A stretch of DNA of 64,000 nt from Pseudomonadota bacterium (GCA_022361155.1 JAKSBK010000527.1:6381-70380), one strand, 5' to 3'. Counted from the first letter of the stretch, positions 1 to 64,000 are shown. A program made the numbers and translations. Notes: generated from the letters alone by a model not told the origin.

Positions 1-11
1 CCCGGCGCCTG

Positions 12-656
12 TTGGCCATCGATGTCGGCAAGACGAAAGGCTCCCCCGCAAGCACCGGCTCCCCCGCAAGCAGTGTGCCATGGGGGAGCCATCACGACGT
101 GTTGGAGGTCGAGCGAGGCGCGACCGACGAGGAGCTGCGACGGGCCTACAAGCGCAGCCGGGAAGTGTACTCCGATGACGCGCTTTGCTGCTACGGGCTG
201 TTCCAACCGGCCGAGTTGAGATCCATGCGCACGCGCCTGGACGAGGCGTTCGACGTCTTGCTCGACAGCGCTCGTCGCCGCCCCTACGAGCTTTCTGTCT
301 TTCCTCCCGAGGCCGAGCCCACGCCGAGGGCGCGACCGAGCCGCGCGCTTCCGGAGTCGTCGACTCCAGCGCCCGAAATCACCCCTGATACCCATTTCAC
401 GGGTCCACTACTTCGGGCGGTACGCGAGTCCAAGCAAATCGAGCTCAGCGATATCGGTAAGGTAACGAAAATAAGCGTGACGCATTTGCAGTCCGTGGAG
501 GACGACGCGTTTGGGCTGCTGCCGGCCCCGGTGTACGTGCATGGCTACGTATCGGAGATGGCCAAGTGCTTGGGGTTGGATCCGCTCCAAGTTAGCCGCA
601 CCTACCTGCGTCGCTACCGCCAGTACCTGCACCAGCGAGACGCCGACCAAAGGTAG
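12..656 (+). CDS. J-domain-like / RodZ-type helix-turn-helix protein. The 5' end is uncertain: the ORF is open to the window edge, and an in-frame GTG at 75 lies just before the J-like segment.
   Basis: HDVLEVERGATDEELRRAYKRSREVY resembles J-domain helices I-II, but the HPD position reads SDD. C-terminal LRAVRESKQIELSDIGKVTKISVTHLQSVE...YVHGYVSEMAKCLGLDP resembles the RodZ/HTH_25 fold. No stop codon between window edge and 12. Confidence 0.55.
   Translation: MAIDVGKTKGSPASTGSPASSVPWGSHHDVLEVERGATDEELRRAYKRSREVYSDDALCCYGLFQPAELRSMRTRLDEAFDVLLDSARRRPYELSVFPPEAEPTPRARPSRALPESSTPAPEITPDTHFTGPLLRAVRESKQIELSDIGKVTKISVTHLQSVEDDAFGLLPAPVYVHGYVSEMAKCLGLDPLQVSRTYLRRYRQYLHQRDADQR
39..74. repeat. 18-bp tandem duplication (ggctcccccgcaagcacc / ggctcccccgcaagcagt, 16/18 identical)
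   Basis: Read directly from the sequence. If translated it encodes GSPAST-GSPASS. Confidence 0.9.
66..80 (-). promoter_or_regulatory. Perfect sigma54 -24/-12 consensus on the minus strand (TGGCAC-ACTGC-TTGC), firing towards the left window edge
   Basis: Plus strand 66-80 = gcaagcagtgtgcca, reverse complement tggcacactgcttgc. No downstream gene is visible because it would lie outside the window, and the motif overlaps the 12..656 ORF. Confidence 0.3.
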
Positions 657-672
657 CGGAGAGGACGTCGCC

Positions 673-1278
673 TTGAGCCAACAGGCCCAACCCCTGATCC
701 TGGCGTCCGGCTCGCCCCGCCGGCGGGCCATCCTGAAGCAGCTCGGCCTGCACTTCGAGGTTAGCCCGGCCCAAGTTTCGGAGAAGCGCCTGCAGTCGGA
801 GACTCCCACGGCCACGGTCCTACGCCTGGCTCGGCTCAAGGCCGAACAGGTGGCAGCCTGCCACGCGCGCTCCAAGCCCGCACCTTTTGTATTGGGAGCC
901 GATACGTTGGTCGTGCTCGGGCGAACCGTGCTGACGAAGCCACAGGACGACGGCGATGCAAACCGCATGCTGGAGCTGCTGAGCGGATCCACGCACGAGG
1001 TAGTCACCGGGCTGGCTCTTTCGAGGGCAGGCTCGGGGAGCATCGAACAGCGTGCCCTGGTGAGTCGAGTACGCTTCCGAGAGCTCAGTCCGGACTGTTT
1101 GCGCAGCTATGTCGCGTCCGGCGAGGGTCGCGACAAGGCCGGCGCCTACGGCATTCAGGGGCTCGGAGCGGGCTTCGTGCTCGAGCTTCATGGGTCGTAC
1201 ACCAACGTGGTGGGGCTGCCGGCGGCGCAGACCCTCGAGATGCTCGAGCGTCATGGGGTCGTGGCGGCGTGGCCATGA
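673..1278 (+). CDS. maf: Maf-family nucleoside triphosphate pyrophosphatase (septum formation inhibitor Maf)
   Basis: LILASGSPRRRAILKQLGL ... DKAGAYGIQG are typical Maf motifs. Start set at in-frame TTG 673 after the upstream stop; the ORF-track start at 511 would overlap the previous gene with non-homologous sequence. Confidence 0.85.
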   Translation: MSQQAQPLILASGSPRRRAILKQLGLHFEVSPAQVSEKRLQSETPTATVLRLARLKAEQVAACHARSKPAPFVLGADTLVVLGRTVLTKPQDDGDANRMLELLSGSTHEVVTGLALSRAGSGSIEQRALVSRVRFRELSPDCLRSYVASGEGRDKAGAYGIQGLGAGFVLELHGSYTNVVGLPAAQTLEMLERHGVVAAWP

Positions 1279-1967
1279 CCACTTCGCCCGCGCAAGCCAC
1301 CGGCACGCCGGCCCGTCTCGAGGCCGTGCGTGAACGCGTGCGCGCAGCTTGCGAACGGGCCGGTCGCGATCCGGAGTCGGTACGCATCGTCGCCGTGGGC
1401 AAGCGCCACCCCGCTTCTGCCATGCGCCCGGCGTACGCCGCGGGCCAGACCCTTTTTGGTGAGAACTACGTGCAGGAACTGGCCGACAAGCGTGCCGCGC
1501 TGGCTGACCTGCCAGCGTTGCGCTGGCGGCTCGTGGGCCGGCTCCAGCGCAACAAGGCGGCGCAGGTGGTTCGGCTGGGCTGTGCGGTCGATACGGTGGA
1601 TTCGGTGCGCCTGGCAGAAGCGTTACAGCGTCGGGCGGACGGGGAGGGCTCTCGGATCGAGGTCTTGGTTCAGGTCAACGTGGCTGAGGAACCTCAGAAG
1701 GCAGGCTGCGCCCCCAAGGACCTGGGCGGGCTCGTCGCTACGTTGCGACGGCTCGACGCACTCGATCTGCGGGGTTTGATGGCGCTGCCCTTGCAGGCTG
1801 CACAACCCGAGGACTCGCGCCGCTGGTTTCGTATCTTGAGGCAGCTCGCGGCGGAACATGGTCTACACGAGCTTTCCATGGGCATGAGCGCGGACCTGGA
1901 AGTAGCCATCGAGGAAGGTGCCACGATGGTGCGCGTGGGCACCGCCATCTTCGGCGCCAGACGCTAA
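1275..1967 (+). CDS. yggS: YggS-family pyridoxal-phosphate homeostasis protein
   Basis: VRIVAVGKRHP, FGENYVQE, VGRLQRNKA, MGMSADLEVAIEEGATMVRVGTAIFG. ATG 1275 overlaps the maf stop (ATGA). Confidence 0.85.
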   Translation: MTTSPAQATGTPARLEAVRERVRAACERAGRDPESVRIVAVGKRHPASAMRPAYAAGQTLFGENYVQELADKRAALADLPALRWRLVGRLQRNKAAQVVRLGCAVDTVDSVRLAEALQRRADGEGSRIEVLVQVNVAEEPQKAGCAPKDLGGLVATLRRLDALDLRGLMALPLQAAQPEDSRRWFRILRQLAAEHGLHELSMGMSADLEVAIEEGATMVRVGTAIFGARR

Positions 1968-2803
1968 CCCTTTCCTAGCGAGATCGTCGCCCGCCTGCCA
2001 AGCTCGTTGGCGCGTTGGCTCGCGCACTGCACGGCCTCGATAAAGGCGGAGCGGACCGCGCCGCGCTCCAGCATGCGCAGGCCTGCCATGGTGGTACCCG
2101 CCGGGCTGGCGACCATGTCGCGCAGCGCAGCCGGGTGCTCATCGCTTTGGTCGAGCAGTCTCGCCGTGCCAAGCACCGTCTGCACACTGAGGGTGCGAGC
2201 CACCGAGGGCGGCAGCCCGGCCTGTACACCGGCGTTCATGAGCGCCTCCAGCACCAGCAGGATGTAGGCCGGTCCCGAGCCGCTCAGGCCGGTCACCGCA
2301 TCCATGAGCGCTTCCTCCACTCGCACGGTAACGCCGACGCTCTGAAAAATCTGCTCGGCTTGTCTCAGATCCGCGTCGGTGCTGGACGTGCCCAGCGCCA
2401 GGGCCGTTGCACCGGAGCCAACCAGCGCTGGGGTGTTGGGCATCGCGCGCAGAACGCGCGTGCCGTGAGGCAGCTTCGCCTCCACCAGTGCCGTGCTGAT
2501 CCCAGCGGCCAGTGAGATCACCAGGGTGTCGGGAGCAAGCGCGCTCGCGACTGCGGGCAAGACGCTCGGCAAAACTTGAGGCTTTACGCTGAGGACGACG
2601 ATAGCCGCTCGCGACGCACCCTGCTCGTTGTCCTTGCTCGTGCGAATGCCGTGGTACTGACCAAGCTCCTGGAGGCGATCGGCTCGGAGGTCCGTCGCCA
2701 TGATATCGTTGGCCTCGTAGGTGCCGGCAGAAAGGAGCCCTCGGATGAGTGCGCCCGCCAAGCTGCCGGCACCGATGAAGCTGATATTGCCTTCGATACG
2801 CAT
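1964..2803 (-). CDS. proC: Pyrroline-5-carboxylate reductase
   Basis: ISFIGAGSLAGALIRGL Rossmann motif, MPNTPALVG, SPAGTTMAGL. Start set at ATG 2803 (MRIEGN); the longer ORF-track start at 2974 only adds an Arg/Pro-rich extension. Confidence 0.85.
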   Translation of the reverse strand: MRIEGNISFIGAGSLAGALIRGLLSAGTYEANDIMATDLRADRLQELGQYHGIRTSKDNEQGASRAAIVVLSVKPQVLPSVLPAVASALAPDTLVISLAAGISTALVEAKLPHGTRVLRAMPNTPALVGSGATALALGTSSTDADLRQAEQIFQSVGVTVRVEEALMDAVTGLSGSGPAYILLVLEALMNAGVQAGLPPSVARTLSVQTVLGTARLLDQSDEHPAALRDMVASPAGTTMAGLRMLERGAVRSAFIEAVQCASQRANELGRRATISLGKG

Positions 2804-2910
2804 GCGTTCGAGCGTAGCTCGCATCCGCCACCAACTTCGAGCCGAATCGTCCCGGGCCGGACCCGCGACGGAGCTCCGGGCCGGGTCTCTTCGGGCGTCG
2901 GGCGGCCTCT

Positions 2911-4440
2911 GTGCTACAGACAGCGTGCGCATTGGGGCTCGCGGGTGCCGCGACCACCTCTCCCATAGAGCCATCTGGATTGCACGACGCGCTCATCGAA
3001 CTGCGGAAGGAGCTCCTGCGGCTGACCGGGGCGCGGGCGCAGGCACGCCTGTGGCGCTGGCGTGGCCAACCGGATGCCGCGTGTCAGGAGCTCGGAGAGC
3101 GACTTCTAGCGTGGCTGGCCTCCGATGCGACATGGCAGAGCATCCGCGGCGCGGAAGCGCTGGCCGGCCGAGATAGCGCCGACGCACTACGGCTGCACTT
3201 GGCCTCCTCCCGTGCAAAGCTGCCTCTTGCTGGTGCGGCTGCGGCGCTGGCGTCATGGCAGTCGGGAGCGGTTGCGCCGGAGGGGAGCGTGGTTCCCGCC
3301 ACTCGCGCCATCGATCGCCTCGCCACATGCGAGTCTGCAAGGCAACGCGCGGCATTTGCAGCGGCGTTGGAACCGAGCCTGGCGGGTGTCGCAGACCGCT
3401 GGCTTGACGCGTGCATCAGCTCGGAGCTGGCGTGGAGCCAGCGCCTGCCGGGCGGACACTCCCGAAAGCTGCGTGAGCTCGCCGAGCGCGTGCTCGAGAA
3501 CACGCGACCGGAGCACGAGGAGCACCTGGCACGCCTGAAACATGCGGCGGCGCAACGCGGGGAGCTCGCGGAAGCAGGGGACCCAGCGGCACCGACGGCC
3601 TGGCAGGACCTGGTGTTCATGCTGCGCGCGCCTCACCTCGACGAGATCGTGCCGAACAAGCAGCGCTGGCGCCGGGTCGCACAGCCCTTGCTCGGTTTGG
3701 GTTTCGGATCGGAAGTGGACGCCCACCTGCGCGCCGAGCCGTCGCACGGGGGCCTCTGTCCGGTGGTCGCCCTGGCCGGCCAGGACGCTCCGCGCGAGGT
3801 TCGCGTCGCCCCGGGGGCCGTGGAGTGCGGGGCGCTCAGCGAGATGCTCGCGTGCGAAGGGCTCGCCCGGGCCCTGGGGCTGGCCCTGGTGAGTGTAGCC
3901 TTGCCGCCCGAGCTGAGGTGTCCCGCGCAGGGCTCGGTGGCGCGAGCGTTCGGCTCGCTGCTCGGCCAGCTCCACGCGGATGCGGGCTATCAGGCGAGGC
4001 GTGTCGGGCTGCACCGGCGGGCAGCAGACGAGCTCAGCCTGCACACCGGGGTGCTGTGTCTTGCGCGTATTCGGATGGCAGCGGCTAGGGTCCTGGCAAC
4101 AGCCGGGCCCGAACGCTCGCAGAGCGCGCGCCTCGAGCGAGGCACGGGCCTCGTGTCCACGGCGATGGGCTCGCGCCTGCCGCCTTCGGTGGTCGCCATG
4201 CTGCTAGGCACCCAGCAGCGTGCCGCTTTGGAGCTGCGCGTCCAGCTTGCCGGGCTGGCTCTTCACACCGGGCTTCGTGAGCGGCTGGACGAAGACTGGT
4301 ACCGCAATCCGCGCGCGCAAGAACCGCTGCGGGCGGCCTGTCAGCGGGGCGCGACGCTGTGCGCGGAGCGCTGGTGCAGCGAGTGGAACGTGACGCTTGA
4401 GGCGGGAATCGGCCGCGTGCGCGAGCTGCTGAAAGGCTAG
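2911..4440 (+). CDS. Hypothetical protein (Ala/Leu/Arg-rich, helical; no family recognised)
   Basis: 509-codon ORF divergent from proC with G/C-dominated third codon positions by eye. No motif recognised; HEEH at residues ~205 is not a zincin HExxH. Confidence 0.5.
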   Translation: MLQTACALGLAGAATTSPIEPSGLHDALIELRKELLRLTGARAQARLWRWRGQPDAACQELGERLLAWLASDATWQSIRGAEALAGRDSADALRLHLASSRAKLPLAGAAAALASWQSGAVAPEGSVVPATRAIDRLATCESARQRAAFAAALEPSLAGVADRWLDACISSELAWSQRLPGGHSRKLRELAERVLENTRPEHEEHLARLKHAAAQRGELAEAGDPAAPTAWQDLVFMLRAPHLDEIVPNKQRWRRVAQPLLGLGFGSEVDAHLRAEPSHGGLCPVVALAGQDAPREVRVAPGAVECGALSEMLACEGLARALGLALVSVALPPELRCPAQGSVARAFGSLLGQLHADAGYQARRVGLHRRAADELSLHTGVLCLARIRMAAARVLATAGPERSQSARLERGTGLVSTAMGSRLPPSVVAMLLGTQQRAALELRVQLAGLALHTGLRERLDEDWYRNPRAQEPLRAACQRGATLCAERWCSEWNVTLEAGIGRVRELLKG

Positions 4441-4462
4441 TACCCTTTGCCGCATCTTCGAT

Positions 4463-4515
4463 CCGGGTTTCTCCGCCGACCCCAGGAGGGGGTGAGGGTC
4501 GGCTCCGAAACCCGG
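4463..4515 (+). terminator. Stable GC-rich hairpin 23 nt after the stop of 2911..4440 (terminator-like, no U-tract)
   Basis: ccgggtttc/gaaacccgg (9 bp) plus gccgaccc/gggtcggc (8 bp), separated by a 3x3 internal loop, with a 13-nt apical loop. Confidence 0.35.
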
Positions 4516-4631
4516 CCTCCACCGCGCCTGCTCGGGCACCTTGTTGTTGATCCCGCGCTGCGCGCGGTCGTGCCCGCGGCCTACCCGGACGAAAGCCGGA
4601 TCGGATTCCCGGCCGCGAGCACTGGGCCCGC

Positions 4632-5987
4632 TTGACTGCGGGCAGCACCCGCCTACAGACTGCGCTGGCAGTGAATGGGCCGGACTACGAAGCACGTCGG
4701 GCGGCTTTTCTTGCAGCCATGGGGCCTGGCGTGGCCATCCTTCCTGCTGCACCCGTCGCTATCCGTAATCACGACGTGGAGCACAGCTACCGCCAGGACA
4801 GCGATCTCTATTACCTGACGGGTCTGGAGGAGCCGGACAGCCTGCTGATCTTGACCAACACCCACGCGGAGCACCGCTGCGTGCTGTTCGTTCGGCCCAG
4901 AGACCCCGAGCGAGAGACCTGGGATGGACCACGCGTGGGTGTGGAGGGCGCAAAACAGCTGCTTGGAGCCGATGAGGCCTATCCCATCGACGCGCTCTCT
5001 CAGCGACTGCCGGAGTACCTGGCCGGCAACACGCGGGCTCATTACCGGTTCGGCCCGCGTGCTGACCTGGACCGTTTGATCATCGACACGGCAAGCGCAT
5101 TGCGCAGGCGGGTCCGTACCGGTGTTGTCGCGCCGCGCCAGTTCCTGGACCCGGGGCTGATCCTGCACGAAACCCGGCTGCGCAAGAGCGAGCAGGAACT
5201 GCGGAGCATTCGCAAGGCCGTAAGCATCACGCGCGAAGCTCATGGGTGCGCCATGGCGGTCGCCCTGCCGGGTCGCTACGAGTACGAAGTGGAGGCCGAG
5301 CTGCTGCGCGTGTTTCGCGGCAACGGCAGCGAACGCCCAGCCTACGATCCCATCGTCGGCTCGGGTCCCAACGCCACCATACTGCACTATCGCAAGAACA
5401 ACCGGCGACTCGAAGACGGCGACCTCTTGTTGATCGACGCGGGCGCCGAGTACGAGTACTACGCGAGCGACATCACGCGCACGTTTCCCGTGTCTGGACG
5501 CTTCTCCGACGCCCAGCGCAGGCTCTACGAGGTCGTGCTCGAGGCGCAGCAGGCCGCGATCGACGCGGTTGCTCCAGGCCGTACGCTGCAGCAGGTTCAT
5601 GAAGCTGGCCTGCGCGTCATGGTGCAGGGGCTGCTGGGCCTCGGACTCTTGCACGGATCCGCCGATCAGGTGATCGAAGAGGAGCGCTACAAGCCCTTGT
5701 TCATGCACCGAACTTCGCATTGGTTGGGCATGGACGTGCACGATGTGGGCGACTACTTCATCGACGGCGAGCATCGTGAGCTCGAGCCTGGTTTCGTCCT
5801 GACCGTGGAGCCCGGCGTTTACGTGGCTGAGGCTGCCGAGGTTGATCCACAGTGGCGTGGGACCGGGATCCGCATCGAGGACGATGTCCTGGTCACCACC
5901 GAAGGAAATACGAACCTCAGCGCGGAGATCCCCAAGCATCCGGACGAGCTCGAACGCTTGCTCGCTAAACGGGCGCCGGTGAGGTAG
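4632..5987 (+). CDS. pepP: Xaa-Pro aminopeptidase (aminopeptidase P, M24B)
   Basis: AMP_N-like N-terminus (FRQDSDLYYLTG), HYRKNNRRLEDGDLLLIDAGAEYEYYASDITRTFP, HWLGMDVHD, VLTVEPGVY, GIRIEDDV metal-ligand blocks. Confidence 0.85.
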   Translation: MTAGSTRLQTALAVNGPDYEARRAAFLAAMGPGVAILPAAPVAIRNHDVEHSYRQDSDLYYLTGLEEPDSLLILTNTHAEHRCVLFVRPRDPERETWDGPRVGVEGAKQLLGADEAYPIDALSQRLPEYLAGNTRAHYRFGPRADLDRLIIDTASALRRRVRTGVVAPRQFLDPGLILHETRLRKSEQELRSIRKAVSITREAHGCAMAVALPGRYEYEVEAELLRVFRGNGSERPAYDPIVGSGPNATILHYRKNNRRLEDGDLLLIDAGAEYEYYASDITRTFPVSGRFSDAQRRLYEVVLEAQQAAIDAVAPGRTLQQVHEAGLRVMVQGLLGLGLLHGSADQVIEEERYKPLFMHRTSHWLGMDVHDVGDYFIDGEHRELEPGFVLTVEPGVYVAEAAEVDPQWRGTGIRIEDDVLVTTEGNTNLSAEIPKHPDELERLLAKRAPVR

Positions 5988-6007
5988 CGTTTCCCTTGGT
6001 TCCGGTG

Positions 6008-6898
6008 ATGCACATCGGAATCGATCTCGGCGGCACAAAGACCGAGATCGCGGCCTTCGATCCCAAGGGAGGCGAGCGCCTTCGGCGGCGAGCGCCAACC
6101 CCCGCCAGCGACTACAGCGCGATCGTGGATCTCGTTGCTCGGCTGGTCGACGAGGCGGAACGCGAGCTCGGGGAGGTGGCGAGCGTCGGCGTCGCCACTC
6201 CCGGTACCGTTTCACCGGCCACCGGGGTGATGAAGAACGCCAACACCCAGTGCCTGAACGGCAAGCCGCTCAAGCAAGACCTGGAGCGCGTGCTGTCGCG
6301 CCCGATCAGATTGGCCAACGATGCCAATTGCTTTGCGCTCTCCGAAGCGGTCGACGGTGCCGGTGCGGGCGCACGCGTGGTTTTCGGCGTAATTCTCGGG
6401 ACGGGCGTAGGGGGCGGCATCGTGGTGAACGGCAAGCTTGTAGTCGGGATCAACGCCATCTGTGGCGAGTGGGGGCATAACGCGCTGCCGTGGCCACGCG
6501 CCGGCGAATCTGCAGGCGAGGCCTGCTACTGCGGCTTGTCGGGCTGCATCGAGACCTTCCTCTCCGGCCCCGGAATGAGCCGGGACCATTACTCGAAAAC
6601 GCAGCAGCAGCGCTCCGCCGCAGAGATCGCCGAGCTCGCGAGACGCGGGGACGCGCACGCCAAGGCCACGCTCGGCCGCTACGAAGACCGGCTGGCGCGC
6701 GCTCTTGCGCTCGTGGTCAACATCCTGGACCCGGACGCCATCGTGCTGGGCGGTGGCCTGTCGAACATCCAGCGCCTCTATCGCGAGGTACCGCTGCTAT
6801 TGCCTCGCCATGTGTTTTCGGATCGCGTGCATACCCCCTTGCTGCCAGCCGTGCACGGCGACTCGGGCGGCGTCCGCGGCGCCGCGTGGTTGTGGTAG
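6008..6898 (+). CDS. ROK-family sugar kinase (N-acetylglucosamine kinase / fructokinase-like)
   Basis: MHIGIDLGGTKTE ATP-binding motif; CYCGLSGCIETFLSGPG zinc-cysteine ROK signature. Confidence 0.8.
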   Translation: MHIGIDLGGTKTEIAAFDPKGGERLRRRAPTPASDYSAIVDLVARLVDEAERELGEVASVGVATPGTVSPATGVMKNANTQCLNGKPLKQDLERVLSRPIRLANDANCFALSEAVDGAGAGARVVFGVILGTGVGGGIVVNGKLVVGINAICGEWGHNALPWPRAGESAGEACYCGLSGCIETFLSGPGMSRDHYSKTQQQRSAAEIAELARRGDAHAKATLGRYEDRLARALALVVNILDPDAIVLGGGLSNIQRLYREVPLLLPRHVFSDRVHTPLLPAVHGDSGGVRGAAWLW

Positions 6899-6917
6899 AG
6901 ATGCTCGCTTGCAATGC

Positions 6918-7841
6918 TCACTTGCGCAGGACGGGCGGCGCCGGCCTCTCGTTTACGTGCAGCTGGAACACATCCGGCCGGGCGTAGTGCCCCACCACAT
7001 CGAAGTCGTATTTTGCGCGTGTGATCTCCTCGAGGTCGATCGTGGCCGTGACAATGCCCTTCTTGTCGTAGAGGGGTCCGGCGAGAACCTGTCCGAGCGG
7101 GCCGATAATCGCGCTTCCACCTCGCATCAGTACCGTGTGCGGGTCGCTGCCCTGAACGGCCGGGTAGTCGTCGGGGCAGTCTCCGCGCGTGAGGTGCTGG
7201 CAACACGAGAACACAAAACAGCGACCCTCCAGGGCGATGTGGATCATGGACGAATGCCAGCTGCTGCGGTCGTCGGCGGTCGGCGCGCAGTAGAGCTCGA
7301 TGCCCTTGCCGTACATGGCCATTCGCATGAGCGGCATGTAGTTTTCCCAACAAATGACTGCGCCGAGCCGGCCCAGCGGCGTGTCGTGCACCGGCAGGGT
7401 GGAACCGTCGCCGAAACCCCAGATGATGCGCTCCATGGCGGTCGGCATCAGCTTGCGGTGCTTGCCAAGGTAGCTCCCGTCGGGGCCACAGAATACGACG
7501 GTGCAGTAAAGCGTGCCGCGCTCGCGTTCGATCACACCCACGACCAGGTGGACTGCATGATCAGCGGCGATGGCCCCAAGCCGGTCGATGTCCGGCCCGG
7601 GAATGTCGACGGCGCTCGCGTGGTAGCGCTGGAAGCAGCGCCGGCCCTCGGTGGTTCGTCCGCCTACCCGGGCACCGAAATCGAGTCCCTTCGGGTACGA
7701 GGAAACGAACGCCTCGGGGAAGATCACCAGGCTCGCCCCAAGGCGAGCGGCGCCGGCGGTGAGCTCGGCGACCTTGTCCAGTGTCCGCTCCCGGTCGAAA
7801 ACGACCGGGCTGTCTTGAATCAGGGCGGCGGTGAAGGTCAC
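6918..7841 (-). CDS. Nitrilase / cyanide hydratase family carbon-nitrogen hydrolase
   Basis: Catalytic-triad contexts FPEAF (Glu), HRKLMPT (Lys), CWENYMPL (Cys). Confidence 0.85.
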   Translation of the reverse strand: MTFTAALIQDSPVVFDRERTLDKVAELTAGAARLGASLVIFPEAFVSSYPKGLDFGARVGGRTTEGRRCFQRYHASAVDIPGPDIDRLGAIAADHAVHLVVGVIERERGTLYCTVVFCGPDGSYLGKHRKLMPTAMERIIWGFGDGSTLPVHDTPLGRLGAVICWENYMPLMRMAMYGKGIELYCAPTADDRSSWHSSMIHIALEGRCFVFSCCQHLTRGDCPDDYPAVQGSDPHTVLMRGGSAIIGPLGQVLAGPLYDKKGIVTATIDLEEITRAKYDFDVVGHYARPDVFQLHVNERPAPPVLRK

Positions 7842-7867
7842 GGTCGGGCTCCTGGCTGGCCGTTGTA

Positions 7868-8344
7868 CTAGTATGGTTGCTTATCGTCCTTGGCCCGCCA
7901 GGCCTCAAACGGTTCGAGACTGCCGGCCACGCTCAATTGCACCAGCTTGAGGCGTCGCTCTTCGGGTTGCCTGTCGAGCTCCTGGTAGATCAGACCGTCG
8001 TCGAAGCCTGCATCTGCGGCATCCAGTCGCGAGCTCGCGTAGTACACCCGGTCGACGCGGGCCCAGTACATGGCGCTCAGGCACATGGGACACGGCTCGC
8101 AGCTAGCGTAGACGCTGCATCCGTCCAGCCGGAAGCTGCCGAGCAGGGCGCAGGCCTCGCGCAGCGCCATGATCTCTGCGTGAGCGGTGGGGTCGCTACG
8201 CTGCGTGACCTGATTGTGCGCCGAGGCCAACAAGCGATCGCCACGCACCACCAACGCGCCAAAGGGCCCGCCTCCATGCTCAACCGCTCCGCAGGCTAGC
8301 ACGACCGCTTGTTTCAGCCGTTCATGATGCTGTGACGCGTCCAT
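7868..8344 (-). CDS. CDA-fold nucleoside/nucleobase deaminase, guanine-deaminase-like
   Basis: PFGALVV, DPTAHAE, CEPCPMCLSAMYWA zinc motif, C-terminal GFDDGLIYQE as in Bacillus-type guanine deaminase. Confidence 0.75.
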   Translation of the reverse strand: MDASQHHERLKQAVVLACGAVEHGGGPFGALVVRGDRLLASAHNQVTQRSDPTAHAEIMALREACALLGSFRLDGCSVYASCEPCPMCLSAMYWARVDRVYYASSRLDAADAGFDDGLIYQELDRQPEERRLKLVQLSVAGSLEPFEAWRAKDDKQPY

Positions 8345-8399
8345 GAGGCTACGAGTATCGGGGATCCACCGGCCCTCGGCAAAACCGATCGGACCGAGC

Positions 8400-9746
8400 T
8401 CACTCTCGGTACAGCTCCGGTATCGCTGCCCCTAGCTCGCTTGCTGCGTCGATCCGGCAGTGAAGCGAGTCTCTGACCACGAGCTTGCCAGCCACGACGA
8501 CGTGGGTAACGTCGGCAGCCCTCGCTGCGAATACGGTGCTCGCCAACGCGTTGTCCGGCGTGATTCCAGCAAGACGGGTCGACTCCAATGAAATGGTCAC
8601 GAAATCGGCCAGTCCGCCCGCTGCCAACTGGCCACCTTCGGGCCAGCCAAGGCAAGCGTAGCCAGCTCGGGTCGCCGCGGCCAGCAAGGCGGACGGCGTG
8701 TGGTGTCCGCGCGTCAGGCTGGCCAGTCGCTGGTCGAGCTCGACAGCCCTGGCTTCTTCGAACGGATCCACGACCGCATGCGAATCGGTTCCGAGCGCAA
8801 GCCTTGCGCCCGCCGTGGTGAGCGCTGCCGAGGGGCCGACCCCATCGGCCAGATCGCGCTCCGTGGTAGGGCAAAAGCAGCAGGTGGCCCCGGCCGCGCC
8901 CAGCGCCTGGATATCGGCGGCATCCAGGTGGGTGGCGTGGACCGCCGTGAACCGCTCGCCCACCACATCGAGGTCAGCGAGCACGCGTACCGGAGTGCGT
9001 CCGTGCCGGGCTACGCACTGCTGGTTCTCGGCCGGTTGCTCCGAGACGTGCGCATGCAGGGGCGCGTCCCGCTGCCGGCACCAGGCCCGAATCTCCTGGA
9101 TAGCGTGGGGGTCGACGGCACGCAGCGAGTGAATCGCAGCCGCTGTTCGGGCCTCTGGAGCGTTCTTGAGCGCGCTGGCGCGTTCAACCCAGGCAGGCGC
9201 GTCGCGATCGGCGAAGCGTCGCTGCACACCTTCGACGGGCCGGTATCCGGAGGGGTCGAGGCCACCGTGCAGATAGCAGGTGTCCAGCAGCGTCAACCGG
9301 ACCCCAGCCTCTCTCGCCCCGGCCAGCACGGCTTCGCCCATGACATTCGGCTGCGCATACGGGGCCCCGCTCGGCTGATGGTGCAGATAGTGAAACTCGC
9401 CGACCAGTGTGAAGCCCGCGAGCGCCATCTCGGCAAACGTGGCCCTGGCGAGCTTGTGGTAGCTCTCCGGATCCAGCCGAGCCGCAACCCGGTACATCTG
9501 CTTGCGCCAGGTCCAAAACGAGCCCGTTCCCGCGTGGGTGCGGCCGCGCAGCGCACGCTGAAAGACATGGCTGTGGCTGTTGGCGAGCCCCGGCAGCGTC
9601 AGGCCGGGCAGGCGAAGCGCCTGTACAGGCGGCTCAGGTATGCCAGCGCTGACGGCCTCGATGCGTTCGCCCGCCAGCGAAAGCAGCACGCCGGATTCGA
9701 CCTTGTCGGAGCCCAACCACGCCAGCTCACACCAGAAGTCGCTCAC
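8400..9746 (-). CDS. Amidohydrolase-superfamily deiminase, formimidoylglutamate deiminase (HutF)-like
   Basis: LANSHSHVFQRALRGRTH ... FWTWRKQMY, HVSEQ, GTDSH. Start set at GTG 9746, which overlaps the def stop (GTGA). The ORF-track 639-aa version runs through def in another frame. Confidence 0.7.
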   Translation of the reverse strand: MSDFWCELAWLGSDKVESGVLLSLAGERIEAVSAGIPEPPVQALRLPGLTLPGLANSHSHVFQRALRGRTHAGTGSFWTWRKQMYRVAARLDPESYHKLARATFAEMALAGFTLVGEFHYLHHQPSGAPYAQPNVMGEAVLAGAREAGVRLTLLDTCYLHGGLDPSGYRPVEGVQRRFADRDAPAWVERASALKNAPEARTAAAIHSLRAVDPHAIQEIRAWCRQRDAPLHAHVSEQPAENQQCVARHGRTPVRVLADLDVVGERFTAVHATHLDAADIQALGAAGATCCFCPTTERDLADGVGPSAALTTAGARLALGTDSHAVVDPFEEARAVELDQRLASLTRGHHTPSALLAAATRAGYACLGWPEGGQLAAGGLADFVTISLESTRLAGITPDNALASTVFAARAADVTHVVVAGKLVVRDSLHCRIDAASELGAAIPELYRE

Positions 9747-10315
9747 GAACCGATCCGCGAGACGAAGCGTTCGATCCGCGAGACGAATTCCGCGCGCTGA
9801 TGACGCTCGTACTGCTCCCACGTAGCCAGGGTAGTGGGGTCGCGCACGCGGTCGACGAACAGCACGCCGTCCAGGTGATCGCACTCGTGCTGAAAGGTCG
9901 TGGCCGTCAAGCCGCGTTTGATCTCGTCGTGTTGCCGGCCGTGCCGATCCTGGTAGCGCACCCGGATATGGACGTGGCGGGTGAGAAAGCCGCGCAGCGG
10001 AACGGACAGGCAGCCTTCGTTGACCTCCACGACCTCGTCGTCCAAGGGCTCGATCGAAGGGTTCACGATCACCGTAAGGGGAATGGGAGGTTTGTACGGG
10101 TAGCGCGGGTTCTTCGTCACCTCGATCACCGCGATTCGTACAGGAACGTGCACCTGATTGGCTGCGATGCCAGCGCCGCTGGCCGCGTGCATGGTGTCGA
10201 TCATGTCGTCGATCAGGCGCTGGGTCTCGGCTCGGGCCAGCTCCGGCTGGCTGAGCTCGCGAGCCCTCCGGCGCAACACCGGAGCTCCGATCATCGCGAT
10301 GTCTCGCACTGCCAT
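9743..10315 (-). CDS. def: Peptide deformylase
   Basis: Three PDF motifs: GIAANQV, EGCLSVP, HECDHLDG. Confidence 0.9.
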   Translation of the reverse strand: MAVRDIAMIGAPVLRRRARELSQPELARAETQRLIDDMIDTMHAASGAGIAANQVHVPVRIAVIEVTKNPRYPYKPPIPLTVIVNPSIEPLDDEVVEVNEGCLSVPLRGFLTRHVHIRVRYQDRHGRQHDEIKRGLTATTFQHECDHLDGVLFVDRVRDPTTLATWEQYERHQRAEFVSRIERFVSRIGS

Positions 10316-10357
10316 CCACCTAGCGTAGCCCGGACCCCGCCGCTGGCCAGCGAGTGC

Positions 10358-11530
10358 CTAGCGAACCATCGGCAGCTTGCCATCCTCGAGCGTGACCTTG
10401 AGCACCAACCTCGAAGCTGAGTTCGCGCTTTCCCACAGACGCATTTCACGGTCCAGCACTACCGCATCGAAACCCACCGGTGCCGAAGAACGTCTCTCGA
10501 ACGCCCGCTCGGGGCCAAGCACGAAGACCGCGGTCGAGAGCGCGTCCGCGTAGAGACCCGAAGCCGCCACGACCGTGACCGAGCTCGTGTGAGGCACCGG
10601 CAAACCGTCGCGAGGATCGATGATGTGATGCCAGCGCTCGCCGTCGACAACAAATGCGTGTTCGTAATCGCCCGAAGTGGACAGCGAGCCGGCCGACAGC
10701 TCCAAGAAACCAATGTAGTCGGTCGCTCGCGGATGTTGGATCCCCACGCGCCAAGGTCGCTCGTCACGTCTGCCGCGCACCTGTACTTGACCGCCGCCAA
10801 AGAGCATGTAGTTGTCGATGCCCGCTGCCGTCAGGATTCGGCCGGCTCGATCCAACGCATAGCCCTTGGCAATGCCGCCCGTTCCGATCTTCATCCCCCT
10901 TCGTCTCAGAAACACGGTGCCCTTGCCCTTGTCGAGAACGATGTCTCTGTAGTTCACTAGCGGCAAGCGGCCACGTATCTCGGACGCTCGCGGGATACGA
11001 CGTGCGCCGGGCTGAAACAGATACAGCCCGCGCAAGGCGGCCCACGATAGGTCGAATGCGCCTTCGCTCCAGGCTGACACACGCACCCCGGCTTCCACTA
11101 CCGCGAACGTATCGCTGCCTACCTCGACCGGATGGCGGCCGGCAGCGCGATTGATGCGCGAGATCTCACTATCCTCCAACCATTCCGAAAGCAGGGTCTC
11201 GAGACGCGCAATCTCTTGCAGCCCGGCCAGGAGCGCTGGCTGAGCCTTCGCCTCGCTGACATGGGCTGCGCTCAGTGTGAATACGGTTCCCATCAGCTTG
11301 CGACTGCGGCTGACCAGCGGCGTCTTGTCGGTCGCCGCGCGGACCGCCCTCGCGGCCCGCTTCGTTTCCGGGCCGCCAGCAGACTCCTTGGAGCCTGCCT
11401 CCGTGCACGCGAACACAAGCAGCAGTGCTGCGGCTGCTGCAACCGTCGGGAGGTTCACGAGTCTGTCCAGACCTTTCAGCGCGAGATCAAAGGCTCGACT
11501 ATAGTCTTCCGGAGCCGCGGAGCCACGCAA
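10358..11530 (-). CDS. apbE: FAD:protein FMN transferase (ApbE family lipoprotein). Start uncertain: TTG 11530 or GTG 11458.
   Basis: GGIAKGYALDRA motif, MGTVFTL, lipobox LLVFAC. Confidence 0.8.
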   Translation of the reverse strand: MRGSAAPEDYSRAFDLALKGLDRLVNLPTVAAAAALLLVFACTEAGSKESAGGPETKRAARAVRAATDKTPLVSRSRKLMGTVFTLSAAHVSEAKAQPALLAGLQEIARLETLLSEWLEDSEISRINRAAGRHPVEVGSDTFAVVEAGVRVSAWSEGAFDLSWAALRGLYLFQPGARRIPRASEIRGRLPLVNYRDIVLDKGKGTVFLRRRGMKIGTGGIAKGYALDRAGRILTAAGIDNYMLFGGGQVQVRGRRDERPWRVGIQHPRATDYIGFLELSAGSLSTSGDYEHAFVVDGERWHHIIDPRDGLPVPHTSSVTVVAASGLYADALSTAVFVLGPERAFERRSSAPVGFDAVVLDREMRLWESANSASRLVLKVTLEDGKLPMVR

Positions 11531-11538
11531 GACGGCCC

Positions 11539-11700
11539 TTAGGGCCCGCGAAAGAACAACTTACGCGGTTGGGTGAGGACCGGGCGCCGCTGGCAAGGCG
11601 CAACGACCAGGCATATTGGGAATATTTCGAGGAGGAGCAACACAGCCAGCGGTGGTCGGGAGCCGGCGAAACGCATGAGTTGTTCTTTCGCGGGCCCTTA
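11539..11700. mobile_element. Intact MITE-like element, copy A. 156 bp (11542-11697) with 20-bp perfect terminal inverted repeats, flanked by TTA direct repeats.
   Basis: Left gggcccgcgaaagaacaact (11542-), right agttgttctttcgcgggccc (-11697). TTA at 11539-11541 and 11698-11700. About 85-90 percent identical by eye over most of its length to the reverse complement of copy B at 44388-44542. Confidence 0.65.
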
Positions 11701-11747
11701 GCCTTTGGACTGGACCGCGCGGGATCTGCAGGCTACCCACAGAGCCC

Positions 11748-12551
11748 ATGCGCGCCGGCCCGCCTCGTCATCCTCATCGGTCACCGTCGTGCGCCGGCGC
11801 AGGCGCGGCGCTGGTACTTGTGGCGTGGATCGCGCTTGCCCGGAGTGCGGGCGCCGCAGAGTGGGGCCAGCGTTTCGATTTCAGGCAGCTACAATACACG
11901 ATCCGCGGGTCCGTGCCCCCTTCAACGGCCGCAAAACGTATCGCCTGGGAGCTTCGCAAGCGCACCAGCATCGAAGTGCTCCTGGAACCCACCAGGGTCC
12001 GGCTCCGCGACGCGGAGCTCTTCAACAGCCCGTTCCTGTACTGGAGAGGCGGGGAGGCCTTCCCTCCTCTCGATCAAGCCGAGGTCGGCGCCTTGCGTCG
12101 TTTCGTAGACTTCGGGGGGTTCGTGCTGATAGACGACTCCTCGCGCCCAGCTGGCAAGGCGGACGGAGGATTCGACGCTTCCATACGCCGGGATCTAGCG
12201 CGTGCCTTCGGCCCTGCACAGCTGCAGCGCCTGCCCTCCACGCACACTGTCTATCGATCGTTCTATCTACTGCGCCGCCCGGTGGGCCGCATCGAGGGGC
12301 CGGCTTACCTGGAAGCCATCCAACGTGCGGGCCGCGCCGCCGTGATCTACAGCCGCCACGACCTGGGTGGCGCTTGGGAGCGCGACAACCTGGGCAACTG
12401 GACCTATGCGGTCGTGCCCGCAGGAGAGGATCAGCGCGAGCAGGCGCTTAGGTTGGGGGTCAACCTCGTGATGTACGCCCTGTGCCTCGACTACAAAGAC
12501 GATCGGGTTCACGCACCCTTCATCATGCGCCGCTACGGAACCGTGCGGTAG
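11748..12551 (+). CDS. DUF4159-like secreted protein
   Basis: Signal peptide (AALVLVAWIALARSAGA). FLYWRGGEAFPPLDQAEVGALRRFVDFGGFVLIDD and AVIYSRHDLGGAWE blocks are as I recall for DUF4159 proteins that accompany Bat/VWA membrane proteins. Confidence 0.65.
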   Translation: MRAGPPRHPHRSPSCAGAGAALVLVAWIALARSAGAAEWGQRFDFRQLQYTIRGSVPPSTAAKRIAWELRKRTSIEVLLEPTRVRLRDAELFNSPFLYWRGGEAFPPLDQAEVGALRRFVDFGGFVLIDDSSRPAGKADGGFDASIRRDLARAFGPAQLQRLPSTHTVYRSFYLLRRPVGRIEGPAYLEAIQRAGRAAVIYSRHDLGGAWERDNLGNWTYAVVPAGEDQREQALRLGVNLVMYALCLDYKDDRVHAPFIMRRYGTVR

Positions 12552-12589
12552 GACCGCTCGTGAAGCTCGGCGCCTCGCGGTGACACTGC

Positions 12590-14821
12590 ATGGCTGAAAC
12601 ATCCAACTGGAGCCTGCAGTTCGGGATACCGGGGGGTCTGCCGGCCGGCCTTGCGATGGCCGTCGTGATAGGGGCGGTGGTAGTGCTGGGTTGGATCGAG
12701 CTGACCCAGGTCGTGCCCAGCGCTCGCCGCCGGCTGCTGCGCGGGATGCGCGTGCTCAGCGGCTCGGTGGCGCTGTTGCTGGCGCTGCAACCCAGGCTTG
12801 TCGAAGAACGAGTTCATCGTCGCGCTGGCTCGCTGGCCGTGCTCGCGGACACGTCCCGGAGCATGATGCTGCGGCATGGTGATCGAACTCGCGCAGAGGC
12901 CGCCCGTGCGCTGCTGCAGCGTTGGCTCGACGCCGGCATCGCCCGTGAAGTGCGTGTGTTTCAGATGGGCGACAAGGCCGAGGAGGTGCGTCATGCGGAG
13001 CTCGCCAAGAGCTATCCCACGACGCGGGACGACACCCGAATCGCCGCGGCCGTCGAAGCGGTGTTGCGCGCCGATCCGAACAACGGCCTGGGTGCCATCG
13101 TGCTTGTCTCGGACGGTCGCAATCTCGAGAAGCAACCGGCCGTGGAGCGGCTGAGGGACCTTGGCCTGCGCGTGCACACGGTCGCGCTCGGCGCCTCCAC
13201 CGAGCTGCGCGACGACGCAATTACCCAGGTGCTGGCGGACCGAGTTGCCTTTTTGAGGCAGCCGGCCCGAGTCGACGTGAACGTGCGCTCGGTTGGAGGC
13301 AAGCAGCGGCAGCTATCGCTTCAGCTGCGCCGCAACGGCGAGTTGATCCGGACGGCAGCCATCGATCTGTCGCCCGGCGGCGAGGGTCACACCCAGCTGG
13401 TGTTCGCGCCAAGCACGCTGCGGCGTGCCGTGTACGAGTTGAGCATACCGGTTGCCTCCGACGATGCCGTTCCGCAAAACAACAAGCGGGCGTTTCTATT
13501 GCATGTGAAACGCAACCGACTGCGCGCCCTGCTGATTTGCGGCGCGCCAAGCTGGGATGCGCGCTTCATGCGAGCCTTCCTCAAGGCGGATCCTTCGAAC
13601 GATCTCATTACGTTCTTCATTCTGCGCACGGCCAACGACCTGATCATGGCCGCTCCAGGCGAGCTGTCGTTGATCCGCTTCCCGGCGGATGAGCTGTTCA
13701 GCCAACACCTTGCGAGCTTCGATGTAGTGCTCTTCGCGGACTTCGAATACGGACCATACCGGATGGCGCGCTATCTGATGCCTCTCAGGGACTACGTGCT
13801 GGCCGGAGGCGCGCTGGCCATGCTGGGAGGCCGGCGCAGCTTCGTGGAAGGTGGCTACCGAGATACACCGCTCGCCGAAGTGCTGCCTGTGCGACTGGAT
13901 ACTGCCAACACGGCGCCCCTCATCGCACCCTTCCGCCCGCGCCCCGCGCAGGGAGCGGAGAACCATCCCCTGGTGGCCCTGGCGTCCGATCGCGTCATGA
14001 GTCAACGCCTGTGGGCCGGCTTGGCGCCGCTCCAAGGCGCGAATCGCGTGGGCGACGTGGCCGACGGCGCTCTGGCGCTGCTGGTGCATCCCCGGGAGCG
14101 CACGCGCAGCGGCCGGGCCTTTCCAGTCCTCTCCGTGCGCAAGGTCGGATCGGGTCGGACCCTGGCGCTCGCAACCGACACCTCGTGGCGCTGGGGCTTC
14201 GCAACGGCAGGCCACCAGGGTGATGCATCGGCCTATGGCCGTTTCTGGGATCGCGCGCTGCGCTGGCTGGTTGCCGACCCTGCCCTAGAACCGTCGCGCC
14301 TGCGGACACACCGAGACAGCTACGTGCCCTCGGCTAGGCTGCGCGTTGACCTCACGCTGCGCGACGAGCTTCACCGGCCCGAAGCCGCCGAGGTCGTGGT
14401 CGAGCTGCTGCGTCCAGGTTCCGCACCGCTTGCCCGCCACCGGTTGCAGACCGACGGGCAGGGCAAGGGACGACTGGAGATCGACGCACCGGCAACCCCC
14501 GGGGGCTACCGATTGCGCGTCCCCTCCGCGCACGCCGATCGAGCGCGCGCCGACGTCGATTTTGTGGTCGAGAGCGGGGGTAGGGAGCTCGCCGATCCAC
14601 GTGCCGATCCCCGCCTGCTGCGGGACATCGCGCGGGCAACGGGCGGTGCTTCCTATGCCGATCCAGATGCTGCTCCCAATCTCGATGGATTCGAGGCGAC
14701 CCGCACACGTGCGCTCAGAACGCTGGCCTGGGCCCCGTTCGGGAGCCTGTGGTTCTTCGCGATTTGTGTCGTGGTGTTTTGCGGAGAGTGGGCTATGCGC
14801 CGCCGTTTCGGACGCCCCTAG
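12590..14821 (+). CDS. Membrane protein with an N-terminal double-TM anchor, a VWA-like domain and a class-I glutamine-amidotransferase-like (ThuA/DUF1355-like) domain, plus a C-terminal TM
   Basis: Two N-terminal TMs, LAVLADTSRSM (VWA MIDAS-like DxSxS), LRALLICGAPSWDARF...DVVLFADFEY...AGGALAMLGG, C-terminal WFFAICVVVFCGEW. Confidence 0.65.
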   Translation: MAETSNWSLQFGIPGGLPAGLAMAVVIGAVVVLGWIELTQVVPSARRRLLRGMRVLSGSVALLLALQPRLVEERVHRRAGSLAVLADTSRSMMLRHGDRTRAEAARALLQRWLDAGIAREVRVFQMGDKAEEVRHAELAKSYPTTRDDTRIAAAVEAVLRADPNNGLGAIVLVSDGRNLEKQPAVERLRDLGLRVHTVALGASTELRDDAITQVLADRVAFLRQPARVDVNVRSVGGKQRQLSLQLRRNGELIRTAAIDLSPGGEGHTQLVFAPSTLRRAVYELSIPVASDDAVPQNNKRAFLLHVKRNRLRALLICGAPSWDARFMRAFLKADPSNDLITFFILRTANDLIMAAPGELSLIRFPADELFSQHLASFDVVLFADFEYGPYRMARYLMPLRDYVLAGGALAMLGGRRSFVEGGYRDTPLAEVLPVRLDTANTAPLIAPFRPRPAQGAENHPLVALASDRVMSQRLWAGLAPLQGANRVGDVADGALALLVHPRERTRSGRAFPVLSVRKVGSGRTLALATDTSWRWGFATAGHQGDASAYGRFWDRALRWLVADPALEPSRLRTHRDSYVPSARLRVDLTLRDELHRPEAAEVVVELLRPGSAPLARHRLQTDGQGKGRLEIDAPATPGGYRLRVPSAHADRARADVDFVVESGGRELADPRADPRLLRDIARATGGASYADPDAAPNLDGFEATRTRALRTLAWAPFGSLWFFAICVVVFCGEWAMRRRFGRP

Positions 14822-14986
14822 TTCCTGTCCAGCATGGCGCCAGAGCGGCTTTCGTCCTCGTCCCTGCCCTGCGAAATAGCGCTGCTATTCCTCGGTCCGG
14901 GCCTCCGGGCGCGCTCGCTCCGGCATCCATCCTGGACAGGAACGGCTAATCCAGCATGGCGCCAGAGCGGCTTTCGTCCTCGTCCC
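14821..14986. repeat. 37-bp perfect direct repeat (14828-14864 and 14950-14986) interlocked with a 17-bp inverted repeat (14821-14837 / 14927-14943, 1 mismatch)
   Basis: tccagcatggcgccagagcggctttcgtcctcgtccc occurs twice. gttcctgtccagcatgg pairs with ccatcctggacaggaac. Located between the VWA-gene stop (14819-14821) and the sulfatase start. Confidence 0.9.
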
Positions 14987-15041
14987 GGCGTGCGGTGCCG
15001 TCTTTCGGCCCCAAGCGGCTGCGATGCTACGATCGCCTGTC

Positions 15042-16781
15042 ATGAAGAAGCTCGCGCTCTTGTTCTTGTTGGCCTCGTGCTCGGGAACGACCGCAAACGC
15101 TCCGGCGGCGAAGGGCGATCCGCCCCCGTCCATCGTCTTGATCGTGACTGACGATCAGGGATACGGCGACCTTGGAGCTACGGGCAATCGGGTGATCGAC
15201 ACGCCCCACATGGACGCTCTGGCCCGGGACGGTGCGGGGATAGAGACTTTCTACGTGAGCCCGGTTTGTGCGCCGACCCGCGCCTCGCTCATGACCGGAC
15301 GCTACAACTATCGCACGCGGGTCGTCGACACCTGGGTTGGCCGGGCGATGATGGAGCCGGACGAAACCACTGTGGCCGAAGTGCTGCGCGACGCCGGCTT
15401 CGCCACCGGCATCTTCGGAAAGTGGCATCTCGGCGACAGCCATCCCATGAGGCCGATGGATCAGGGCTTTGAGGAGTCACTGGTTCATCTCGGAGGCGGA
15501 CTCGCGCAGCCGTCGGAACCTCCTGAGAACGGTCGGCGGTACACGAATCCCATCTTGTTTCAAAACGGAGCGCCGGTTCACACGCACGGGTATTGCACCG
15601 ACGTCTACTTCGACGCGGCATTGAAATGGATCAGCGAGGTCCACAAGGCCGGGCGTCCGTTCTTCGTCTACTTGCCCACCAACGCTCCCCACGGCCCGTT
15701 TCACGACGTGCCCCAAGCGCTGTATGAGAAGTACCTGGGTAGGGACCTTGGACCGGTGCTGCTGGGCGGCGCTGGAGATCGCGACCGGGTCGCCCGGGTG
15801 TTCGCTATGATCGAGAACATCGATCAAAATGTCGGGCGTTTGATCGACAAGCTCGACACGCTGGGCATCGGCGACGACACCCTTGTCGTTTTCATGGTGG
15901 ACAACGGCCCCAACTCGGTCCGCTACGTGGGAAACATGCGCGGGAAAAAGGGAGAGGTGTACGAGGGTGGAATCCGTTCGCCCTTTTTCTTGCGCTGGCC
16001 CGCGCGCCTGAAAGCCGGGAGGAAGAGCGATCGGATTGCGGCTCATGTCGATGTGATGCCCACACTCTTGGAGGCCGCGGGCGTCGCGCTCCCTAAGGGC
16101 CTGAAGCTCGACGGGCGTAGCCTCCTGCCCCTTGTGGAGGGGAAGAAGGTGGCCTGGCCCGACCGAACGATCTTCATCCAAGCACACCGGGGGGACCGTC
16201 CGTTGCCCTACCACCACTTCGCGGCCCGGAGTCAGCGCTGGAAACTGATCCGGCCGACTGGCTTCAGCAACGAGCGCCCCTCGAAGGACGCACCGTTCGA
16301 GCTTTACGACATGGCGAACGATCCCCGGGAGGAACACGACCTTGCGGCTCAGCGTCCGGAAGTCACGGCCGCGCTCAGGGAGCGGTACGATGCCTGGTTT
16401 AGGGACGTGTCGAGCACGCGACCTCACAACTACGAGCCTCCCCGCATCGTCATTGGCACGGACCACGAAACCACCACGCTCCTGACCAAGCAGAACTGGA
16501 GAAGGAGCGAGGGTCCGGGCTGGGGCGTGCGCGGACGTTGGCTTGTGCATGTCGCGCGCGCGGCCCGCTTCGACGCGACAGTTCGACTCAAGGAGGCGCT
16601 CAGAGGCCGGGCGGAGTTACGGATCGGTTCGGCGAGGGCGGCGGTGGAGGCGACAGGTCTCGAACAATCTCTCACCTTTCGCAATCTCCGGGTGCCTGCA
16701 GGGGACGCGGAAGTTGAGTTCACGCTCACGCACCAAGGCAAAACCTCAGGCCCACATCAAGTCGTCTTGACCCGGCAATGA
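15042..16781 (+). CDS. Sulfatase (arylsulfatase A family) lipoprotein
   Basis: Lipobox LLASCSG; VTDDQGYGDLG; formylglycine motif CAPTRASLMTGRY; GKWHLG. Confidence 0.9.
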   Translation: MKKLALLFLLASCSGTTANAPAAKGDPPPSIVLIVTDDQGYGDLGATGNRVIDTPHMDALARDGAGIETFYVSPVCAPTRASLMTGRYNYRTRVVDTWVGRAMMEPDETTVAEVLRDAGFATGIFGKWHLGDSHPMRPMDQGFEESLVHLGGGLAQPSEPPENGRRYTNPILFQNGAPVHTHGYCTDVYFDAALKWISEVHKAGRPFFVYLPTNAPHGPFHDVPQALYEKYLGRDLGPVLLGGAGDRDRVARVFAMIENIDQNVGRLIDKLDTLGIGDDTLVVFMVDNGPNSVRYVGNMRGKKGEVYEGGIRSPFFLRWPARLKAGRKSDRIAAHVDVMPTLLEAAGVALPKGLKLDGRSLLPLVEGKKVAWPDRTIFIQAHRGDRPLPYHHFAARSQRWKLIRPTGFSNERPSKDAPFELYDMANDPREEHDLAAQRPEVTAALRERYDAWFRDVSSTRPHNYEPPRIVIGTDHETTTLLTKQNWRRSEGPGWGVRGRWLVHVARAARFDATVRLKEALRGRAELRIGSARAAVEATGLEQSLTFRNLRVPAGDAEVEFTLTHQGKTSGPHQVVLTRQ

Positions 16782-16965
16782 TTGCCGGCCTGCTGACCAT
16801 CACACTCCGGCGCCTCCGACAATCCGGCACTGCGGCTGCGAGAACAGGATCGATGCGACAAGCGGCGTCTCTTGGTCGCCGACGCTAGGGTTCGGTCGCT
16901 CCTCAGGCGAACCGCATGCTCCCTCGGTCATTGAAAACCTCCCCTACTTCTGCACCGGCATGGTG

Positions 16966-18087
16966 CTACATGTGCCAGCTCAGGCCGAGCGCAGCTCCGC
17001 CTGGGAGCAGTCCGATCCGGGGCTTCGGCAGCAGGCTCGCGTGCCGCTGCGGCCGGGCCTGGCTGGAGCGTCGCTCCGAGGCCAGACGGCGGCGCAGCTC
17101 CGAGTAAACGTTCCAGCGCCGCTCCGCGTCGGAAGGCGTGGTCAAGCTGATCACACCGCTGATCACGGATATACCGGCACCGATCATCACGAAGTAGCCC
17201 ATGGTGTCGATGCTGGGCTCACCGTCGCGGCGGGCCAGATAGACCGGCACGAAGGCTACACCAGCGAGCGTACTGACCGCTGCGTCCAGTATGCGAGTCA
17301 ATCGGCTGCGGTAGGCCAGACGCTCCAGTGCGGCCTCGCCGAACGCCAAACGTTCTTTGGCCTCCTGCACGTTGCGCATGGGCATGTGAGAGAACTCGAG
17401 TGCCGGTGTATGGGGATCCGGGGTCACCAGCAGATCGATGATGCCACGCGCCACGTTCGCACCTCCGAAGAGGTAGAGGTAGGATCCCAACACCGGCTGG
17501 TGATCGTCCAAGAAGACGCCGAGCGTGATGGATAGTCCCCCCGTCACGATCGAAAGCACGCCGTCGGCGACCCGGGAGCCCCCCTTGGCGGCCAGCTCGT
17601 CCAGATCATGCGTCAGCACGCGGAACCGGGTCCGGACGTCGGCTGGCAGGCGCAGCGTGGGGGCGCTGATTTCGGAGACGTCCAGTTCGAGGTTGCCGAA
17701 ATCTGTCGCCTGCGGAGTGGCTGGATAGCGCGCACCCAAAGGTGCTCGCCCCCCCGCTTGCGGCGGGGGCGGGGGCATGACGCCCGGAGCCACAACCTGG
17801 CCGGGAGGCGCGACCACCGCCGGAGCAACACCGTAGTTGGCCGGAGGGATGCCGTAGTTTGGCGGTGCCTGAACGGGAGGCACCGCGCCCGCCGGCGGCG
17901 CAACGCCGGCGGGCGCGCCCCCGGGTCTGGGCGGCGTGAGTTGACCGGCTGTCGGCGCGTGCGCGTCCGGCGTGCTCGCGGGCCCTTGCGCCATAGCGGA
18001 TGCAACGAGCACCGGCCAGCAGGGACCGCACACAACGGCCAGCGCAACGGCGTGGCGGGAAAAGACCGAGGAGCTCAAAGGTCGCAC
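16966..18087 (-). CDS. Hypothetical secreted/membrane protein with a Pro-rich N-terminal region and about 4 C-terminal hydrophobic segments
   Basis: GTG start, signal peptide (...VLVASAMA-QG), about 90 aa of P/A/G-rich sequence (PPNYGIPPANYGVAP), then hydrophobic helices. No family recognised. Confidence 0.5.
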   Translation of the reverse strand: MRPLSSSVFSRHAVALAVVCGPCWPVLVASAMAQGPASTPDAHAPTAGQLTPPRPGGAPAGVAPPAGAVPPVQAPPNYGIPPANYGVAPAVVAPPGQVVAPGVMPPPPPQAGGRAPLGARYPATPQATDFGNLELDVSEISAPTLRLPADVRTRFRVLTHDLDELAAKGGSRVADGVLSIVTGGLSITLGVFLDDHQPVLGSYLYLFGGANVARGIIDLLVTPDPHTPALEFSHMPMRNVQEAKERLAFGEAALERLAYRSRLTRILDAAVSTLAGVAFVPVYLARRDGEPSIDTMGYFVMIGAGISVISGVISLTTPSDAERRWNVYSELRRRLASERRSSQARPQRHASLLPKPRIGLLPGGAALGLSWHM

Positions 18088-18638
18088 AACGTTAGCTTAG
18101 CCTAACGAGACCGTTCCGGCGACGGGTGGGCTGCCATGGGTCTGGCCCGGTACGCAAGATCCGGCGAAGCCGTGCAACCCGCATCTCACACTCGATCGTT
18201 GCGATCAGCTTCGCGAGCACGTAAGATTAAAGGTTTTCTTGGCGAGTGCGCCTGCAGGAGTCGCCCGAGGAGTATCAAGGTACTTCGCAAGTCAGCGACG
18301 AGGACGTAAACCGCCCAGAACGGCGCCTGGGAAGCCGCCGCGGAAGCGAAGATCCCGGTGAACGGTTACGCTGGCTCGGTGCCGCGTTGCCACGAGTGCG
18401 GGTTGCCAGTGGAGGTTTCTTGCTCGAATCAGTGCGGGTTTTCGTGGCGCTGGGCGCGGTTTCGTGTTGCGAGCGCCGTTTTTGTGTCGACAAGACGTCT
18501 CGAAGTCGGCTACGCATGCTTGCATCGCGTTGCGGTCCCGCAGCGTATCCACGACATTTGTGTCGCGCCGCGCGCGTTTGTTGCACACCCATGTCTGTAC
18601 CGTTTGTTACACAACGTGATTTGTCGATTGGGCCGGCT

Positions 18639-18667
18639 TTGCAGCAAGCGCAAAAGAGCGGTATGCT
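18639..18667 (+). promoter_or_regulatory. Sigma70-like promoter candidate for the Cys-rich lipoprotein gene (TTGCAG-N17-TATGCT)
   Basis: Hexamers read directly. About 40 nt upstream of ATG 18706, which is preceded by GGGGTGA. Confidence 0.3.
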
Positions 18668-18705
18668 CCGTGTTTCTTATCCCGTTTTCCCCTGGGGTGA
18701 ACATC

Positions 18706-20694
18706 ATGCGTAATGGATTCAGGATCGTTCTCTTGTGTATGTGCGGGCTGACTGCAGCTTGCAGCAGCTCGAATGCACGCCCTGGCCCAGCTGGCTTCGG
18801 CGGCGGTGTTGCCACTGGCTTCGGCGGCGCGGTTCGCCCTGGCTTCGGCGGCGCGGTTCGCCCTGGCTTCGGCGGCGGTGTTGCCACTGGCTTCGGCGGC
18901 ACGGTTGGCTTCGGCGGCGGTGTTGGCCCCGGCTTCGGCGGCGGGCCCGGCGGCTTCGCCGGCAGACCGGCACAGGTTGGACCGGCGCCTGTGACCTGCC
19001 CGCCTGGACTTTCCCATTGTTACAACCAGTGCGTGCCGACGTTGACCGCTCAGTTCAACTGCGGAGCTTGCGGTGTCGTCTGCAAACCTGGGTCTTCCTG
19101 CATAATGGGCAGCTGCTTATGCCCGCCCCCGTTCGTCGACTGCGGAAGCGGATGCTCCGACCAGCTGAGCGATGCATTCAACTGTGGCGCCTGCGGGATC
19201 GAATGCGGCACCGGCGGAATCTGCGTCGCGGGCGTGTGCCAATGCCCGCCCGGAACCATTCAATGCCAGATAGGTGAGGGCGGCCTGGGCGGCACGGGCT
19301 GCGTCCTTGGTGACATGCAGAGCGACGTGAACAACTGCGGCCAGTGTGGCAACCAATGTGCGGTAGGCGCGGCCTGCATTGGGGGCAACTGCCAGTGCCC
19401 CGACGGTATGGTCGACTGCGATCGGCTCTGTGTGGACACGAGCACGAACCCGGCGCACTGCGGTGGCTGCACCGATCCTACTGCCCAGCAGACCAGGGCC
19501 TGCGCTCCGGGTGCCCTGTGTCTTAATGGCCAGTGCGAGTGCGGTCCCAATTTGACCCTGTGCGGCAACGCCTGTGTCGACATCAACATCGACCCGAGCG
19601 ACTGCGGCGGCTGCGGCAACTTCTGCGAAGGGCAATCGGTTTGCCTGAATGGGCTGTGCCAGTGCCCGCCTGGAACCGTGGAGTGCGGCGGCGGCGGCGG
19701 CATCGGCTTCCCGGGTGGCGGTGAAGGCGGAAATTGCCTGCTCGGCAGCCTGCAGACCGACCCCAACAACTGCGGCGAGTGCGGCATCCGCTGCCCGCTC
19801 GGAGGCCTGTGCCTGAACGGGCTGTGCCAGTGCCCGCCCGGCACCCAGGTATGCGCAGCCAATCCGGGGCGTAACATCCCCGGCGAGTGCGCGCTCACCG
19901 TCGCCGATCCGGAGCACTGCGGGCCGGACTGCAAGCCGTGTGTGCCCGGCGCCACGTGTGCGAACGGCATATGCCTGTGTCCGCCTGGCCTCACCGAGTG
20001 CCATCCGGACGGCTGCGTGGACCTGCTCACGAGCTCCTTGGACTGCGGTCAGTGCGGCGTCCGCTGCTCCGGCGGCGCGCAATGCATGGGCGGCCAATGC
20101 CTGTGCCCACCTGGTCGCGAGCCATGCGGCACCCCTGGACCCGGCGAGCTGTCCGGTTGCAGGCTGCCGGGCCAGGACGCATTCCAGAACGACTCCCTGA
20201 ACTGCGGGGGCTGCGGTCGAACGTGTGCGGTGGGCGCCATCTGCCGGATGGGCGAGTGCCTGTGCCCGCCAGGAGAGGTCGATTGTGGCGGTCACTGCAG
20301 CCTGCCAGGCCGCTGCCCGATCTACGAGCAGTGCGACCGGAATTTCGATCCAGGCGGCATAGGAGGCATAGGGGTGGATCCGGTAGGCGGGTCGGGGAAC
20401 AACGACCCGTGTGTTCGTCCAGGGGGAGAAGGCCAGCAGAGCGGCCTGTTGAACTGCGGGCCAACCGAGGCCTGCTGCGTGGCGCGGCGTAACGGCGGTG
20501 GCACCTGGTGCGGCCAGTTCTGCGACCGAAACCGCGACTGCCCATTTCCTCCTCCTCCTTCCAATGCAATGCCCATGTGTGCTCAGAATGAGAATCACTG
20601 CTTCCTCGATTGCTCACTCGGGCAGCTGTGTCCGCTCGGCATGACTTGCGTCGCGAGCGACATCTTTGGGCAGCGGATCTGCGCCTGGAACTAA
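18706..20694 (+). CDS. Lipoprotein with an N-terminal GFGG-repeat region and about ten cysteine-rich CPPG / NCGxCG modules
   Basis: ATG 18706 (MRNGFRIVLLCMCGLTAAC lipobox). GFGGGVAT/GFGGAVRP octapeptide repeats. Repeated pattern C-x-C-P-P-G ... [ND]-C-G-x-C-G-x-x-C-x-x-G-x-x-C-x-x-G-x-C. The ORF-track start at 18358 adds non-repetitive upstream sequence with no signal peptide. Confidence 0.75.
   Translation: MRNGFRIVLLCMCGLTAACSSSNARPGPAGFGGGVATGFGGAVRPGFGGAVRPGFGGGVATGFGGTVGFGGGVGPGFGGGPGGFAGRPAQVGPAPVTCPPGLSHCYNQCVPTLTAQFNCGACGVVCKPGSSCIMGSCLCPPPFVDCGSGCSDQLSDAFNCGACGIECGTGGICVAGVCQCPPGTIQCQIGEGGLGGTGCVLGDMQSDVNNCGQCGNQCAVGAACIGGNCQCPDGMVDCDRLCVDTSTNPAHCGGCTDPTAQQTRACAPGALCLNGQCECGPNLTLCGNACVDINIDPSDCGGCGNFCEGQSVCLNGLCQCPPGTVECGGGGGIGFPGGGEGGNCLLGSLQTDPNNCGECGIRCPLGGLCLNGLCQCPPGTQVCAANPGRNIPGECALTVADPEHCGPDCKPCVPGATCANGICLCPPGLTECHPDGCVDLLTSSLDCGQCGVRCSGGAQCMGGQCLCPPGREPCGTPGPGELSGCRLPGQDAFQNDSLNCGGCGRTCAVGAICRMGECLCPPGEVDCGGHCSLPGRCPIYEQCDRNFDPGGIGGIGVDPVGGSGNNDPCVRPGGEGQQSGLLNCGPTEACCVARRNGGGTWCGQFCDRNRDCPFPPPPSNAMPMCAQNENHCFLDCSLGQLCPLGMTCVASDIFGQRICAWN
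18793..18960 (+). repeat. In-frame 24-bp tandem repeats (ggcttcggcggcg...) in the order A-B-B-A followed by degenerate units
   Basis: Units ggcttcggcggcggtgttgccact (A) and ggcttcggcggcgcggttcgccct (B), read directly. Confidence 0.9.
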
Positions 20695-20830
20695 GCGGAA
20701 CCGCAACTCAGTAGCTGTAACTGAAGAACGTCCGGGGGGCTCGTCGCGGCCAGCTGGTACCTCGTTGCCGAGGATGCCGGCTGGCCGGTCGTGATCTCGG
20801 GCGCCGCGCGGGGACATACCTGGCATACCC

Positions 20831-20886
20831 GAGAGGGGTGTCCCTGCGCGGCCGGTCTCGACCAACTATTCTGTCACGGGCCCTTA
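20831..20886. repeat. Degenerate right-end relic of the MITE-like family; its terminal TTA is the stop codon of the minus-strand gene 20884..21411
   Basis: gagaggggtg...ctattctgtcacgggccctta aligns without gaps over 56 nt to copy A (gccagcggtg...gttgttctttcgcgggccctta) and better to the relic at 32937-32992 (ctgtcacggg vs ctgtgacggg). Confidence 0.45.
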
Positions 20887-21411
20887 CCGGGCCGGGCCGA
20901 TCTCGGTCAGACTGGGCTCTGCCAGCAAGGTCGCGCCGCTTGCTTGCTGCACCTCACGCGCGCTGATCCCGGGAGCGAGCTCTCGGACTACCAGGCCGTG
21001 TTCGGTCACGTCGATGACCGCGAGGGCGCTAATGATGCGATCGGCGTGCGGGCCTGTTGATCCGCGCCGGGCGGCTGGTTCGGCCGGCACGATGCCCAGC
21101 CGGCGAGTCCTTGACGGGCAGGTCAAAAGTACGACCAGTCTCCCGGCGCAATAACCCGCTGGTAGCACGTCGCTACCGTTGGCGTGGCCGTTAGCGCTTG
21201 AGGGCGCTACGAGCTGGCCACGGCTGTCGATCTGGTCGGCCGTGATCAAGGCTAGATCCACAGGCGACCCGTTGCTGCCGCGTTCGGTAACGTGAACACC
21301 CGGGGGTAGGAAACGGTGAATGTCCCTGGACACGCCTGCTCCCAGCAGGACGCGCTCACCCACCCGCGCCTCGGCCGAGGCCCTCATCAGCAGTTGTTGC
21401 GAGCTTAACAA
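20884..21411 (-). CDS. Short, divergent CoA-transferase subunit-B-like protein
   Basis: N-terminal QLLMRASAEARVGERVLLGAGV and C-terminal IISALAVIDVTEHGLVVRELAPGISAREVQQASGATL resemble 3-oxoacid/glutaconate CoA-transferase beta subunits. It is only 175 aa and the SENG catalytic-Glu motif reads GSNG. The start lies 3 nt after the carA stop. Confidence 0.45.
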   Translation of the reverse strand: MLSSQQLLMRASAEARVGERVLLGAGVSRDIHRFLPPGVHVTERGSNGSPVDLALITADQIDSRGQLVAPSSANGHANGSDVLPAGYCAGRLVVLLTCPSRTRRLGIVPAEPAARRGSTGPHADRIISALAVIDVTEHGLVVRELAPGISAREVQQASGATLLAEPSLTEIGPAR

Positions 21412-21413
21412 CG

Positions 21414-22574
21414 TCAGGTCTCGTAGCTGCGTTGCTGTGCGTCCCAGTGTCTCGTGTCGCCCTCGATCTGCTGCACAAAGCGACGAAACAGGTAGCGGGC
21501 GTCGTGGGGTCCCGCGCTGGCTTCGGGATGGTACTGAACGCCGAAGGCTCCGGATTCCACATGCCGGATTCCCTCGCAGGTGCCATCGTTCAGGTGCCGG
21601 TGGGTAACCTCGCAGCGACCTCTGAGCGATTCCATGTCAACGCAGAAGCCATGGTTCTGGCTCGTGATCTCTACCCGGCCGGTCCCCAGGTCCTTGACTG
21701 GCTGGTTCAAGCCATGATGGCCGAACTTCAGCTTGTAACTGGAGGCTCCCAGCGCCAGGCACATGATCTGATGGCCAAGACAGATGCCAAACACCGGCCA
21801 CCGCCCCAGCAGCTCGCGCACGGTGTCCGTCCCCCCGGAAACAGCGGCCGGATCGCCGGGACCGTTCGACAGGAAGATCGCATCCGGCCCCAGGTTCGCA
21901 ATGGCCTCGACTCCCGTGGCGGCCGGCACGACCGTGACCCTGCAGCCGGCATCGACGAGGCAGCGCAGGATGTTGTGCTTGACGCCAAAGTCCATGGCGA
22001 CCACGTGCCAGCGAGCCCCGGGTGTCGTGGCGAGGGAAGTGCTCGCCTCCCGGGTCCACGCGAGGCTGCCGCGATCCCACTCGTAGACCACGTTCGTGGT
22101 GACCGCTTGGGTGAGGTCGCGCCCCTCCATGGGCGGCGCCGCCCGGGCAAGATCTACCAGCTCGTCGCTTGGATCAGTGCCGAGCGCGGCCATCTGAGCT
22201 CCCCGATCGCGGATGTGCCGCGTGAGACTACGCGTGTCCACGTCACGCAGCGCCACGATGCGATGCCGCTTGAGGTAGCAGTCGAGCGTCTCGCGCGCAC
22301 GCCAGCTGCTCGGCTCGCTGGCGAGCTCGTGTACAACGAAACCGGAAAGCGCAGGTGCCGCCGCCTCTTCGTCGTCGAGGTTTACGCCCGTGTTGCCGAT
22401 TTGGGGCGCGGTCATTACCACGATTTGGCCGCAGTAGGATGGATCGGTGACGACCTCCTGATAGCCGGTCATGCCGGTGGTGAACACCGCCTCGCCCGTG
22501 GCAGTGCCCGAGGCACCCGCGGCCGTGCCGGTGAAGATCGTACCGTCCGCCAATGCGAGTCGCGCTGCAGTCAT
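21414..22574 (-). CDS. carA: Carbamoyl-phosphate synthase small (glutamine amidotransferase) subunit
   Basis: N-terminal CPSase_sm domain ([21 protein letters not shown]), GATase GICLGHQ ... HGxN ... QYHPE. Confidence 0.95.
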
Positions 22575-22645
22575 GCTGGGGATATTTCGAGGAGGAGCAA
22601 CACAGCCAGCGGCGTTTGGAGCCTGCGAGGTGGGCAGGCGCCCTA
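22575..22645. repeat. Internally deleted relic of the MITE-like family filling the whole pyrC-carA intergenic gap and retaining the 36-nt core
   Basis: 22577-22612 tggggatatttcgaggaggagcaacacagccagcgg differs from the copy A core at 1 of 36 positions. The tail ggagcctgcga...gcgcccta ends on the pyrC stop (cta 22643-22645). Confidence 0.55.
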
Positions 22646-23938
22646 GCTAGACGGGATCGCGAGGCGGTGCACTACATGGCCACCGACAAGGGTCAGGACA
22701 ACAGCACCCTGCAGTTGCTGGCCCAGAAAAGGGGTGTTCGACGAGCGGGAGCGTAGCGCGGCTGCCTCGAGAGTCCAGCGGTGCTCCGGGTCGATTACGG
22801 CGATATCGGCCACGCCCCCCACGCGCAGGCTGCCACCTGGAAGCCGACCGATTCGGGCCGGTGCAACGGAGAGCGCCTCGATCAGCCTGCGTTCTGAAAG
22901 GTGCCCTTGCCGTACCAGGTCGAGCAACACGGCCAGCGCCGGCTCGAGCCCGAGGATGCCAAAAGAGGCCGCCTCGAACTCGCAGTCCTTTTCGAGGCAG
23001 CTGTGCGGGGCGTGGTCCGTTGCGATGCAGTCGATCGTGCCGTCCCTGAGTGCCTCCCGCAGCGCGTCGCGGTCTGCTTCCGAGCGCAGGGGCGGGTTTA
23101 CCTTGCAGGCAGTGTCGTAGCCCACGACCGCATCCTCGCTCAGCAATAGATGGTGGGGCGTGACCTCTGCACTCACGTGCAGGCCCCGGGCCTTCGCCTC
23201 GCGCAGCAGCCGGACGGTACCCAACGAGCTAGCGTGTGCAACGTGGTAGCGGGCCCCCGTCATCTCGGCGAGAATCAGGTCGCGTGCCACGATGATGTCC
23301 TCCGCCTCGCGAGGCCAGCCCCGCATCCCCAGTTGCGTCGAGCGCCGGCCTTCGTGCATCTGGGCGCCTCGAGTCAGGCCGTGATCCTCGCAGTGCTGCG
23401 ACAGGAGCAGGTCGAAGGTCTTGGCGTATTCGAGCGCCCGGCGCATGACGCCTGAGTCCATGACGCATACCCCGTCGTCGCTCACCCCGATCGCCCCCGC
23501 ATCCTTCAAGTCAGCCATCTCGGTGAGCTCGACTCCCTTCGATCCCACCGTGATGGCACCGAACGGATGCAGTCGGGGTCCACTGCAACTAGAGGCCTTC
23601 GACACCATCAACTCGGTGACGGCCCGTGTGTCGTTGACAGGCTTGGTGTTTGGCATGGCACATACGGCTGTGAATCCGCCTGCCGCCGACGCCGCCAGCC
23701 CGGACTCGATGTCCTCCTTGTACTCGTGGCCGGGCTCACGCAGATGCACGTGCAGGTCGACGAAGCCAGGTACGACCCAGCAGCCCGCCGCCTCGATGAC
23801 CTGAACCCCGTGCCCGGTCAGCCCAGCTGCCGCGTTAGGCCCGACGCGGACAATCCGGGCTGCATCGACAACCACGTCCGCTGGCTCGTCCCGATCTTGG
23901 GAAGGATCGATGACCCGGCCGCCGCGCAGTACCAGCAT
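22643..23938 (-). CDS. pyrC: Dihydroorotase (class I, multifunctional-type)
   Basis: [31 protein letters not shown] metal-ligand blocks. Confidence 0.9.
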
Positions 23939-24055
23939 CCCGACAAGCCCCTACGAAACACTGCCTTGCATGTCAATGGCGAACGGGATACACCACGGCC
24001 GGTCGCAGCGGGGATCGCCGAGACTGGCCGAGGGCAAGGGTAGGGTGTCCAGGCT

Positions 24056-24331
24056 TCAGACGGCCGTGCGCAGGGCCGAATCGACGGGTGGGCGTCGCAC
24101 TGGACCGACGGCCGTTTCCTCTACGGAGCCCTGGGCGGGAACCGCGTTGACCGTTGTCCGGGCACTGCGCTTGTCGACCACCTTCTGTTTCATCGCCATG
24201 ACCTTGCGGCACAGGGAGGCAAACTCCTTGTGCCGAGTTGCCATGGTGGGTGAGCCCCCGCGCAATAGGGTCTGCACGATGAACTCCAGTACCTGGACTT
24301 CCCCTTCGGAGAAACTGTTGCTAATCCGCAT
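24056..24331 (-). CDS. Small hypothetical protein (91 aa from ATG 24331)
   Basis: ORF only; MRISNSFSEGEVQVLEFIVQTLLRGG.... No family recognised. Coding status is uncertain. Confidence 0.3.
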   Translation of the reverse strand: MRISNSFSEGEVQVLEFIVQTLLRGGSPTMATRHKEFASLCRKVMAMKQKVVDKRSARTTVNAVPAQGSVEETAVGPVRRPPVDSALRTAV

Positions 24332-24462
24332 AGACGCGAGTCTACCACCTCCCCTGCCATGCGACAACATCTGACTTGCCATGTAGGGTCACTAAATGTC
24401 ACGCATCGGCTTTTTCGGACCCGATCAAGTGCCTTCGTTGAGGGCGCGATTTGGAGGGGCCG

Positions 24463-27400
24463 CTACTCGGCCGCGCGGGCGGCCCCCGACTCGTAGCCCA
24501 GGTTGGGAGCAAGCCAGCGCTCGACCTCCGCCAGGCTCAGACCCTTTCGTCTCGCGTAGTCCATCACCTGGTCGCGCCCCAGCTTGCCCACCGAGAAGTA
24601 CCGGCTTTGCTCGTGAGCAAGGTAGATGCCGCTGACGCTGGCCGCCGGCGTCAGCGCAAAGTGCTCGGTCAGCCCCATCCCCAGCGCCTGCGCGTCCAGC
24701 AGCTCGAATAGTTTAGGATTCTCGCTGTGGTCGGGGCAGGCCGGGTACCCGAACGCTGGCCGTATGCCGCGGAATTTCTCCGCCAGGAGCTCATCTAGCG
24801 CGAGCTCTTCCCCGGCCGCATAGCCCCACTCCTTGCGCACACGCGCGTGCAGCGCCTCCGCAAGCGCCTCCGCTAATCGGTCGGCGAGCGCCTTTGCCAT
24901 GATCGCGCTGTAGTCGTCGTGCTCCCGCTCGAACCTGGCGACGAGCGCGTCCACGCCAAGGCCCGAGGTCACGGCGAACGCGCCGATATGGTCCTCGATG
25001 CCGCTACCGATCGGCGCGACGAAATCGGCCAGGCAGCGCTGGGGTTCACCCTCGCGCTTGGACCGCTGCTGGCGCAGCATGGTGAAGCGGAGCAATTCTC
25101 GGCTCCGGCTGCTGTCGGACCAGACGACGATGTCGTTCAAATCGCTGTTGGCGGGCCAAAAGCCGTAGGCAGCGCGCGCTTGCAGCAGGCGTTCTTGCAC
25201 GATTCGGTCGAGCAGCGCCTGGGCGTGCGCATGAAGCTCGCGCGCGGCAGCACCGTGCCTCGGATGATCCAAGATCTGGGGAAAGCGACCCTTGAGCTCC
25301 CACGCTGTAAAGAAAAACGTCCAGTCGATGTAGCGCCGGATCTCGGTTAGGGGGAATGCCGATAGCACCCTGGACCCCAGGAAGCTCGGGCGCACCGCGT
25401 CCTGCGGTCGCCACGCCAGCTTGGGACGGCATGCGTTGGCTTGCTCGTACGGAAGCAGCGCTCCGGTGCCGCCCTCTTGGTGCAGCCGCCGCAGCGCTTG
25501 CTGCGCTCGCTCGTTGCTCAGGGCGAAATCCTGCCTGCGCTCCTTGTCGAGGAGGCTGCCCACGACATTCACGGCTCGCGACGCGTCCAGAACGTGAAGG
25601 GTGGGAAGGGGGTACTCGGGCGCAATCTTGACGGCCGTGTGCTGGCGGCTGGTCGTGGCGCCTCCGATGAGCAAAGGAATATCGAACCTCCGCCGCTTCA
25701 TCTCGGCTGCGACGTGGACCATTTCGTCGAGCGAGGGCGTGATCAGCCCGCTCAAGCCGATTAGGTCGACTCGGCGCTCTCGCGCAGTACCCAGGATCCT
25801 ATCTGCCGGAACCATGACTCCGAGATCGATAACCTCGTAGCCATTGCAGGCGAGCACCACCCCCACGATGTTCTTCCCGATGTCATGCACATCGCCCTTG
25901 ACGGTTGCGAGCAGAATCCGCCCCAGGCTGTGGCTTGCAGCGGCGTCCTGCTGGTCCTCTTCCATGAAGGGCTGCAGGTAGGCCACCGCCTTCTTCATGA
26001 CGCGTGCGCTCTTGACGACCTGCGGCAGAAACATCTTGCCCGCACCGAACAGGTCCCCGACCACGCTCATGGCGTCCATCAGCGGTCCCTCGATCACCGC
26101 AAGCGGCCGCCGATAGTGCCGGCGCGCGAGCTCGGTGTCCTCCTCTACGAAGTCGCTGATACCGTGGATGAGAGCGTACTTGAGCCTTTCCGCAACATCG
26201 GTCTCACGCCAGGATAGATCCCGCTCGCGCTTCTTGCCGCCGCCCTTCACCGTTTCCGCGAACGCGACCAGCCGCTCGGTGGCGTCGGGGCGTCGATCCA
26301 GGATGACGTCCTCGACGAGCTCCAGCAGGGGGGCGGGGATGTCCTCGTAGACCACAAGCTGGCCCGCATTCACGATGCCCATGTCCATGCCGGCCCGTAT
26401 CGCGTGCAAGAGGAAGGCCGAGTGCATCGCTTCTCGTACAGCGTCGTTGCCACGAAAGGAAAACGAGAGGTTGGATACACCCCCGCTCACCTTGGCACCG
26501 GGGCAGGCCTCCTTGATGCGTCGCGTGGCCTCGATGAATGCGAGCGCGTACGAGGCATGTTCGGGCATGCCTGTGGCCACGGCGAAGATATTGGGATCGA
26601 ATACGATGTCGGTCGGGTCCATGCCCACGCGTTCGGTGAGCAAACGATACGCCCGGCGGCAGATCTCGAGCTTGTGGCCGGCAGTTTCGGCTTGGCCGGC
26701 CTCGTCGAAGGCCATGACGACCACACCGGCCCCGTGGGCACGCACCACCTCGGCCCTGCTCAAGAACTCTGCCTCACCCTCCTTCAGGCTCAGGGAGTTG
26801 ACGATGCCTTTGCCCTGCAAGCACTTGAGGCCTGCCTCGAGCACACTCCAGCGCGAGCTGTCGATCATGACGGGCAGACGGGCAATCTCCGGCTCGCTGG
26901 CCAGCAGGTTGAGAAACGTGGTCATGGCTTGCTCGGAAGCGAGCATGCCCTCGTCCATATTGACGTCCAGGATGTTGGCGCCTCCGCGCACCTGGTCGAG
27001 CGCTACGTCGAGCGCTTTCTGATAGTCGCCGGCCTTGACCAGACGCAGGAACTTGCGCGAGCCGGTCACGTTCGTGCGCTCCCCGATCACGGTGAAGTTG
27101 GAGTCGGGGCGAATCACCAGCGGCTCGAGCCCGGCGAACCGGGTCAGCCCGTCGGGTTCGGGCACGCGCCTGGGCGCGACGCCGGCAACGGCTCGAGCGA
27201 TGGCGCGGACATGCTCGGGCGTGGTGCCACAGCAGCCTCCCACGAGATTGACAAGCCCGGCGCGCGCGAACTCGCCGATCAGCCGTGCAGTGGTCGCTGC
27301 TGGCTCATCGTACTGGCCAAAGGCGTTGGGCAGCCCGGCGTTAGGATAGCAGCTAACGTACGTGGTGGCGACATCGGACAGCTCTTTCAGGAACGGCCGC

Positions 27401-28203
27401 ATCTCGCCGGCGCCGAGTGCGCAGTTGATACCCACGGTCATGGGCTTGGCGTGTGCGATCGAGATCCAGAAGGCCTCCACCGTTTGACCGGAGAGCGTGC
27501 GCCCGCTCTTGTCCGTGATCGTCACGGAAACCATGAGCGGCAGCCTGCGGCCGAGCGCAGCGGCCACTTCGTCGATCGCCAGCAATGCGGCCTTGGCATT
27601 CAGGGTATCGGTGATGGTCTCCACAAGCAGCAAGTCGGCACCGCCCTCGATCAAGCCCTGCACTTGTTCGGCGTAGGCGCTCTTCATGTCGTCGAAGCCG
27701 AGCGCGCGAAATCCCGGATCGTTGACGTCCGGCGACATCGAAAGCACCCGGTTGGTGGGACCGATGGCACCTGCAACGAAGCGTGGTTTGCTCGGGTTGT
27801 TGCCGGTCCAACGGACGGTGGCCTCTTTCGCGATCCGTGCGGCTTCGCGGTTCATTTCCCGCACCACCGGCTGGGTCCGATAGTCGGCCTGAGCTATCCG
27901 CGTGGCGCTGAAGGTATTGGTCTCCACGATGTCGGCGCCTGCCTGTAGGTAGGCATCGTGCATGGAGCCCACAAGCTCTGGACGCGTCAGGCACAACAGG
28001 TCGTTGTTGCCCTTGAGATCGACCGGATGCCCGGCGAAACGGCTACCGCGGAAGTCATCCTCGCCGAGATCGGCGGCCTGGATGAGCGTTCCCATGGCGC
28101 CATCGAGCAGAACGATGCGTTGCGCCAGGAGCGACTCGAGGGGGTGCGGGGATCGGTTCTCCAAGGCTCTTGATCCAAAGGGGGAGCGACACAAATCAAG
28201 CAT
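24463..28203 (-). CDS. metH: Cobalamin-dependent methionine synthase
   Basis: Hcy-binding domain (VLLDGAMGT), pterin-binding domain, B12-binding [10 protein letters not shown] (DxHxxG) and GGAT, C-terminal AdoMet-activation domain ([12 protein letters not shown]). Start set at ATG 28203. Confidence 0.95.
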
Positions 28204-28396
28204 GTGTGTCTCCGGCGTCAAGCTCCGATCCGCGCAGTCCGAGATTGCCGGCCCGCGCTCCCGTCGACGACCGCCGTACAAACGACCGCCCCACAGCGGA
28301 CCGCAGGCACCTGACCGAGGCCGAAAACAGCGGGAATCTCCAACCTGTGTAAGGGCATGGCCACGATCGCAGCCACGATCACGGACTTATTCGGTT

Positions 28397-30109
28397 CTAC
28401 TGAACGTCGGCGCTGGTGACGCGCAGCACCTCGTCGATGGAGGTGACACCGTCAAGCACCTTCTTGATGCCGGCCAGGCGCAGCGAGTCGGCTCCAGCTC
28501 GGATCATTTCATCCTTCAGCTCCGCGGTCGAACAGCCCTGCAGCACCATCTCTTTGAGTCGGTCGGTCATGGGCATGACCTCGTAGAGTGCCACCCGGCC
28601 CTTGTAGCCCGTGTCGTTACAGGTGCGGCAACCGGTCCCCTTGACCGGCTGCGCCTTCGCTATCTGCTCCGGGCTAAAACCGACCTCCTCGAGCACACTC
28701 TTGTCGACGTCGATGGGAGCCTTGCAGTCGGCACAGATGCGACGCGCGAGACGCTGGGCGAGCACCAAGTTGACCGCCGCAGTCACCAAGAAGGGCTCGA
28801 TGCCCATGTTCAGCAGCCGCGATACCGTGCTGGGGGCGTCGTTCGTATGCAACGTCGAAAGGACCAGATGGCCGGTGAGCGCGGCCTTCACGGCGATTTC
28901 CGCGGTCTCGAAGTCTCGAACCTCGCCGACCATGATGATGTCGGGATCCTGGCGCAGGAAGCTCCGCAGAGCAGCCGCGAAGTTGAGCCCAATATCGTCG
29001 TGCATCTGGACCTGATTGATACCCATGAGATTGTACTCGACTGGGTCCTCGGCGGTGCTGATGTTGGTGCTCTCTTTGTTCAGCTCCGACAGCGCAGAGT
29101 ACAGGGTGGTCGTTTTCCCGGAGCCCGTGGGGCCCGTAACGAGGACCATGCCGTAGGGCTGGTTGATCGCCCCCTTGAAGTCCGACAGGGCTCTTTGTGC
29201 GAAACCGAGCTTGGCCATGTCCAACTGAAGGTTGGACTTGTCGAGCAACCTCATACATATTTTTTCGCCCCAGATCGTCGGGAGGACCGAGACACGGAAG
29301 TCCATTTCCTTGCCCTTGCCCAGCTTGAGCTTGATGCGGCCATCTTGCGGGAGGCGCCGCTCGGCGATGTCGAGCGAGCTCATGATCTTCAGGCGCGAAG
29401 CGATGGCGTTCTTGAGCTTGAGGGGGGGGCGCATCTCATCGTTGAGGACGCCATCAATGCGATAGCGCACCCGCAGGCTCTTCTCGTAGGGCTCGACGTG
29501 AATATCGGACGCCCCCTTCTTGATGGCGCTGAGCAGAATGGCATTGCACAAGCGCACGACAGGCGCGTCTTCGGCATCTTTCTCCAGGTCCAGCGATGAG
29601 GGGCCGTCCTCTTCAGCTGTGAAATCGATCTCCTCTTCGTCAAAACCATCCATGATCTCGTCGAAGGAGATCTCGTCGACGCCCCCGTAGTAACGCTCGA
29701 TCGCCTCGGCGATGGCAGGCTCTGCGGCGACCACCGGCTCGACATTGAAGCCGGTCAAGAACTTGACGTCGTCGACCGCGTGCAGGTTGGACGGATCGGC
29801 CATGGCCACCACCAGGGAAGAGCCGTTCCGGGACACTGGGACAATTCGGTGGCGCTCGCAGACGTCCTGCGAGATGAGCTTCAAGACGGCCTTGTCGACC
29901 TCGCACTCCCTGAGGTCGATGGCTTTGACACGGTACTGCTGGCTCAGAAAGTCGGTGATCTGATGATCGGATACGAAGCCCATCTTGGACAGCGCGTAGC
30001 CCAGGCTCGTGTTGCCCTTGCGCTGTTCGTCCTGCGCGGTCCGAAGTTGCTGCAGGCTGATGAGCTTCTCCCGCACAAGCAGCTCGCCCATGCGTTTATC
30101 GGTGGTCAT
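28397..30109 (-). CDS. pilB: Type IV pilus / GspE-family assembly ATPase, PilB-like
   Basis: Walker A GPTGSGKTTT, Asp box, Walker B, His box, tetracysteine CADC...CRTC, N-terminal GspE_N repeats. GGGAGG lies 7 nt before the ATG. Confidence 0.9.
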   Translation of the reverse strand: MTTDKRMGELLVREKLISLQQLRTAQDEQRKGNTSLGYALSKMGFVSDHQITDFLSQQYRVKAIDLRECEVDKAVLKLISQDVCERHRIVPVSRNGSSLVVAMADPSNLHAVDDVKFLTGFNVEPVVAAEPAIAEAIERYYGGVDEISFDEIMDGFDEEEIDFTAEEDGPSSLDLEKDAEDAPVVRLCNAILLSAIKKGASDIHVEPYEKSLRVRYRIDGVLNDEMRPPLKLKNAIASRLKIMSSLDIAERRLPQDGRIKLKLGKGKEMDFRVSVLPTIWGEKICMRLLDKSNLQLDMAKLGFAQRALSDFKGAINQPYGMVLVTGPTGSGKTTTLYSALSELNKESTNISTAEDPVEYNLMGINQVQMHDDIGLNFAAALRSFLRQDPDIIMVGEVRDFETAEIAVKAALTGHLVLSTLHTNDAPSTVSRLLNMGIEPFLVTAAVNLVLAQRLARRICADCKAPIDVDKSVLEEVGFSPEQIAKAQPVKGTGCRTCNDTGYKGRVALYEVMPMTDRLKEMVLQGCSTAELKDEMIRAGADSLRLAGIKKVLDGVTSIDEVLRVTSADVQ

Positions 30110-30420
30110 CTATTCCCTCCCATAAGGACACCGCGCGCGCAGCGGCGAGGGGGGACAGCCCGTCGCATGGCCCGCAAACAGCTCCAAGTTATCCCGCCAT
30201 CCGTCATCCAGGGAGCGCGCCCGGCGTCGCCCGAGCTCCATTCGAGCCGCGAAGCCACCCCGACTCCGTTGACTTGGAACGGAGAACCCTCGCAGCTCTG
30301 AAGGGAACCCGCGTGAACATGTGTGGGACGCTGGGATGCATCGGCAGCGACCTGCCGAAAGCAGGCCCTGTTGCTGTCCCCTTGCGGACACGCTACTGGT
30401 CACTGCGCCAGGTGCTGCCA

Positions 30421-31302
30421 GTGGCAAAGCGCAAGCCCCCCAAGTCCTCTATCGCCAACCCCGCCGAAGCGCTCGCTCAGCTCGAGACCCCGCGAGTCAA
30501 GTGGAAGGTCATCGCTCAGATTGGGGCCGGTTTCGGGGTGCTTTGGGTAACCGCCCTGATGACCCTTCCGTACATCGGCTACTGGGGCGTTGGCGTGGTC
30601 GGCGTGCTCACGGTGCTTGCGGCCGGCTTCGCCATCTATGCGGGCGCCCTGGCCCGCCGCTCACGTTCCATCGTCAACATCATGAAGACGGCCACCGACG
30701 ACCAGGGCCGCGAGCAGGCCCTGAAACAGCTGGCCGAAGGTAGCTCCAAGGACGCGATGAAGGCTCTTGCCCGCGCCCAGCTGCTTGCGGCCACCGATGC
30801 GTCGCAGGCCATCGCGATTCTGGAAGGTATCGACCTCGACAAGGCGCCCGCGGCCGTGAGGGACGACGGTCGGACCCAACTTGCCATGCTCTACCTCAGG
30901 GCGAATCGGGTGCGGGACGCCAGGACACTAGCCGACGCGATCCGTCTGGATCGCGTACCGACCACGAAGGGTAAGGCCATGAGTGCCGCCATCGTCGCCG
31001 AAGCGTTCTCCAGAACGGGCAAGGGCCAGGAAGCCCTGAAGCTACTGCAAACCTACAGTGCGGATGATTCGGAGTACGGAGAGGCGAGGCTGCTGCTGTT
31101 GCGCGCTCAGGTGTTCACCTACTTCTCCAACAAGAAGCGGGGGCTGGCGCGCAAATCCATGGCCGCCATGGGGCGCATGGAGCCGCAGATGCTCGGGAGC
31201 TTCATGCAAAAAGGCGTCCCGCCCGAGCTCACGCGGATGGCCAAACAGGCTCTGGCTGAATCGGGCCTGGCGCCGAAGGTACGCGTCAAGCGCGCACGCT
31301 AG
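30421..31302 (+). CDS. Hypothetical membrane protein (2 TM plus a helical-repeat, TPR-like C-terminal region). Start uncertain: GTG 30421, or ATG 30319, or 30274.
   Basis: WKVIAQIGAGFGVLWVTALMTL and GVGVVGVLTVLAAGFAIYAGAL TM segments, then an Ala/Leu/Arg-rich helical region. Confidence 0.5.
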   Translation: MAKRKPPKSSIANPAEALAQLETPRVKWKVIAQIGAGFGVLWVTALMTLPYIGYWGVGVVGVLTVLAAGFAIYAGALARRSRSIVNIMKTATDDQGREQALKQLAEGSSKDAMKALARAQLLAATDASQAIAILEGIDLDKAPAAVRDDGRTQLAMLYLRANRVRDARTLADAIRLDRVPTTKGKAMSAAIVAEAFSRTGKGQEALKLLQTYSADDSEYGEARLLLLRAQVFTYFSNKKRGLARKSMAAMGRMEPQMLGSFMQKGVPPELTRMAKQALAESGLAPKVRVKRAR

Positions 31303-31419
31303 GTACTGTTTCAATAACCCTACAGGATCACGGATGAGGTCCATCAATCTGGCTGCGGTGCCTGACCAGACCACGACCACGCGAAAGCAGTACCTAGCCC
31401 CCCAACTTGCCTACCGGCC

Positions 31420-32847
31420 CTAGCGACCCGGATTCGCCCCTCCAGGTGGGCCGGTGTCACGGCGAATGCCGTAGGCTCTCATCTTCTTGTGGAGGTTGGT
31501 GCGCTCGATACCCAGCTCGGTGGCCGCCTTGGAGATGTTCCATTCGAGGCCCCGGAGCATCGCCAGTATGTAGTGTTTTTCCATATTTTCCCGAAACTTG
31601 CGGAGCGTGAGCCGCTGACCGGACGCTGCCACCAGGCGAGCCAGCTCTTGGGCGTCGGGTCGCGGCTCGTGCGTGCTTTGGCCAAGGCGGCCCTGGTCAG
31701 GGAGATCGGCGAGGGTGATCCGATCTCCGCTCAGGATGACCATACGCTCGACCACGTTCTTGAGCTCGCGCACGTTGCCGGGCCACGAACGGGAGGTGAG
31801 GGCCTGCAGAACCGCTGGATCGATCGGCTTGGCGCGCAACCCATTTTCCGCGCAGAACGAGCTCAAGAAAGCCTGTGTCAACAGCGGTATATCCTCCTTG
31901 CGCTCGCGAAGCGCCGGGCTACGCACGGGCACCACGTTGAGCCGAAAGTACAAGTCCTCGCGGAACTCGCCTGCCTCGACAGCAGCCTCCACGTCCTTAT
32001 TGGTAGCGGCAACGACACGCACATCGACCGAAATCGCCCGCTCGCTCCCCACGCGGGAGATCTCCCCGCTTTGAAGTGCCCGGAGCACCTTGGCCTGCGC
32101 CTCCAGGCTCATGTCCCCGATCTCGTCGAGCAGCAACGTGCCACCGTCCGCTGCCTCGAAGAGGCCTTTCTTTCGTGCCTGCGCTCCGGTGAAGGCGCCG
32201 CGCTCGTAGCCGAAGAGCTCGCTTTCGAGCAAGCTGCCTGGCAGGGCAGCGCAGTTCACCTTCACGAACGGGTTGGAGCGCCGGGGACTCAGTCTGTGGA
32301 TGGCTCGTGCGATCAGCTCCTTGCCTGTCCCGCTCTCGCCGGTGATGAGCACCCGTCCCCGGGTGGGCGCTACCTTCTCGATGGCAGCATAGAGCTTGAG
32401 CATGATGGAGCTCTTGCCGATCATGTCGTAGCGCTTGTTGACCTCGGCACGCAGGGAGTCCACCTCGGACTGCAGACGCGCCGACTTCAGCGCGTTGTTG
32501 ACGCTTACGAGGATGCGATCGCGGTCGAGCGGCTTCTCGAAGAAATCGGTGGCGCCCTGCTGGATGGCGTGTACCGCCTCCGAAAGCGACGCATGGCCCG
32601 AGATCATCAGCACCGGCAGCGCACTTCGGTGGGGACTAGCCCGCAAGGACTGCAGCGCATCGAGGCCGCTCATGCCGGGCAGTCGCACATCGAGGATCAC
32701 TAGGTCGGGCTCGTTTTCGTCAACGAGACGCAGGCCCTGTTCGCCGCTCGGTGCCTCCAATACCTCCAGGCCGGCGCCCTCCAGTACCATCCGCAAGCTC
32801 CGGCGGATGTTCTTCTCGTCGTCGATGATCAGGACGCTTGGGGACAC
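31420..32847 (-). CDS. Sigma54-dependent response regulator (NtrC/PilR class enhancer-binding protein)
   Basis: Receiver (VLIIDDEKNIRRSL ... DLVILDVRLPGMSG), AAA+ Walker A GESGTGKE, sigma54-contact loop GAFTGA, C-terminal Fis-type HTH (NISKAATELGIERTNLHKKM). Start set at GTG 32847. Confidence 0.9.
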   Translation of the reverse strand: MSPSVLIIDDEKNIRRSLRMVLEGAGLEVLEAPSGEQGLRLVDENEPDLVILDVRLPGMSGLDALQSLRASPHRSALPVLMISGHASLSEAVHAIQQGATDFFEKPLDRDRILVSVNNALKSARLQSEVDSLRAEVNKRYDMIGKSSIMLKLYAAIEKVAPTRGRVLITGESGTGKELIARAIHRLSPRRSNPFVKVNCAALPGSLLESELFGYERGAFTGAQARKKGLFEAADGGTLLLDEIGDMSLEAQAKVLRALQSGEISRVGSERAISVDVRVVAATNKDVEAAVEAGEFREDLYFRLNVVPVRSPALRERKEDIPLLTQAFLSSFCAENGLRAKPIDPAVLQALTSRSWPGNVRELKNVVERMVILSGDRITLADLPDQGRLGQSTHEPRPDAQELARLVAASGQRLTLRKFRENMEKHYILAMLRGLEWNISKAATELGIERTNLHKKMRAYGIRRDTGPPGGANPGR

Positions 32848-32936
32848 TGTTTCGCTATAACACACAGGTGAGCCGATGCCGGATGCCGCCCCCCTCGAAG
32901 GGACCGCACCTGCGGTGAACGAAGGCGTCGCGTCTT

Positions 32937-32992
32937 GCCAGCGGTGCCCGGCTCCCGCCGATCCGGAAAAGTTATTCTGTGACGGGGCCTTA
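32937..32992. repeat. Degenerate right-end relic of the MITE-like family in the divergent regulator/operon intergenic region
   Basis: gccagcggtg cccggctccc gccgatccgg aaaagttatt ctgtgacggg gcctta aligns without gaps to the last 56 nt of copy A (first 10 nt identical; tail 19 of 26). Confidence 0.45.
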
Positions 32993-33018
32993 CGCTGCCC
33001 GGAGGATGCCAATCAAGG

Positions 33019-33049
33019 TTGACCCTGTCGGTCCGTGCCTGGTATAAAT
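33019..33049 (+). promoter_or_regulatory. Near-consensus sigma70-type promoter with extended -10 (TTGACC-N18-TGgTATAAAT) in an AT-rich island about 60 nt upstream of 33115
   Basis: Hexamers read directly. The same bases also fit a weak sigma54 spacing (TGGTAT-N-AAGC, GG-N10-GC at 33041-33054). Confidence 0.45.
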
Positions 33050-33114
33050 GAAGCTCAATTGTTTCACTTTTTTCCGGGCGGGCAGCATCGACCCCGCAGG
33101 AACGAGGATATCCC

Positions 33115-33909
33115 ATGCGCAGGCTGGTGGCACCGTCCGCGTCTGTAGCGTTGTTCTTCGTAGGGACGCTGTTCTTTGTCGGCGTCGGAATAGCCGCGGG
33201 TCAAGACACCGCGCCAAGCACCGAGCAGGCGCAAGCGCAAGCTGCGGCATCGACCGAGGCCGCCGCCAAGGCTGGCGCAACCTCGGAAAAGGCGGCTCCG
33301 GCGCCCGGGGCGACGGGACCGCAGCTACCGGGCGGCTCGCCGGCTCGGGCAGCACCGACCGTGGACGCCTCCAAGTATTCGGTGAGGCTGCGCGATCTCG
33401 AGCAGCGGGTGAACGAGCTCAAGGAGCAGATTTTTCGATCGAAGGCACGTTTGTCGCTGCTTGCCGAGACAGTGCTGCAAGGTGTCGTCGCCGGTGCCCA
33501 GGCGAAGATCATCCACGAAAACAAGATGGGATCCTCCTACAAGCTCGTGCGCGTGGTCTACGCGCTCGACGGCGCCCCGATCTTCAACAAGGCCGATGAG
33601 TCGGGCGCGCTCGGGGATCGCGACGCATTTGACGTCTACAACGGCAGCATCGTGCCGGGCGAGCACACGCTGACAGTGAAACTCGAGTATCGAGGCCATG
33701 GCTATGGCATTTTCTCGTACCTCAAGGGCTATACCTTCAAGGCGCGGGCATCGTTTTCCTTCAACGCGCCCGAGGGCAAGCTGGCCACCCTCAGGGTCGT
33801 CGGCTACGAACGTGGAGGACCTACTGCACCGCTAGAGGAGCGACCCGCGGTTACCTTCCACAAGCGCTTTCAATCGAATCAGGCAGGTCCGGGAGAGGTA
33901 GCGCAGTGA
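33115..33909 (+). CDS. Secreted/anchored coiled-coil plus beta-rich protein, first gene of the Glt/Nfs-like operon (unassigned)
   Basis: GAGGA 8 nt before the ATG; hydrophobic N-terminus VALFFVGTLFFVGVGIAAG; heptad segment SVRLRDLEQRVNELKEQIFRSKARLSLLAE; beta-rich C-terminal half. Confidence 0.6.
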   Translation: MRRLVAPSASVALFFVGTLFFVGVGIAAGQDTAPSTEQAQAQAAASTEAAAKAGATSEKAAPAPGATGPQLPGGSPARAAPTVDASKYSVRLRDLEQRVNELKEQIFRSKARLSLLAETVLQGVVAGAQAKIIHENKMGSSYKLVRVVYALDGAPIFNKADESGALGDRDAFDVYNGSIVPGEHTLTVKLEYRGHGYGIFSYLKGYTFKARASFSFNAPEGKLATLRVVGYERGGPTAPLEERPAVTFHKRFQSNQAGPGEVAQ

Positions 33910-36386
33910 GCTCCGCGCTAGCCGTCCGGGATCCGATTCGGAATCCGGGCGGGCGCACGACGGCGCAGTCCGCTAGACAGCAACCGGGGCCTGCGGTGGC
34001 CCGGCGGCGATCGGATGCCCGTCCGGCGGGGCTCTGCCGCCGGACAGGTTTGGCCCCGTGGCTCGCGTGTCTGTTGGTCGTCTTGGATTGGACTGCAGCC
34101 GCCCGGGCCCAACAAGTCGCAAGAGCCGGTGCCCAGCTGGCAGACATCGAAGCCAAGGTAGCCCAGCTGCGCCGCGAACCGATAAGGCGTTCGCAGCTTC
34201 GCAGCCCTACCTATGTCGAGGAACGCCTGGCCGAGGGAGAGCTGCTCTACCGCCTGAGGGACTACGTCCGCGCGAGCGTCTTGTTCACGGATCTGGTGCA
34301 GAACCATGGCGGCCATGCGGCCTACGCGGACGCGTTGTTCCTTCTCGGCGACTCCCTGTTCCTGGCCGGAGATTTGCTCGGCGCCCGACGCCGTTTCACC
34401 CAGCTGCTGGGAAGAAGCGATCAGGCTCCGTTCCGTCCCCATGTGCAGAAGAGCCTGGGGCGATTGATCGAGATAGCGATCCACACCAACGACTTCCGGG
34501 GAGTGGACGAGTATTTCCGGCGCCTGGCACAGATTCCGCCTTCCCAGGTGGAAGCAGCCACTCACTACTTCCGCGGCAAGCTGCTGTACAGCAGGGCCGT
34601 CGCCGGCGATTTCGACCCCGAGGCCGCAGGCAAGGGTGGTGTGGTCGACCAGCCAACACTGGAGCAGGCGCGGCTCGCCTTTGCAGCGGTGGCCCCAAGG
34701 ACCCCGTACGTGGCGCAGGCGCGCTATTTCGTCGGCGTCGTCTACACGCTGCGAGGGCAGTATGCCGCTGCGCTTCGAGCGTTCGGGCAAGTCGTGCGCG
34801 CACCTTCGGAGCGCGATGAAAGACAGGCCAAGATCGAAGAGCTCGCCCAGCTCGCCCTGGGCAGGCTCCACTACGAAACCGGGCAGCTGGACCAGGCGAT
34901 CACAGCCTACCAGCGGGTGAAGCGCACCTCCGATCACTTTGGAACGGCGCTCTTCGAAGTTGCGTGGGTACACATCAAGCGCGGCGACTCGACCGAGGCC
35001 GAGAGGGCGCTCGAGCTGCTGCAGGTGGCGCGTCCGGACAGTCATTACATCCCGGACGCCAAAGTGCTGCGCGGCAATCTGCTGTTGCGGGAAGGACGCT
35101 ACGATGCCGCGACCAAGGCGTTCACCAAGGTCGCCTCCGACTTCGGCCAGGTTCGCAACGAGCTCGATGCGGTGCTGGCACGCCATGCGGATCCGGCCAG
35201 CTACTTCCGCGAGCTCGTGCGGCGCAACATGCGTGCCTTCGATGCGGACGCCTTCCTGCCCCCCATGGCCAGTCGCTGGATGATCGCCGGTCCCGAGATG
35301 AGCCAGGCGCTCGAGGTCCTTACTGATCTCTCGGCCACACGGCAGCTCGCCACGGAAACGAGGCAGATCGCGCTTCGCCTCGACGCGGCGCTCAGGGCGC
35401 CCAATCCCGTCACCATGTTCACCGATCTGCGTCTCTCTCGAGAGCGCTCCGTGGGCCTGCGCAACCGCCTCGCGGCCGTGCGAGCAGTGCTTATCGAACA
35501 GGAGGCTGCGGCCGCGCCGAGCGCCGGGGGCGAGGAGCTAGGCAGGCTGAGGACGCGGCGGCGCGAGCTCGAGCGGCTCCTTGCCGGCTTGCCCAGGCAG
35601 GCCACAGACTTCCGCCGTCGAAACAACCGCGTGCTGCATGGCTACGACGGCCTCGAGCACTCCTTGAGCGAACTCGACGTGGAGTTGCTGGGTCTCAACG
35701 CGCGCGTGACAGCGACCGAACGATTCATCCAAACGGGAGGAGTGCCGGCAGGTGCCGGCGTCGACGCACTTCGCGCCGAGCTCGAACGTCACGCCGACGC
35801 GATCAAGGCGCACCAGGAGCGGGTCAAAGCGCTGCGTGCGCAGGTCGAAGCAGGCAGGCTGCGCGTGGGCGTGGGCGATGAGAGCTACCGCCGGGATGTG
35901 GCCTTGCGTCGCGAGTACCGAGAGTTGGTGGGCCGGGAGCGTGCCTTGCTGGCGCAACACTCTCCCGTGCATCGTGAAATGGACGGGCTGTTCCGGCGGG
36001 TGACGTCCGTGGAGCAGATGCTGGACGCCCACGACGAGATGCTGCGTGTAGTGGTGCAGGAACGCATCGGGGAGATGAGCTCCGTCCTCAACGAGGAGAG
36101 CCAGAATCTGGTGGGCTACCAGGGCCGCATGACCCTGCTCGAGGGAGAAGCCGAGGGGACGGTCGGGGGCGTCGCGCACGCGAGCTTCCACGGTGCGCGC
36201 AAGCGTTTCCACGATCTCGTGCTGCGCGCCGATGTCGGCAAGGTCGACGTCGCCTGGGCTCAGCGGGAGGAACACCGAACCCGCATCGAGATGCTGACGC
36301 GCGAGCGCGCTCGAGAAATCAAAGTGCTGGACGACGAGTTTCGTGAGATCATGGATGAAACCACCGGTAAGGGAGAGGGCTCCTGA
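33906..36386 (+). CDS. 826-aa TPR-repeat protein with a ~400-aa C-terminal coiled coil (unassigned; possibly GltC/NfsC-position)
   Basis: GTG overlaps the upstream stop (GTGA). Signal-like LAPWLACLLVVLDWTAAARA. TPR-like units (ARYFVGVVYTLRGQYAAALRAF, LGRLHYETGQLDQAITAYQRV, VLRGNLLLREGRYDAATKAF). The remainder is Arg/Glu/Leu-rich heptads. Confidence 0.6.
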   Translation: MSSALAVRDPIRNPGGRTTAQSARQQPGPAVARRRSDARPAGLCRRTGLAPWLACLLVVLDWTAAARAQQVARAGAQLADIEAKVAQLRREPIRRSQLRSPTYVEERLAEGELLYRLRDYVRASVLFTDLVQNHGGHAAYADALFLLGDSLFLAGDLLGARRRFTQLLGRSDQAPFRPHVQKSLGRLIEIAIHTNDFRGVDEYFRRLAQIPPSQVEAATHYFRGKLLYSRAVAGDFDPEAAGKGGVVDQPTLEQARLAFAAVAPRTPYVAQARYFVGVVYTLRGQYAAALRAFGQVVRAPSERDERQAKIEELAQLALGRLHYETGQLDQAITAYQRVKRTSDHFGTALFEVAWVHIKRGDSTEAERALELLQVARPDSHYIPDAKVLRGNLLLREGRYDAATKAFTKVASDFGQVRNELDAVLARHADPASYFRELVRRNMRAFDADAFLPPMASRWMIAGPEMSQALEVLTDLSATRQLATETRQIALRLDAALRAPNPVTMFTDLRLSRERSVGLRNRLAAVRAVLIEQEAAAAPSAGGEELGRLRTRRRELERLLAGLPRQATDFRRRNNRVLHGYDGLEHSLSELDVELLGLNARVTATERFIQTGGVPAGAGVDALRAELERHADAIKAHQERVKALRAQVEAGRLRVGVGDESYRRDVALRREYRELVGRERALLAQHSPVHREMDGLFRRVTSVEQMLDAHDEMLRVVVQERIGEMSSVLNEESQNLVGYQGRMTLLEGEAEGTVGGVAHASFHGARKRFHDLVLRADVGKVDVAWAQREEHRTRIEMLTRERAREIKVLDDEFREIMDETTGKGEGS

Positions 36387-39300
36387 TGCTGGTCCCGAGC
36401 ATGCGTTGGATAGGGTTGCTGGTGCCGGTCTTGGCCGTGCCATGGCAGCTCGAGGCGCAGGTCCCGGCGGCGCCGGCCCCACCGGTCTCCTCCGGCAGCC
36501 GGACACCAGCGCGACCGGGTACGGTGGCACCGTCCGCGGCACGGCCGGCCGCTTCGGCGGCTGCGCCGGCCGCGAGAGCCCAGGACGTGCCGTGGGCCGG
36601 AACGAGCGATGTAACCGGGTTGGGAACGCTGCCGACCTTTCTTCAGACGGCAGCAAAGGAAAAGAGCCTCGACCAGCGACCCGATCCCACCCCACAACAA
36701 CTGGCGGCCCTCGAGGAGCTGCAGGCCGAGGTCAAGCACTTCGGGATGGTAGGGAGCGCTTTTCGCGACACCATGGGCACGCTGCTGCGGCGCGATTACA
36801 TGAGGCAGCGGCGCAACCGAGACCTGTCCTTCAAGCGCCAGATCGAACACGAAGAGCACCTTGAAGACGGGGCGCGAGCCAACGCCATCGAGCTGTTCGA
36901 GCGTTTTCTCGGCAGCTACCCGCGGGACCCGAAGTACTCCCCGGACGCCATGTTCAGGCTCGGCGAGTTGTACTTCGAGCGCAGCGCGATTCGCTTCCAA
37001 CGCGAGATGGACGCGTACCTCACCGAACGCGAGCGACTGCAGGAACATGAGCTCAGCGACTCGCATCTGCAAGAGCCGGCCAAGAGCTTCCTGCCGACCA
37101 TCGATCTCTACACCCAGCTGGTCAAGACCTTCCCAGACTACAAGCGTCTGGACGGCGTCTACTATTTGATCGGTTACTGCCTAAACGAAATGGGCAAGCC
37201 CGAGGCTGCGCGCCTGGCCTGGCTTAGCCTGGTATGCAGCAACGAGTTCACTTACAGGGGCGAGCCGGTTGCGGCCAAGCCGGAGCAGCCCGACGACCCC
37301 AGCGCCAAGCAGCATCCCGCACTGACTATGGATGAACCCGAGCCGAAACCGAAGGCTCCCTTCGTCGATCCCTATGCCAAGTGCAATCCAATCGGAAAGG
37401 GCTCGCGATTTTTTGCCGAGTCGTGGCTGCGCATCGGAGAGTACCATTTCGATTACGATTTCTCCGAGCGTGGTCTCGAGCAGGCGATCAGCGCCTACAA
37501 GAAGGTGCTGTCCAGGCCCGAGGACCGCAACTACAATCTGGCGCTGTACAAGGTGGCTTGGGCGCACTACCGCGCCAGTCACTATCCGGAGGCGATCAGT
37601 CACTTCGCGAAGCTCGTACAGTGGTCCGACGATGAACGAAAACGCACTGGAAAGGCGGGCACCGAACTGCGTGCAGAGGCCATTCAGTATCTGGGCATAG
37701 CGTTCGCCTACGACGACTGGAACGAAAACCAAATCGGCGATCCCGCCGAAGGCCTTCCCAGGGGCATCGACCGAGTACAGAATGCCAACTTGCTGGCGCA
37801 GGATCGCCCCTGGACGGCAGAGGTGTACTTTCAGCTTGGGAACATCTACTTCGACGAGGCCAAGTACGCCGATGCGATCGACGTCTGGCGATTGGCACTG
37901 GGACGCTGGCCGCTCCATTATCGAGCCCCCGAAATCCAGAACATGGTTGCGAGGGCCTTCACGCGCGACAACCAAATGGACAAGGCGGTCGACGCGCGGT
38001 CGAAGCTGGCAAGCTATGCCCAAGGCGGTGCCTGGTGGGACGCCAATATGGATCATCCGCGCGAGCAGCGCCAGGCCGAAGAGCTGGCCGAGGACTCGCT
38101 CATCAACACGGCGGTCTACCAACACCAAAAAGCGCAGCGCCTGCGAAGACGCTGCGTCGAACAGAAGGAACCCGACCTGTGCCGGCGCGCGCAGGCCGAG
38201 TACGGGATTGCCGCTCGGGCCTATCGCCAATACATCAAGAACTATCCCAATAACCCGCAGGCGTACGAACTGCAGTACAACCTCGCCGACGCGCTCTACT
38301 GGTCCGAAAACTACGAGTCGGCGGCCCGGGAGTACGCGGCAGTACGTGATTCGAATCTGGACGACACGTACCTATCGGTTTCGGCTCGATTGGTGGTCGA
38401 AGCGAACAAGCGGCTGATCGAGCAGGCAGAGCGAGCAGGTCAGCTGCAGCTTCGTTCGAAGCCGCCCGATCCCCAGGGTGCTCCACCTTCCATGCGCCCC
38501 GCGCCGATGCCCCAATTGATCCAGCGACTGGCACAAGCGCGAGAAATCTACCGCGCTCGCGTCCAGCCAGCGCAAGACAAGGAGGGCGTGCGCGAGTCCT
38601 ATCGGTACAACAACGCCCTGCTTCTTTACCAGTACGGCTACTGGACGCACGCCAAGCAGCGCCTGCGCACGATCTTCGACGAGCGCTGTGTTGGCCCCGA
38701 CGCAAACGAAACCGGACGAGTCGCGTGGCTCAATCTGCGCAACATGGCCGTGGCGCTGCAGGACAACAACGAGGTGCGGCGTCTGGGTCAGGAGCTGAGC
38801 CAGCGGCAATGCACGTTTGCGGCCAGCGGGATGCGCCGGCAGATCAACTGCGCGGATCCTGCAAACCAAGAGGAGCCGCAGTGTCTTGCCGGCGCTGACC
38901 TGACGAACCTCCGCTACCAGGATGCGGTACGCATCTTTGCGCAGGCCGAACAGACCGCTGGCGACGAACAGCGACACCTTTACGAAAAAGCGGCCACCGA
39001 GCTGGTCAAGGCGGTGAACGCTGAGCCGAATCACCCGCAGGCTCCTTTGGCCCTGGAGAAGGCGGCGATCGCTTTGGAGCGCACGAGCCGCTTCGAGTCC
39101 GCAGGGAGGCTGTACCAGCGCATTATCGACGAGGTAGGTCCCCGCAAGGGCAAGGACGGCCAGGAGCAGGCCTCGCTCGACGCCATCCTGGGCAACGCCT
39201 ACTTTCGAATGGCATTCAATGCAAACCGGTTCTTCGACTACGAGCGAGCCGTCGACAACTACCGATTGCTCGCAGACTCGCCACGTTTCGCCAGCTCCCA

Positions 39301-40348
39301 GGTGCCGGAAACGCTGGAGCGTCGCGAGGGAGCCCTGATCAACGCTGCGAAGATCCTGGAGTACCAACAACAGTATTCACGCGCAGCGGAGTACTACCGT
39401 CGTGCAGCCGAGATGCTACGGGACCCGAAAGAGCAACGCGTGGCGCGGTATCGCGTCGCAGAGATGTCGTACAAGCAGCAGCGTTACGGCTATGTGATAC
39501 GCAACATGCGAGCCTTCATCGAACGCTATCGGCGGGATAGGGACGCTGGTGAGCTCGTGGTGCAGGCCTATTGGCGCATCGCGGAAGCTCGCAAGGCACT
39601 CGCGCAGAAAGTGAAAGACCAGCGGCGCGCCCTGGAAGATGTCGCGGCCTTTTTCGCGCAGTCGGGCCAGGCTCCAGGCTCCTTCGCGGCCGAGTACGCT
39701 GCGCAGGCCAGGTTTCTTCTCGTCGATCGCGGCAGCGTCGAGTTCGAGCAGTTCGCGATCAAGCCTGGAGCTCCCCGAACGCTCGAGCGCTACGTCAAGA
39801 GTGTCATGGCACAGATAAAATCCGGGGGCGAAGAAGCCAAGCGCCGGGCGGAAGCCTACAACACCGTTCCCGGCTATCGCCGGCCGCTCTGGACCATCGC
39901 CGCCTTCGTTCGTCAGGGAAGGATCTACGAGGTGTTGGCTCGGGGTGTGCTCAACACGCCGTTCGTCATGCCCCAGGATCTCAAGAAGAAGATCCGACGC
40001 GCTCCCGCAGACCTCAAGGACGAGGTACGTGCACAGGTGGAAGACCGCATTCGCCAGGTCCTGGATGCGCAGGTGCGCCCCATCGAATGCCTCGCCGTAG
40101 CACGCTACGCCCTGGCTGCTCGAGCTGCACGCGCCGGAAATATCGACAACAAATACACCCGCTCGGCCATCGATCGCATCAATGCCTACGGTGATGAGCG
40201 CATTGCCGAATGCGTGGCGGAGGCTGCTGCGCGCGATCCTTCGTTTGCCCAGTACGCGCCTGGAGAGTTTTCTCGAGCGCCACGCGGTCGCAACCTCGGG
40301 ATCCGGGTTGGTGTCTCGCCGCCAGCGTTTGCACGAGGCCAACGATGA
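36386..40348 (+). CDS. 1320-aa periplasmic TPR-repeat protein, GltD(AgmU)/NfsD-like
   Basis: ATG overlaps the upstream stop by 1 nt (TGATG); signal peptide. Many YbgF/BamD-type TPRs (YPRDPKYSPDAMFRLGELYFERS, YYLIGYCLNEMGKPEAARLAW, ALYKVAWAHYRASHYPEAISHF). Size and gene order match GltD/NfsD as I recall them. Confidence 0.6.
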   Translation: MLVPSMRWIGLLVPVLAVPWQLEAQVPAAPAPPVSSGSRTPARPGTVAPSAARPAASAAAPAARAQDVPWAGTSDVTGLGTLPTFLQTAAKEKSLDQRPDPTPQQLAALEELQAEVKHFGMVGSAFRDTMGTLLRRDYMRQRRNRDLSFKRQIEHEEHLEDGARANAIELFERFLGSYPRDPKYSPDAMFRLGELYFERSAIRFQREMDAYLTERERLQEHELSDSHLQEPAKSFLPTIDLYTQLVKTFPDYKRLDGVYYLIGYCLNEMGKPEAARLAWLSLVCSNEFTYRGEPVAAKPEQPDDPSAKQHPALTMDEPEPKPKAPFVDPYAKCNPIGKGSRFFAESWLRIGEYHFDYDFSERGLEQAISAYKKVLSRPEDRNYNLALYKVAWAHYRASHYPEAISHFAKLVQWSDDERKRTGKAGTELRAEAIQYLGIAFAYDDWNENQIGDPAEGLPRGIDRVQNANLLAQDRPWTAEVYFQLGNIYFDEAKYADAIDVWRLALGRWPLHYRAPEIQNMVARAFTRDNQMDKAVDARSKLASYAQGGAWWDANMDHPREQRQAEELAEDSLINTAVYQHQKAQRLRRRCVEQKEPDLCRRAQAEYGIAARAYRQYIKNYPNNPQAYELQYNLADALYWSENYESAAREYAAVRDSNLDDTYLSVSARLVVEANKRLIEQAERAGQLQLRSKPPDPQGAPPSMRPAPMPQLIQRLAQAREIYRARVQPAQDKEGVRESYRYNNALLLYQYGYWTHAKQRLRTIFDERCVGPDANETGRVAWLNLRNMAVALQDNNEVRRLGQELSQRQCTFAASGMRRQINCADPANQEEPQCLAGADLTNLRYQDAVRIFAQAEQTAGDEQRHLYEKAATELVKAVNAEPNHPQAPLALEKAAIALERTSRFESAGRLYQRIIDEVGPRKGKDGQEQASLDAILGNAYFRMAFNANRFFDYERAVDNYRLLADSPRFASSQVPETLERREGALINAAKILEYQQQYSRAAEYYRRAAEMLRDPKEQRVARYRVAEMSYKQQRYGYVIRNMRAFIERYRRDRDAGELVVQAYWRIAEARKALAQKVKDQRRALEDVAAFFAQSGQAPGSFAAEYAAQARFLLVDRGSVEFEQFAIKPGAPRTLERYVKSVMAQIKSGGEEAKRRAEAYNTVPGYRRPLWTIAAFVRQGRIYEVLARGVLNTPFVMPQDLKKKIRRAPADLKDEVRAQVEDRIRQVLDAQVRPIECLAVARYALAARAARAGNIDNKYTRSAIDRINAYGDERIAECVAEAAARDPSFAQYAPGEFSRAPRGRNLGIRVGVSPPAFARGQR

Positions 40349-41910
40349 GATGCCGCGCTGCCGGAACCGCCGCACACCTGCGCCACGACGATCACGCGGG
40401 CGGGTTCGGCCGGCGGGGGGCTTGTGGGCGCTGGAGCAGCCTCGGCTCGGCCGGCTTGAGCGTGTGGCTGGTCCTGGGCTGCGGGGGCGGCAGCGCGGAT
40501 CGGCCTCGCGTTGCCAGGGCCCCAACCAGTGCGCCGCGGCCTGCGGTGGCGCGCGCAACGCAGGTGCCAATGCCTGCCCCGCACCCACCGCCGGAGCCGG
40601 TCGCGGTCTCGCCATCGCCAAAGACCCCTGCTCCGGCGGAGGCGAGCAGCAAGCCGAGCCCGTGGGGGGACCCGGAGCAGGAAACTGGCCGGCCGCTGCC
40701 GCCGCGACGGGCTCTTACCACCGCAGGAGGACAGCTGCTCGACCAGGCGATGGCCGCGGCCGATGCCGGCGACGTCAACACCGCGCGCCTGACGCTGGAG
40801 CGGGCGCTGCAAGCCGATCCGAACTCACCAAAGCTCGCCTACAACCTGGGCGTGCTGGCTGACCGGTCCGGTCAAGAAAACCAGGCGCTACAGTACTACC
40901 GGCGTGCCCTGCAGGTACAACCCGACTACGAGAAGGCAGCAGAGGGCATCGTGCGGTTCTATCTCAGGCGCGGCGCGGTGAGAGAGGCGGTCGCCTTCAT
41001 GGCGCCGCTCGCAAGCTCCTGGGTGCGCAACCTGTATCTGCAAGCACTCTACTCCTCGCTGCTCACGCGTGCCGGCCGACTCGACGAAGCGGAAGCGGCC
41101 GCACGCAAGGCCCTGAGGCGTGACGAGCGCTTCGTGCCTGCCATGATCGCGCTGTTGAAGGCTGCCCGCGCTCGCGGCCGCGCCGAGCTGGCCGACTCGA
41201 TGCTGCAGCAGGCCATGGGCGTAACCGACCAGGACGCGGAGCTGCACTTCCTGCTGGGCGCGAAGTACAAGAAGGACGGGCGGCTTGCGGATGCACTGAA
41301 AGCGTTTCGCAAGGCCGTGGAGCTGCGACCCGACTACCCCGAGGCCCGCATGGAGCTTGGCCTCCAGTACATGGCGGGTGGCAACTACTCGCAAGCACTC
41401 GCGGAGTTCGAGCACTTGGTTAGGCTGACCCCAGGCGTTGCAGCCGTTCATCTCAACCTGGGAGACGCGTACCGGTCCACGAAGCAGTGGCAATTGGCGA
41501 AGGCCTCTTTCGATGAAGCGCTCCGCCTGCAGCCCAATCTGCCGGAGGTGCATTTCAATCTGGCGCTCATGTACATGTCGGCCGGAGCAGACTATCCAGG
41601 CCTCGATCAGCTGACCGCACTGCGCCAGGCCGTGAGCGAATTCACGAACTACCGGCACATGAAGGGGCCAAGTTTGAGTCGAGACGACCCGTCCGAGGGT
41701 TATCTGCAGGATCTTCAACGAGGTATCGAGCGGGAGCAGCGCAGGATCGAACGGGAAAAGAAGCGCAAACAGCGCGAGACCGAGCGCGCCGCGCGCCGGG
41801 CGCCGAGTGGGCAGCCCACGCAGGGGGCCGCCGCCGACCAAGAGCCGACCCCGGCATCCGTGCCCGCGCCGACGCAACAAGCTCCGACGCAACAAGGAGG
41901 CCAGCAGTGA
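40345..41910 (+). CDS. TPR-repeat lipoprotein, GltE(AglT)/NfsE-like
   Basis: ATG overlaps the upstream stop (ATGA); lipobox LVLGCGGGS; Pro/Ala-rich linker; 7-8 canonical TPRs (AYNLGVLADRSGQENQALQYYRRALQVQPDY ... HFNLALMYM); basic/acidic tail. Confidence 0.6.
   Translation: MRCRAAGTAAHLRHDDHAGGFGRRGACGRWSSLGSAGLSVWLVLGCGGGSADRPRVARAPTSAPRPAVARATQVPMPAPHPPPEPVAVSPSPKTPAPAEASSKPSPWGDPEQETGRPLPPRRALTTAGGQLLDQAMAAADAGDVNTARLTLERALQADPNSPKLAYNLGVLADRSGQENQALQYYRRALQVQPDYEKAAEGIVRFYLRRGAVREAVAFMAPLASSWVRNLYLQALYSSLLTRAGRLDEAEAAARKALRRDERFVPAMIALLKAARARGRAELADSMLQQAMGVTDQDAELHFLLGAKYKKDGRLADALKAFRKAVELRPDYPEARMELGLQYMAGGNYSQALAEFEHLVRLTPGVAAVHLNLGDAYRSTKQWQLAKASFDEALRLQPNLPEVHFNLALMYMSAGADYPGLDQLTALRQAVSEFTNYRHMKGPSLSRDDPSEGYLQDLQRGIEREQRRIEREKKRKQRETERAARRAPSGQPTQGAAADQEPTPASVPAPTQQAPTQQGGQQ
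40555..40569 (-). promoter_or_regulatory. Perfect sigma54 -24/-12 consensus (TGGCAC-CTGCG-TTGC) antisense inside the GltE-like gene
   Basis: Plus strand gcaacgcaggtgcca; reverse complement tggcacctgcgttgc. It points across the 40345-40348 gene junction. Confidence 0.25.
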
Positions 41911-42173
41911 GCATCCGTGGCGCCGTGTTTTTGCTGCTTTGCGCGCTTTGGCTCGGCTCGCTCGTGGTAGCGACGACGGGGCAGGCCCAGCGCAAGCGTC
42001 GCCAGGCGGCTCCCAAGGTGATTCAGCTGGAGGAGATTCGCATCGAGGGACGCGTTCAAAAGCCCAATGCGTTCTACATCCTCAACCGCTCTAGCCTGGG
42101 CTACGAGGTGGTCGATCTGAGCGCGTCGTTCCTCAAAGATGTGGTGCGCGCAGTGAAGCGCGATCCGTTTTGA
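41907..42173 (+). CDS. 88-aa signal-anchored protein at the GltF/NfsF position
   Basis: GTG overlaps the upstream stop (GTGA); N-terminal AVFLLLCALWLGSLVVA. No domain recognised. Confidence 0.5.
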   Translation: MSIRGAVFLLLCALWLGSLVVATTGQAQRKRRQAAPKVIQLEEIRIEGRVQKPNAFYILNRSSLGYEVVDLSASFLKDVVRAVKRDPF

Positions 42174-42757
42174 CGCCCTACAACGTCGCGCAGCTGGTCG
42201 TGGCGGCCGTCGTGTGCGGCACGGTGGTCCAGCGTTTGCTCGTGATTCTGTATCGGGCGCCGATCGAGCTTGAGCCCTACCTGAACCGCCTCGGCGGGCG
42301 GCTGGGCGAGGGGGATCTCGAGGGCGCCAAGACGCTGGCCGAGGCAGGGGGAAGCAGCTGGGTGGCACTGTTGGCGGGCGCGATGGTCAGGGCCAAGATG
42401 GCCGGAGAGGACCCAGGGGCAGCGCGCGACTCCGTCTGGGCCGAGCTGCGCGACGAGGGAGGCAAGGGCCTGCACGCCATCCGAGGCCTAAGCAGCATTG
42501 CGTCCGCAATCGGCCTTCTTGGAGTCATCGTCGAGTTCAGGCATGTGTATTCCGCCGACGGCGACTCCGCGCTGCCGGCAAGCGGCCTGCAGGCACAAGC
42601 TCTTCAGCACGCAGCCGTGACGATGGCACTAGGGCTCGTGACCTCTCTGGTCGGTTACAGCGCGTTGCGCGTTCTGCGACGTCACCTGAGGCGCCTGGCC
42701 CAGGACTTGAAGCGCGCGGCACGCAGTCTCGACGAGCAACTCGTGCTCGAGCGGTGA
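42170..42757 (+). CDS. MotA/TolQ/ExbB-like 3-TM protein (short, divergent)
   Basis: TTG overlaps the upstream stop (TTGA). Topology is TM1 (VAQLVVAAVVCGTVVQRLLVILY), a ~95-aa loop, TM2 (LSSIASAIGLLGVIVEF) and TM3 (AAVTMALGLVTSLVGYSAL), as in TolQ/ExbB/AglR. Confidence 0.5.
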   Translation: MTPYNVAQLVVAAVVCGTVVQRLLVILYRAPIELEPYLNRLGGRLGEGDLEGAKTLAEAGGSSWVALLAGAMVRAKMAGEDPGAARDSVWAELRDEGGKGLHAIRGLSSIASAIGLLGVIVEFRHVYSADGDSALPASGLQAQALQHAAVTMALGLVTSLVGYSALRVLRRHLRRLAQDLKRAARSLDEQLVLER

Positions 42758-42941
42758 GAAAATGTCGGGCGATCTCGGGATTCGTAGGCACGACCGAGAG
42801 GGTTGGGGTGCGACGCCTGCGTGAAGATTGTGGACCCGCTTTTTCAGGACGTGTACTGTTGGTCGAGCCCGGTGCGACTCGCGTTCGGCCTCGGCGGCGC
42901 CGTGGCGTCCTCAGCTGGGGGCCGATACGGGGAGCGACCCG

Positions 42942-44387
42942 ATGAACAGCAACCAGACGCAGCAGACACGGCGTGGCCGTCCGGGTGCCATGACCATGGC
43001 CATGCAGGCGGTTCAGCTTCGCCCTTCGGGCCCGAAGGTGCTGCGCATCGGCCTGATTCAAGGCGGGCGGATCGTCGAGGAGCGCATCGTCCGCAAACGC
43101 GAGACGGTCCTGGTGGGCACCTCGGAGAAGAACCACTTCGTGGTCCAGGCCAAGGGGCTGCCGTCGCGTTTCGAGCTGTTTCAGCTGGTCGGACAGGACT
43201 ACATCCTGAACTTCCGTGACGACATGAAGGGGCGGGTTGGGTTGCCGGGGGGGGTGCAAGACCTGCAGCAGCTGCGCTCCAGCGGCTCGGCCCGCAACGC
43301 GGGCTCCCATTGGCAGGTCAAGCTGTCCGATAACTCGCGCGGCAAGGTCGTTATCGGCAACGTGACGCTGCTGTTCCAGTTTGTCGTGCCGCCACCGGTC
43401 CAGCCCAGACCGCAGCTGCCTGCGGCCGCACGTGCGGGGTTCGTGCGCGCCCTGGATTGGCTCTTCACAGCGCACGTTACGTTCGCGTTCATGGCGATGT
43501 TTTCCCTGATCGTCTACATGGAGAACGCAGACTGGCCGATCGAACAAGGCATCGCCGCGGTTCCGGACGCGGTCGCGAGAATGATCTTCGAGGAACCGCC
43601 ACCGCCCCCGGAGGAAGAACCCCTGGAGGAAGAACCTACGGAGGCAGAAGAAGCCACGGAAGAGGCCAAGCCGGAGCCCAAGGAGACGCCCAAGAAGGAC
43701 GAGCCCGCACCCAAGGAAACCAAGGAAGAGGTGGCCGAGAAGACGGCCCGGATCGCCGAGGAGGCCGCGCAGGCGGCTGAAGCCCTGATCGTCGGAGCCT
43801 TGAGCGCCGAGGCTGGCGGCGTTCTGGCCGATGTGCTGGCAGGTGGAGCGGTCACGGGCATGGCTGAGGACGTCCTCGCGCAAGCGGCGGGTGTCGGCGT
43901 GGCGCAGTCCTCGGCGGGTGGCGCGCTTCGTACCCGGACCGGCGGGGGCCGGGGCAGCGGCGTGGGCGGGCTGGGTGCACTTGCACGTCGTGGCGGGGGC
44001 AAGGCCGTCGCCGAGGGCAAGGCGGTGGCAGAGCGCAGGATCCGTGGCCGGGCCAAGCTCAGCACCGGCGGCGGAGACATCGGGGGCACCGGAGATTTCG
44101 ACGACAAAGTGGTGATCCGCACCATCAAGACGCGGCTGCGGGCGATCCAGGCCTGCTACGAGCGAGAGCTGCGGCGCAATCCTACACTGGCGGGCAAAGT
44201 CGTAGTCCAGTTCACGATCGAGGAGCGGGGCAACGTGACCGGGTCGAAGGCAACCGAGAACACCACCGGATCCGATGCCGTGGCTTCGTGCGTGGTCAAC
44301 ACAATAAGGCGCTTTCGCTTCAACCCAGGGCCAGAGGGTGGAAGCGTGACCTATTCGTATCCCTTCGTGTTCGCCCCCCAGAACTAA
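42942..44387 (+). CDS. GltG(PglI)/NfsG-like bitopic protein: FHA-like N-domain, TM, acidic Pro-rich linker, AgmX/PglI-type (TonB-C-like) C-terminal domain
   Basis: GGGGAG 8 nt before ATG 42942. LRIGLIQGGRIVEERIVRKRETVLVGTSEKNHFVV. TM WLFTAHVTFAFMAMFSLIVYM. EEPPPPPEEEPLEEEPTEAEEATEEAKPEPKETPKKDEPAPKE. C-terminal RAIQACYERELRRNPTLAGKVVVQFTIEERGNV...SCVVNTIRRFRFNPGPEGGSVTYSYPFVF. Confidence 0.65.
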   Translation: MNSNQTQQTRRGRPGAMTMAMQAVQLRPSGPKVLRIGLIQGGRIVEERIVRKRETVLVGTSEKNHFVVQAKGLPSRFELFQLVGQDYILNFRDDMKGRVGLPGGVQDLQQLRSSGSARNAGSHWQVKLSDNSRGKVVIGNVTLLFQFVVPPPVQPRPQLPAAARAGFVRALDWLFTAHVTFAFMAMFSLIVYMENADWPIEQGIAAVPDAVARMIFEEPPPPPEEEPLEEEPTEAEEATEEAKPEPKETPKKDEPAPKETKEEVAEKTARIAEEAAQAAEALIVGALSAEAGGVLADVLAGGAVTGMAEDVLAQAAGVGVAQSSAGGALRTRTGGGRGSGVGGLGALARRGGGKAVAEGKAVAERRIRGRAKLSTGGGDIGGTGDFDDKVVIRTIKTRLRAIQACYERELRRNPTLAGKVVVQFTIEERGNVTGSKATENTTGSDAVASCVVNTIRRFRFNPGPEGGSVTYSYPFVFAPQN

Positions 44388-44545
44388 GGGCCCGCGGAAG
44401 AATAACTCATCCATTTCGCCGGTTCTGACCACCGCTGGCTATGCTGCTCCTGCTCGAAGTATCCCCAATACTCCTCGTCGTTACGCCTCGCCAGCGGCGC
44501 CCAGTCCTCACCGAAACACACGAGTTATTCTTCCGCGGGCCCTAA
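44385..44545. mobile_element. Intact MITE-like element, copy B. 155 bp (44388-44542) with 21-bp perfect terminal inverted repeats, flanked by TAA direct repeats. The left TAA is the stop codon of 42942..44387.
   Basis: Left gggcccgcggaagaataactc, right gagttattcttccgcgggccc. TAA at 44385-44387 and 44543-44545. The interior is the reverse complement of copy A, with substitutions and one 1-nt indel. Confidence 0.65.
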
Positions 44546-44660
44546 GCTCAAGTCGCCAGGATCGCTCGACATTGACAGCTAGGACGCCCCTGGCAATACT
44601 ATACGGCGGTACTCATCGAGGCGGTGTGGTAGTGGTGTTTGCGGGCAACGGGATGGCGCA

Positions 44661-45242
44661 ATGACTGGGAAACGTCTGAGTGGTAGCGTGCTGCTAGCGG
44701 CCTTCGCTCTGACGACCGGCGTGCTTGCACAGGCCGGCGGGACCGAAGGGAGCGCAAATGAGCAGCGCGAGCTTGACGTGCGTCAGCGAGCCTCGCTCAG
44801 CGGCGCGGAGCAAGTCAAAGAGGCGGGGCGCTTGTTGCAGCGGGCCGATCGCATAGCTCGTCGAGTCGCCTCGATGCTCGACGAGGCACGGCGCGAGCGT
44901 GACATCATTCGAGTTACGTGCCTGAACGACAAGCTGAATCAGATCAACGCGGGCATGCGAGCCACTGAACGCCGGCTCGAATCGCTGCGGGATGCCGTGA
45001 AGCTCAACGACGATGCGCGCCGCAATCACGAGTACACCGTGGTCACGGTGCTGGGCCAGAAGTTCACCACGCTGGAGCAAGAGGCCAACCAGTGCGTCGG
45101 CGAGGATTTGTTCGAGACCGGAACGACCCAGGTCACGACCGTGGTGGATCCTGCGACCCCAAGCGGAGAAAGCACAGCCGCACCGGCCAGCCCGACGGTT
45201 CAGGTGCCGTTCTTGCCGCAGCCTGCCAGCCCGTTCATGTAG
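44661..45242 (+). CDS. Secreted coiled-coil protein (hypothetical)
   Basis: Signal peptide SVLLAAFALTTGVLAQA; Arg/Glu/Leu-rich heptads. No family recognised. Confidence 0.55.
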   Translation: MTGKRLSGSVLLAAFALTTGVLAQAGGTEGSANEQRELDVRQRASLSGAEQVKEAGRLLQRADRIARRVASMLDEARRERDIIRVTCLNDKLNQINAGMRATERRLESLRDAVKLNDDARRNHEYTVVTVLGQKFTTLEQEANQCVGEDLFETGTTQVTTVVDPATPSGESTAAPASPTVQVPFLPQPASPFM

Positions 45243-45506
45243 CTCCCAAGGCCTTGGACCGACCCTCGAAGGCGTTGCTCGCCGACTTCGTGCTCGATCG
45301 GTCGATGCGTCTGCGATAGTGGTCGATCCGGAGTCGAGCCACCGGAGGCATGAAAGACACTATGTTGAGGATGGCGAGACGGGGCCGCGGCCGCTTGCGG
45401 GGGCGGATCGGCCACGCGGTTCCGAATCGATGCGGCGGCCGGAGGCTGGTGACCGATGCGGGCTAGACCCCACGATTTCGAGGGCCTCGGGATCGACGGG
45501 AGTGTT

Positions 45507-46100
45507 TTGAAGACACTCCCTAGGGTGGTCTGGCTGATCACGCTTGCCTTGTCGGGTTGTGGCTCGTCTGCCCGTGCTCCGGTGGTGGTTCCTCCGGTGG
45601 AAGCCAGCGAGACCGCGCTGGGGTCAGGCGATGTCTTCGACGTACGGGTGTACGGGGAAGAGGCCCTGTCCGGCACCCACCAGGTGGCCAGTGACGGAAG
45701 CATCGACTTCCCCCTTGTAGGACGCGTGCAGGTGCGGGGCCGAGAACCGACCGAGGTCGCTGATATGCTCTCGGCGAAGTTGAGAGCGGGACACTTCCTA
45801 AAGCACCCTCAAGTGTCCGTGTTGGTGCAAGAGTACGCATCCAAGCGCGTGACTGTAATGGGCGCCGTCAACCGTGCCGGGACCTTTCCCCTAACGTCAG
45901 GCCTCACGGTGGTCCAGGCTATCAGCCTCGCTGGCGGCTTTACCCCGCTCGCCAACCGCAACGGGACCCTCGTCATTCGGAGAGTGGGTGGTGAGCGGCG
46001 CCGTATCAGGGTACCGGCCGCTCAGGTCGCCGAAGGCCGTGTGGACGATTTCCCAGTCCAGGCGGGCGACACTATCCAGGTGCCGGAGAGGCTCTTCTAG
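45507..46100 (+). CDS. Short outer-membrane polysaccharide export (OPX, Wza-like) lipoprotein. An alternative start at 45456 is possible.
   Basis: TTG 45507 with GGGAG 5 nt upstream gives MKTLPRVVWLITLALSGC (lipobox). Poly_export motif GDVFDVRVYGEEALSG..VASDGSIDFPLVGRVQVRGREPTEV and SLBB-like VTVMGAVNRAGTFPL..LTVVQAISLAGG. No C-terminal OM-spanning helix region. Confidence 0.75.
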   Translation: MKTLPRVVWLITLALSGCGSSARAPVVVPPVEASETALGSGDVFDVRVYGEEALSGTHQVASDGSIDFPLVGRVQVRGREPTEVADMLSAKLRAGHFLKHPQVSVLVQEYASKRVTVMGAVNRAGTFPLTSGLTVVQAISLAGGFTPLANRNGTLVIRRVGGERRRIRVPAAQVAEGRVDDFPVQAGDTIQVPERLF

Positions 46101-46111
46101 ACCTTTCACCG

Positions 46112-46882
46112 CTAGAGATCGAATTCGGCCCATACCGGCGCGTGATCCGACGGTCGCTTGCCCTTGCGTTGATCGCGGTCGATCCAAGCTTTGCTGCAGT
46201 GCTGCGCGGCCGGGGGCGTGGCCAGGATGTGATCGATGCGCAGGCCGTTGTTCTTGGCGAAACCAAGCATGCGGTAATCCCACCAGGAAAACAGGCCTGG
46301 CTCGGCATGATGCTTGCGCAGCGTATCCACGAGTCCCCAGCGTTGGAGCTGGGCGAACTCGTCGCGCACCTGCGGCGCACACAACACCGAATGGTCCCAC
46401 TGCTCGGGGCGTGCCACGTCGCGGGTATCTGGAGCGATGTTGAAGTCACCGCAGACAAGCAGGCGGGCCGAGGGAGAGAAACGTCGGGTCAGAAAGCGCC
46501 TAAGCCGTGCAAGCCACGCTAGCTTGTACTCAAACGCGGGAGCGTCGACGTGTGATCCGTTGGGCACGTAGAGCGACATCACGTCGAGCTCATCGAACTT
46601 GGCGCAAACGATCCGTGCCTGCGGATCGTCCACACCATCATCGAATCCAAGCTTCACCTCTTTGGGGCTGGCGCGACTCAAGATCGCAACCCCGTTGTAG
46701 CTCTTCTGAGCGTGAACCGCGCAGTGGTAGCCCAATTCCTTGAGCTCGAGGTGCGGGAAGCGGTCCTCGCTGACCTTGAGCTCCTGCAGGCAGGCGAAGT
46801 CCGGTTGCTCGGAACGGAGCCATCGGGTCAGGCGCTCCAGTCGCGCGCGCACCGAGTTGACGTTCCAGGTGGCGACCTTCAT
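46112..46882 (-). CDS. xthA: Exodeoxyribonuclease III
   Basis: MKVATWNVNSVRARL, CLQELK, GDFNIAP, SDHAPV. Confidence 0.9.
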   Translation of the reverse strand: MKVATWNVNSVRARLERLTRWLRSEQPDFACLQELKVSEDRFPHLELKELGYHCAVHAQKSYNGVAILSRASPKEVKLGFDDGVDDPQARIVCAKFDELDVMSLYVPNGSHVDAPAFEYKLAWLARLRRFLTRRFSPSARLLVCGDFNIAPDTRDVARPEQWDHSVLCAPQVRDEFAQLQRWGLVDTLRKHHAEPGLFSWWDYRMLGFAKNNGLRIDHILATPPAAQHCSKAWIDRDQRKGKRPSDHAPVWAEFDL

Positions 46883-46888
46883 GGTCGC

Positions 46889-48166
46889 TCACGCGGCGAA
46901 CGGGTTGTGGCGGCTGATGGTTTGCTCCCTGTCCGGACCCACGCTCACGAGCCATACGGGGCAACCGACGCTCCGCTCCACGTACTCCACATAGTACCGC
47001 GCCGCGGCCGGCAGGTCCCCGAAGCTTGTGCACTCCTGCAGCGGCTCACTCCAGCCCGGCAGTGTTTCGTAAAGCGGTCGCAGCTCATCCAGACCGTCGT
47101 AAGGGAGACCTTCCGTTGCTGCTCCTGCGAGCTCGTGCGCTTTGCAGACCTGAATCTCCTCGAGCCCGGTCAGGACGTCGAGCTTGGTCAACGCGAGCGC
47201 GGTCATGCCGTTCAACTGAACGGCGTAGCGAAGCGCGGGCAGGTCGAGCCATCCGCAGCGCCGCGGCCGCCCGGTCGTGGCCCCAAACTCCTCACCAACC
47301 TGCCGAAAACGCTCCCCCAGCTCGCCGGCGAGCTCCGTGGGAAAGGGCCCGAGACCGACACGCGTCGTGTACGCCTTTGATATCCCGACGACGTGATCCA
47401 GCGCGGTTGGCCCCAGCCCGCTACCGCTGCACGCGCCGGCGGCGGTCGTACAGGAACTGGTTACAAAGGGATAGGTGCCGCTGTCGATGTCCAACAGCGT
47501 ACCCTGTGCTCCTTCCAGCAAGACGTGCTTGCCAGCCCTCATAGCCTCGTGAACTCGACGCGAATCGTCACCAACGAATGACGACAGGCGTGGCGCGTAG
47601 GCCAGGTAGCGCTCGAGCATGGGCTCGATGCTGGGTTGCGTTCCACCCAGGCGTTCGATGGTGTGTTGCCACCCTTTGAGGTTGTCGCAGAGTTTCTGTC
47701 TGAAGCGCCCCGGGTTCAGCAGGTCACCCACCCGGACGCCTCGGCGGCCTACCTTGTCCTCGTAGGCAGGACCAATGCCGCGCTTGGTGGTTCCGATGCC
47801 TCCGCTGCCACGCTCCCGGAGCTCGTCAACCAATAGATGCTGCGGCAGGACGAGGTGCGCCCGCTCGGAGACAAGCAGCCCGGAGGGTTGGAGCGGGACT
47901 GCACGTTCGAGCTCGGCGAGCTCCTCGACCAGCACCTCAGGGTCGATGACCATTCCGCGCCCCAGCACGCAGTCCACGTTTTCCCGCAACGCCCCGGAAG
48001 GCAGCAGGTGAAACACCCGCTTGCGACCGGATACGACCAGCGTGTGACCCGCGTTCGCACCACCCCCGAAGCGAACAACCTGATCGACGAAACGCGAGTA
48101 AATGTCGACGACCTTCCCCTTGCCCTCGTCACCCCACTGGGCGCCTGTGATCACGACCACCGACAT
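46889..48166 (-). CDS. purA: Adenylosuccinate synthetase
   Basis: GAQWGDEGKGK P-loop, GTTKRGIGPAYEDK, TTGRPRRCGWLD. Confidence 0.95.
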   Translation of the reverse strand: MSVVVITGAQWGDEGKGKVVDIYSRFVDQVVRFGGGANAGHTLVVSGRKRVFHLLPSGALRENVDCVLGRGMVIDPEVLVEELAELERAVPLQPSGLLVSERAHLVLPQHLLVDELRERGSGGIGTTKRGIGPAYEDKVGRRGVRVGDLLNPGRFRQKLCDNLKGWQHTIERLGGTQPSIEPMLERYLAYAPRLSSFVGDDSRRVHEAMRAGKHVLLEGAQGTLLDIDSGTYPFVTSSCTTAAGACSGSGLGPTALDHVVGISKAYTTRVGLGPFPTELAGELGERFRQVGEEFGATTGRPRRCGWLDLPALRYAVQLNGMTALALTKLDVLTGLEEIQVCKAHELAGAATEGLPYDGLDELRPLYETLPGWSEPLQECTSFGDLPAAARYYVEYVERSVGCPVWLVSVGPDREQTISRHNPFAA

Positions 48167-48238
48167 GCGCTTGCTCCAATCGGGACTGTGTGTTCGCTCC
48201 CGAGACTTTCGCGACCAGCGACGACCCGCGTCCTACTA

Positions 48239-50128
48239 CTACCAGCGGACGGCGTCCAGGCAGCAAAGCAGCCAGATGGCTCTCAGGGGCCTCGTGGCGT
48301 CGCGGCCGGTTGGATCGGCAAGAATCTCGCGGATCGTCCCAACACGGGTCGGCTTCTCCAGCAACGTGAGCAGCAGCCGGACGTCTTGTGGCAGCTTCGC
48401 CGCCAGCAGCTGTGCACGGACGGGTTCGATACGCACCAGCTCGCGTTGATTCTCAGAGCCTTCGATCAGGGGATGGGGCAGCCCGTGGCTCAGGCGATGC
48501 TCCAAGCCGTCGTTCAACGCGTCCCAGGGGTCCACACCCAGCGGAAACGCGCTCGCCGGTGGAGCCACGTCGGGATAGAAGGTCGCACTGCCCCCCGTCC
48601 AAGCGAAGAGATCGAGAAGCTTGGCGCGAACCTGCCTGGCGATATGCCGAAACACCTCGAGCGGATCCAGAAGCCCAAGCGCGACCAGTGTGTCTCCCAG
48701 ATGACCGTGGTAGCGCGGCAAGACTGCCAGGGCCATATCGAGCTCGGCTCGGCTGATCACCTTCCGCGTTACCAGGTACTCCCCAAACAGCTCGCTCGAG
48801 AGATTGGACGTGACGAATTGCGGTGCCCCAGCCCTGAAGTAAACCTCTTTGCGAACGCTGCCCAGCTCGCAGAGCAACAGCCCGTCCGACCCCTGGATCG
48901 CGTTCCAAGCGAACACGCGGGGGATTCCTTCGTCCGCAATGGAATGTTCCGCTAGCGGCTCGAAAGGGGCGCCTCGAAGCTGTGTCGACGAGGGCAGATG
49001 CCGTGCCAGCTCGTCCACCTCTTCTACTCTGCGAAAGGCCTCGCCGTCGACGCTGACTCTATCGCCGCCGTCAACGGCCCCCGTCCTGACGGCAGCGACG
49101 ATCTGGGAGAGCCCACCCTGCAGCTGCCCACCCTTGGCGCAGACCTGGTAGTCGCTGAGCCGTTGCCGCTCGCTCTGGCCCGATCCCGGCGACGCTGGCG
49201 CTGGCCTTGGGGCCTCGGAGTCGGCTGCCTGGTAGGCCTCGCCCGCTACTCGCACCAATTCGGCGCGCGCTTCATCGCTGCACATCGTGAACGGCGCAAG
49301 CTCCTGCGCCAGGTGCTGAGCCGTGCCGGTTCGCTCGCGCGGATCTCGGGCCAGCGCCCTGCCGAGCACATCATGGAGACCTTCCGGCCATCCGGTTGCT
49401 TCGTCGCCCAGCGGATCCAGGCTGGCGTCGCGCACCGCCAGCAATACACCCAGGTCGTCTGCGGCTTCGAACAAAGACCGTCCCAGGAGCAGCTCCGCAA
49501 GCACCGCCGCCGCAGAGAACACCTCTGCCTGTTCACCACGCGGAGGATGCTCGTGCAGGATCTCCTCAGGCGCCAGGTACGCGAGCTCGCTTGCCACGTT
49601 GGCCGGATGCGCGCCAGGCTGCACAGCGTCCAGGTCGTCACGCAATCCCGAAATCCCGAGCTTCGCACTGCCATCCAGGCCAATCAGCACGTTCCAAGGT
49701 CGGATACCATGGTGAGCCAACGCGGGGCTCCGGCGTTGACCGCCAGCCTTCTTTCGCACGGCCTGAATGGCGAGCAGCAGCTGTCCACCGATCCACAGCG
49801 CAGCCTGGAGCGAAAGCCGGCGACCTTGCGCCCGCAGGCATCGGTTCAACCGCTCTAGATCGAGCCCGTCCATGGCCTCCAGCACCACATACGGCAGGTC
49901 GCCTTGCAGTCCATGATCGAGCACACGCATGAGATTGGGGTGCCTCAGCCCGGCCGCCAGCTGCGCTTCCCGCGCGAACTGCTCCCGCGCACGCTCTTCT
50001 GCGGCCGAGGCCAGCAGCAGCCTGCTCAATACCACCGTCTGGCCGTGGCCCTCGCCATCCCGGACCGCACGAAAAAGCTCGCAGCGACCGCGCACGGCCA
50101 CCCGTTCAAGGAGCGTGTACGGCCCCAT
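48239..50128 (-). CDS. Ser/Thr protein kinase homologue lacking catalytic residues (predicted pseudokinase), with a C-terminal DUF4388/GspE_N-like region
   Basis: Kinase fold is recognisable (RHPNLMRVLDHG, YVVLEAMDG, LAYLAPEE). However, the Gly-loop reads AVRGRC, VAIK reads VVLS, HRDLKPxN reads HHGIRPWN and DFG reads ISG. Start set at ATG 50128 (MGPYTLLERV). Confidence 0.75.
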   Translation of the reverse strand: MGPYTLLERVAVRGRCELFRAVRDGEGHGQTVVLSRLLLASAAEERAREQFAREAQLAAGLRHPNLMRVLDHGLQGDLPYVVLEAMDGLDLERLNRCLRAQGRRLSLQAALWIGGQLLLAIQAVRKKAGGQRRSPALAHHGIRPWNVLIGLDGSAKLGISGLRDDLDAVQPGAHPANVASELAYLAPEEILHEHPPRGEQAEVFSAAAVLAELLLGRSLFEAADDLGVLLAVRDASLDPLGDEATGWPEGLHDVLGRALARDPRERTGTAQHLAQELAPFTMCSDEARAELVRVAGEAYQAADSEAPRPAPASPGSGQSERQRLSDYQVCAKGGQLQGGLSQIVAAVRTGAVDGGDRVSVDGEAFRRVEEVDELARHLPSSTQLRGAPFEPLAEHSIADEGIPRVFAWNAIQGSDGLLLCELGSVRKEVYFRAGAPQFVTSNLSSELFGEYLVTRKVISRAELDMALAVLPRYHGHLGDTLVALGLLDPLEVFRHIARQVRAKLLDLFAWTGGSATFYPDVAPPASAFPLGVDPWDALNDGLEHRLSHGLPHPLIEGSENQRELVRIEPVRAQLLAAKLPQDVRLLLTLLEKPTRVGTIREILADPTGRDATRPLRAIWLLCCLDAVRW

Positions 50129-50252
50129 GCGTGCACGTTTGGATGACCGGCTGCGGGCTGACGTGGGACGGGTGGGGCGAGTCACAAACGCACTCGGCAA
50201 CAGACCCTCATCATCGCCCGAGAATCCCGCGACGCCAAGAAGAGGGTGTCTC

Positions 50253-50306
50253 CTCGCTCTCAATGCAGTGCTCGCTCCCAATGTGGTGCTCGCTCTCAAT
50301 GCAGTG
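50253..50306. repeat. 18-bp tandem repeat x3 (ctcgctctcaatgcagtg / ctcgctcccaatgtggtg / ctcgctctcaatgcagtg) in the divergent intergenic region
   Basis: Read directly. Units 1 and 3 are identical; unit 2 differs at 3 positions. Confidence 0.9.
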
Positions 50307-50447
50307 CAGCGCTGCTACGACTCGTTCGGACCGGTTCAAACCGATCGGCGTTCCAGGTGAACGTATGTCTCGTCCTGCGGCATCCCGGCAGCGCGCCCGA
50401 GCCTGGGCTGGCACCTGACTGGCGCTTGAGTTATCACGAGCGTGCCC

Positions 50448-51104
50448 ATGGCGGACCCAGACTCCAGGTCGGGCCGGCGTTATGCCGACCGCGAGCTGTT
50501 GCGCTATGTAGAGCGCGTCCACTGCACGAGCGAAAGCGAGCTGGATCGCGCGTTCGAGGCTCCGGAGCTGCACGCAATCCCTGCGATCCAGCTTGGCAAG
50601 TCCGAAGCTGCCATGGTGGGCTTGTTGATACGCCTCCTGCGTGGCCCTCGGGTGGTGGAGATCGGCACCCTTGCGGGTTACTCCGCGCTGCACATCGCCC
50701 GGGCGCTACCCGACGAGGGCAGGCTGTGGACGCTGGAGTCGGATCCCCGGCATGCGCGAATCGCACGCGAAAACCTGCAAGAGGCAGGCATGGGTGCCAA
50801 GGTCGACGTGGTGTTGGGACCAGCGCTGGAGACCCTGCCTGGGCTAGCTGCGCGCGCGGGGCCCTTTGATGCGGTCTTGATCGATGCGGACAAGGAAGCC
50901 TATCCGGATTATGGACGCTGGGCCTCGGCCAACCTGCGATCCGGCGGGCTGCTGATCGCCGACAACGTCTACTACTTCGGAGAGCTGCTTGCGGACACGC
51001 CGGGCGCGGCGGCCATGCGCCGCTTTCACGAAGAGGCCGCACGCAACTTCGACACCGTCTGCGTTCCGACTCCGGACGGCATGCTCCTGGGCCTGAAGCG
51101 CTGA
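50448..51104 (+). CDS. Class I SAM-dependent O-methyltransferase (caffeoyl-CoA OMT-like, Methyltransf_3)
   Basis: VVEIGTLAGYSALHIARAL (motif I), FDAVLIDADKEAY, GGLLIADNV. Confidence 0.8.
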   Translation: MADPDSRSGRRYADRELLRYVERVHCTSESELDRAFEAPELHAIPAIQLGKSEAAMVGLLIRLLRGPRVVEIGTLAGYSALHIARALPDEGRLWTLESDPRHARIARENLQEAGMGAKVDVVLGPALETLPGLAARAGPFDAVLIDADKEAYPDYGRWASANLRSGGLLIADNVYYFGELLADTPGAAAMRRFHEEAARNFDTVCVPTPDGMLLGLKR

Positions 51105-51442
51105 AAGGCCAACCATGAAGGCCGGACACAGCCGGCGCCTGCAGCCCCTCCCATGGTATGGAACCTGACCTGGAGCGTGGGATGCCGCGGGCGCGCACGG
51201 GGCATCGCGCAAAACCTGGACGACTCACGCCGCAATACCAAAAAAAGGCGGCGGGCTGGCCCGGACAGCCCGAACACGCTTGACGCACTACCCCGGATCG
51301 GCGGATAAAGCCGCCAAGAGTCGGCCACAGTTGCGCGCTGGCAGGTTCCCATTCACAGCCTTGCAAGTGCTGGCGTGGCGTTGCAGCGACCATGCGGGTC
51401 TGACGTTGGAACCCGCGCTTCCGAGCTCAGGACGGCGAATCG

Positions 51443-52069
51443 ATGCAGATTTTTCCCCGTGCTGCCAACTTGTTGCCGCTCGTGCTGGGTCTGGGTGCCG
51501 TAGCAGCTGGTGGCGGGATTACCTTTGTCTTTTGGTACTTCTTCTCGCCTTGGAATCTGCAGGTTGGCCACGCCCCCCGGCAGCCCGTTCAGTACAGTCA
51601 CAAACTGCATGCCGGTGAGCTGGGGATCGACTGCCGCTATTGCCACGCGAACGTCGAGCGTTCTCACGAAGCCATGATTCCGGCGACCCAAACCTGCATG
51701 GGCTGCCACGCGCTGGTGCGGGCCGACTCCGAGAAACTTGCGGTGGTACGCGAGAGCTGGGAATCGGATCTACCGATCCAGTGGGTCCGGGTCCACAAGC
51801 TGCCAGACCACGTTTTCTTCGATCATAGTGTGCATGTGGCTGCATCGGTCGGTTGCGTCTCTTGCCACGGTCGCATCGATCAGATGGAGATCGTCGTCCA
51901 GGAGCGACCGATCAGTATGAGTTGGTGCCTGGATTGCCATCGCGATCCAGCTCCGAATCTGCGTCCCCGTCACGAGGTCACGAACATGACCTGGAAGCCA
52001 CAGAGCTCCGAGCCGATCGCGGCCGCGACAGTAGACCCGCCAACCCACTGCTCGGGGTGTCACCGATGA
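51443..52069 (+). CDS. actA: Alternative Complex III subunit ActA (membrane-anchored pentahaem cytochrome c)
   Basis: N-terminal TM plus five CxxCH motifs (CRYCH, CMGCH, CVSCH, CLDCH, CSGCH). Confidence 0.85.
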   Translation: MQIFPRAANLLPLVLGLGAVAAGGGITFVFWYFFSPWNLQVGHAPRQPVQYSHKLHAGELGIDCRYCHANVERSHEAMIPATQTCMGCHALVRADSEKLAVVRESWESDLPIQWVRVHKLPDHVFFDHSVHVAASVGCVSCHGRIDQMEIVVQERPISMSWCLDCHRDPAPNLRPRHEVTNMTWKPQSSEPIAAATVDPPTHCSGCHR

Positions 52070-55000
52070 GCGCTGAACCGCCGAACGCCGAAACACCGAA
52101 CTCAACCGGCGTGGCGCGCCGTGTTTTTTGGAGCAGCCTGGATCAGAAATCCAATCCACGCCCGGCGACGGATGCGGAAGGGCAATCCGACGCTCCCAAA
52201 GCCGCGATCGACGCGGCCGAGTTGCTGCGCGTCAATCGACGGGGCTTCCTGACCCTGACCGGAGCCATCTCCGCGCTGGCGGCCGAGGGCTGTATTCGCC
52301 GCCCGGTCGAGAAAATCTTGCCGTATTCGCGCTCGCCCGAGTATGCGGTGCCGGGGGTGCCCCGGAGCTACGCCACCGTCACCGAGCGGCGGGGCGAAGC
52401 GCTGGGCCTCATCGTGCGCAGCCACGAAGGCAGGCCCACCAAAGTGGAAGGCAACCCCGAGCATCCAGGCACGGCGGGTGCCACCGACCTGTGGGCGCAG
52501 GCTTCGATCTTGCAGCTCTATGACGCGGATCGCTCGAGGAGCCCGGTTCGGGATGGAGCAGCGGCCTCGGTGGCCGACTTCGACGCTTTCGTGCGGGTGC
52601 AGCTCGAGGCGGCCCAGGCCAGCGCAGGTGAGGGGCTCAGGATCTTGGCCGAGCCCAGCAACTCACCGACACTCTTACGCTTGCGTGACTCCGTCATGCG
52701 TCGCTTGCCGAAGGCCCGCTTCCATACGTACACGCCGGTCAACGAGAGCCAGGTCAGGGAGGGAGCCCGGATCGCTTTTGGAACTCCGGTCGCCACACGC
52801 TACGCGTACGACAAGGCCGATGTCGTGCTCTCGCTGGACAGCGACTTCCTGACGACCGAGGCCGGCGCGGTTGCCGCGCTCCGGGGCTTCGGGCGGGGAC
52901 GCAAGATCGGCTCGGCTCACGGTTCCCTGAATCGCTTGTACGTGGTGGAGTCGCGGCTGAGCTGCACGGGCGCGAGCGCCGATCATCGTCTCCGGCTCGC
53001 TGCCGGCGACGTGCAGCGTTATGCGAAGCTGCTGGCCGCTGAGCTGGCGGCCTCGCACGGAATCGCGCTCGGGGAGGTCGCGGACGCAGCCTCGGGTGCC
53101 TCGAAGGACGGCATCCCGGCCGAGTGGATTCGGCAGGTGGCGGCCGAGCTGGCGAGCCACCGGGGCCGTAGCCTGATCGTTGCGGGGTCAGGACAGCCTC
53201 CGGCGGTGCACGCGCTTGTCCACGTGCTGAACGCAAGCCTGTCGAACGTGGGGCAGACGGTGCGCTATTTTCCGGTGACGGACGCGGCTGAACCCGAGCA
53301 GTTTGCGGATCTGGCTGCGCTTACCTCGGATATGGCTGCCGGTGCCGTCAAGACCTTGTTCATACTGGGTGGCAATCCCTGCTACGACGCGCCAGCCGAT
53401 CTGGAGTTCGCCGGCAAGCTGGCGAAAGTGCCTGCGAGTGCTCACCTGTGCGGGTGGCGCAACGAGACCTCGATGCGCTGTACTTGGCACATGCCCAGAA
53501 CCCATGAGCTCGAAGCCTGGGGCGATCAACGTGCGAGCGACGGAACCTACAGCGTGCAGCAACCACTCATTGCACCGCTGCATGGTGGGCGCAGCAACAT
53601 CGAGCTGTTGGCGGGCCTTGCCGGCGCTGCGGCGACCGACGGATACTCAGCGGTTCGCGCCACGCTGAGCGATCGTGGCCTGGGCGGCGAGAGCGCTTGG
53701 TTTCGCACGCTGCACCGCGGCCTGGTGGCAAACAGCGCCACGGCGCCGTTGCGGCTCGTGCCGAGAGGCGCGGACACCGCGTTGGCCTTGCAGCAGCTGC
53801 CGGCAAGGAAGCCGCCGTCCAGGGACAACCTGGAGGTCGTGTTCGCTGCCGACAGTCGAATGCTCGATGGCCGCTTTGCCAACAACGCCTGGTTGCAGGA
53901 GCTTCCTGACCCCATCACCCGCATCACGTGGGACAACGCGGCCACGTTGTCACCCGCTACGGCCGCAGAGCTCGGGGTCCGCAACGGTGCCGTCATCCAG
54001 CTGTCGCAGGGCGATCGCGTTATCGAGATCGCTGCCTGGATCGTGCCGGGTCACGCAAACAACAGCATCACGCTGCCGCTCGGGTGGGGCCGCTCGCACG
54101 CGGGCCGCTTCGGCAACGGCACGGGCTTCGACGTGTATCCCCTTCGTACGTCCACTGCTCCGCACTTCACGGATGGCGTTCGACTCAAGGTCAGCGGCCG
54201 CATGCATGCGATCGCGCAAACGCAAGAGCACGATTCCATGGAGGGGCGTCCGGTTGTCATCGACGGCACGCTCGAGGCCTACAAGGACAAGCCGAATTTC
54301 CCGCAGTACGAGAGTCCCATCCCGAGCGTGGCCCCCCTATGGCCCACGGTCGACTATTCCAAGGGCAACCAGTGGGCCATGAATATCGACCTTACGCGCT
54401 GCGTCGGCTGCGCAGCCTGTGTGATGGCATGTCAGGCGGAAAACAACATTCCCGTCGTGGGCAAGGACGATGTAGCGCGCGGCCGGGAAATGTCCTGGCT
54501 GCGCATCGATCGCTACTACGTCGGTGACGAGCACGACCCCGAGGTGGCGTTCCAGCCGCTGGCATGCCAGCACTGCGAGGAGGCGCCATGCGAGAACGTT
54601 TGCCCCGTCAATGCAACGTCCCACACTCCCAGCGGTCTCAACGACATCGCGTACAATCGGTGCATTGGCACCCGCTACTGCATGAACAATTGCCCCTACA
54701 AGGTGCGTCGCTTCAATTTCCGCAATTACAATTTGGCGATTCCGGAAACCGAGAGGATGCAGAAGAACCCAAACGTGACCGTACGTTTTCGGGGTGTCGT
54801 AGAGAAGTGCAGCTATTGTGTACAACGTATTCAAGACGTAACCATTCGCGCCAAGCGCGAACATCGTACAATTGCTGAAGGGGAGATTCGAACCGCCTGC
54901 CAGCAGGCTTGCCCTGCCGAGGCAATCGTATTCGGGGACCGGAATCTGCCTGGAGGTCAACTCGCGGCACTGGACCAAGTCGACCGGCGCTACAAGCTGC

Positions 55001-55110
55001 TCGCAGACATCGGCACGCGTCCGCGTACGACCTACCTCGCGAAGATTCGCAACCCAAACCCCAACATGGGTACAGGGACCGCTTCTGCCAAGCCGGAGAC
55101 GCACGGATGA
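52066..55110 (+). CDS. actB: Alternative Complex III subunit ActB (molybdopterin-oxidoreductase-like domain fused to a 4-cluster Fe-S domain)
   Basis: ATG 52066 overlaps the actA stop (ATGA). Tat motif NRRGFLTL. Ferredoxin motifs [43 protein letters not shown]. Confidence 0.9.
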
Positions 55111-56519
55111 GCTTTCGCCCCATAGCGGAGATAGGAGAGACACCGCTTCTGCCAGAACGGATCACGTTTGGCAGCGTGTCCGAATCCATCAGTCGTCCGA
55201 TCGAAGACCGCGCACCGCTCGGCTGGTGGGCCTGCTTCGCTGTGGCCGTGTTCTTTCTGGGCGTCCTCTTCGTTTCGCTCGCCTACCTCTTTTGGGAAGG
55301 TATTGGAGCCTGGGGTAACAACAGCCCTGCAGGCTGGGCCTGGGATATCACCAACTTCGTGTGGTGGATTGGAATCGGACACGCAGGCACGCTGATATCT
55401 GCGATTCTGTTTCTCTTCCGGCAGAAGTGGCGCACGTCCATCAATCGTTTCGCCGAGGCGATGACGATCTTCGCTGTGATATGTGCGTTGCTTTTCCCGA
55501 CCATCCATGTCGGCCGGCCCTGGTTCATCTACTATCCGCTGCCAATACCGAACCAGATGGGCATATGGCCCAATTTCAAGAGCCCTCTGCTCTGGGACGT
55601 GTTCGCGGTAAGCACGTACTTCACGGTCTCGCTGATTTTCTGGTACGTGGGTCTGATACCGGACCTGGCCACGATCCGTGATCGTGCCAAGACTGCAAGC
55701 CGCCGCTTCTGGTATGGCCTGTTTGCCCTGGGCTGGCGTGGCTCGAATCGCCATTGGCGCAACTACGAGCGCGGCTATCTCATCCTCGCCGCCTTCTCTA
55801 CACCGCTGGTGCTCTCGGTGCACTCGGTGGTCAGCTTCGATTTCGCCACCTCGGTCATACCCGGCTGGCACACGACTATTTTCCCGCCCTATTTCGTGGC
55901 CGGAGCTGTTTTTTCCGGATTCGCTATGGTGATGACCCTGGCGATTATCGCACGCACGGCCTATGGGCTGCAGGACATCATCACGATGAAGCATCTCGAG
56001 CTGATGAACAAGATCATGCTCGTGACCGGCAGCCTGGTAGGCTATGCGTATTCGATGGAGTTCTTCATCGCCTGGTATTCGGGCAACGAGTATGAGCTTT
56101 ATGCTTTTCTAAATCGCGCAACCGGCCCCTATTGGTGGGCGTACTGGTGCATGGTCAGCTGCAACGTTATTTCGCCTCAGCTGTTCTGGTTCAGGCGCGT
56201 ACGCACCAGCATTCCTTGGATGTTCGCAATCTCGTTTATTATCAACATCGGAATGTGGTTTGAGCGCTTCGTGATTATCGTGACATCCCTGCATCGGGAC
56301 TACTTGCCCTCGTCGTGGGGGTACTTCAGCCCGACCATCGTGGACGTCGGTTGCTTCGTGGGCTCGCTGGGACTCTTCTTCACCTGTTTCATGCTCTTCA
56401 TTCGCTGGATACCCATGGTGGCTATGAGCGAGGTCAAGGGAGTGCTGCCCGAGGCCCATCCCCATCACCATCGAGAGGACGACCAGGCATACGCCGAAAC
56501 CAAGCCGGCGCTTGCATAG
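55107..56519 (+). CDS. actC: Alternative Complex III subunit ActC (NrfD/PsrC-like polytopic quinol-interacting subunit)
   Basis: ATG overlaps the actB stop (ATGA). About 10 TM segments, NrfD-like ([21 protein letters not shown]). Confidence 0.85.
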
Positions 56520-56530
56520 GAGGCTGGGCG

Positions 56531-57100
56531 ATGGCTATGGACCAGATTAGCGAGATGGGAGCGAAGCCGGTTGCCCTGTGCCTAGCTGAGTTCAGCCAAC
56601 CGGAAGCTTGCCTGCACGCCGCTGAAAGGGTGCGAGACCAGGGCTATCAGAAGTGGGATGTCCACACGCCCTACCCGGTACATGGGATGGACGCGGCCAT
56701 GGGTTTGGGCGACTCCAGGCTCGGCTGGATCGTCTTGTGCTTCGGCCTCACGGGAGTGACGGCGGCCTTCTCGATGATGTACTGGATGAATGGGATCGAC
56801 TACCCGCTCATCATAGGCGGTAAGCCAGCCGACGCCATTCCGAGCATGGTGCCCATCCTCTTCGAGCTGACGGTGTTGCTGTCGGCATTCGGATCGTTGC
56901 TCGGCATGCTTCACCTGAACAAGCTGCCCCGGCATCACCATCCCGTTTTTTATTCGGAGCGTTTCGATCAGTGCTCGAACGACAAGTTCTTCATTTCCAT
57001 CGAGGCGGCCGATCGGCAGTTCGATGCGGGGCATACCAAGGCCTTCATGGAGTCGCTGAGGCCCGACTACGTGGAGCTTGTACATGAGGAGGACCGGTGA
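56531..57100 (+). CDS. actD: Alternative Complex III subunit ActD (DUF3341-like)
   Basis: LAEFSQPEACLHAAERVRDQGYQKWDVHTPYPVHGMD followed by two TM segments. Confidence 0.8.
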   Translation: MAMDQISEMGAKPVALCLAEFSQPEACLHAAERVRDQGYQKWDVHTPYPVHGMDAAMGLGDSRLGWIVLCFGLTGVTAAFSMMYWMNGIDYPLIIGGKPADAIPSMVPILFELTVLLSAFGSLLGMLHLNKLPRHHHPVFYSERFDQCSNDKFFISIEAADRQFDAGHTKAFMESLRPDYVELVHEEDR

Positions 57101-57228
57101 GGGTTGCGCTTAGGGTCCGTCCAAGAATAGCTGGTCGAGACCGGCCGCGCAGCGTGGATGCGATTCGCCGGCGCGCCCGGAGGAAGAACCGCAGCAATGG
57201 CAGCGCTATTGCGAGGATTTTTGCGAGG

Positions 57229-57900
57229 ATGAAAGCCGCGAGCGCGCCGCCCTGCACGACCGCAGCCGATCGAGTTGTTCTGGGACGGGCCCTTGGACCT
57301 CGGCTTCGCCTCGGAAAAGAGCTCGCAACGGCCTGCTTCTTGGCCCCGATCATAGCCGTGGCGGGCTGCAGGGGCTGGACCGCGGATCAGGCGCCCTTGG
57401 TCCCGATCCGCAACATGCATGATCAACAACGCTACGACGCGCAGCAGGCCAGCGAGTTCTTCGGCGACGGTCGCACCATGAGACCGGAGGTCGCTCACAC
57501 GGTGCCACGCGAAGCGGAGCCAAACGAAGCCGTACGCACGGGGCTTTCGGCTCGCGACGGCGGCTACGCCCTCGCGATACCGGATGTCGTGGTGGAGCGG
57601 GCAGGGGGCCTGGAAGACCTGATGCGCCGGGGAGGCGATCGCTTCAACATCTACTGCGGGCCGTGTCACGATGGCTCGGGCAGCGGAAAGGGAACGGTCG
57701 TGCAGCGCAACGCAGGCATGCCTCCCCCGCCTACGTTTCACAATGATCGCATCCGCCACATGCCGGACGGTCAGCTCTTCAGCACCATCACCAACGGGAT
57801 CCGAAACATGCCCGCCTATGGAACACAGATTCCGGTCGACGACCGATGGGCCATCGTCTCCTATGTCCGGGTCCTGCAGGTCAGCCAGGCGGCCAGGTAA
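57229..57900 (+). CDS. actE: Alternative Complex III subunit ActE (monohaem cytochrome c lipoprotein). Start uncertain: ATG 57229, or GTG 57097 overlapping the actD stop.
   Basis: Lipobox IAVAGC; single CGPCH; C-terminal NMPAYG...DRWAIVSYVRVLQ. Confidence 0.75.
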   Translation: MKAASAPPCTTAADRVVLGRALGPRLRLGKELATACFLAPIIAVAGCRGWTADQAPLVPIRNMHDQQRYDAQQASEFFGDGRTMRPEVAHTVPREAEPNEAVRTGLSARDGGYALAIPDVVVERAGGLEDLMRRGGDRFNIYCGPCHDGSGSGKGTVVQRNAGMPPPPTFHNDRIRHMPDGQLFSTITNGIRNMPAYGTQIPVDDRWAIVSYVRVLQVSQAAR

Positions 57901-57915
57901 CACGAAGGCAAACCA

Positions 57916-59238
57916 GTGAGCGACGTCAAGAACCAAACGAGCTTTCGCATTCCGGAGGCTGGTTTTTGGGCCAGCGCTTGGAAGGTGGCCGCTGCGATCG
58001 GTGCTTTCGGCTTGGTTGTCGCGGGCGTTGGCTACGGCGTCGATCCAGAGCGTTTCGCGTTTTCGTACCTGTTCGCGTTCTGGCTGGCGTTGACGGTGGC
58101 CTTTGGCTCGATGTTCTTCGTGCTGATTCAGCACCTGACGGGAGCGGGATGGAGCGTGACCGTCAGGCGGACAGCCGAGTTTCTTACGCGTGGCGTCCCC
58201 GTGCTCATCGTACTTTTCCTGCCGGTAGCCGCATCGATGGACACGTTGTATCCTTGGTTGGAGCTCGACAAGGAACACGGTGTCGCGCACGCTCAAGAGC
58301 ACGCAGCGCCTGAGGACGTGCACCCAGGCTCGGAGGGACACGCCGCCGCGCCGAGCCATGGTGGCGAGCACCACGACCCGGAGCATCTGGCGCATCACGC
58401 GATCATGGCCAAGAAGCACGCCTACCTGAACACCCCGTTCTTTGCAGTGCGAGCCATTCTGTATTTCGGGATCTGGTTCTGGATTGCGGGAACGTTGTTC
58501 CGGCGCTCTACGCAGCAAGATGAATCCGGCGACCCACAACTGACTGCGAAGCTCCAGCGCTTTGCACCGCTTGCGACGATCATACTGGCTTTCAGCATGA
58601 CCTTCGCGGCTTTCGACTGGTTCATGTCGCTCATACCCAATTGGTATTCAACCATGTGGGGCGTGCACATGTTTGCAAGCTCGATCGTGATCATTCACGC
58701 CCTCATCATCGTCATCACGCTGTCGCTGCGCAATGCGGGACTCCTGGGCAATACGGTACACGTCGAGCACTATCATGATCTAGGAAAACTCCAGTTCGGT
58801 TTCTTGGTGTTTTGGGGCTATATTTCGTTCAGTGAGTTCTTCCTTATTTGGTATTCCGCGATTCCAGAGGAAACGGTTTTCTTTCATCTCCGTTGGGACA
58901 ATCCCACTTGGCGCTGGGTGAGCATGAGCCTGGTGGTTTTGCATTTCATCATGCCGTTCTTTCTCATTCTGTCTCGCAACATAAAGCGGAATCTGCCTGT
59001 CCTCGGCTTTGGTGCGTCCTGGATCTTGGTGATGCACATCGTAGAGGGTTACTACATCGTCTTGCCGTTCTTTGGGGGGCCCGAGCTCGAGCTCAGCATG
59101 GTGTGGTTGGACCTGGCATGTGTTTTGGGAGTGCTGGGAGTGTATTTCGCCGTGGTGTTTCGAGAGATGCTTCGCCACAACCTGATCCCGATCAAAGATC
59201 CACGTCGAATCCGGGCGGAGCAGTTCGTGAACGCTTGA
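57916..59238 (+). CDS. actF: Alternative Complex III subunit ActF (second NrfD-like polytopic subunit)
   Basis: About 10 TM segments, in the position after actE. Contains a His/Glu-rich loop (AHAQEHAAPEDVHPGSEGHAAAPSHGGEHHDPEH). Confidence 0.8.
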   Translation: MSDVKNQTSFRIPEAGFWASAWKVAAAIGAFGLVVAGVGYGVDPERFAFSYLFAFWLALTVAFGSMFFVLIQHLTGAGWSVTVRRTAEFLTRGVPVLIVLFLPVAASMDTLYPWLELDKEHGVAHAQEHAAPEDVHPGSEGHAAAPSHGGEHHDPEHLAHHAIMAKKHAYLNTPFFAVRAILYFGIWFWIAGTLFRRSTQQDESGDPQLTAKLQRFAPLATIILAFSMTFAAFDWFMSLIPNWYSTMWGVHMFASSIVIIHALIIVITLSLRNAGLLGNTVHVEHYHDLGKLQFGFLVFWGYISFSEFFLIWYSAIPEETVFFHLRWDNPTWRWVSMSLVVLHFIMPFFLILSRNIKRNLPVLGFGASWILVMHIVEGYYIVLPFFGGPELELSMVWLDLACVLGVLGVYFAVVFREMLRHNLIPIKDPRRIRAEQFVNA

Positions 59239-59260
59239 GGTAGTATCGAGCAGAGGCGAT

Positions 59261-59695
59261 ATGTCTGGTAGAGATCAAATGCTGATCTACCTGGGTGCTA
59301 CGGTGGTCACCGTGGTGGGCTTGTTCACGCTGTACTTCTTCTACAGCAGCATGGTGGACCACCGGTGGCGCTCAGGCTGGAACGAAGCCCCGGTGCACCC
59401 GGCGCTGGCCGAAGTGCGGGCTCTGGAGGCGCAGCAGCTCGCCGGAGTAGAAGCCGTTGCGAAGGAGTTCGCGAACAAGGGGCGCTCGGCGTTTCCAATG
59501 GTGGCGCCCAAGCCTTCGAACGACCTCTCCGCTCTTTCCGGGTGGATCCGCTCTCCGAGCTTCAGGCCGGTTACGGCATTTCCCGACATGGGGCCTGCAG
59601 CGCCGGAGCGAGCGGCACCGGGACAAGCCACCTCCGCGAGCTCTGCGCCGGCGGCGGGGCAGGCGGATGTGCACGGTCGGCACCCAGGCCACTGA
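59261..59695 (+). CDS. Small single-pass membrane protein at the ActG position (unassigned)
   Basis: GAGG 7 nt before the ATG; TM LIYLGATVVTVVGLFTLYFFY. No motif recognised. Confidence 0.55.
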   Translation: MSGRDQMLIYLGATVVTVVGLFTLYFFYSSMVDHRWRSGWNEAPVHPALAEVRALEAQQLAGVEAVAKEFANKGRSAFPMVAPKPSNDLSALSGWIRSPSFRPVTAFPDMGPAAPERAAPGQATSASSAPAAGQADVHGRHPGH

Positions 59696-59722
59696 TCCTG
59701 AGGTGACGCAGGAGGTCAACGC

Positions 59723-60322
59723 ATGAGCAATTCGGGTTCCGGTTCTGTGGTGGTGCCTGCAACCATCGGGATGGTGATGGGGGCGTTCATCTTCGCGGGC
59801 CTCGTTGTCAGCTCGGGCCTCCCTTGGGTGCCGTCCGCGGAGGATACGCTGGCGGGTTACACACGCACGCAAGTCCGCGTGCTGGCTCCAGGCCAGGAGC
59901 AGGCCCTCGCGCCGGCGGAGCCCGCCAGCCCGGGTGAGCAGGTCTACGTCACCGTGTGTCAGGTGTGCCATCAAGCGAACGGCAAGGGCGTGCCGGGTGC
60001 CTTTCCTCCTGTCGCGGGCTCCGACTGGGTCACGCAGGACCCCGAAACTCCGATCAGAATCGTCCTCAAGGGCCTGCAGGGCGAGATCGACGTGGGAGGA
60101 CAAAAGTTCAACGCGGTGATGCCTCCTCCTCCGGGTCTCGATGACGATCAGATCGCAACGGTGTTGACCTTCGTGCGTTCGTCCTTTGGAAACGCAGCGC
60201 CGGCGGTGGAGGCCTCGCAGGTCGCAGCGATACGCTCCGAGCTGGAAGCGCGCGTGGATCCTTGGACCGCCCGGGAGCTCGACGCGTTGCGATCCAAGAC
60301 TGCCTCGCCGCCAGGGGAGTAG
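59723..60322 (+). CDS. Membrane-anchored monohaem class I cytochrome c
   Basis: AGGAGG 8 nt before the ATG; TM IGMVMGAFIFAGLVV; CQVCHQANGKG; distal Met context NAVMPP. Confidence 0.8.
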   Translation: MSNSGSGSVVVPATIGMVMGAFIFAGLVVSSGLPWVPSAEDTLAGYTRTQVRVLAPGQEQALAPAEPASPGEQVYVTVCQVCHQANGKGVPGAFPPVAGSDWVTQDPETPIRIVLKGLQGEIDVGGQKFNAVMPPPPGLDDDQIATVLTFVRSSFGNAAPAVEASQVAAIRSELEARVDPWTARELDALRSKTASPPGE

Positions 60323-60680
60323 GTGTCGGCCGGCGTTCGGGAATTCGGGATCGTGACCTTAACTCCATTTCATTTTTCCATTGGATTCGGAATATCAGCG
60401 GCGGCCCACCTGCCGAGCCACTACCGCGCTTGCTTCGGGCTGAAGCCGTGGATCAGGTCTTGCCCGTGGTGACAAACTATGCTGATATCGCGTCGGTTCC
60501 AAAGACGACTGGCGTTAGGCCGGCGAATCGAGCGCCGCCCTCTTGTTGTTGATGTATTGCTCTAGGCTTAGCAGTAGGTGCGTGCCGCGTGTCTTGCCAG
60601 CGGGGCAGGCTTCACGTCGTGTGCAGCGAGTTTTCTTTACGTCTCTAGCTGGTGTCACCAGACGAGCCGAGATCACCAAG

Positions 60681-61316
60681 ATGCGAACTACCATAATCCC
60701 GGCGGCTCTGGCCGCTGTAATGGCAGCTGGGTGCAGCAGCGGTGAGAAAGCCGAGGGAGCCACCGCAAGCGCCGAGCAGTGGTTCGAGCTGTGCACCCAG
60801 TGCCATGGTGCGGACGGGCTTGGAAGAAGAGAGTTTCAGGCTCCGGCGATCGCGGGGCTGCCGGACTGGTACGTCGAAGGCCAACTCACGAAGTTCAAGA
60901 GCGGGGCCCGGGGCACCCACCCCGACGATGTGTCTGGTATGCGCATGCGACCGATGGCAATCGAAATTGATACGGAGGCGGATATCAAGGCGATCGCCGC
61001 CTTGGTGGCCAAGATGCCGGCAGCCAAGCCGGCCCCCCTGCTAACCGGGGGTGACAAGCAGGCTGGTCAGGCCCTTTACACCCCCTGCACCGCGTGCCAT
61101 GGACCCAAGGGAGCGGGCAACCCGCTCCTGAAATCGCCGCCCATCAACCGGGCGAGCGACTGGTATCTGCTGGCCCAATTGAAGAAATTCAAGGAGGGCG
61201 TGCGTGGCTCCGATCCACGCGATATCACGGGTGCGCAAATGGCGCCCATGGCCAAGGTCCTTGCCGACGAGCAGGCGATGCGCAACGTGGTCGCCTATGT
61301 GATGAGCCTGCAGTGA
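60681..61316 (+). CDS. Dihaem cytochrome c (c4-like) lipoprotein
   Basis: Lipobox VMAAGCSSG. Two repeats, each with CxxCH (CTQCHGADG, CTACHGPKG) and a KFK(S/E)G(A/V)RG motif. Confidence 0.8.
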   Translation: MRTTIIPAALAAVMAAGCSSGEKAEGATASAEQWFELCTQCHGADGLGRREFQAPAIAGLPDWYVEGQLTKFKSGARGTHPDDVSGMRMRPMAIEIDTEADIKAIAALVAKMPAAKPAPLLTGGDKQAGQALYTPCTACHGPKGAGNPLLKSPPINRASDWYLLAQLKKFKEGVRGSDPRDITGAQMAPMAKVLADEQAMRNVVAYVMSLQ

Positions 61317-61442
61317 GCACAGCCAGGATGAAACAGCCAGTGTGTGACCCGGCTGCTGTGGGGTGCGGGTTCGCGATCCGTGCCCGCACCGGCGCTCAGC
61401 GGTCAGCTTTGTGCGCCTCGTACCCTTCGGAGGTCGTTCGCT

Positions 61443-62132
61443 ATGGTTCAACAGTACCTTGATCAGGCTTCGTCCTATGCTGCGGACATCGACTTTGCGA
61501 TCGACGTCATCACTTGGCTGACGGGGTTTTGGGGTACCCTGTGCATGGTGGTTTTCATTGGTTTCATCATTTTCTTTCGAGACAAGGGCCAGCGCGGTCA
61601 GTACATCTCAGGCGAGGAAAAGCACCAGACCCGATGGATTTCGATCCCGCACCTGCTGGTGCTCGTATGCGACGTCTATATCCTTGTTGTCGCCATTCAA
61701 GTCTGGGTGAACGTCAAGCAGACGTTGCCAGAGCCCGATCGAACGGTACGCGTGATCGCACAGCAGTGGGCGTGGAGCTTCGAGCATCCAGGGCCGGATG
61801 GTAAACTGGACACTCCGGATGACATCCGTACCGTCGACGAGCTCCGGCTCGAGGTGAACAAGACCTACCACTACAAGCTCGTCGCCCGGGACGTCATGCA
61901 CAGTTTCTCCGTGCCGGTATTTCGCTTGACGCAAGACGCGATCCCCGGCCGGGTGATCACCGGCTGGTTCAAGCCGATCAAGACTGGGACCTACGACATT
62001 CAGTGCAAGGAAATGTGCGGGATCGGTCATGGACTGATGCCGGCTCGCGTGGTTATCGGAACTCCGGCACAGCACGCGAAATGGATGGCTTCCCGCACCA
62101 AAACCGCTTACGCAGCTTTGGACACCCGCTAG
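61443..62132 (+). CDS. coxB: Cytochrome c oxidase subunit II (CuA; no fused cytochrome c domain)
   Basis: GGAGG before ATG 61443; two TM segments; CuA ligands HSFSVP...CKEMCGIGHGLM. Confidence 0.9.
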   Translation: MVQQYLDQASSYAADIDFAIDVITWLTGFWGTLCMVVFIGFIIFFRDKGQRGQYISGEEKHQTRWISIPHLLVLVCDVYILVVAIQVWVNVKQTLPEPDRTVRVIAQQWAWSFEHPGPDGKLDTPDDIRTVDELRLEVNKTYHYKLVARDVMHSFSVPVFRLTQDAIPGRVITGWFKPIKTGTYDIQCKEMCGIGHGLMPARVVIGTPAQHAKWMASRTKTAYAALDTR

Positions 62133-62148
62133 CGCCTGAGGAGTCGCG

Positions 62149-63915
62149 ATGGCATACGAACAGCCCTCGAAGGAGTCCGTCGAGCAGGAAGCGCATCACG
62201 AGGAGCACCACGAGCCGCAAGGCTTCGTGTCCAAGTATCTGCTGTCGACCGACCATAAGATCATCTGTTTCCAGTACATGTTAACGGGCATGGCCATGGG
62301 CCTTATCGGCGCTTTCATGGCCTACGTGTTCCGCATGCAGCTCGCCTGGCCGGGCTCGGACGTGCCTTTTTGGGGGCAAGTCTCACCGGCGGAGTACAAC
62401 GCCCTGGTCACAAACCACGGCACGATCATGATCTTCTGGGTCGCGATGCCGGTACTAATCGCGGCCTTCGGAAACCTCTGCATTCCGTTGATGCTCGGCG
62501 CCGACGATATGGTGTTTCCCCGCATCAACCGCCTCTCGTTTCAGGTCTTCTTCCTTAGTGCGGTCGTGCTGATCGCATCCTTCTTGGTGGAGGGGGGTGG
62601 CTTCGGCGGTGCCTGGACGGCCTATCCACCGCTTTCGGCCAAGGCGCACTACAACCTGACGCCTTTGGGCTCCACCCTTTGGGTGATCGCGGTGGGGCTG
62701 GAATTCGTGGCTTTCCTTCTGGGCGGTATCAATTTCGTGACGACGGCAATGAACGCACGCGCCCCCGGCCTGCGCATGTTCGATATGCCCATGGTCGTCT
62801 GGATGATCGTGATCGCCAGCATCTTGTTCATGGCGTCGGTGGGACCGCTGATTGCGGGCGCGGTCATGCTCGTGTTCGACCAAACGGTTGGCACGGGTTT
62901 CTACGACCCGGCAACCGGTGGCGACCCCGTGCTGTGGCAGCATTTGTTTTGGTTTTTTGGGCATCCCGAGGTGTACGTAGTGCTGCTGCCTGCGGTGGGG
63001 ATCAGCTTGGATATCATCCCCACCTTCTCCCGCAAGAAGCTCTTCGGCTACAAGACGATCCTGTACACGGCGATCGCGACGGGGGTGCTGAGCTTCTTTG
63101 TCTGGGCGCACCACCAGTTCGTGTCCGGCATCGACCCGCGCATGGCGAACATCTTCACCGTCACGACGGTGCTGATCTCGGTGCCGCTCGCCGAAATGAC
63201 CTTCGCGGTCATTGCCTCGCTGTACGGCGGAAAGATCCAACTTACGACACCGATGCTGTGGGCTCTGTCCTTTTGGGCCGAGTTCATCATCGGTGGCATT
63301 ACAGGGATCTTCTTGGGTGCGAGCGGCGCAGATATCTATTTCCACGACAACTACTTCGTCCTGGCCCACTTCCACTACACGTTTTATCCCATTGCGATCA
63401 TCGGAACCTTCGCCGGTTTCACTTACTGGTTCCCGAAGATGTTCGGACGCATGATGAACGAGGCCCTGGGCAAGATTCACTTCTGGGTCAGCATTACCTG
63501 TTATAATGCCATCTTCTTTCCCCTGTTCTTCTTGGGTCTAGCGGGCCAACACCGTCGCATCTATAGCTATGAGCACTTCCCCGAGCTGGCTTTGCCCGAG
63601 TACCAAGCCATTCGTGAATTCGCCACCACTGCGTTGATCATCATGCTCTTGGCTCAGGGAGTGTTCTTCTTCAACTGGGTCTGGAGCATGTTCAAGGGCA
63701 AGCCTGCCGGCAAGAATCCTTGGAAGGCCAATACCCTCGAGTGGACTACCGAGTCACCACCCGGACACGGAAACTGGCGCCACGGTGAGTTCCCGAATTG
63801 CTACCGCGGGCCATACGAATACAGCCCCGAAGGCCGGGAGGACGATTACTGGCCGCAGAACGAGCCTCCCGAAGGACATGAGGAGCGTGTCAAACCAGCA
63901 GCTGCGCCTGCCTAG
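62149..63915 (+). CDS. ctaD: Cytochrome c oxidase subunit I (haem-copper oxidase, A-type)
   Basis: GAGGAG before the ATG. WFFGHPEVY, HHQF/HFHY His ligands, 12+ TM segments. Confidence 0.95.
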   Translation: MAYEQPSKESVEQEAHHEEHHEPQGFVSKYLLSTDHKIICFQYMLTGMAMGLIGAFMAYVFRMQLAWPGSDVPFWGQVSPAEYNALVTNHGTIMIFWVAMPVLIAAFGNLCIPLMLGADDMVFPRINRLSFQVFFLSAVVLIASFLVEGGGFGGAWTAYPPLSAKAHYNLTPLGSTLWVIAVGLEFVAFLLGGINFVTTAMNARAPGLRMFDMPMVVWMIVIASILFMASVGPLIAGAVMLVFDQTVGTGFYDPATGGDPVLWQHLFWFFGHPEVYVVLLPAVGISLDIIPTFSRKKLFGYKTILYTAIATGVLSFFVWAHHQFVSGIDPRMANIFTVTTVLISVPLAEMTFAVIASLYGGKIQLTTPMLWALSFWAEFIIGGITGIFLGASGADIYFHDNYFVLAHFHYTFYPIAIIGTFAGFTYWFPKMFGRMMNEALGKIHFWVSITCYNAIFFPLFFLGLAGQHRRIYSYEHFPELALPEYQAIREFATTALIIMLLAQGVFFFNWVWSMFKGKPAGKNPWKANTLEWTTESPPGHGNWRHGEFPNCYRGPYEYSPEGREDDYWPQNEPPEGHEERVKPAAAPA

Positions 63916-63928
63916 TGCCTTCCCAGCT

Positions 63929-63965
63929 CTTGGAGCGACAGGGACTTGGAGCGACAGGGACTTGG
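63929..63965. repeat. 16-bp tandem repeat x2.3 (cttggagcgacaggga) just after the ctaD stop
   Basis: Read directly. Confidence 0.85.
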
Positions 63966-64000
63966 CAACGCGCATTGAGCCGTATACGAACGTGGTCCCA

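Follow-up and report, generated by a model that had tools for sequence, protein, structure and literature searches.

Two repeats of the window, by which we mean the whole 64-kb stretch of DNA that was analysed, are very likely MITEs moved in trans by a DDE transposase of family ISAzo13. This degree of confidence applies to the MITE and ISAzo13 assignment of both repeats, named copies A and B, and not to the role of their conserved core, which is considered separately. The element is a MITE in the ordinary sense and its kind is already known: window copies are 155 to 180 bp long, have no transposase gene, carry terminal inverted repeats (TIRs) and a flanking duplication (TTA/TTG in the case of copy C) and are dispersed, dozens of further family copies being present in other genomes. 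What appears to be undescribed is the ISAzo13 parentage of MITEs, the occurrence of a single homologous MITE lineage in six or more phyla, and the possession of a conserved, co-varying and strand-asymmetric core unrelated to the IS. Family ISAzo13 is among the least studied IS families, and ISAzo13-type MITEs are described neither in the papers found to mention ISAzo13 nor in the MITE reviews consulted.

If confirmed, these data would define a TIR and a target (CTTAG, of which TTA is duplicated) for the ISAzo13/Zator branch of the IS630-Tc1-mariner group. They would likewise point out a widespread and maskable repeat at which metagenome assemblies break in Myxococcota, Acidobacteriota, Bacteroidota and Planctomycetota, and a natural bacterial MITE whose interior, beyond its ends, is under long-term selection, making the needs of a MITE beyond its TIRs amenable to testing. 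Examples of insertions regenerating stop codons, and possibly of palindrome-centred rearrangement, would be a further outcome.

Copies A and B

Copy A is an intact class-1 MITE of 156 bp (11542-11697, + strand). As read in the sequence, the right end, taken as its reverse complement, reproduces the left end GGGCCCGCGAAAGAACAACT at 20/20 positions and then at 24/26, giving perfect TIRs of 20 bp at 11542-11561 and 11678-11697. These TIRs and the flanking TTA triplets had been recognised in an initial annotation of this DNA and hold to the base: TTA was read at 11539-11541, where the family-wide tally of flanks also bears on it, and at 11698-11700, as the left and right copies of a 3-bp target duplication. 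The class-1 HMM matched the element over its full length (E 7.5e-28), and its conserved 75-nt hairpin core (11582-11656, + strand), containing motifs GCAAGGCGC and GAGCAACAC, scored 73.1 bits (E 7e-18) with the covariance model R1.

Copy B, already reported in the initial annotation as a second full-length copy in opposite orientation, is an intact class-1 MITE of 155 bp (44388-44542, - strand) whose core lies at 44428-44502 (R1 59.8 bits; HMM E 3e-26). Its TIRs are perfect over 21 bp (21/21) and TAA was read on both sides, at 44385-44387, where it doubles as the stop codon of ORF 42828..44387 (TonB_C domain), and at 44543-44545. Copies A and B align over their full length with the single indel that had been announced (blastn E 2e-42), their identity of 83.3% over 156 columns being slightly below the 85-90% estimated by eye. 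Neither copy encodes a protein.

The bare 9-mer GGGCCCGCG is not enriched in the window (64.5% GC), with 6 occurrences observed and 4.0 expected. Unlike this 9-mer, the whole element is far beyond chance. Copy A folds as a single long hairpin of -89 kcal/mol (z = -8.8), a stability attained by 0/200 shuffled sequences.

Copy A is located, as originally stated, between divergent genes, encoding ApbE (PF02424) and a DUF4159 protein (PF13709), respectively. The next homologues of this DUF4159 protein belong to Myxococcota (Polyangiales, Sandaracinus, Myxococcales) and share no more than 68% identity with it. Two independent ENA metagenome contigs with the same DUF4159 gene both stop inside copy A, which is the usual behaviour of assemblers at repeats and provides the sole, indirect hint at the very high genomic copy number supposed in the initial annotation; both carry copy A, and neither gives an empty site. 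The comparison with empty sites suggested at the outset succeeded for the family (L052 empty, L080 filled; see below) but found no such site for A or B in relatives, the nearest flanking-gene homologue being 68% identical with no usable synteny. The predicted empty sites are ...AGACGGCCC-TTA-GCCTTTGGAC... for copy A and ...CCCAGAAC-TAA-GCTCAAGTCG... for copy B.

Other family members in the window

An inventory of the window by blastn, repeat finding, covariance model R1 and two profile HMMs gave three intact copies (A, B and C), distributed in two classes, as well as three or four fragments, so that the initial count of five family members in 64 kb was roughly right. The statement that no transposase is present in the window was borne out by a tblastn search with an ISAzo13 transposase, which returned none.

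Copy C is an intact class-2 MITE of 180 bp (57113-57292, + strand; class-2 HMM E 1.9e-26) flanked by TTA (57110-57112) and TTG (57293-57295). It has a TIR of the A/B type, but its interior is different, though related, and it lies 12 bp downstream of the stop codon of an ActD gene. Copy D, a decayed class-2 element (approximately 20695-20883, + strand, the left boundary being uncertain), contains an inverted repeat, I4, that is 85% identical to the left end of C, and is well preserved only in its right 43 nt (20841-20883). The TTA located 3' of copy D (20884-20886) is the stop codon (TAA) of the minus-strand ORF 20884..21411. In the same region, ORF 18358..20694 displays a 24-nt tandem repeat (18767-18962) followed by at least six cysteine-rich repeats of the CxxGxCxCPPG type (19222-20287); on the basis of these repeats its product may be a myxobacterial secreted repeat protein, with which they are compatible.

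Fragment E is a class-1 element reduced to its left half (model positions 10-66; 32924-32989, - strand; nhmmer E 7e-5), with TTA next to it at 32990-32992. Just past this fragment, at 33019-33048, a strong sigma-70-like promoter (TTGACC-18-TATAAA) is followed by an AT-rich leader. Fragment F corresponds to a class-1 right half with a decayed TIR (model positions 70-123; 22569-22648, + strand; R1 19.3 bits, E 0.007; nhmmer E 5e-5) and abuts and overlaps the start codon of carA (CAT at 22572-22574). The gene carA is the minus-strand ORF 21414..22574, with CPSase_sm_chain and GATase domains, and the overlap of its start with the inner end of F (22569-22577) implies that a MITE remnant provides the sequence immediately upstream of carA. 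Fragments F and E represent complementary halves of one element, on + and - strands, respectively, with both outer ends pointing rightward. An inversion of about 10.3 kb (about 22.57-32.92 kb) with one breakpoint in the apical loop of the element would produce this geometry.

Fragment G is a weak class-2 core remnant whose membership is tentative (14849-14954, - strand; nhmmer E 4.5e-4). It lies within a 123-bp element (region 14821-14989) that is bounded by the inverted repeat GTTCCTGTCCAG/CTGGACAGGAAC and has a class-2-like centre, GAAATAGCGCTGCTATTCCTCGG; this element is followed by a 40-nt direct repeat of its own left part, 98% identical (14828-14867 and 14950-14989). The divergence of 17% between A and B, together with the decay of several window copies (D to G), suggests that family activity in the window is old, and the family may now be inactive here.

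Target site duplications and insertion sites

Among 74 short elements whose flanks were tabulated, 29 had TAA/TAA and 28 had TTA/TTA, i.e. 57 perfect duplications, most of the others being one base off. The target consensus was C-TTA-G, with C at position -1 in 39/57 and G at position +1 in 36/57. Flanks alone cannot prove duplication, because every copy carries the same triplet, and the triplets could be the fixed termini of an immobile, REP-like palindromic repeat; the whole element also forms a hairpin, as do REP or BIME repeats. Such a repeat is nevertheless extremely improbable here, since a site with a single TTA has a filled counterpart with two (see below), since the TIRs match those of transposase-encoding ISs and since TTA and TAA flanks are equally frequent whichever way the interior points, which is what insertion in both directions would give.

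Target duplication itself was observed in Terriglobia. An empty site (L052) reads ...GGAGATTGTCGGAGACCT-TTA-GCCGGAAACAAG... without interruption (GACCT-TTA-GCCGG), whereas the filled site (L080), with the same flanks, has a 178-bp class-2 element between two TTAs. This pair shows directly that one TTA becomes two, in a paralogous-type comparison between different Terriglobia species at a site lying inside another repeat. The latter is a separate Terriglobia palindromic repeat (GCAGAGATC...GATCTCTGC), the loop of which contains the site (L080, 5230-5279 and 5458-5520; L052, 7018-7097). Transposition of the MITEs would be pictured as follows: a transposase would bind the TIRs, excise the element and re-insert it at TTA through a 3-bp staggered cut.

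All core-bearing copies were intergenic. Around 16 of 60 copies, including B and D, sit flush against the end of an ORF, whose TAA stop codon is one of the two duplicated triplets; insertions of this kind regenerate the stop codon. The abundance of such landings may be attributed to the fact that TAA is a stop codon and that TTA/TAA is rare in GC-rich coding DNA. Since many copies would land on stop codons and restore them, their insertion may be nearly harmless. Elsewhere, a class-1 MITE (L027, 3451-3607) was found 8 bp downstream of a tRNA gene (3371-3443).

Relationship with family ISAzo13

A scan of genomes (one per species) with the degenerate end pattern TWAGGGNCCGNNNAAGAAYANCT yielded at least 120 stretches, none of those listed being from the genome of the window. 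The matches listed were from Acidobacteriota (Terriglobia, Vicinamibacterales, Marinacidobacterales, Bryobacterales), Bacteroidota (Lewinellaceae, Phaeodactylibacter, Saprospiraceae), Myxococcota, Planctomycetota, Gemmatimonadota, Lentisphaerae, Chloroflexota and others, and TIR pairs among them were mostly 150-220 bp apart, a few being separated by 1.3-1.9 kb. The search for autonomous elements with the same termini, also advocated in the initial annotation, was successful. An element of 1286 bp (L114, 2-1287) with a TTA flank has the ends GGGCCCGyTAAAGAATAACTGA, identical to the TIR of copy A at 17-18 of 20 positions, and its ORFs match PF07592 DDE_Tnp_ISAZ013 (E 1.9e-142) and the NCBIfam model NF033519 ISAzo13 (E 1e-160). 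In tblastn searches, an ISAzo13 transposase was found adjoining the TIR in L023 (1913 bp, TTA/TTA), L009 (1416 bp), L025, L058, L063 and L104. All full-length elements with this TIR that were inspected (7/7) thus encode a DDE transposase of family ISAzo13, and no IS5-type gene was seen between such TIRs among them.

Comparison with described members of the family (PF07592/NF033519; ISNpu10, ISNsp4, ISStsp1) revealed the same TIR starting with GGG, an inner motif resembling AAGAATAACTT and TTA/TAA flanking triplets. The cyanobacterial ISNpu10 and ISNsp4 have AAAAATAACTTGAAC in their TIRs, the inner TIR motif AAAAATAACTT being common to them and the MITEs. Annotated plasmid copies of ISAzo13 have GGG/GGA ends with TTA/TTA or TAA/TAA flanks (L147, L143); a Streptomyces ISStsp1-like plasmid copy has GGGATTGCAG ends and TTA/TTA flanks, and a Mesorhizobium plasmid copy GGACACG ends and TAA/TAA flanks. 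Considering flanks of full-length ISs, TTA/TTA was found for L023 and L147 and TAA/TAA for L143, while L009 and L146 lack a direct repeat, being flanked by one TAA and one TTA.

The initial annotation had considered the element as non-autonomous and mobilised by IS5/PIF-Harbinger-like transposases, of which TIRs together with a TAA/TTA duplication were held to be the hallmark. Its description as a multi-copy, non-autonomous TIR element with a 3-bp TTA/TAA duplication stands; the family assignment does not, given the match of its TIR with those of ISAzo13. A Tourist-like MITE depending on an IS5 or PIF-Harbinger-type transposase would account for the GGG start of the TIRs and for the 3-bp TTA/TAA duplication in a CTWAG-like target, a combination that resembles IS5-group and Harbinger targets. 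It is nonetheless most improbable in view of the transposases actually found within the same TIRs, all of them of family ISAzo13. Nor is the duplication a hallmark: the eukaryotic Zator elements have their bacterial relative in family ISAzo13 (TP36), within the IS630-Tc1-mariner group (PMC5718144, PMC7386202), and Zator-1 produces 3-bp TAA or TTA duplications (PMC12905397), so that TAA/TTA duplications, made by ISAzo13 and Zator elements too, do not discriminate between ISAzo13 and IS5/Harbinger. Mobilisation by an ISAzo13 transposase is retained for copies A and B.

Two further scans were performed. Metagenome data searched with the exact 20-nt TIR of copy A gave 19 stretches, most of them Kofleriaceae-like copies of 159 bp that share both the TIR and the core of A; these 19 stretches contained no transposase and nothing from the organism of the window. 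The viral scan gave one match, on a contig with 44% GC and without a partner TIR, which was rejected as probably due to chance.

Structure and conservation of the interior

The ends of L009, L023 and L114 have only about 22-30 terminal bp in common with the MITEs, and the R1 core had no match in the IS-bearing loci (L009, L023, L025, L058, L063, L104, L114) or in L143-L147. Whereas in the ISAzo13 ISs sampled the TIR is followed almost at once by the gene, the MITEs of the window have, within 155-180 bp, an unrelated interior and no transposase. As judged by these alignments, the MITE interior is separate and not the remnant of an IS deletion, the element sharing only its TIR with the IS.

The MITE interior is alignable across phyla. 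From the outside in, it consists of a variable lower stem, a stem of 7-10 bp rich in compensatory changes, an apical domain whose near-invariant motifs are GCAAGGCGCGAGGAG (5' side) and CGACGAGCAACGCAG (3' side), and a small, variable tip hairpin. In an alignment of 26 core sequences, 17 of 21 pairs were altered on both sides. The covariation score was 0.535, compared with 0.164 in shuffled alignments (0/500 reaching the observed value), and fell to at most 0.10 when, as a control, the 3' partner was slid by 1-3 columns. With R1, 57 core sites below E 1e-6 were detected in the window and the fetched loci; in the window, the core was found in A and B, and weakly in F. These sites were from Acidobacteriota, Bacteroidota, Myxococcota, Planctomycetota and Ca. 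Eisenbacteria and, more weakly, Lentisphaerae, and on this evidence of sequence the 75-nt core is conserved in at least six phyla.

Among 52 distinct cores, positions C13, A15, G16, G17, C18, C20, A58, A59, C60, G61 and G64 were at least 94% conserved. Two GA dinucleotides per side (21-22 with 54-55; 24-25 with 51-52) face each other as 5'-GA/3'-AG, and the Watson-Crick pairs flanking these sites co-vary, copy A having C-G where most copies have G-C. The near-invariant, purine-rich internal loops of the core have the appearance of tandem G·A pairs. Purines make up 61% of the top strand of the core; compared with the bottom strand, it gives the more stable fold in 27 of 44 copies, with a difference of only 2 kcal/mol. 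Neither Rfam nor the searchable literature contained an equivalent of the core or element, literature searches with sequence strings giving only irrelevant primers. Using Rfam 15, no family besides one tRNA reached the gathering score in the window and seven representative loci, and copy A gave only a chance-level match (E = 5) at a permissive threshold.

Class-2 elements have lengths of 178-200 bp and the centre CCGGAGGAATAGC...GCTATTTCGAGGAT; in addition to copy C, they include copies from Terriglobia, Gemmatimonadota, Krumholzibacteriia and Cloacimonadota. The class-2 HMM matched A and B over their full length and in one orientation only (E 4e-9), indicating that the two classes are homologous. 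Out of 71 short elements bounded by TIRs, 45 belonged to class 1 and 16 to class 2, the other 10 being short forms or other elements.

Variants of the interior were also encountered. TIRs identical to those of copy A over 20 nt enclose a GGAAGCCAGGAAACGAGG hairpin in L136 and L138 (FSWK01 contigs), and a 178-bp element with class-2-like interior in L142 (6318-6495), showing that the same ends carry several cargoes. Marinacidobacterales copies (L070, L102, L006, L067, L039) are class-1 elements of 220 bp in which about 63 nt are inserted into the apical hairpin, extending the core match from 75 to 138 nt, and copies from Lewinellaceae (184-306 bp) contain small hairpin insertions of the CCTGCCTGC type. 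In Terriglobia OZ253536.1 (L116, 709-2901), about 2 kb of inserted DNA interrupts a class-2 MITE at its apical loop; the insertion has its own inverted repeats (CCAGCAGCCTGTGGCGG...) and no similarity with ISAzo13. A 180-bp element (L026, 6341-6520) whose core match is 76% GC was located on a contig of a Klebsiella pneumoniae MAG, this contig being probably mis-binned.

Possible role of the core

Substitution patterns were compared between conserved and other columns within Bacteroidota and Acidobacteriota. Private (singleton) mutations amounted to 3.9% and 2.3%, respectively, in Bacteroidota and to 4.9% and 4.1% in Acidobacteriota, neither difference being significant with these small counts (11-13 conserved columns per group). 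Variation shared between copies was depleted at columns conserved across phyla (5.8% vs 15.2%, p = 7e-5). This combination is what would be seen if inserted copies decayed neutrally and only the lineages that keep the core went on multiplying. Selection thus seems to act on the ability to propagate rather than on each inserted copy. From these substitution patterns, which rest on small counts, we would give only slightly less than an even chance to a core acting in cis for the propagation of its own element. It might, for example, attract the transposase or some host factor, or fold into a hairpin when the DNA is single-stranded. A core serving the host at each insertion site appears less likely than a role in propagation of the element.

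One such service would be that of a structured RNA beneficial to the host, acting as a cis-regulator or as a small RNA, that is merely dispersed by the MITE ends and whose selection keeps each copy. A stable hairpin, strong covariation, unpaired motifs conserved in six phyla and the asymmetry of the strands, with a purine-rich top strand, are all features that such an RNA would display. Several observations do not fit with it, however, and make it unlikely. The elements are oriented at random with respect to neighbouring genes (divergent in 18 cases, convergent in 13, tandem-sense in 11 and tandem-antisense in 11) and no promoter-like site was found inside A or B, which together argue against an RNA dependent on host transcription. 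Moreover, private mutations are not depleted at conserved positions, no Rfam family matches, and the top strand is the better folded one in just the 27 copies mentioned above.

With regard to propagation of the element, our tentative proposal, to which we assign rather less than an even chance, is that the core is a functional and strand-specific structure, i.e. a hairpin with purine-rich loops and tandem G·A pairs, carried by the MITE lineage as its propagation module. Acting as a transposition enhancer, or as an element recognised in single-stranded form during ISAzo13-type transposition, it would have allowed the lineage to remain recognisable in six or more phyla, the stems and the base composition having meanwhile drifted with each host.

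Other candidate features were considered by eye and discarded. A sigma-54 promoter was rejected because the spacing from GG to GC is 9 and not 11, an integron attC site because GTTATTC does not fit GTTRRRY, and a coding peptide because the Lewinellaceae copies contain stops. An IHF site was likewise dropped, and an inner transposase-binding repeat (GCAAG) was too weak to be asserted.

Comparison with other mobile elements and repeats

The nearest analogy to the MITEs of the window is provided by the plant Stowaway MITEs, which are cross-mobilised by Mariner-like transposases and share only TIR and target with the autonomous element. Their interiors have a separate origin, as in the elements described here, and can influence the efficiency of transposition. 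Stowaway elements are eukaryotic and produce a TA duplication, and we know of no conservation of a structured interior on a cross-kingdom scale among them. With regard to the ISAzo13 relatives, Zator-1 of amphioxus (eukaryotic superfamily Zator) resembles the MITEs, by its published description, in the association of TIRs with 3-bp TAA/TTA duplications (PMC12905397); it differs by its eukaryotic host and by its TIRs of 33 bp.

Among prokaryotic repeats, REP and BIME sequences are imperfect palindromes of 20-40 nt without TIRs or duplication, whereas the elements of the window have 155-180 bp, IS-type TIRs and a demonstrated duplication. Correia elements (Neisseria), ERIC, RUP, Nezha and Chunjie are closer to the present family: they measure 100-240 bp, possess TIRs and direct repeats, are predicted to form stable hairpins and occupy intergenic or gene-end positions (PMC3184786). 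These repeats are, however, confined to a genus or family, unlike the family of the window, which covers at least six phyla with a conserved and co-varying core.

Follow-up and report, generated by a model that had tools for sequence, protein, structure and literature searches.

Glt proteins have been described in several genomic contexts. A 'core complex' arrangement, in which gltC, D, E and G share one cluster with aglR, Q and S, occurs for example in Geobacter (Gura_3070-3077), and a further cluster, G4, was listed among the Glt paralogues of Myxococcus xanthus (MXAN_1919-1923; 447/91/490/1111/809 aa, with MXAN_1922 as the gltD homologue) and Haliangium ochraceum (Hoch_6494-6498; 823/1202/422/120/490 aa) (Luciano et al. 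2011, PMC3169522). The Agl-Glt assembly has since been modelled with AlphaFold (PMC11761067), and the Agl-Nfs machine handles the spore-coat glycan that is secreted by Exo (PMC3858216). One of the Glt proteins, GltF, also goes by the name CglF. To our knowledge, no function has been assigned since 2011 to the additional Glt-like clusters of myxobacteria, G4 and G5.

Here we analyse a locus of this kind in a 64,000-nucleotide stretch of DNA from an uncultured myxobacterium (the window), using for comparison a set of ~60 related loci (designated below by L numbers).

Gene organization of the locus

An earlier note on this DNA had described seven coupled, same-strand genes with defined junctions and one 184-nt gap. 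An ORF check of positions 33115-44387 on the plus strand found all seven genes and confirmed the coordinates, the junctions and the gap (Table 1). The genes are chained by start/stop overlaps of 1 or 4 nt (GTGA, TGATG, ATGA, GTGA and TTGA, in order from g1/g2 to g5/g6), the single gap separates g6 from g7, and Shine-Dalgarno-like GGAG or GAGG sequences precede four of the five overlapping starts. In a third-position G+C screen, five of the seven ORFs and the g6 reading frame gave values of 0.75-0.80, which are typical of coding sequence in this window of 65% GC. The same gene order, with proteins of similar length, was present on independent contigs of relatives, for example L002 and L004 (271/787/1288/472/83/198/486 aa), a recurrence indicating that the organization is conserved and not the product of chance.

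A TTGACC-18 nt-TATAAA sequence, read by eye upstream of g1, is a weak candidate for a sigma-70-type promoter; the consensus scan did not report it because its -10 hexamer lacks the final T. No sigma-54 promoter with three or fewer mismatches was found in the gap ahead of g1 (33012-33115), and the count of such promoter-like sites across the window equalled that expected by chance. Terminator and promoter scans of the locus gave counts that were not above those of shuffled controls. A sigma-54 activator gene lies upstream of g1 in divergent orientation.

Table 1. Coordinates of the features of the locus, in window positions
Feature	Position	Strand	Description
Candidate sigma-70-type promoter	33019..33048	+	TTGACC-18 nt-TATAAA, 67 nt upstream of g1; read by eye
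g1	33115..33909	+	264 aa, secreted, signal peptide, no Glt counterpart
g2	33906..36386	+	826 aa, GltC homologue, periplasmic TPR and coiled-coil
g3	36386..40348	+	1320 aa, GltD homologue, TPR 'pillar', signal peptide
g4	40345..41910	+	521 aa, GltE homologue, TPR lipoprotein, lipobox LVLGC
g5	41907..42173	+	88 aa, small secreted protein, GltF/CglF-like
g6	42170..42757	+	195 aa, degenerate three-TM TolQ/AglR homologue
g7	42942..44387	+	481 aa, GltG homologue, bitopic TonB-like
d1	44661..45242	+	Small periplasmic helical protein, MXAN_1917-type, signal peptide, two conserved Cys
wza	45456..46100	+	214 aa, class-3 OPX (short Wza) lipoprotein, WzaB-type

Homology to Glt proteins and assignment to the G4 type

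Three products matched gliding-machine families in NCBIfam at E values of 1e-29 to 1e-50, with scores that were all well under the equivalog cut-offs: g2 matched gliding_GltC (1.3e-29, 103.5 bits; cut-off 450), g4 matched gliding_GltE (3.1e-34, 118.7 bits; cut-off 225), and g7 matched gliding_GltG (3.2e-50, 171.3 bits; cut-off 650) over model positions 196-647 only. These scores are at about the level of the Myxococcus G4 proteins; the GltE-like protein of that cluster scored 119.8 bits, nearly equal to g4. The g3 protein had no GltD match in NCBIfam. The GltD-like protein of the Archangium G4 cluster had none either, so this library cannot test for GltD, and we identified g3 through orthologues of MXAN_1922, to which it is 28-30% identical over ~1190 aligned residues (E 1e-102 to 1e-112); identity to its counterparts in L002 and L004 is 63-64%. 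The earlier proposal of a kinship between this locus and the Glt/Nfs machines is borne out by these matches and by that of g5. The g5 protein is 36-50% identical to the 91-aa MXAN_1920-type protein (E ~1e-15), which matches NCBIfam gliding_CglF at 9.3e-8; g5 itself reached only 0.013.

The domain descriptions given in the note agreed with our searches: TPR domains are present in g2, g3 and g4 (Pfam), a lipobox in g4, and TonB_C and AgmX/PglI domains in g7. The front of the operon had been read differently, with GltC missing and two extra lead genes. A GltC homologue is present, however: it is g2, which lies collinear with the MXAN_1923-type gene of Myxococcaceae and Archangium. This leaves g1 as the only additional lead gene.

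The description of g1 as a secreted coiled-coil/beta protein fits its AlphaFold model, in which a disordered Ala/Pro-rich linker leads into one long helix, spanning residues 85-125, and then into a beta-sandwich of nine strands (pLDDT >85 in the folded part). A Foldseek search of the PDB with this model gave no match at E ≤ 0.001, and Pfam and NCBIfam searches returned no family for g1, with nothing meaningful at relaxed settings. Its C-terminal ~170 residues are ~80% identical among Polyangiales relatives, and Archangium gephyra has a homologue (L068, 8432-9175; 54% identity over 163 aa, E 2.6e-56) immediately ahead of its GltC-like gene. g1 is therefore a conserved lead gene in the G4-type clusters that could be checked, namely those of the Polyangiales relatives and Archangium.

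At the other end of the string, g7 has an FHA-like domain on the cytoplasmic side, a single TM helix, a linker rich in Pro and Glu and, at its C-terminus, an AgmX/PglI domain resembling the TonB-CTD; it also matched myxo_SS_tail above the family cut-off (1.6e-27). Its AlphaFold model has one beta domain before the TM helix, and the best Foldseek matches of the model were TonB-CTDs and FHA domains. This short, single-FHA architecture is shared by g7 (481 aa), MXAN_1919 (447 aa) and Hoch_6498 (490 aa), unlike GltG (650-aa model), and g7 is 35-37% identical to the MXAN_1919-type protein. An SHLS-like His motif in the TM helix of g7 was dropped from consideration, since the His is not conserved in relatives.

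Searches with g2, g3, g4, g5 and g7 (tblastn against Myxococcus, Corallococcus, Pyxidicoccus and Archangium loci) revealed collinear homologues upstream of wzpB-wzaB in nine loci of Myxococcaceae/Archangiaceae, that of Myxococcus sp. Y35 among them. Counting the genes gives a string that fits MXAN_1915 (WzaB), MXAN_1916 (WzpB) and MXAN_1922 (the gltD homologue) exactly, and the protein lengths match the published G4 sets. Judged by synteny, lengths and NCBIfam scores, which we used to decide for G4 over G1, G3 or G5, the locus appears to be the Polyangiales version of the G4-type cluster, the counterpart of MXAN_1924-1919. This kind of locus is not new, having been catalogued as a relative of the Myxococcus gliding machine since 2011. 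What the note called a non-canonical composition is standard for a G4-type cluster (MXAN_1919-1923, Hoch_6494-6498). Its two suggestions, that the locus is a 'core' version of the system or one more paralogous machine whose cargo is not known, both came near the mark, except that the paralogue had already been described. Of the other parts that it listed as missing, none (GltA/B/H, GltK, GltI/J, TolR/ExbD) turned up in Pfam or NCBIfam scans of window ORFs; the ORFs scanned away from the locus were housekeeping, respiratory or unassigned genes.

g6 and the motor genes of related clusters

The g6 protein scored 22.2 bits against Pfam MotA_ExbB (PF01618), just under the cut-off of 22.9. In profile comparisons, the g6 family aligned with the TolQ-like family encoded within related clusters at an hhalign probability of 96.3% (E 1.9e-9, 181 columns), and the best PDB matches of the g6 profile were to TolQ (E 0.0055); the solved motors that it matched were all named as TolQ, ExbB or MotA subunits. 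The TM2 motif GLLGTI, with its conserved Thr, and the TM3 motif NTTAFGL..AIP are lost from g6, which has GLLGVIVEF and AAVTMALGLVTSLV at these places. Identity of g6 to its relatives is 26-31%, compared with 67-73% for g7. Motors of the TolQ/ExbB/MotA type generally need a TolR/ExbD/MotB partner.

The g6 slot is occupied in different ways across the loci compared. It holds an intact TolQ and two TolR genes in L035-37, L049, L051-53, L056, L058 and L062-66, and TolQ only in L047; the clusters of Myxococcaceae and Archangiaceae are without any gene in this slot. Read together with the window, these loci point to a clear series of motor decay, from complete, through TolQ only and degenerate TolQ, to none. 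The series suggests that a G4-type complex can be powered by motor genes outside its own cluster, much as Agl serves as the motor of Glt and Nfs alike. We interpret g6 as what is left, in decayed form, of a TolQ-TolR-TolR motor that the ancestral cluster carried; the TolQ-like gene would not be the extra component that the earlier note took it for. Against a mere relic, g6 may have some function, because different lineages all retain its ORF unbroken, with its three TM helices, and five of seven members have a Glu in TM2.

Linkage to class-3 OPX/Wzp exporter genes

Two conserved partners of the cluster, d1 and a gene for a class-3 Wza, sit beyond position 44387, where the locus described earlier ends. 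Nearly all related loci have a d1 homologue (25-48% identity) at the corresponding place, and no family was found for d1 in Pfam or NCBIfam, relaxed searches included. A promoter-like TTGACA-17-AATACT sequence lies before d1 (44572-44600); such sites are no commoner than chance. The window Wza has Pfam Poly_export and SLBB domains and the lipobox LSGC, and its best match among solved structures is M. xanthus WzaB over the whole length (PDB 9N9A, 1.9e-43). As a lipoprotein with Poly_export, one SLBB domain and no C-terminal outer-membrane helix, it belongs to class 3 of the OPX proteins. Relatives carry a gene for Wzp, an 18-strand beta-barrel porin, between d1 and wza; the window has a 213-nt gap there instead, and no Wzp-like sequence was found anywhere in it.

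In almost all relatives the G4-type cluster is followed by genes for a small protein of the periplasm, the porin Wzp and a Wza of class 3, which in M. xanthus are MXAN_1917, WzpB and WzaB; WzpB/WzaB is the exporter of biosurfactant polysaccharide (BPS). Of the 11 loci reached from gltG whose flank was 4 kb or longer, nine had d1 and/or Wzp downstream and seven had Wza, and a gltG-like gene was present in all 19 WzaB-anchored loci with enough upstream flank. L002 continues into genes for PCP-2A (Wzc) and Wzy. Loci L046 and L054 are without wza, and L057 and L066 without both wza and wzp. The adjacency persists where GltG-like proteins share just 29-37% identity, and also through motor loss, gain or loss of the cNMP gene, and insertions of 4-5 kb inside the cluster. 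Its retention across such divergent and rearranged clusters is hard to explain without selection. The literature that we searched makes no mention of a G4 cluster adjoining WzpB/WzaB-type exporter genes, and this adjacency appears to be described here for the first time.

The link to polysaccharide is one of synteny and is not obligatory. In M. xanthus, a polar insertion in MXAN_1922 does not appreciably affect motility, soft agar included, whereas loss of WzaB or WzpB lowers swarm spreading. This difference suggests that the G4 GltD-like protein is probably inessential for BPS export, and that wzpB-wzaB are probably transcribed on their own.

Proposed mechanism and alternative explanations

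By its products, the locus encodes a predicted periplasm-spanning TonB/Tol-like complex, made up of the bitopic GltG homologue g7, four exported partners (g2 to g5) and the secreted g1, which is specific to this family. The explanation that we favour, and consider reasonably probable, is a G4-type trans-periplasmic complex that has lost its motor and perhaps serves polysaccharide export. By analogy with the Agl-Glt model, the GltG-like linker of g7 would wrap the GltD-like TPR pillar (g3), whose C-terminus would be bound by the GltE-like g4, and the GltF-like g5 would bridge the C-terminal domain of g7 to the GltC-like g2, which would reach towards the outer membrane. Ancestrally, a proton motor of the TolQ-TolR-TolR type, with its genes lying between gltF and gltG, would have driven the complex. 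Both TolR genes appear to have been lost from this lineage, and TolQ would persist as the fast-evolving three-TM g6, its channel residues lost. Given the loss of TolR and the degeneration of g6, power would come in trans from another motor of the TolQR or AglRQS type, with g6 at most an inner-membrane adaptor, or else the complex would be a static scaffold. The conserved synteny suggests that, at its outer end, the probable partner is the neighbouring class-3 OPX/Wzp translocon or the polymer.

A bolder proposal, which we offer only tentatively, is that the G4-type complex is a conserved accessory module of class-3 OPX/Wzp (BPS-type) secretion across Myxococcota. A TonB/Tol-like trans-periplasmic device, driven by a proton motor, would then gate, pull or spatially distribute the secreted polymer, and the window would show this device late in its history, deprived of its dedicated motor and drawing energy in trans. 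If so, there would be one Glt paralogue for each secreted polysaccharide, as with Glt and slime or Nfs and the spore coat. It is also possible, if doubtful, that the machine is unrelated to polysaccharide export and that the d1-wzp-wza adjacency is inherited gene order; the machine would then serve a different envelope task, for instance the integrity of the envelope, some other cargo, or a role controlled by MglA. Such a role would suit the lack of a swarming or gliding defect in the MXAN_1922 polar mutant, the lack of wzp in the window and of wza or both genes in some relatives, the promoter-like site before d1, and the position of the cluster directly downstream of mglB-mglA, as seen in Archangium and as the locus numbers imply for M. 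xanthus. It sits poorly with an adjacency kept at low GltG-like identity and through cluster rearrangements, and with the retention of d1 between the two modules in nearly all loci.

Two further readings concern the identity and power supply of the machine. A self-powered 'core complex', with g6 as a working TolQ-like stator that energises g7 directly and whose TM2 Glu perhaps replaces the TolR Asp, seems to us improbable. It would account for the intact ~195-aa three-TM ORF in all close relatives and for the frequency of that Glu, and AglR is known to contact GltG (PMC3169522); however, the window ORFs that were scanned yielded no TolR/ExbD/MotB partner gene, neither the TM2 Thr nor the TM3 Thr/Pro motif survives in g6, its rate of change is close to that of sequence under no constraint, and Myxococcaceae retain the cluster without it. 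That the locus is part of a canonical Agl-Glt or Agl-Nfs machine, its other genes lying just beyond the window, is extremely improbable. The earlier note had raised this alternative, and homology to GltC, D, E, F and G is what it would predict, but scores of 103/450, 119/225 and 171/650 bits are far under the equivalog cut-offs, g7 is of the short MXAN_1919 type, scans of window ORFs gave no homologue of GltA, B, H, K, I or J, and synteny joins the locus to the G4 cluster and wzaB. We rejected it as effectively refuted.

For the G4 type, these comparisons give a fuller parts list, with g1 and d1 as constant companions, and the adjacency to exporter genes makes G4 function directly approachable in M. 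xanthus, where mutants, BPS assays and a WzaB structure exist.

Comparison with known systems

The window cluster most resembles the G4 clusters of M. xanthus and Haliangium, with which it shares the order GltC-D-E-F-G, near-equal protein lengths, a single-FHA GltG-like protein, the absence of barrel genes from the cluster and, of the genes downstream, the MXAN_1917-type and WzaB-type ones; g1 is shared with Archangium. Unlike the Myxococcaceae and Archangiaceae clusters, it keeps the degenerate TolQ-like g6 between the gltF-like and gltG-like genes. It lacks the MXAN_1918-type cNMP-binding gene and the Wzp gene of M. xanthus, and it does not adjoin mglBA as the Archangium cluster does.

With the ancestral Glt core complex it shares the order gltC-gltD-gltE-(small gene)-TolQ-like-...-gltG. 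Divergent relatives (L051, L056, L058 and L064) have a full TolQ-TolR-TolR set at this place, whereas the window has no TolR-type genes, has lost the TolQ-type motifs, and adds a GltF-like gene, g1 and the d1-wza tail. Its resemblance to Tol-Pal and TonB-ExbBD lies in a bitopic Pro-rich protein with a TonB-type CTD, a TolQ/ExbB-family protein and YbgF/CpoB-like TPRs; TolR/ExbD, TolB and Pal are lacking, the TolQ-like protein is degenerate, and two features are specific to Glt, namely the large TPR proteins and the FHA-like domain in the cytoplasm.

The Agl-Glt machine of M. xanthus (G1, G2, M1) has a homologous periplasmic GltC/D/E/F/G module, and the same architecture of a TPR pillar with a TonB-like trans-periplasmic protein is predicted for the window. 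GltA/B/H/K, GltI/J, CglB and a linked AglRQS were not found there among the ORFs scanned, the scores are below the equivalog cut-offs, and the M. xanthus mutant in the G4 gltD homologue glides normally. Agl-Nfs provides a functional precedent, as a Glt-like complex paired with a class-3 OPX/Wzp polysaccharide system (Exo, WzaS/WzpS). It includes the NfsA/B/H barrels (eight genes, nfsA-H), whereas no beta-barrel gene lies in or beside the window operon; and nfs does not adjoin its exo genes, whereas the Glt-like genes of the window adjoin OPX genes.

Operon Organization and Products

The earlier note described seven coupled same-strand genes, and all seven ORFs (g1-g7, in order) were found in place on the + strand. 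The start/stop overlaps it listed (GTGA at 33906, TGATG at 36386, ATGA at 40345, GTGA at 41907 and TTGA at 42170) were confirmed, as was a 184-nt gap ahead of g7, the last gene. Third-position G+C was 0.75-0.80 in five operon ORFs and in the g6 frame (the window is ~65% GC), a signature of coding sequence, and SD-like motifs lie 5' of four of the five overlapping starts. Because the same gene string, with similar product lengths (271/787/1288/472/83/198/486 aa), recurs on two independent contigs (related loci L002 and L004), this organization is a conserved one, not a row of ORFs that arose by chance. The window comes from an uncultured myxobacterium: g1 is 100% identical to a protein in an NCBI MAG (locus tag MJD61_, labelled 'Proteobacteria bacterium'), and the closest relatives are annotated as Polyangiales or Myxococcales; an MXAN_6577-like repeat protein encoded elsewhere in the window belongs to a myxobacterial family, consistent with the taxonomic assignment.

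Features of the window and their coordinates
Feature	Position (nt)	Strand	Description
778-aa protein	18358-20694	+	Five MXAN_6577-like cysteine-rich repeats (NCBIfam NF041328, 8e-60)
PilB/T2SS-E-type ATPase	28397-30109	-	N-terminal MshEN domain; two genes upstream of operon
NtrC-type sigma-54 activator	31420-33012	-	Receiver, AAA+, HTH_8; divergent, ~100 nt from g1
g1-g7	33115-44387	+	Glt-like operon
g6	42170-42757	+	Degenerate TolQ/AglR-like gene
d1	44661-45242	+	Small periplasmic protein, MXAN_1917-type
Class-3 Wza	45456-46100	+	Lipoprotein; exporter gene 3' of d1
Respiratory gene cluster	51829-63915	+	1093-aa Fe-S protein, DsrP/QrcD-like membrane subunit, several c-type cytochromes

In searches against NCBIfam, g2, g4 and g7 matched the models gliding_GltC (1.3e-29), gliding_GltE (3.1e-34) and gliding_GltG (3.2e-50), respectively, each far under the equivalog cut-off. 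GltC, previously listed among the missing components, is thus present as g2; with that exception, the domain calls made from sequence were borne out by profile matches and by AlphaFold and Foldseek. The g7 product also matched the AgmX/PglI C-terminal domain (NCBIfam), and in its AlphaFold model a beta domain predicted with confidence (residues 33-148) is followed by a TM helix (167-195), a disordered Pro/Glu-rich linker and an alpha/beta domain at the C-terminus (388-477). The top Foldseek matches of this model were TonB C-terminal domains and FHA domains, and the same sort of structural evidence has been published for GltG itself (PMC11761067). In the g1 product, a signal peptide and a disordered linker lead into a 40-residue helix and then a beta-sandwich (AlphaFold); the protein had no significant structural neighbour in the PDB (Foldseek) and no family in Pfam and NCBIfam searches.

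Assignment to the G4 Type of Glt Paralogue Clusters

The Glt 'core complex' consists of gltC, D, E and G plus aglR, Q and S (Luciano et al. 2011, PMC3169522). The same study catalogued further M. xanthus clusters: G3 (nfs), G4 (gltD homologue MXAN_1922) and G5 (MXAN_1327), of which G4 and G5 had no known function as of 2011 and gave mutants without a motility phenotype. Its supplementary table lists G4 as MXAN_1919-1923 (447, 91, 490, 1111 and 809 aa) and a Haliangium set as Hoch_6494-6498 (823, 1202, 422, 120 and 490 aa). These lengths are close to those of g7, g5, g4, g3 and g2.

We tested the G4 match through the short wza gene just 3' of the operon, whose best solved-structure match is PDB 9N9A (1.9e-43), M. 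xanthus WzaB (MXAN_1915). Species genomes were scanned with the M. xanthus WzaB sequence to find comparable loci, and Myxococcus sp. Y35 carries a WzaB 96% identical to the query. The genes leading up to it encode, in order, a GltC-like protein, a GltD-like protein (28% identical to g3 over 1196 aa, E 3e-102), a GltE-like lipoprotein, a 91-aa protein (44% to g5) and a 447-aa GltG-like protein (35% to g7), followed by a cNMP-binding protein, a 203-aa homologue of the window's 193-aa d1, a 421-aa WzpB and the 204-aa WzaB itself. Counting genes back from MXAN_1915 (WzaB) and MXAN_1916 (WzpB) places the GltD-like gene at MXAN_1922, in exact agreement with the publication. Model scores are also nearly equal for the Myxococcus G4 proteins and their counterparts in the window: 159 versus 171 bits (g7) for GltG and 120 versus 119 bits (g4) for GltE. 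The 91-aa G4 protein matches the NCBIfam model for CglF, which is GltF.

The window locus is therefore a G4-type cluster and not a new type of system. A canonical glt or nfs locus was rejected as an explanation: gene order, lengths and scores fit G4, and the Glt equivalog cut-offs are far from being reached. The earlier Glt/Nfs-like interpretation had the family right, given the Glt matches, but the composition it called non-canonical is that of a known paralogue type. Directly 5' of the GltC-like gene of Archangium gephyra is a gene for a homologue of g1 (54% identity, E 2.6e-56); by this sequence evidence g1 is a conserved member of the G4-type cluster, though absent from the 2011 G4 list.

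A Probable Motor Relic in the Operon

More divergent relatives carry, between their gltF-like and gltG-like genes, one well-conserved gene of the TolQ type and two of the TolR/ExbD type (L051, L056, L058, L064, L066 and the named Myxococcota MAG loci L035-L037). The ancestral core complex is arranged in the same way, for example in Geobacter (Gura_3070-3077; PMC3169522). Locus L047, a metagenomic relative, has a TolQ-like gene alone (1765-2565), with no TolR gene ahead of its gltG-like gene; the TolQ-like gene is fairly well conserved (51% identical to an intact TolQ-like), and by sequence the locus looks like an intermediate stage in motor loss. The slot is occupied by g6 in the window and its close relatives, and no gene is kept there in the Myxococcaceae and Archangium loci.

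The g6 product aligns end to end with intact TolQ-like proteins. Its family matched the in-cluster TolQ family (hhalign probability 96.3%, E 1.9e-9, 181 columns), the best PDB matches of its profile were TolQ chains, and it fell 0.7 bits below the threshold of Pfam MotA_ExbB. It has lost the LLGTI threonine of TM2 and the NTTAFGL..AIP motif of TM3, and g6 proteins are only 26-31% identical across lineages, versus 67-73% for their g7 proteins. Homology of the in-operon gene to TolQ thus holds, but we read g6 as a remnant, apparently of an AglR-type stator subunit that decayed and was kept as a three-TM protein, and not as the addition proposed earlier; it may act as an adaptor to the TM helix of g7. 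As the note had reported, a TolR/ExbD-like partner is absent, with none among the window ORFs scanned. Five of seven degenerate g6 proteins carry a TM2 glutamate where intact TolQ-likes have glycine (E123 in 'GVIVEF' of g6; same column in L002, L004, L039 and L043), which could reflect chance or a charge that compensates for the loss.

Linkage to a Polysaccharide Exporter

Eleven distinct related loci had at least 4 kb of sequence downstream of the gltG-like gene. A d1 homologue and/or Wzp porin comes next in 9 of the 11, and Wza lies downstream in seven (L002, L004, L040, L041, L051, L056 and L064). L046 and L054 have Wzp and lack Wza, the reverse of the window, and L057 and L066 have neither d1/Wzp nor Wza. 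From the WzaB side, a gltG-like gene was present in all 19 loci with sufficient upstream flank. L002 itself continues into PCP-2A (Wzc-type) and Wzy genes, in agreement with the published contiguity of Sandaracinus wzaB with the remainder of the biosurfactant polysaccharide (BPS) cluster. This linkage is retained where the motor has been lost, where the cNMP-binding gene has come or gone and where 4-5 kb have been inserted; we found no paper connecting the G4 cluster with wzaB/wzpB in the literature searched. Whereas relatives have a Wzp porin gene between d1 and wza, the window has no Wzp beta-barrel porin gene in that 213-nt gap (45243-45455) or elsewhere in its 64 kb.

In L008 (7470-7910), L009-L037, L051 and L058, the gltG-like gene and d1 are separated by a gene for a ~145-aa cNMP-binding-domain protein (MXAN_1918-type). 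Myxococcia and several divergent lineages have this gene; the window and its close relatives do not. L035-37 and L051 have another 4-5 kb of genes between it and d1.

Neighbouring Genes

In A. gephyra (L068, 7305-8383), mglB-mglA, the polarity/motility master GTPase/GAP pair, lies directly 5' of the G4-type cluster, which begins with the g1 homologue. From locus numbering (MglA, MXAN_1925; MglB, MXAN_1926), the M. xanthus G4 cluster should lie directly 3' of this pair too; in the window and L002/L004 the operon is not next to it. In relatives, the place of the window's sigma-54 activator gene is taken by a gene for an ECF sigma factor; no sigma-54 promoter was found in the gap between the activator gene and g1. 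Stand-alone MshEN-domain proteins, 38% identical to the N-terminus of the window's ATPase, are encoded near wza in relatives (L002 15527-15973; L004 15449-15898; L040 2397-2819). MshEN domains bind c-di-GMP and may hint at regulation. In the respiratory cluster, the c-type cytochrome genes precede those for subunits II and I of cytochrome oxidase; the arrangement resembles an alternative complex III with its oxidase and has no relation to the Glt-like operon.

Proposed Mechanism and Comparison with M. xanthus

The locus has a defined parts list, predicted export signals and domain architecture, and no motor in cis. By the AlphaFold-based Agl-Glt model (PMC11761067), the GltG-like linker would wrap the GltD-like pillar, GltE-like would bind the C-terminus of that pillar, and GltF-like would bridge the GltG C-terminal domain to GltC-like, facing the outer membrane. 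Ancestral gene order and the AglR-GltG interaction (PMC3169522) suggest that energy would enter where a TolQR-type motor acts on the TM helix of the GltG-like protein; such a motor would, in this lineage, have to come in trans. Synteny and the Agl-Nfs/Exo precedent (PMC3858216) suggest that the output would concern the polymer that leaves through the OPX/Wzp translocon encoded next door.

The motor-decay series and the conserved polysaccharide-exporter link give this locus its interest, and the latter makes G4 function directly testable. The chief evidence against an export role is that the polar MXAN_1922 mutant of M. xanthus was not appreciably impaired in motility, soft agar included (PMC3169522), whereas mutants in the BPS pathway, whose exporter is WzpB/WzaB, show reduced swarming; if G4 takes part in BPS export, its contribution is therefore likely to be accessory or conditional.
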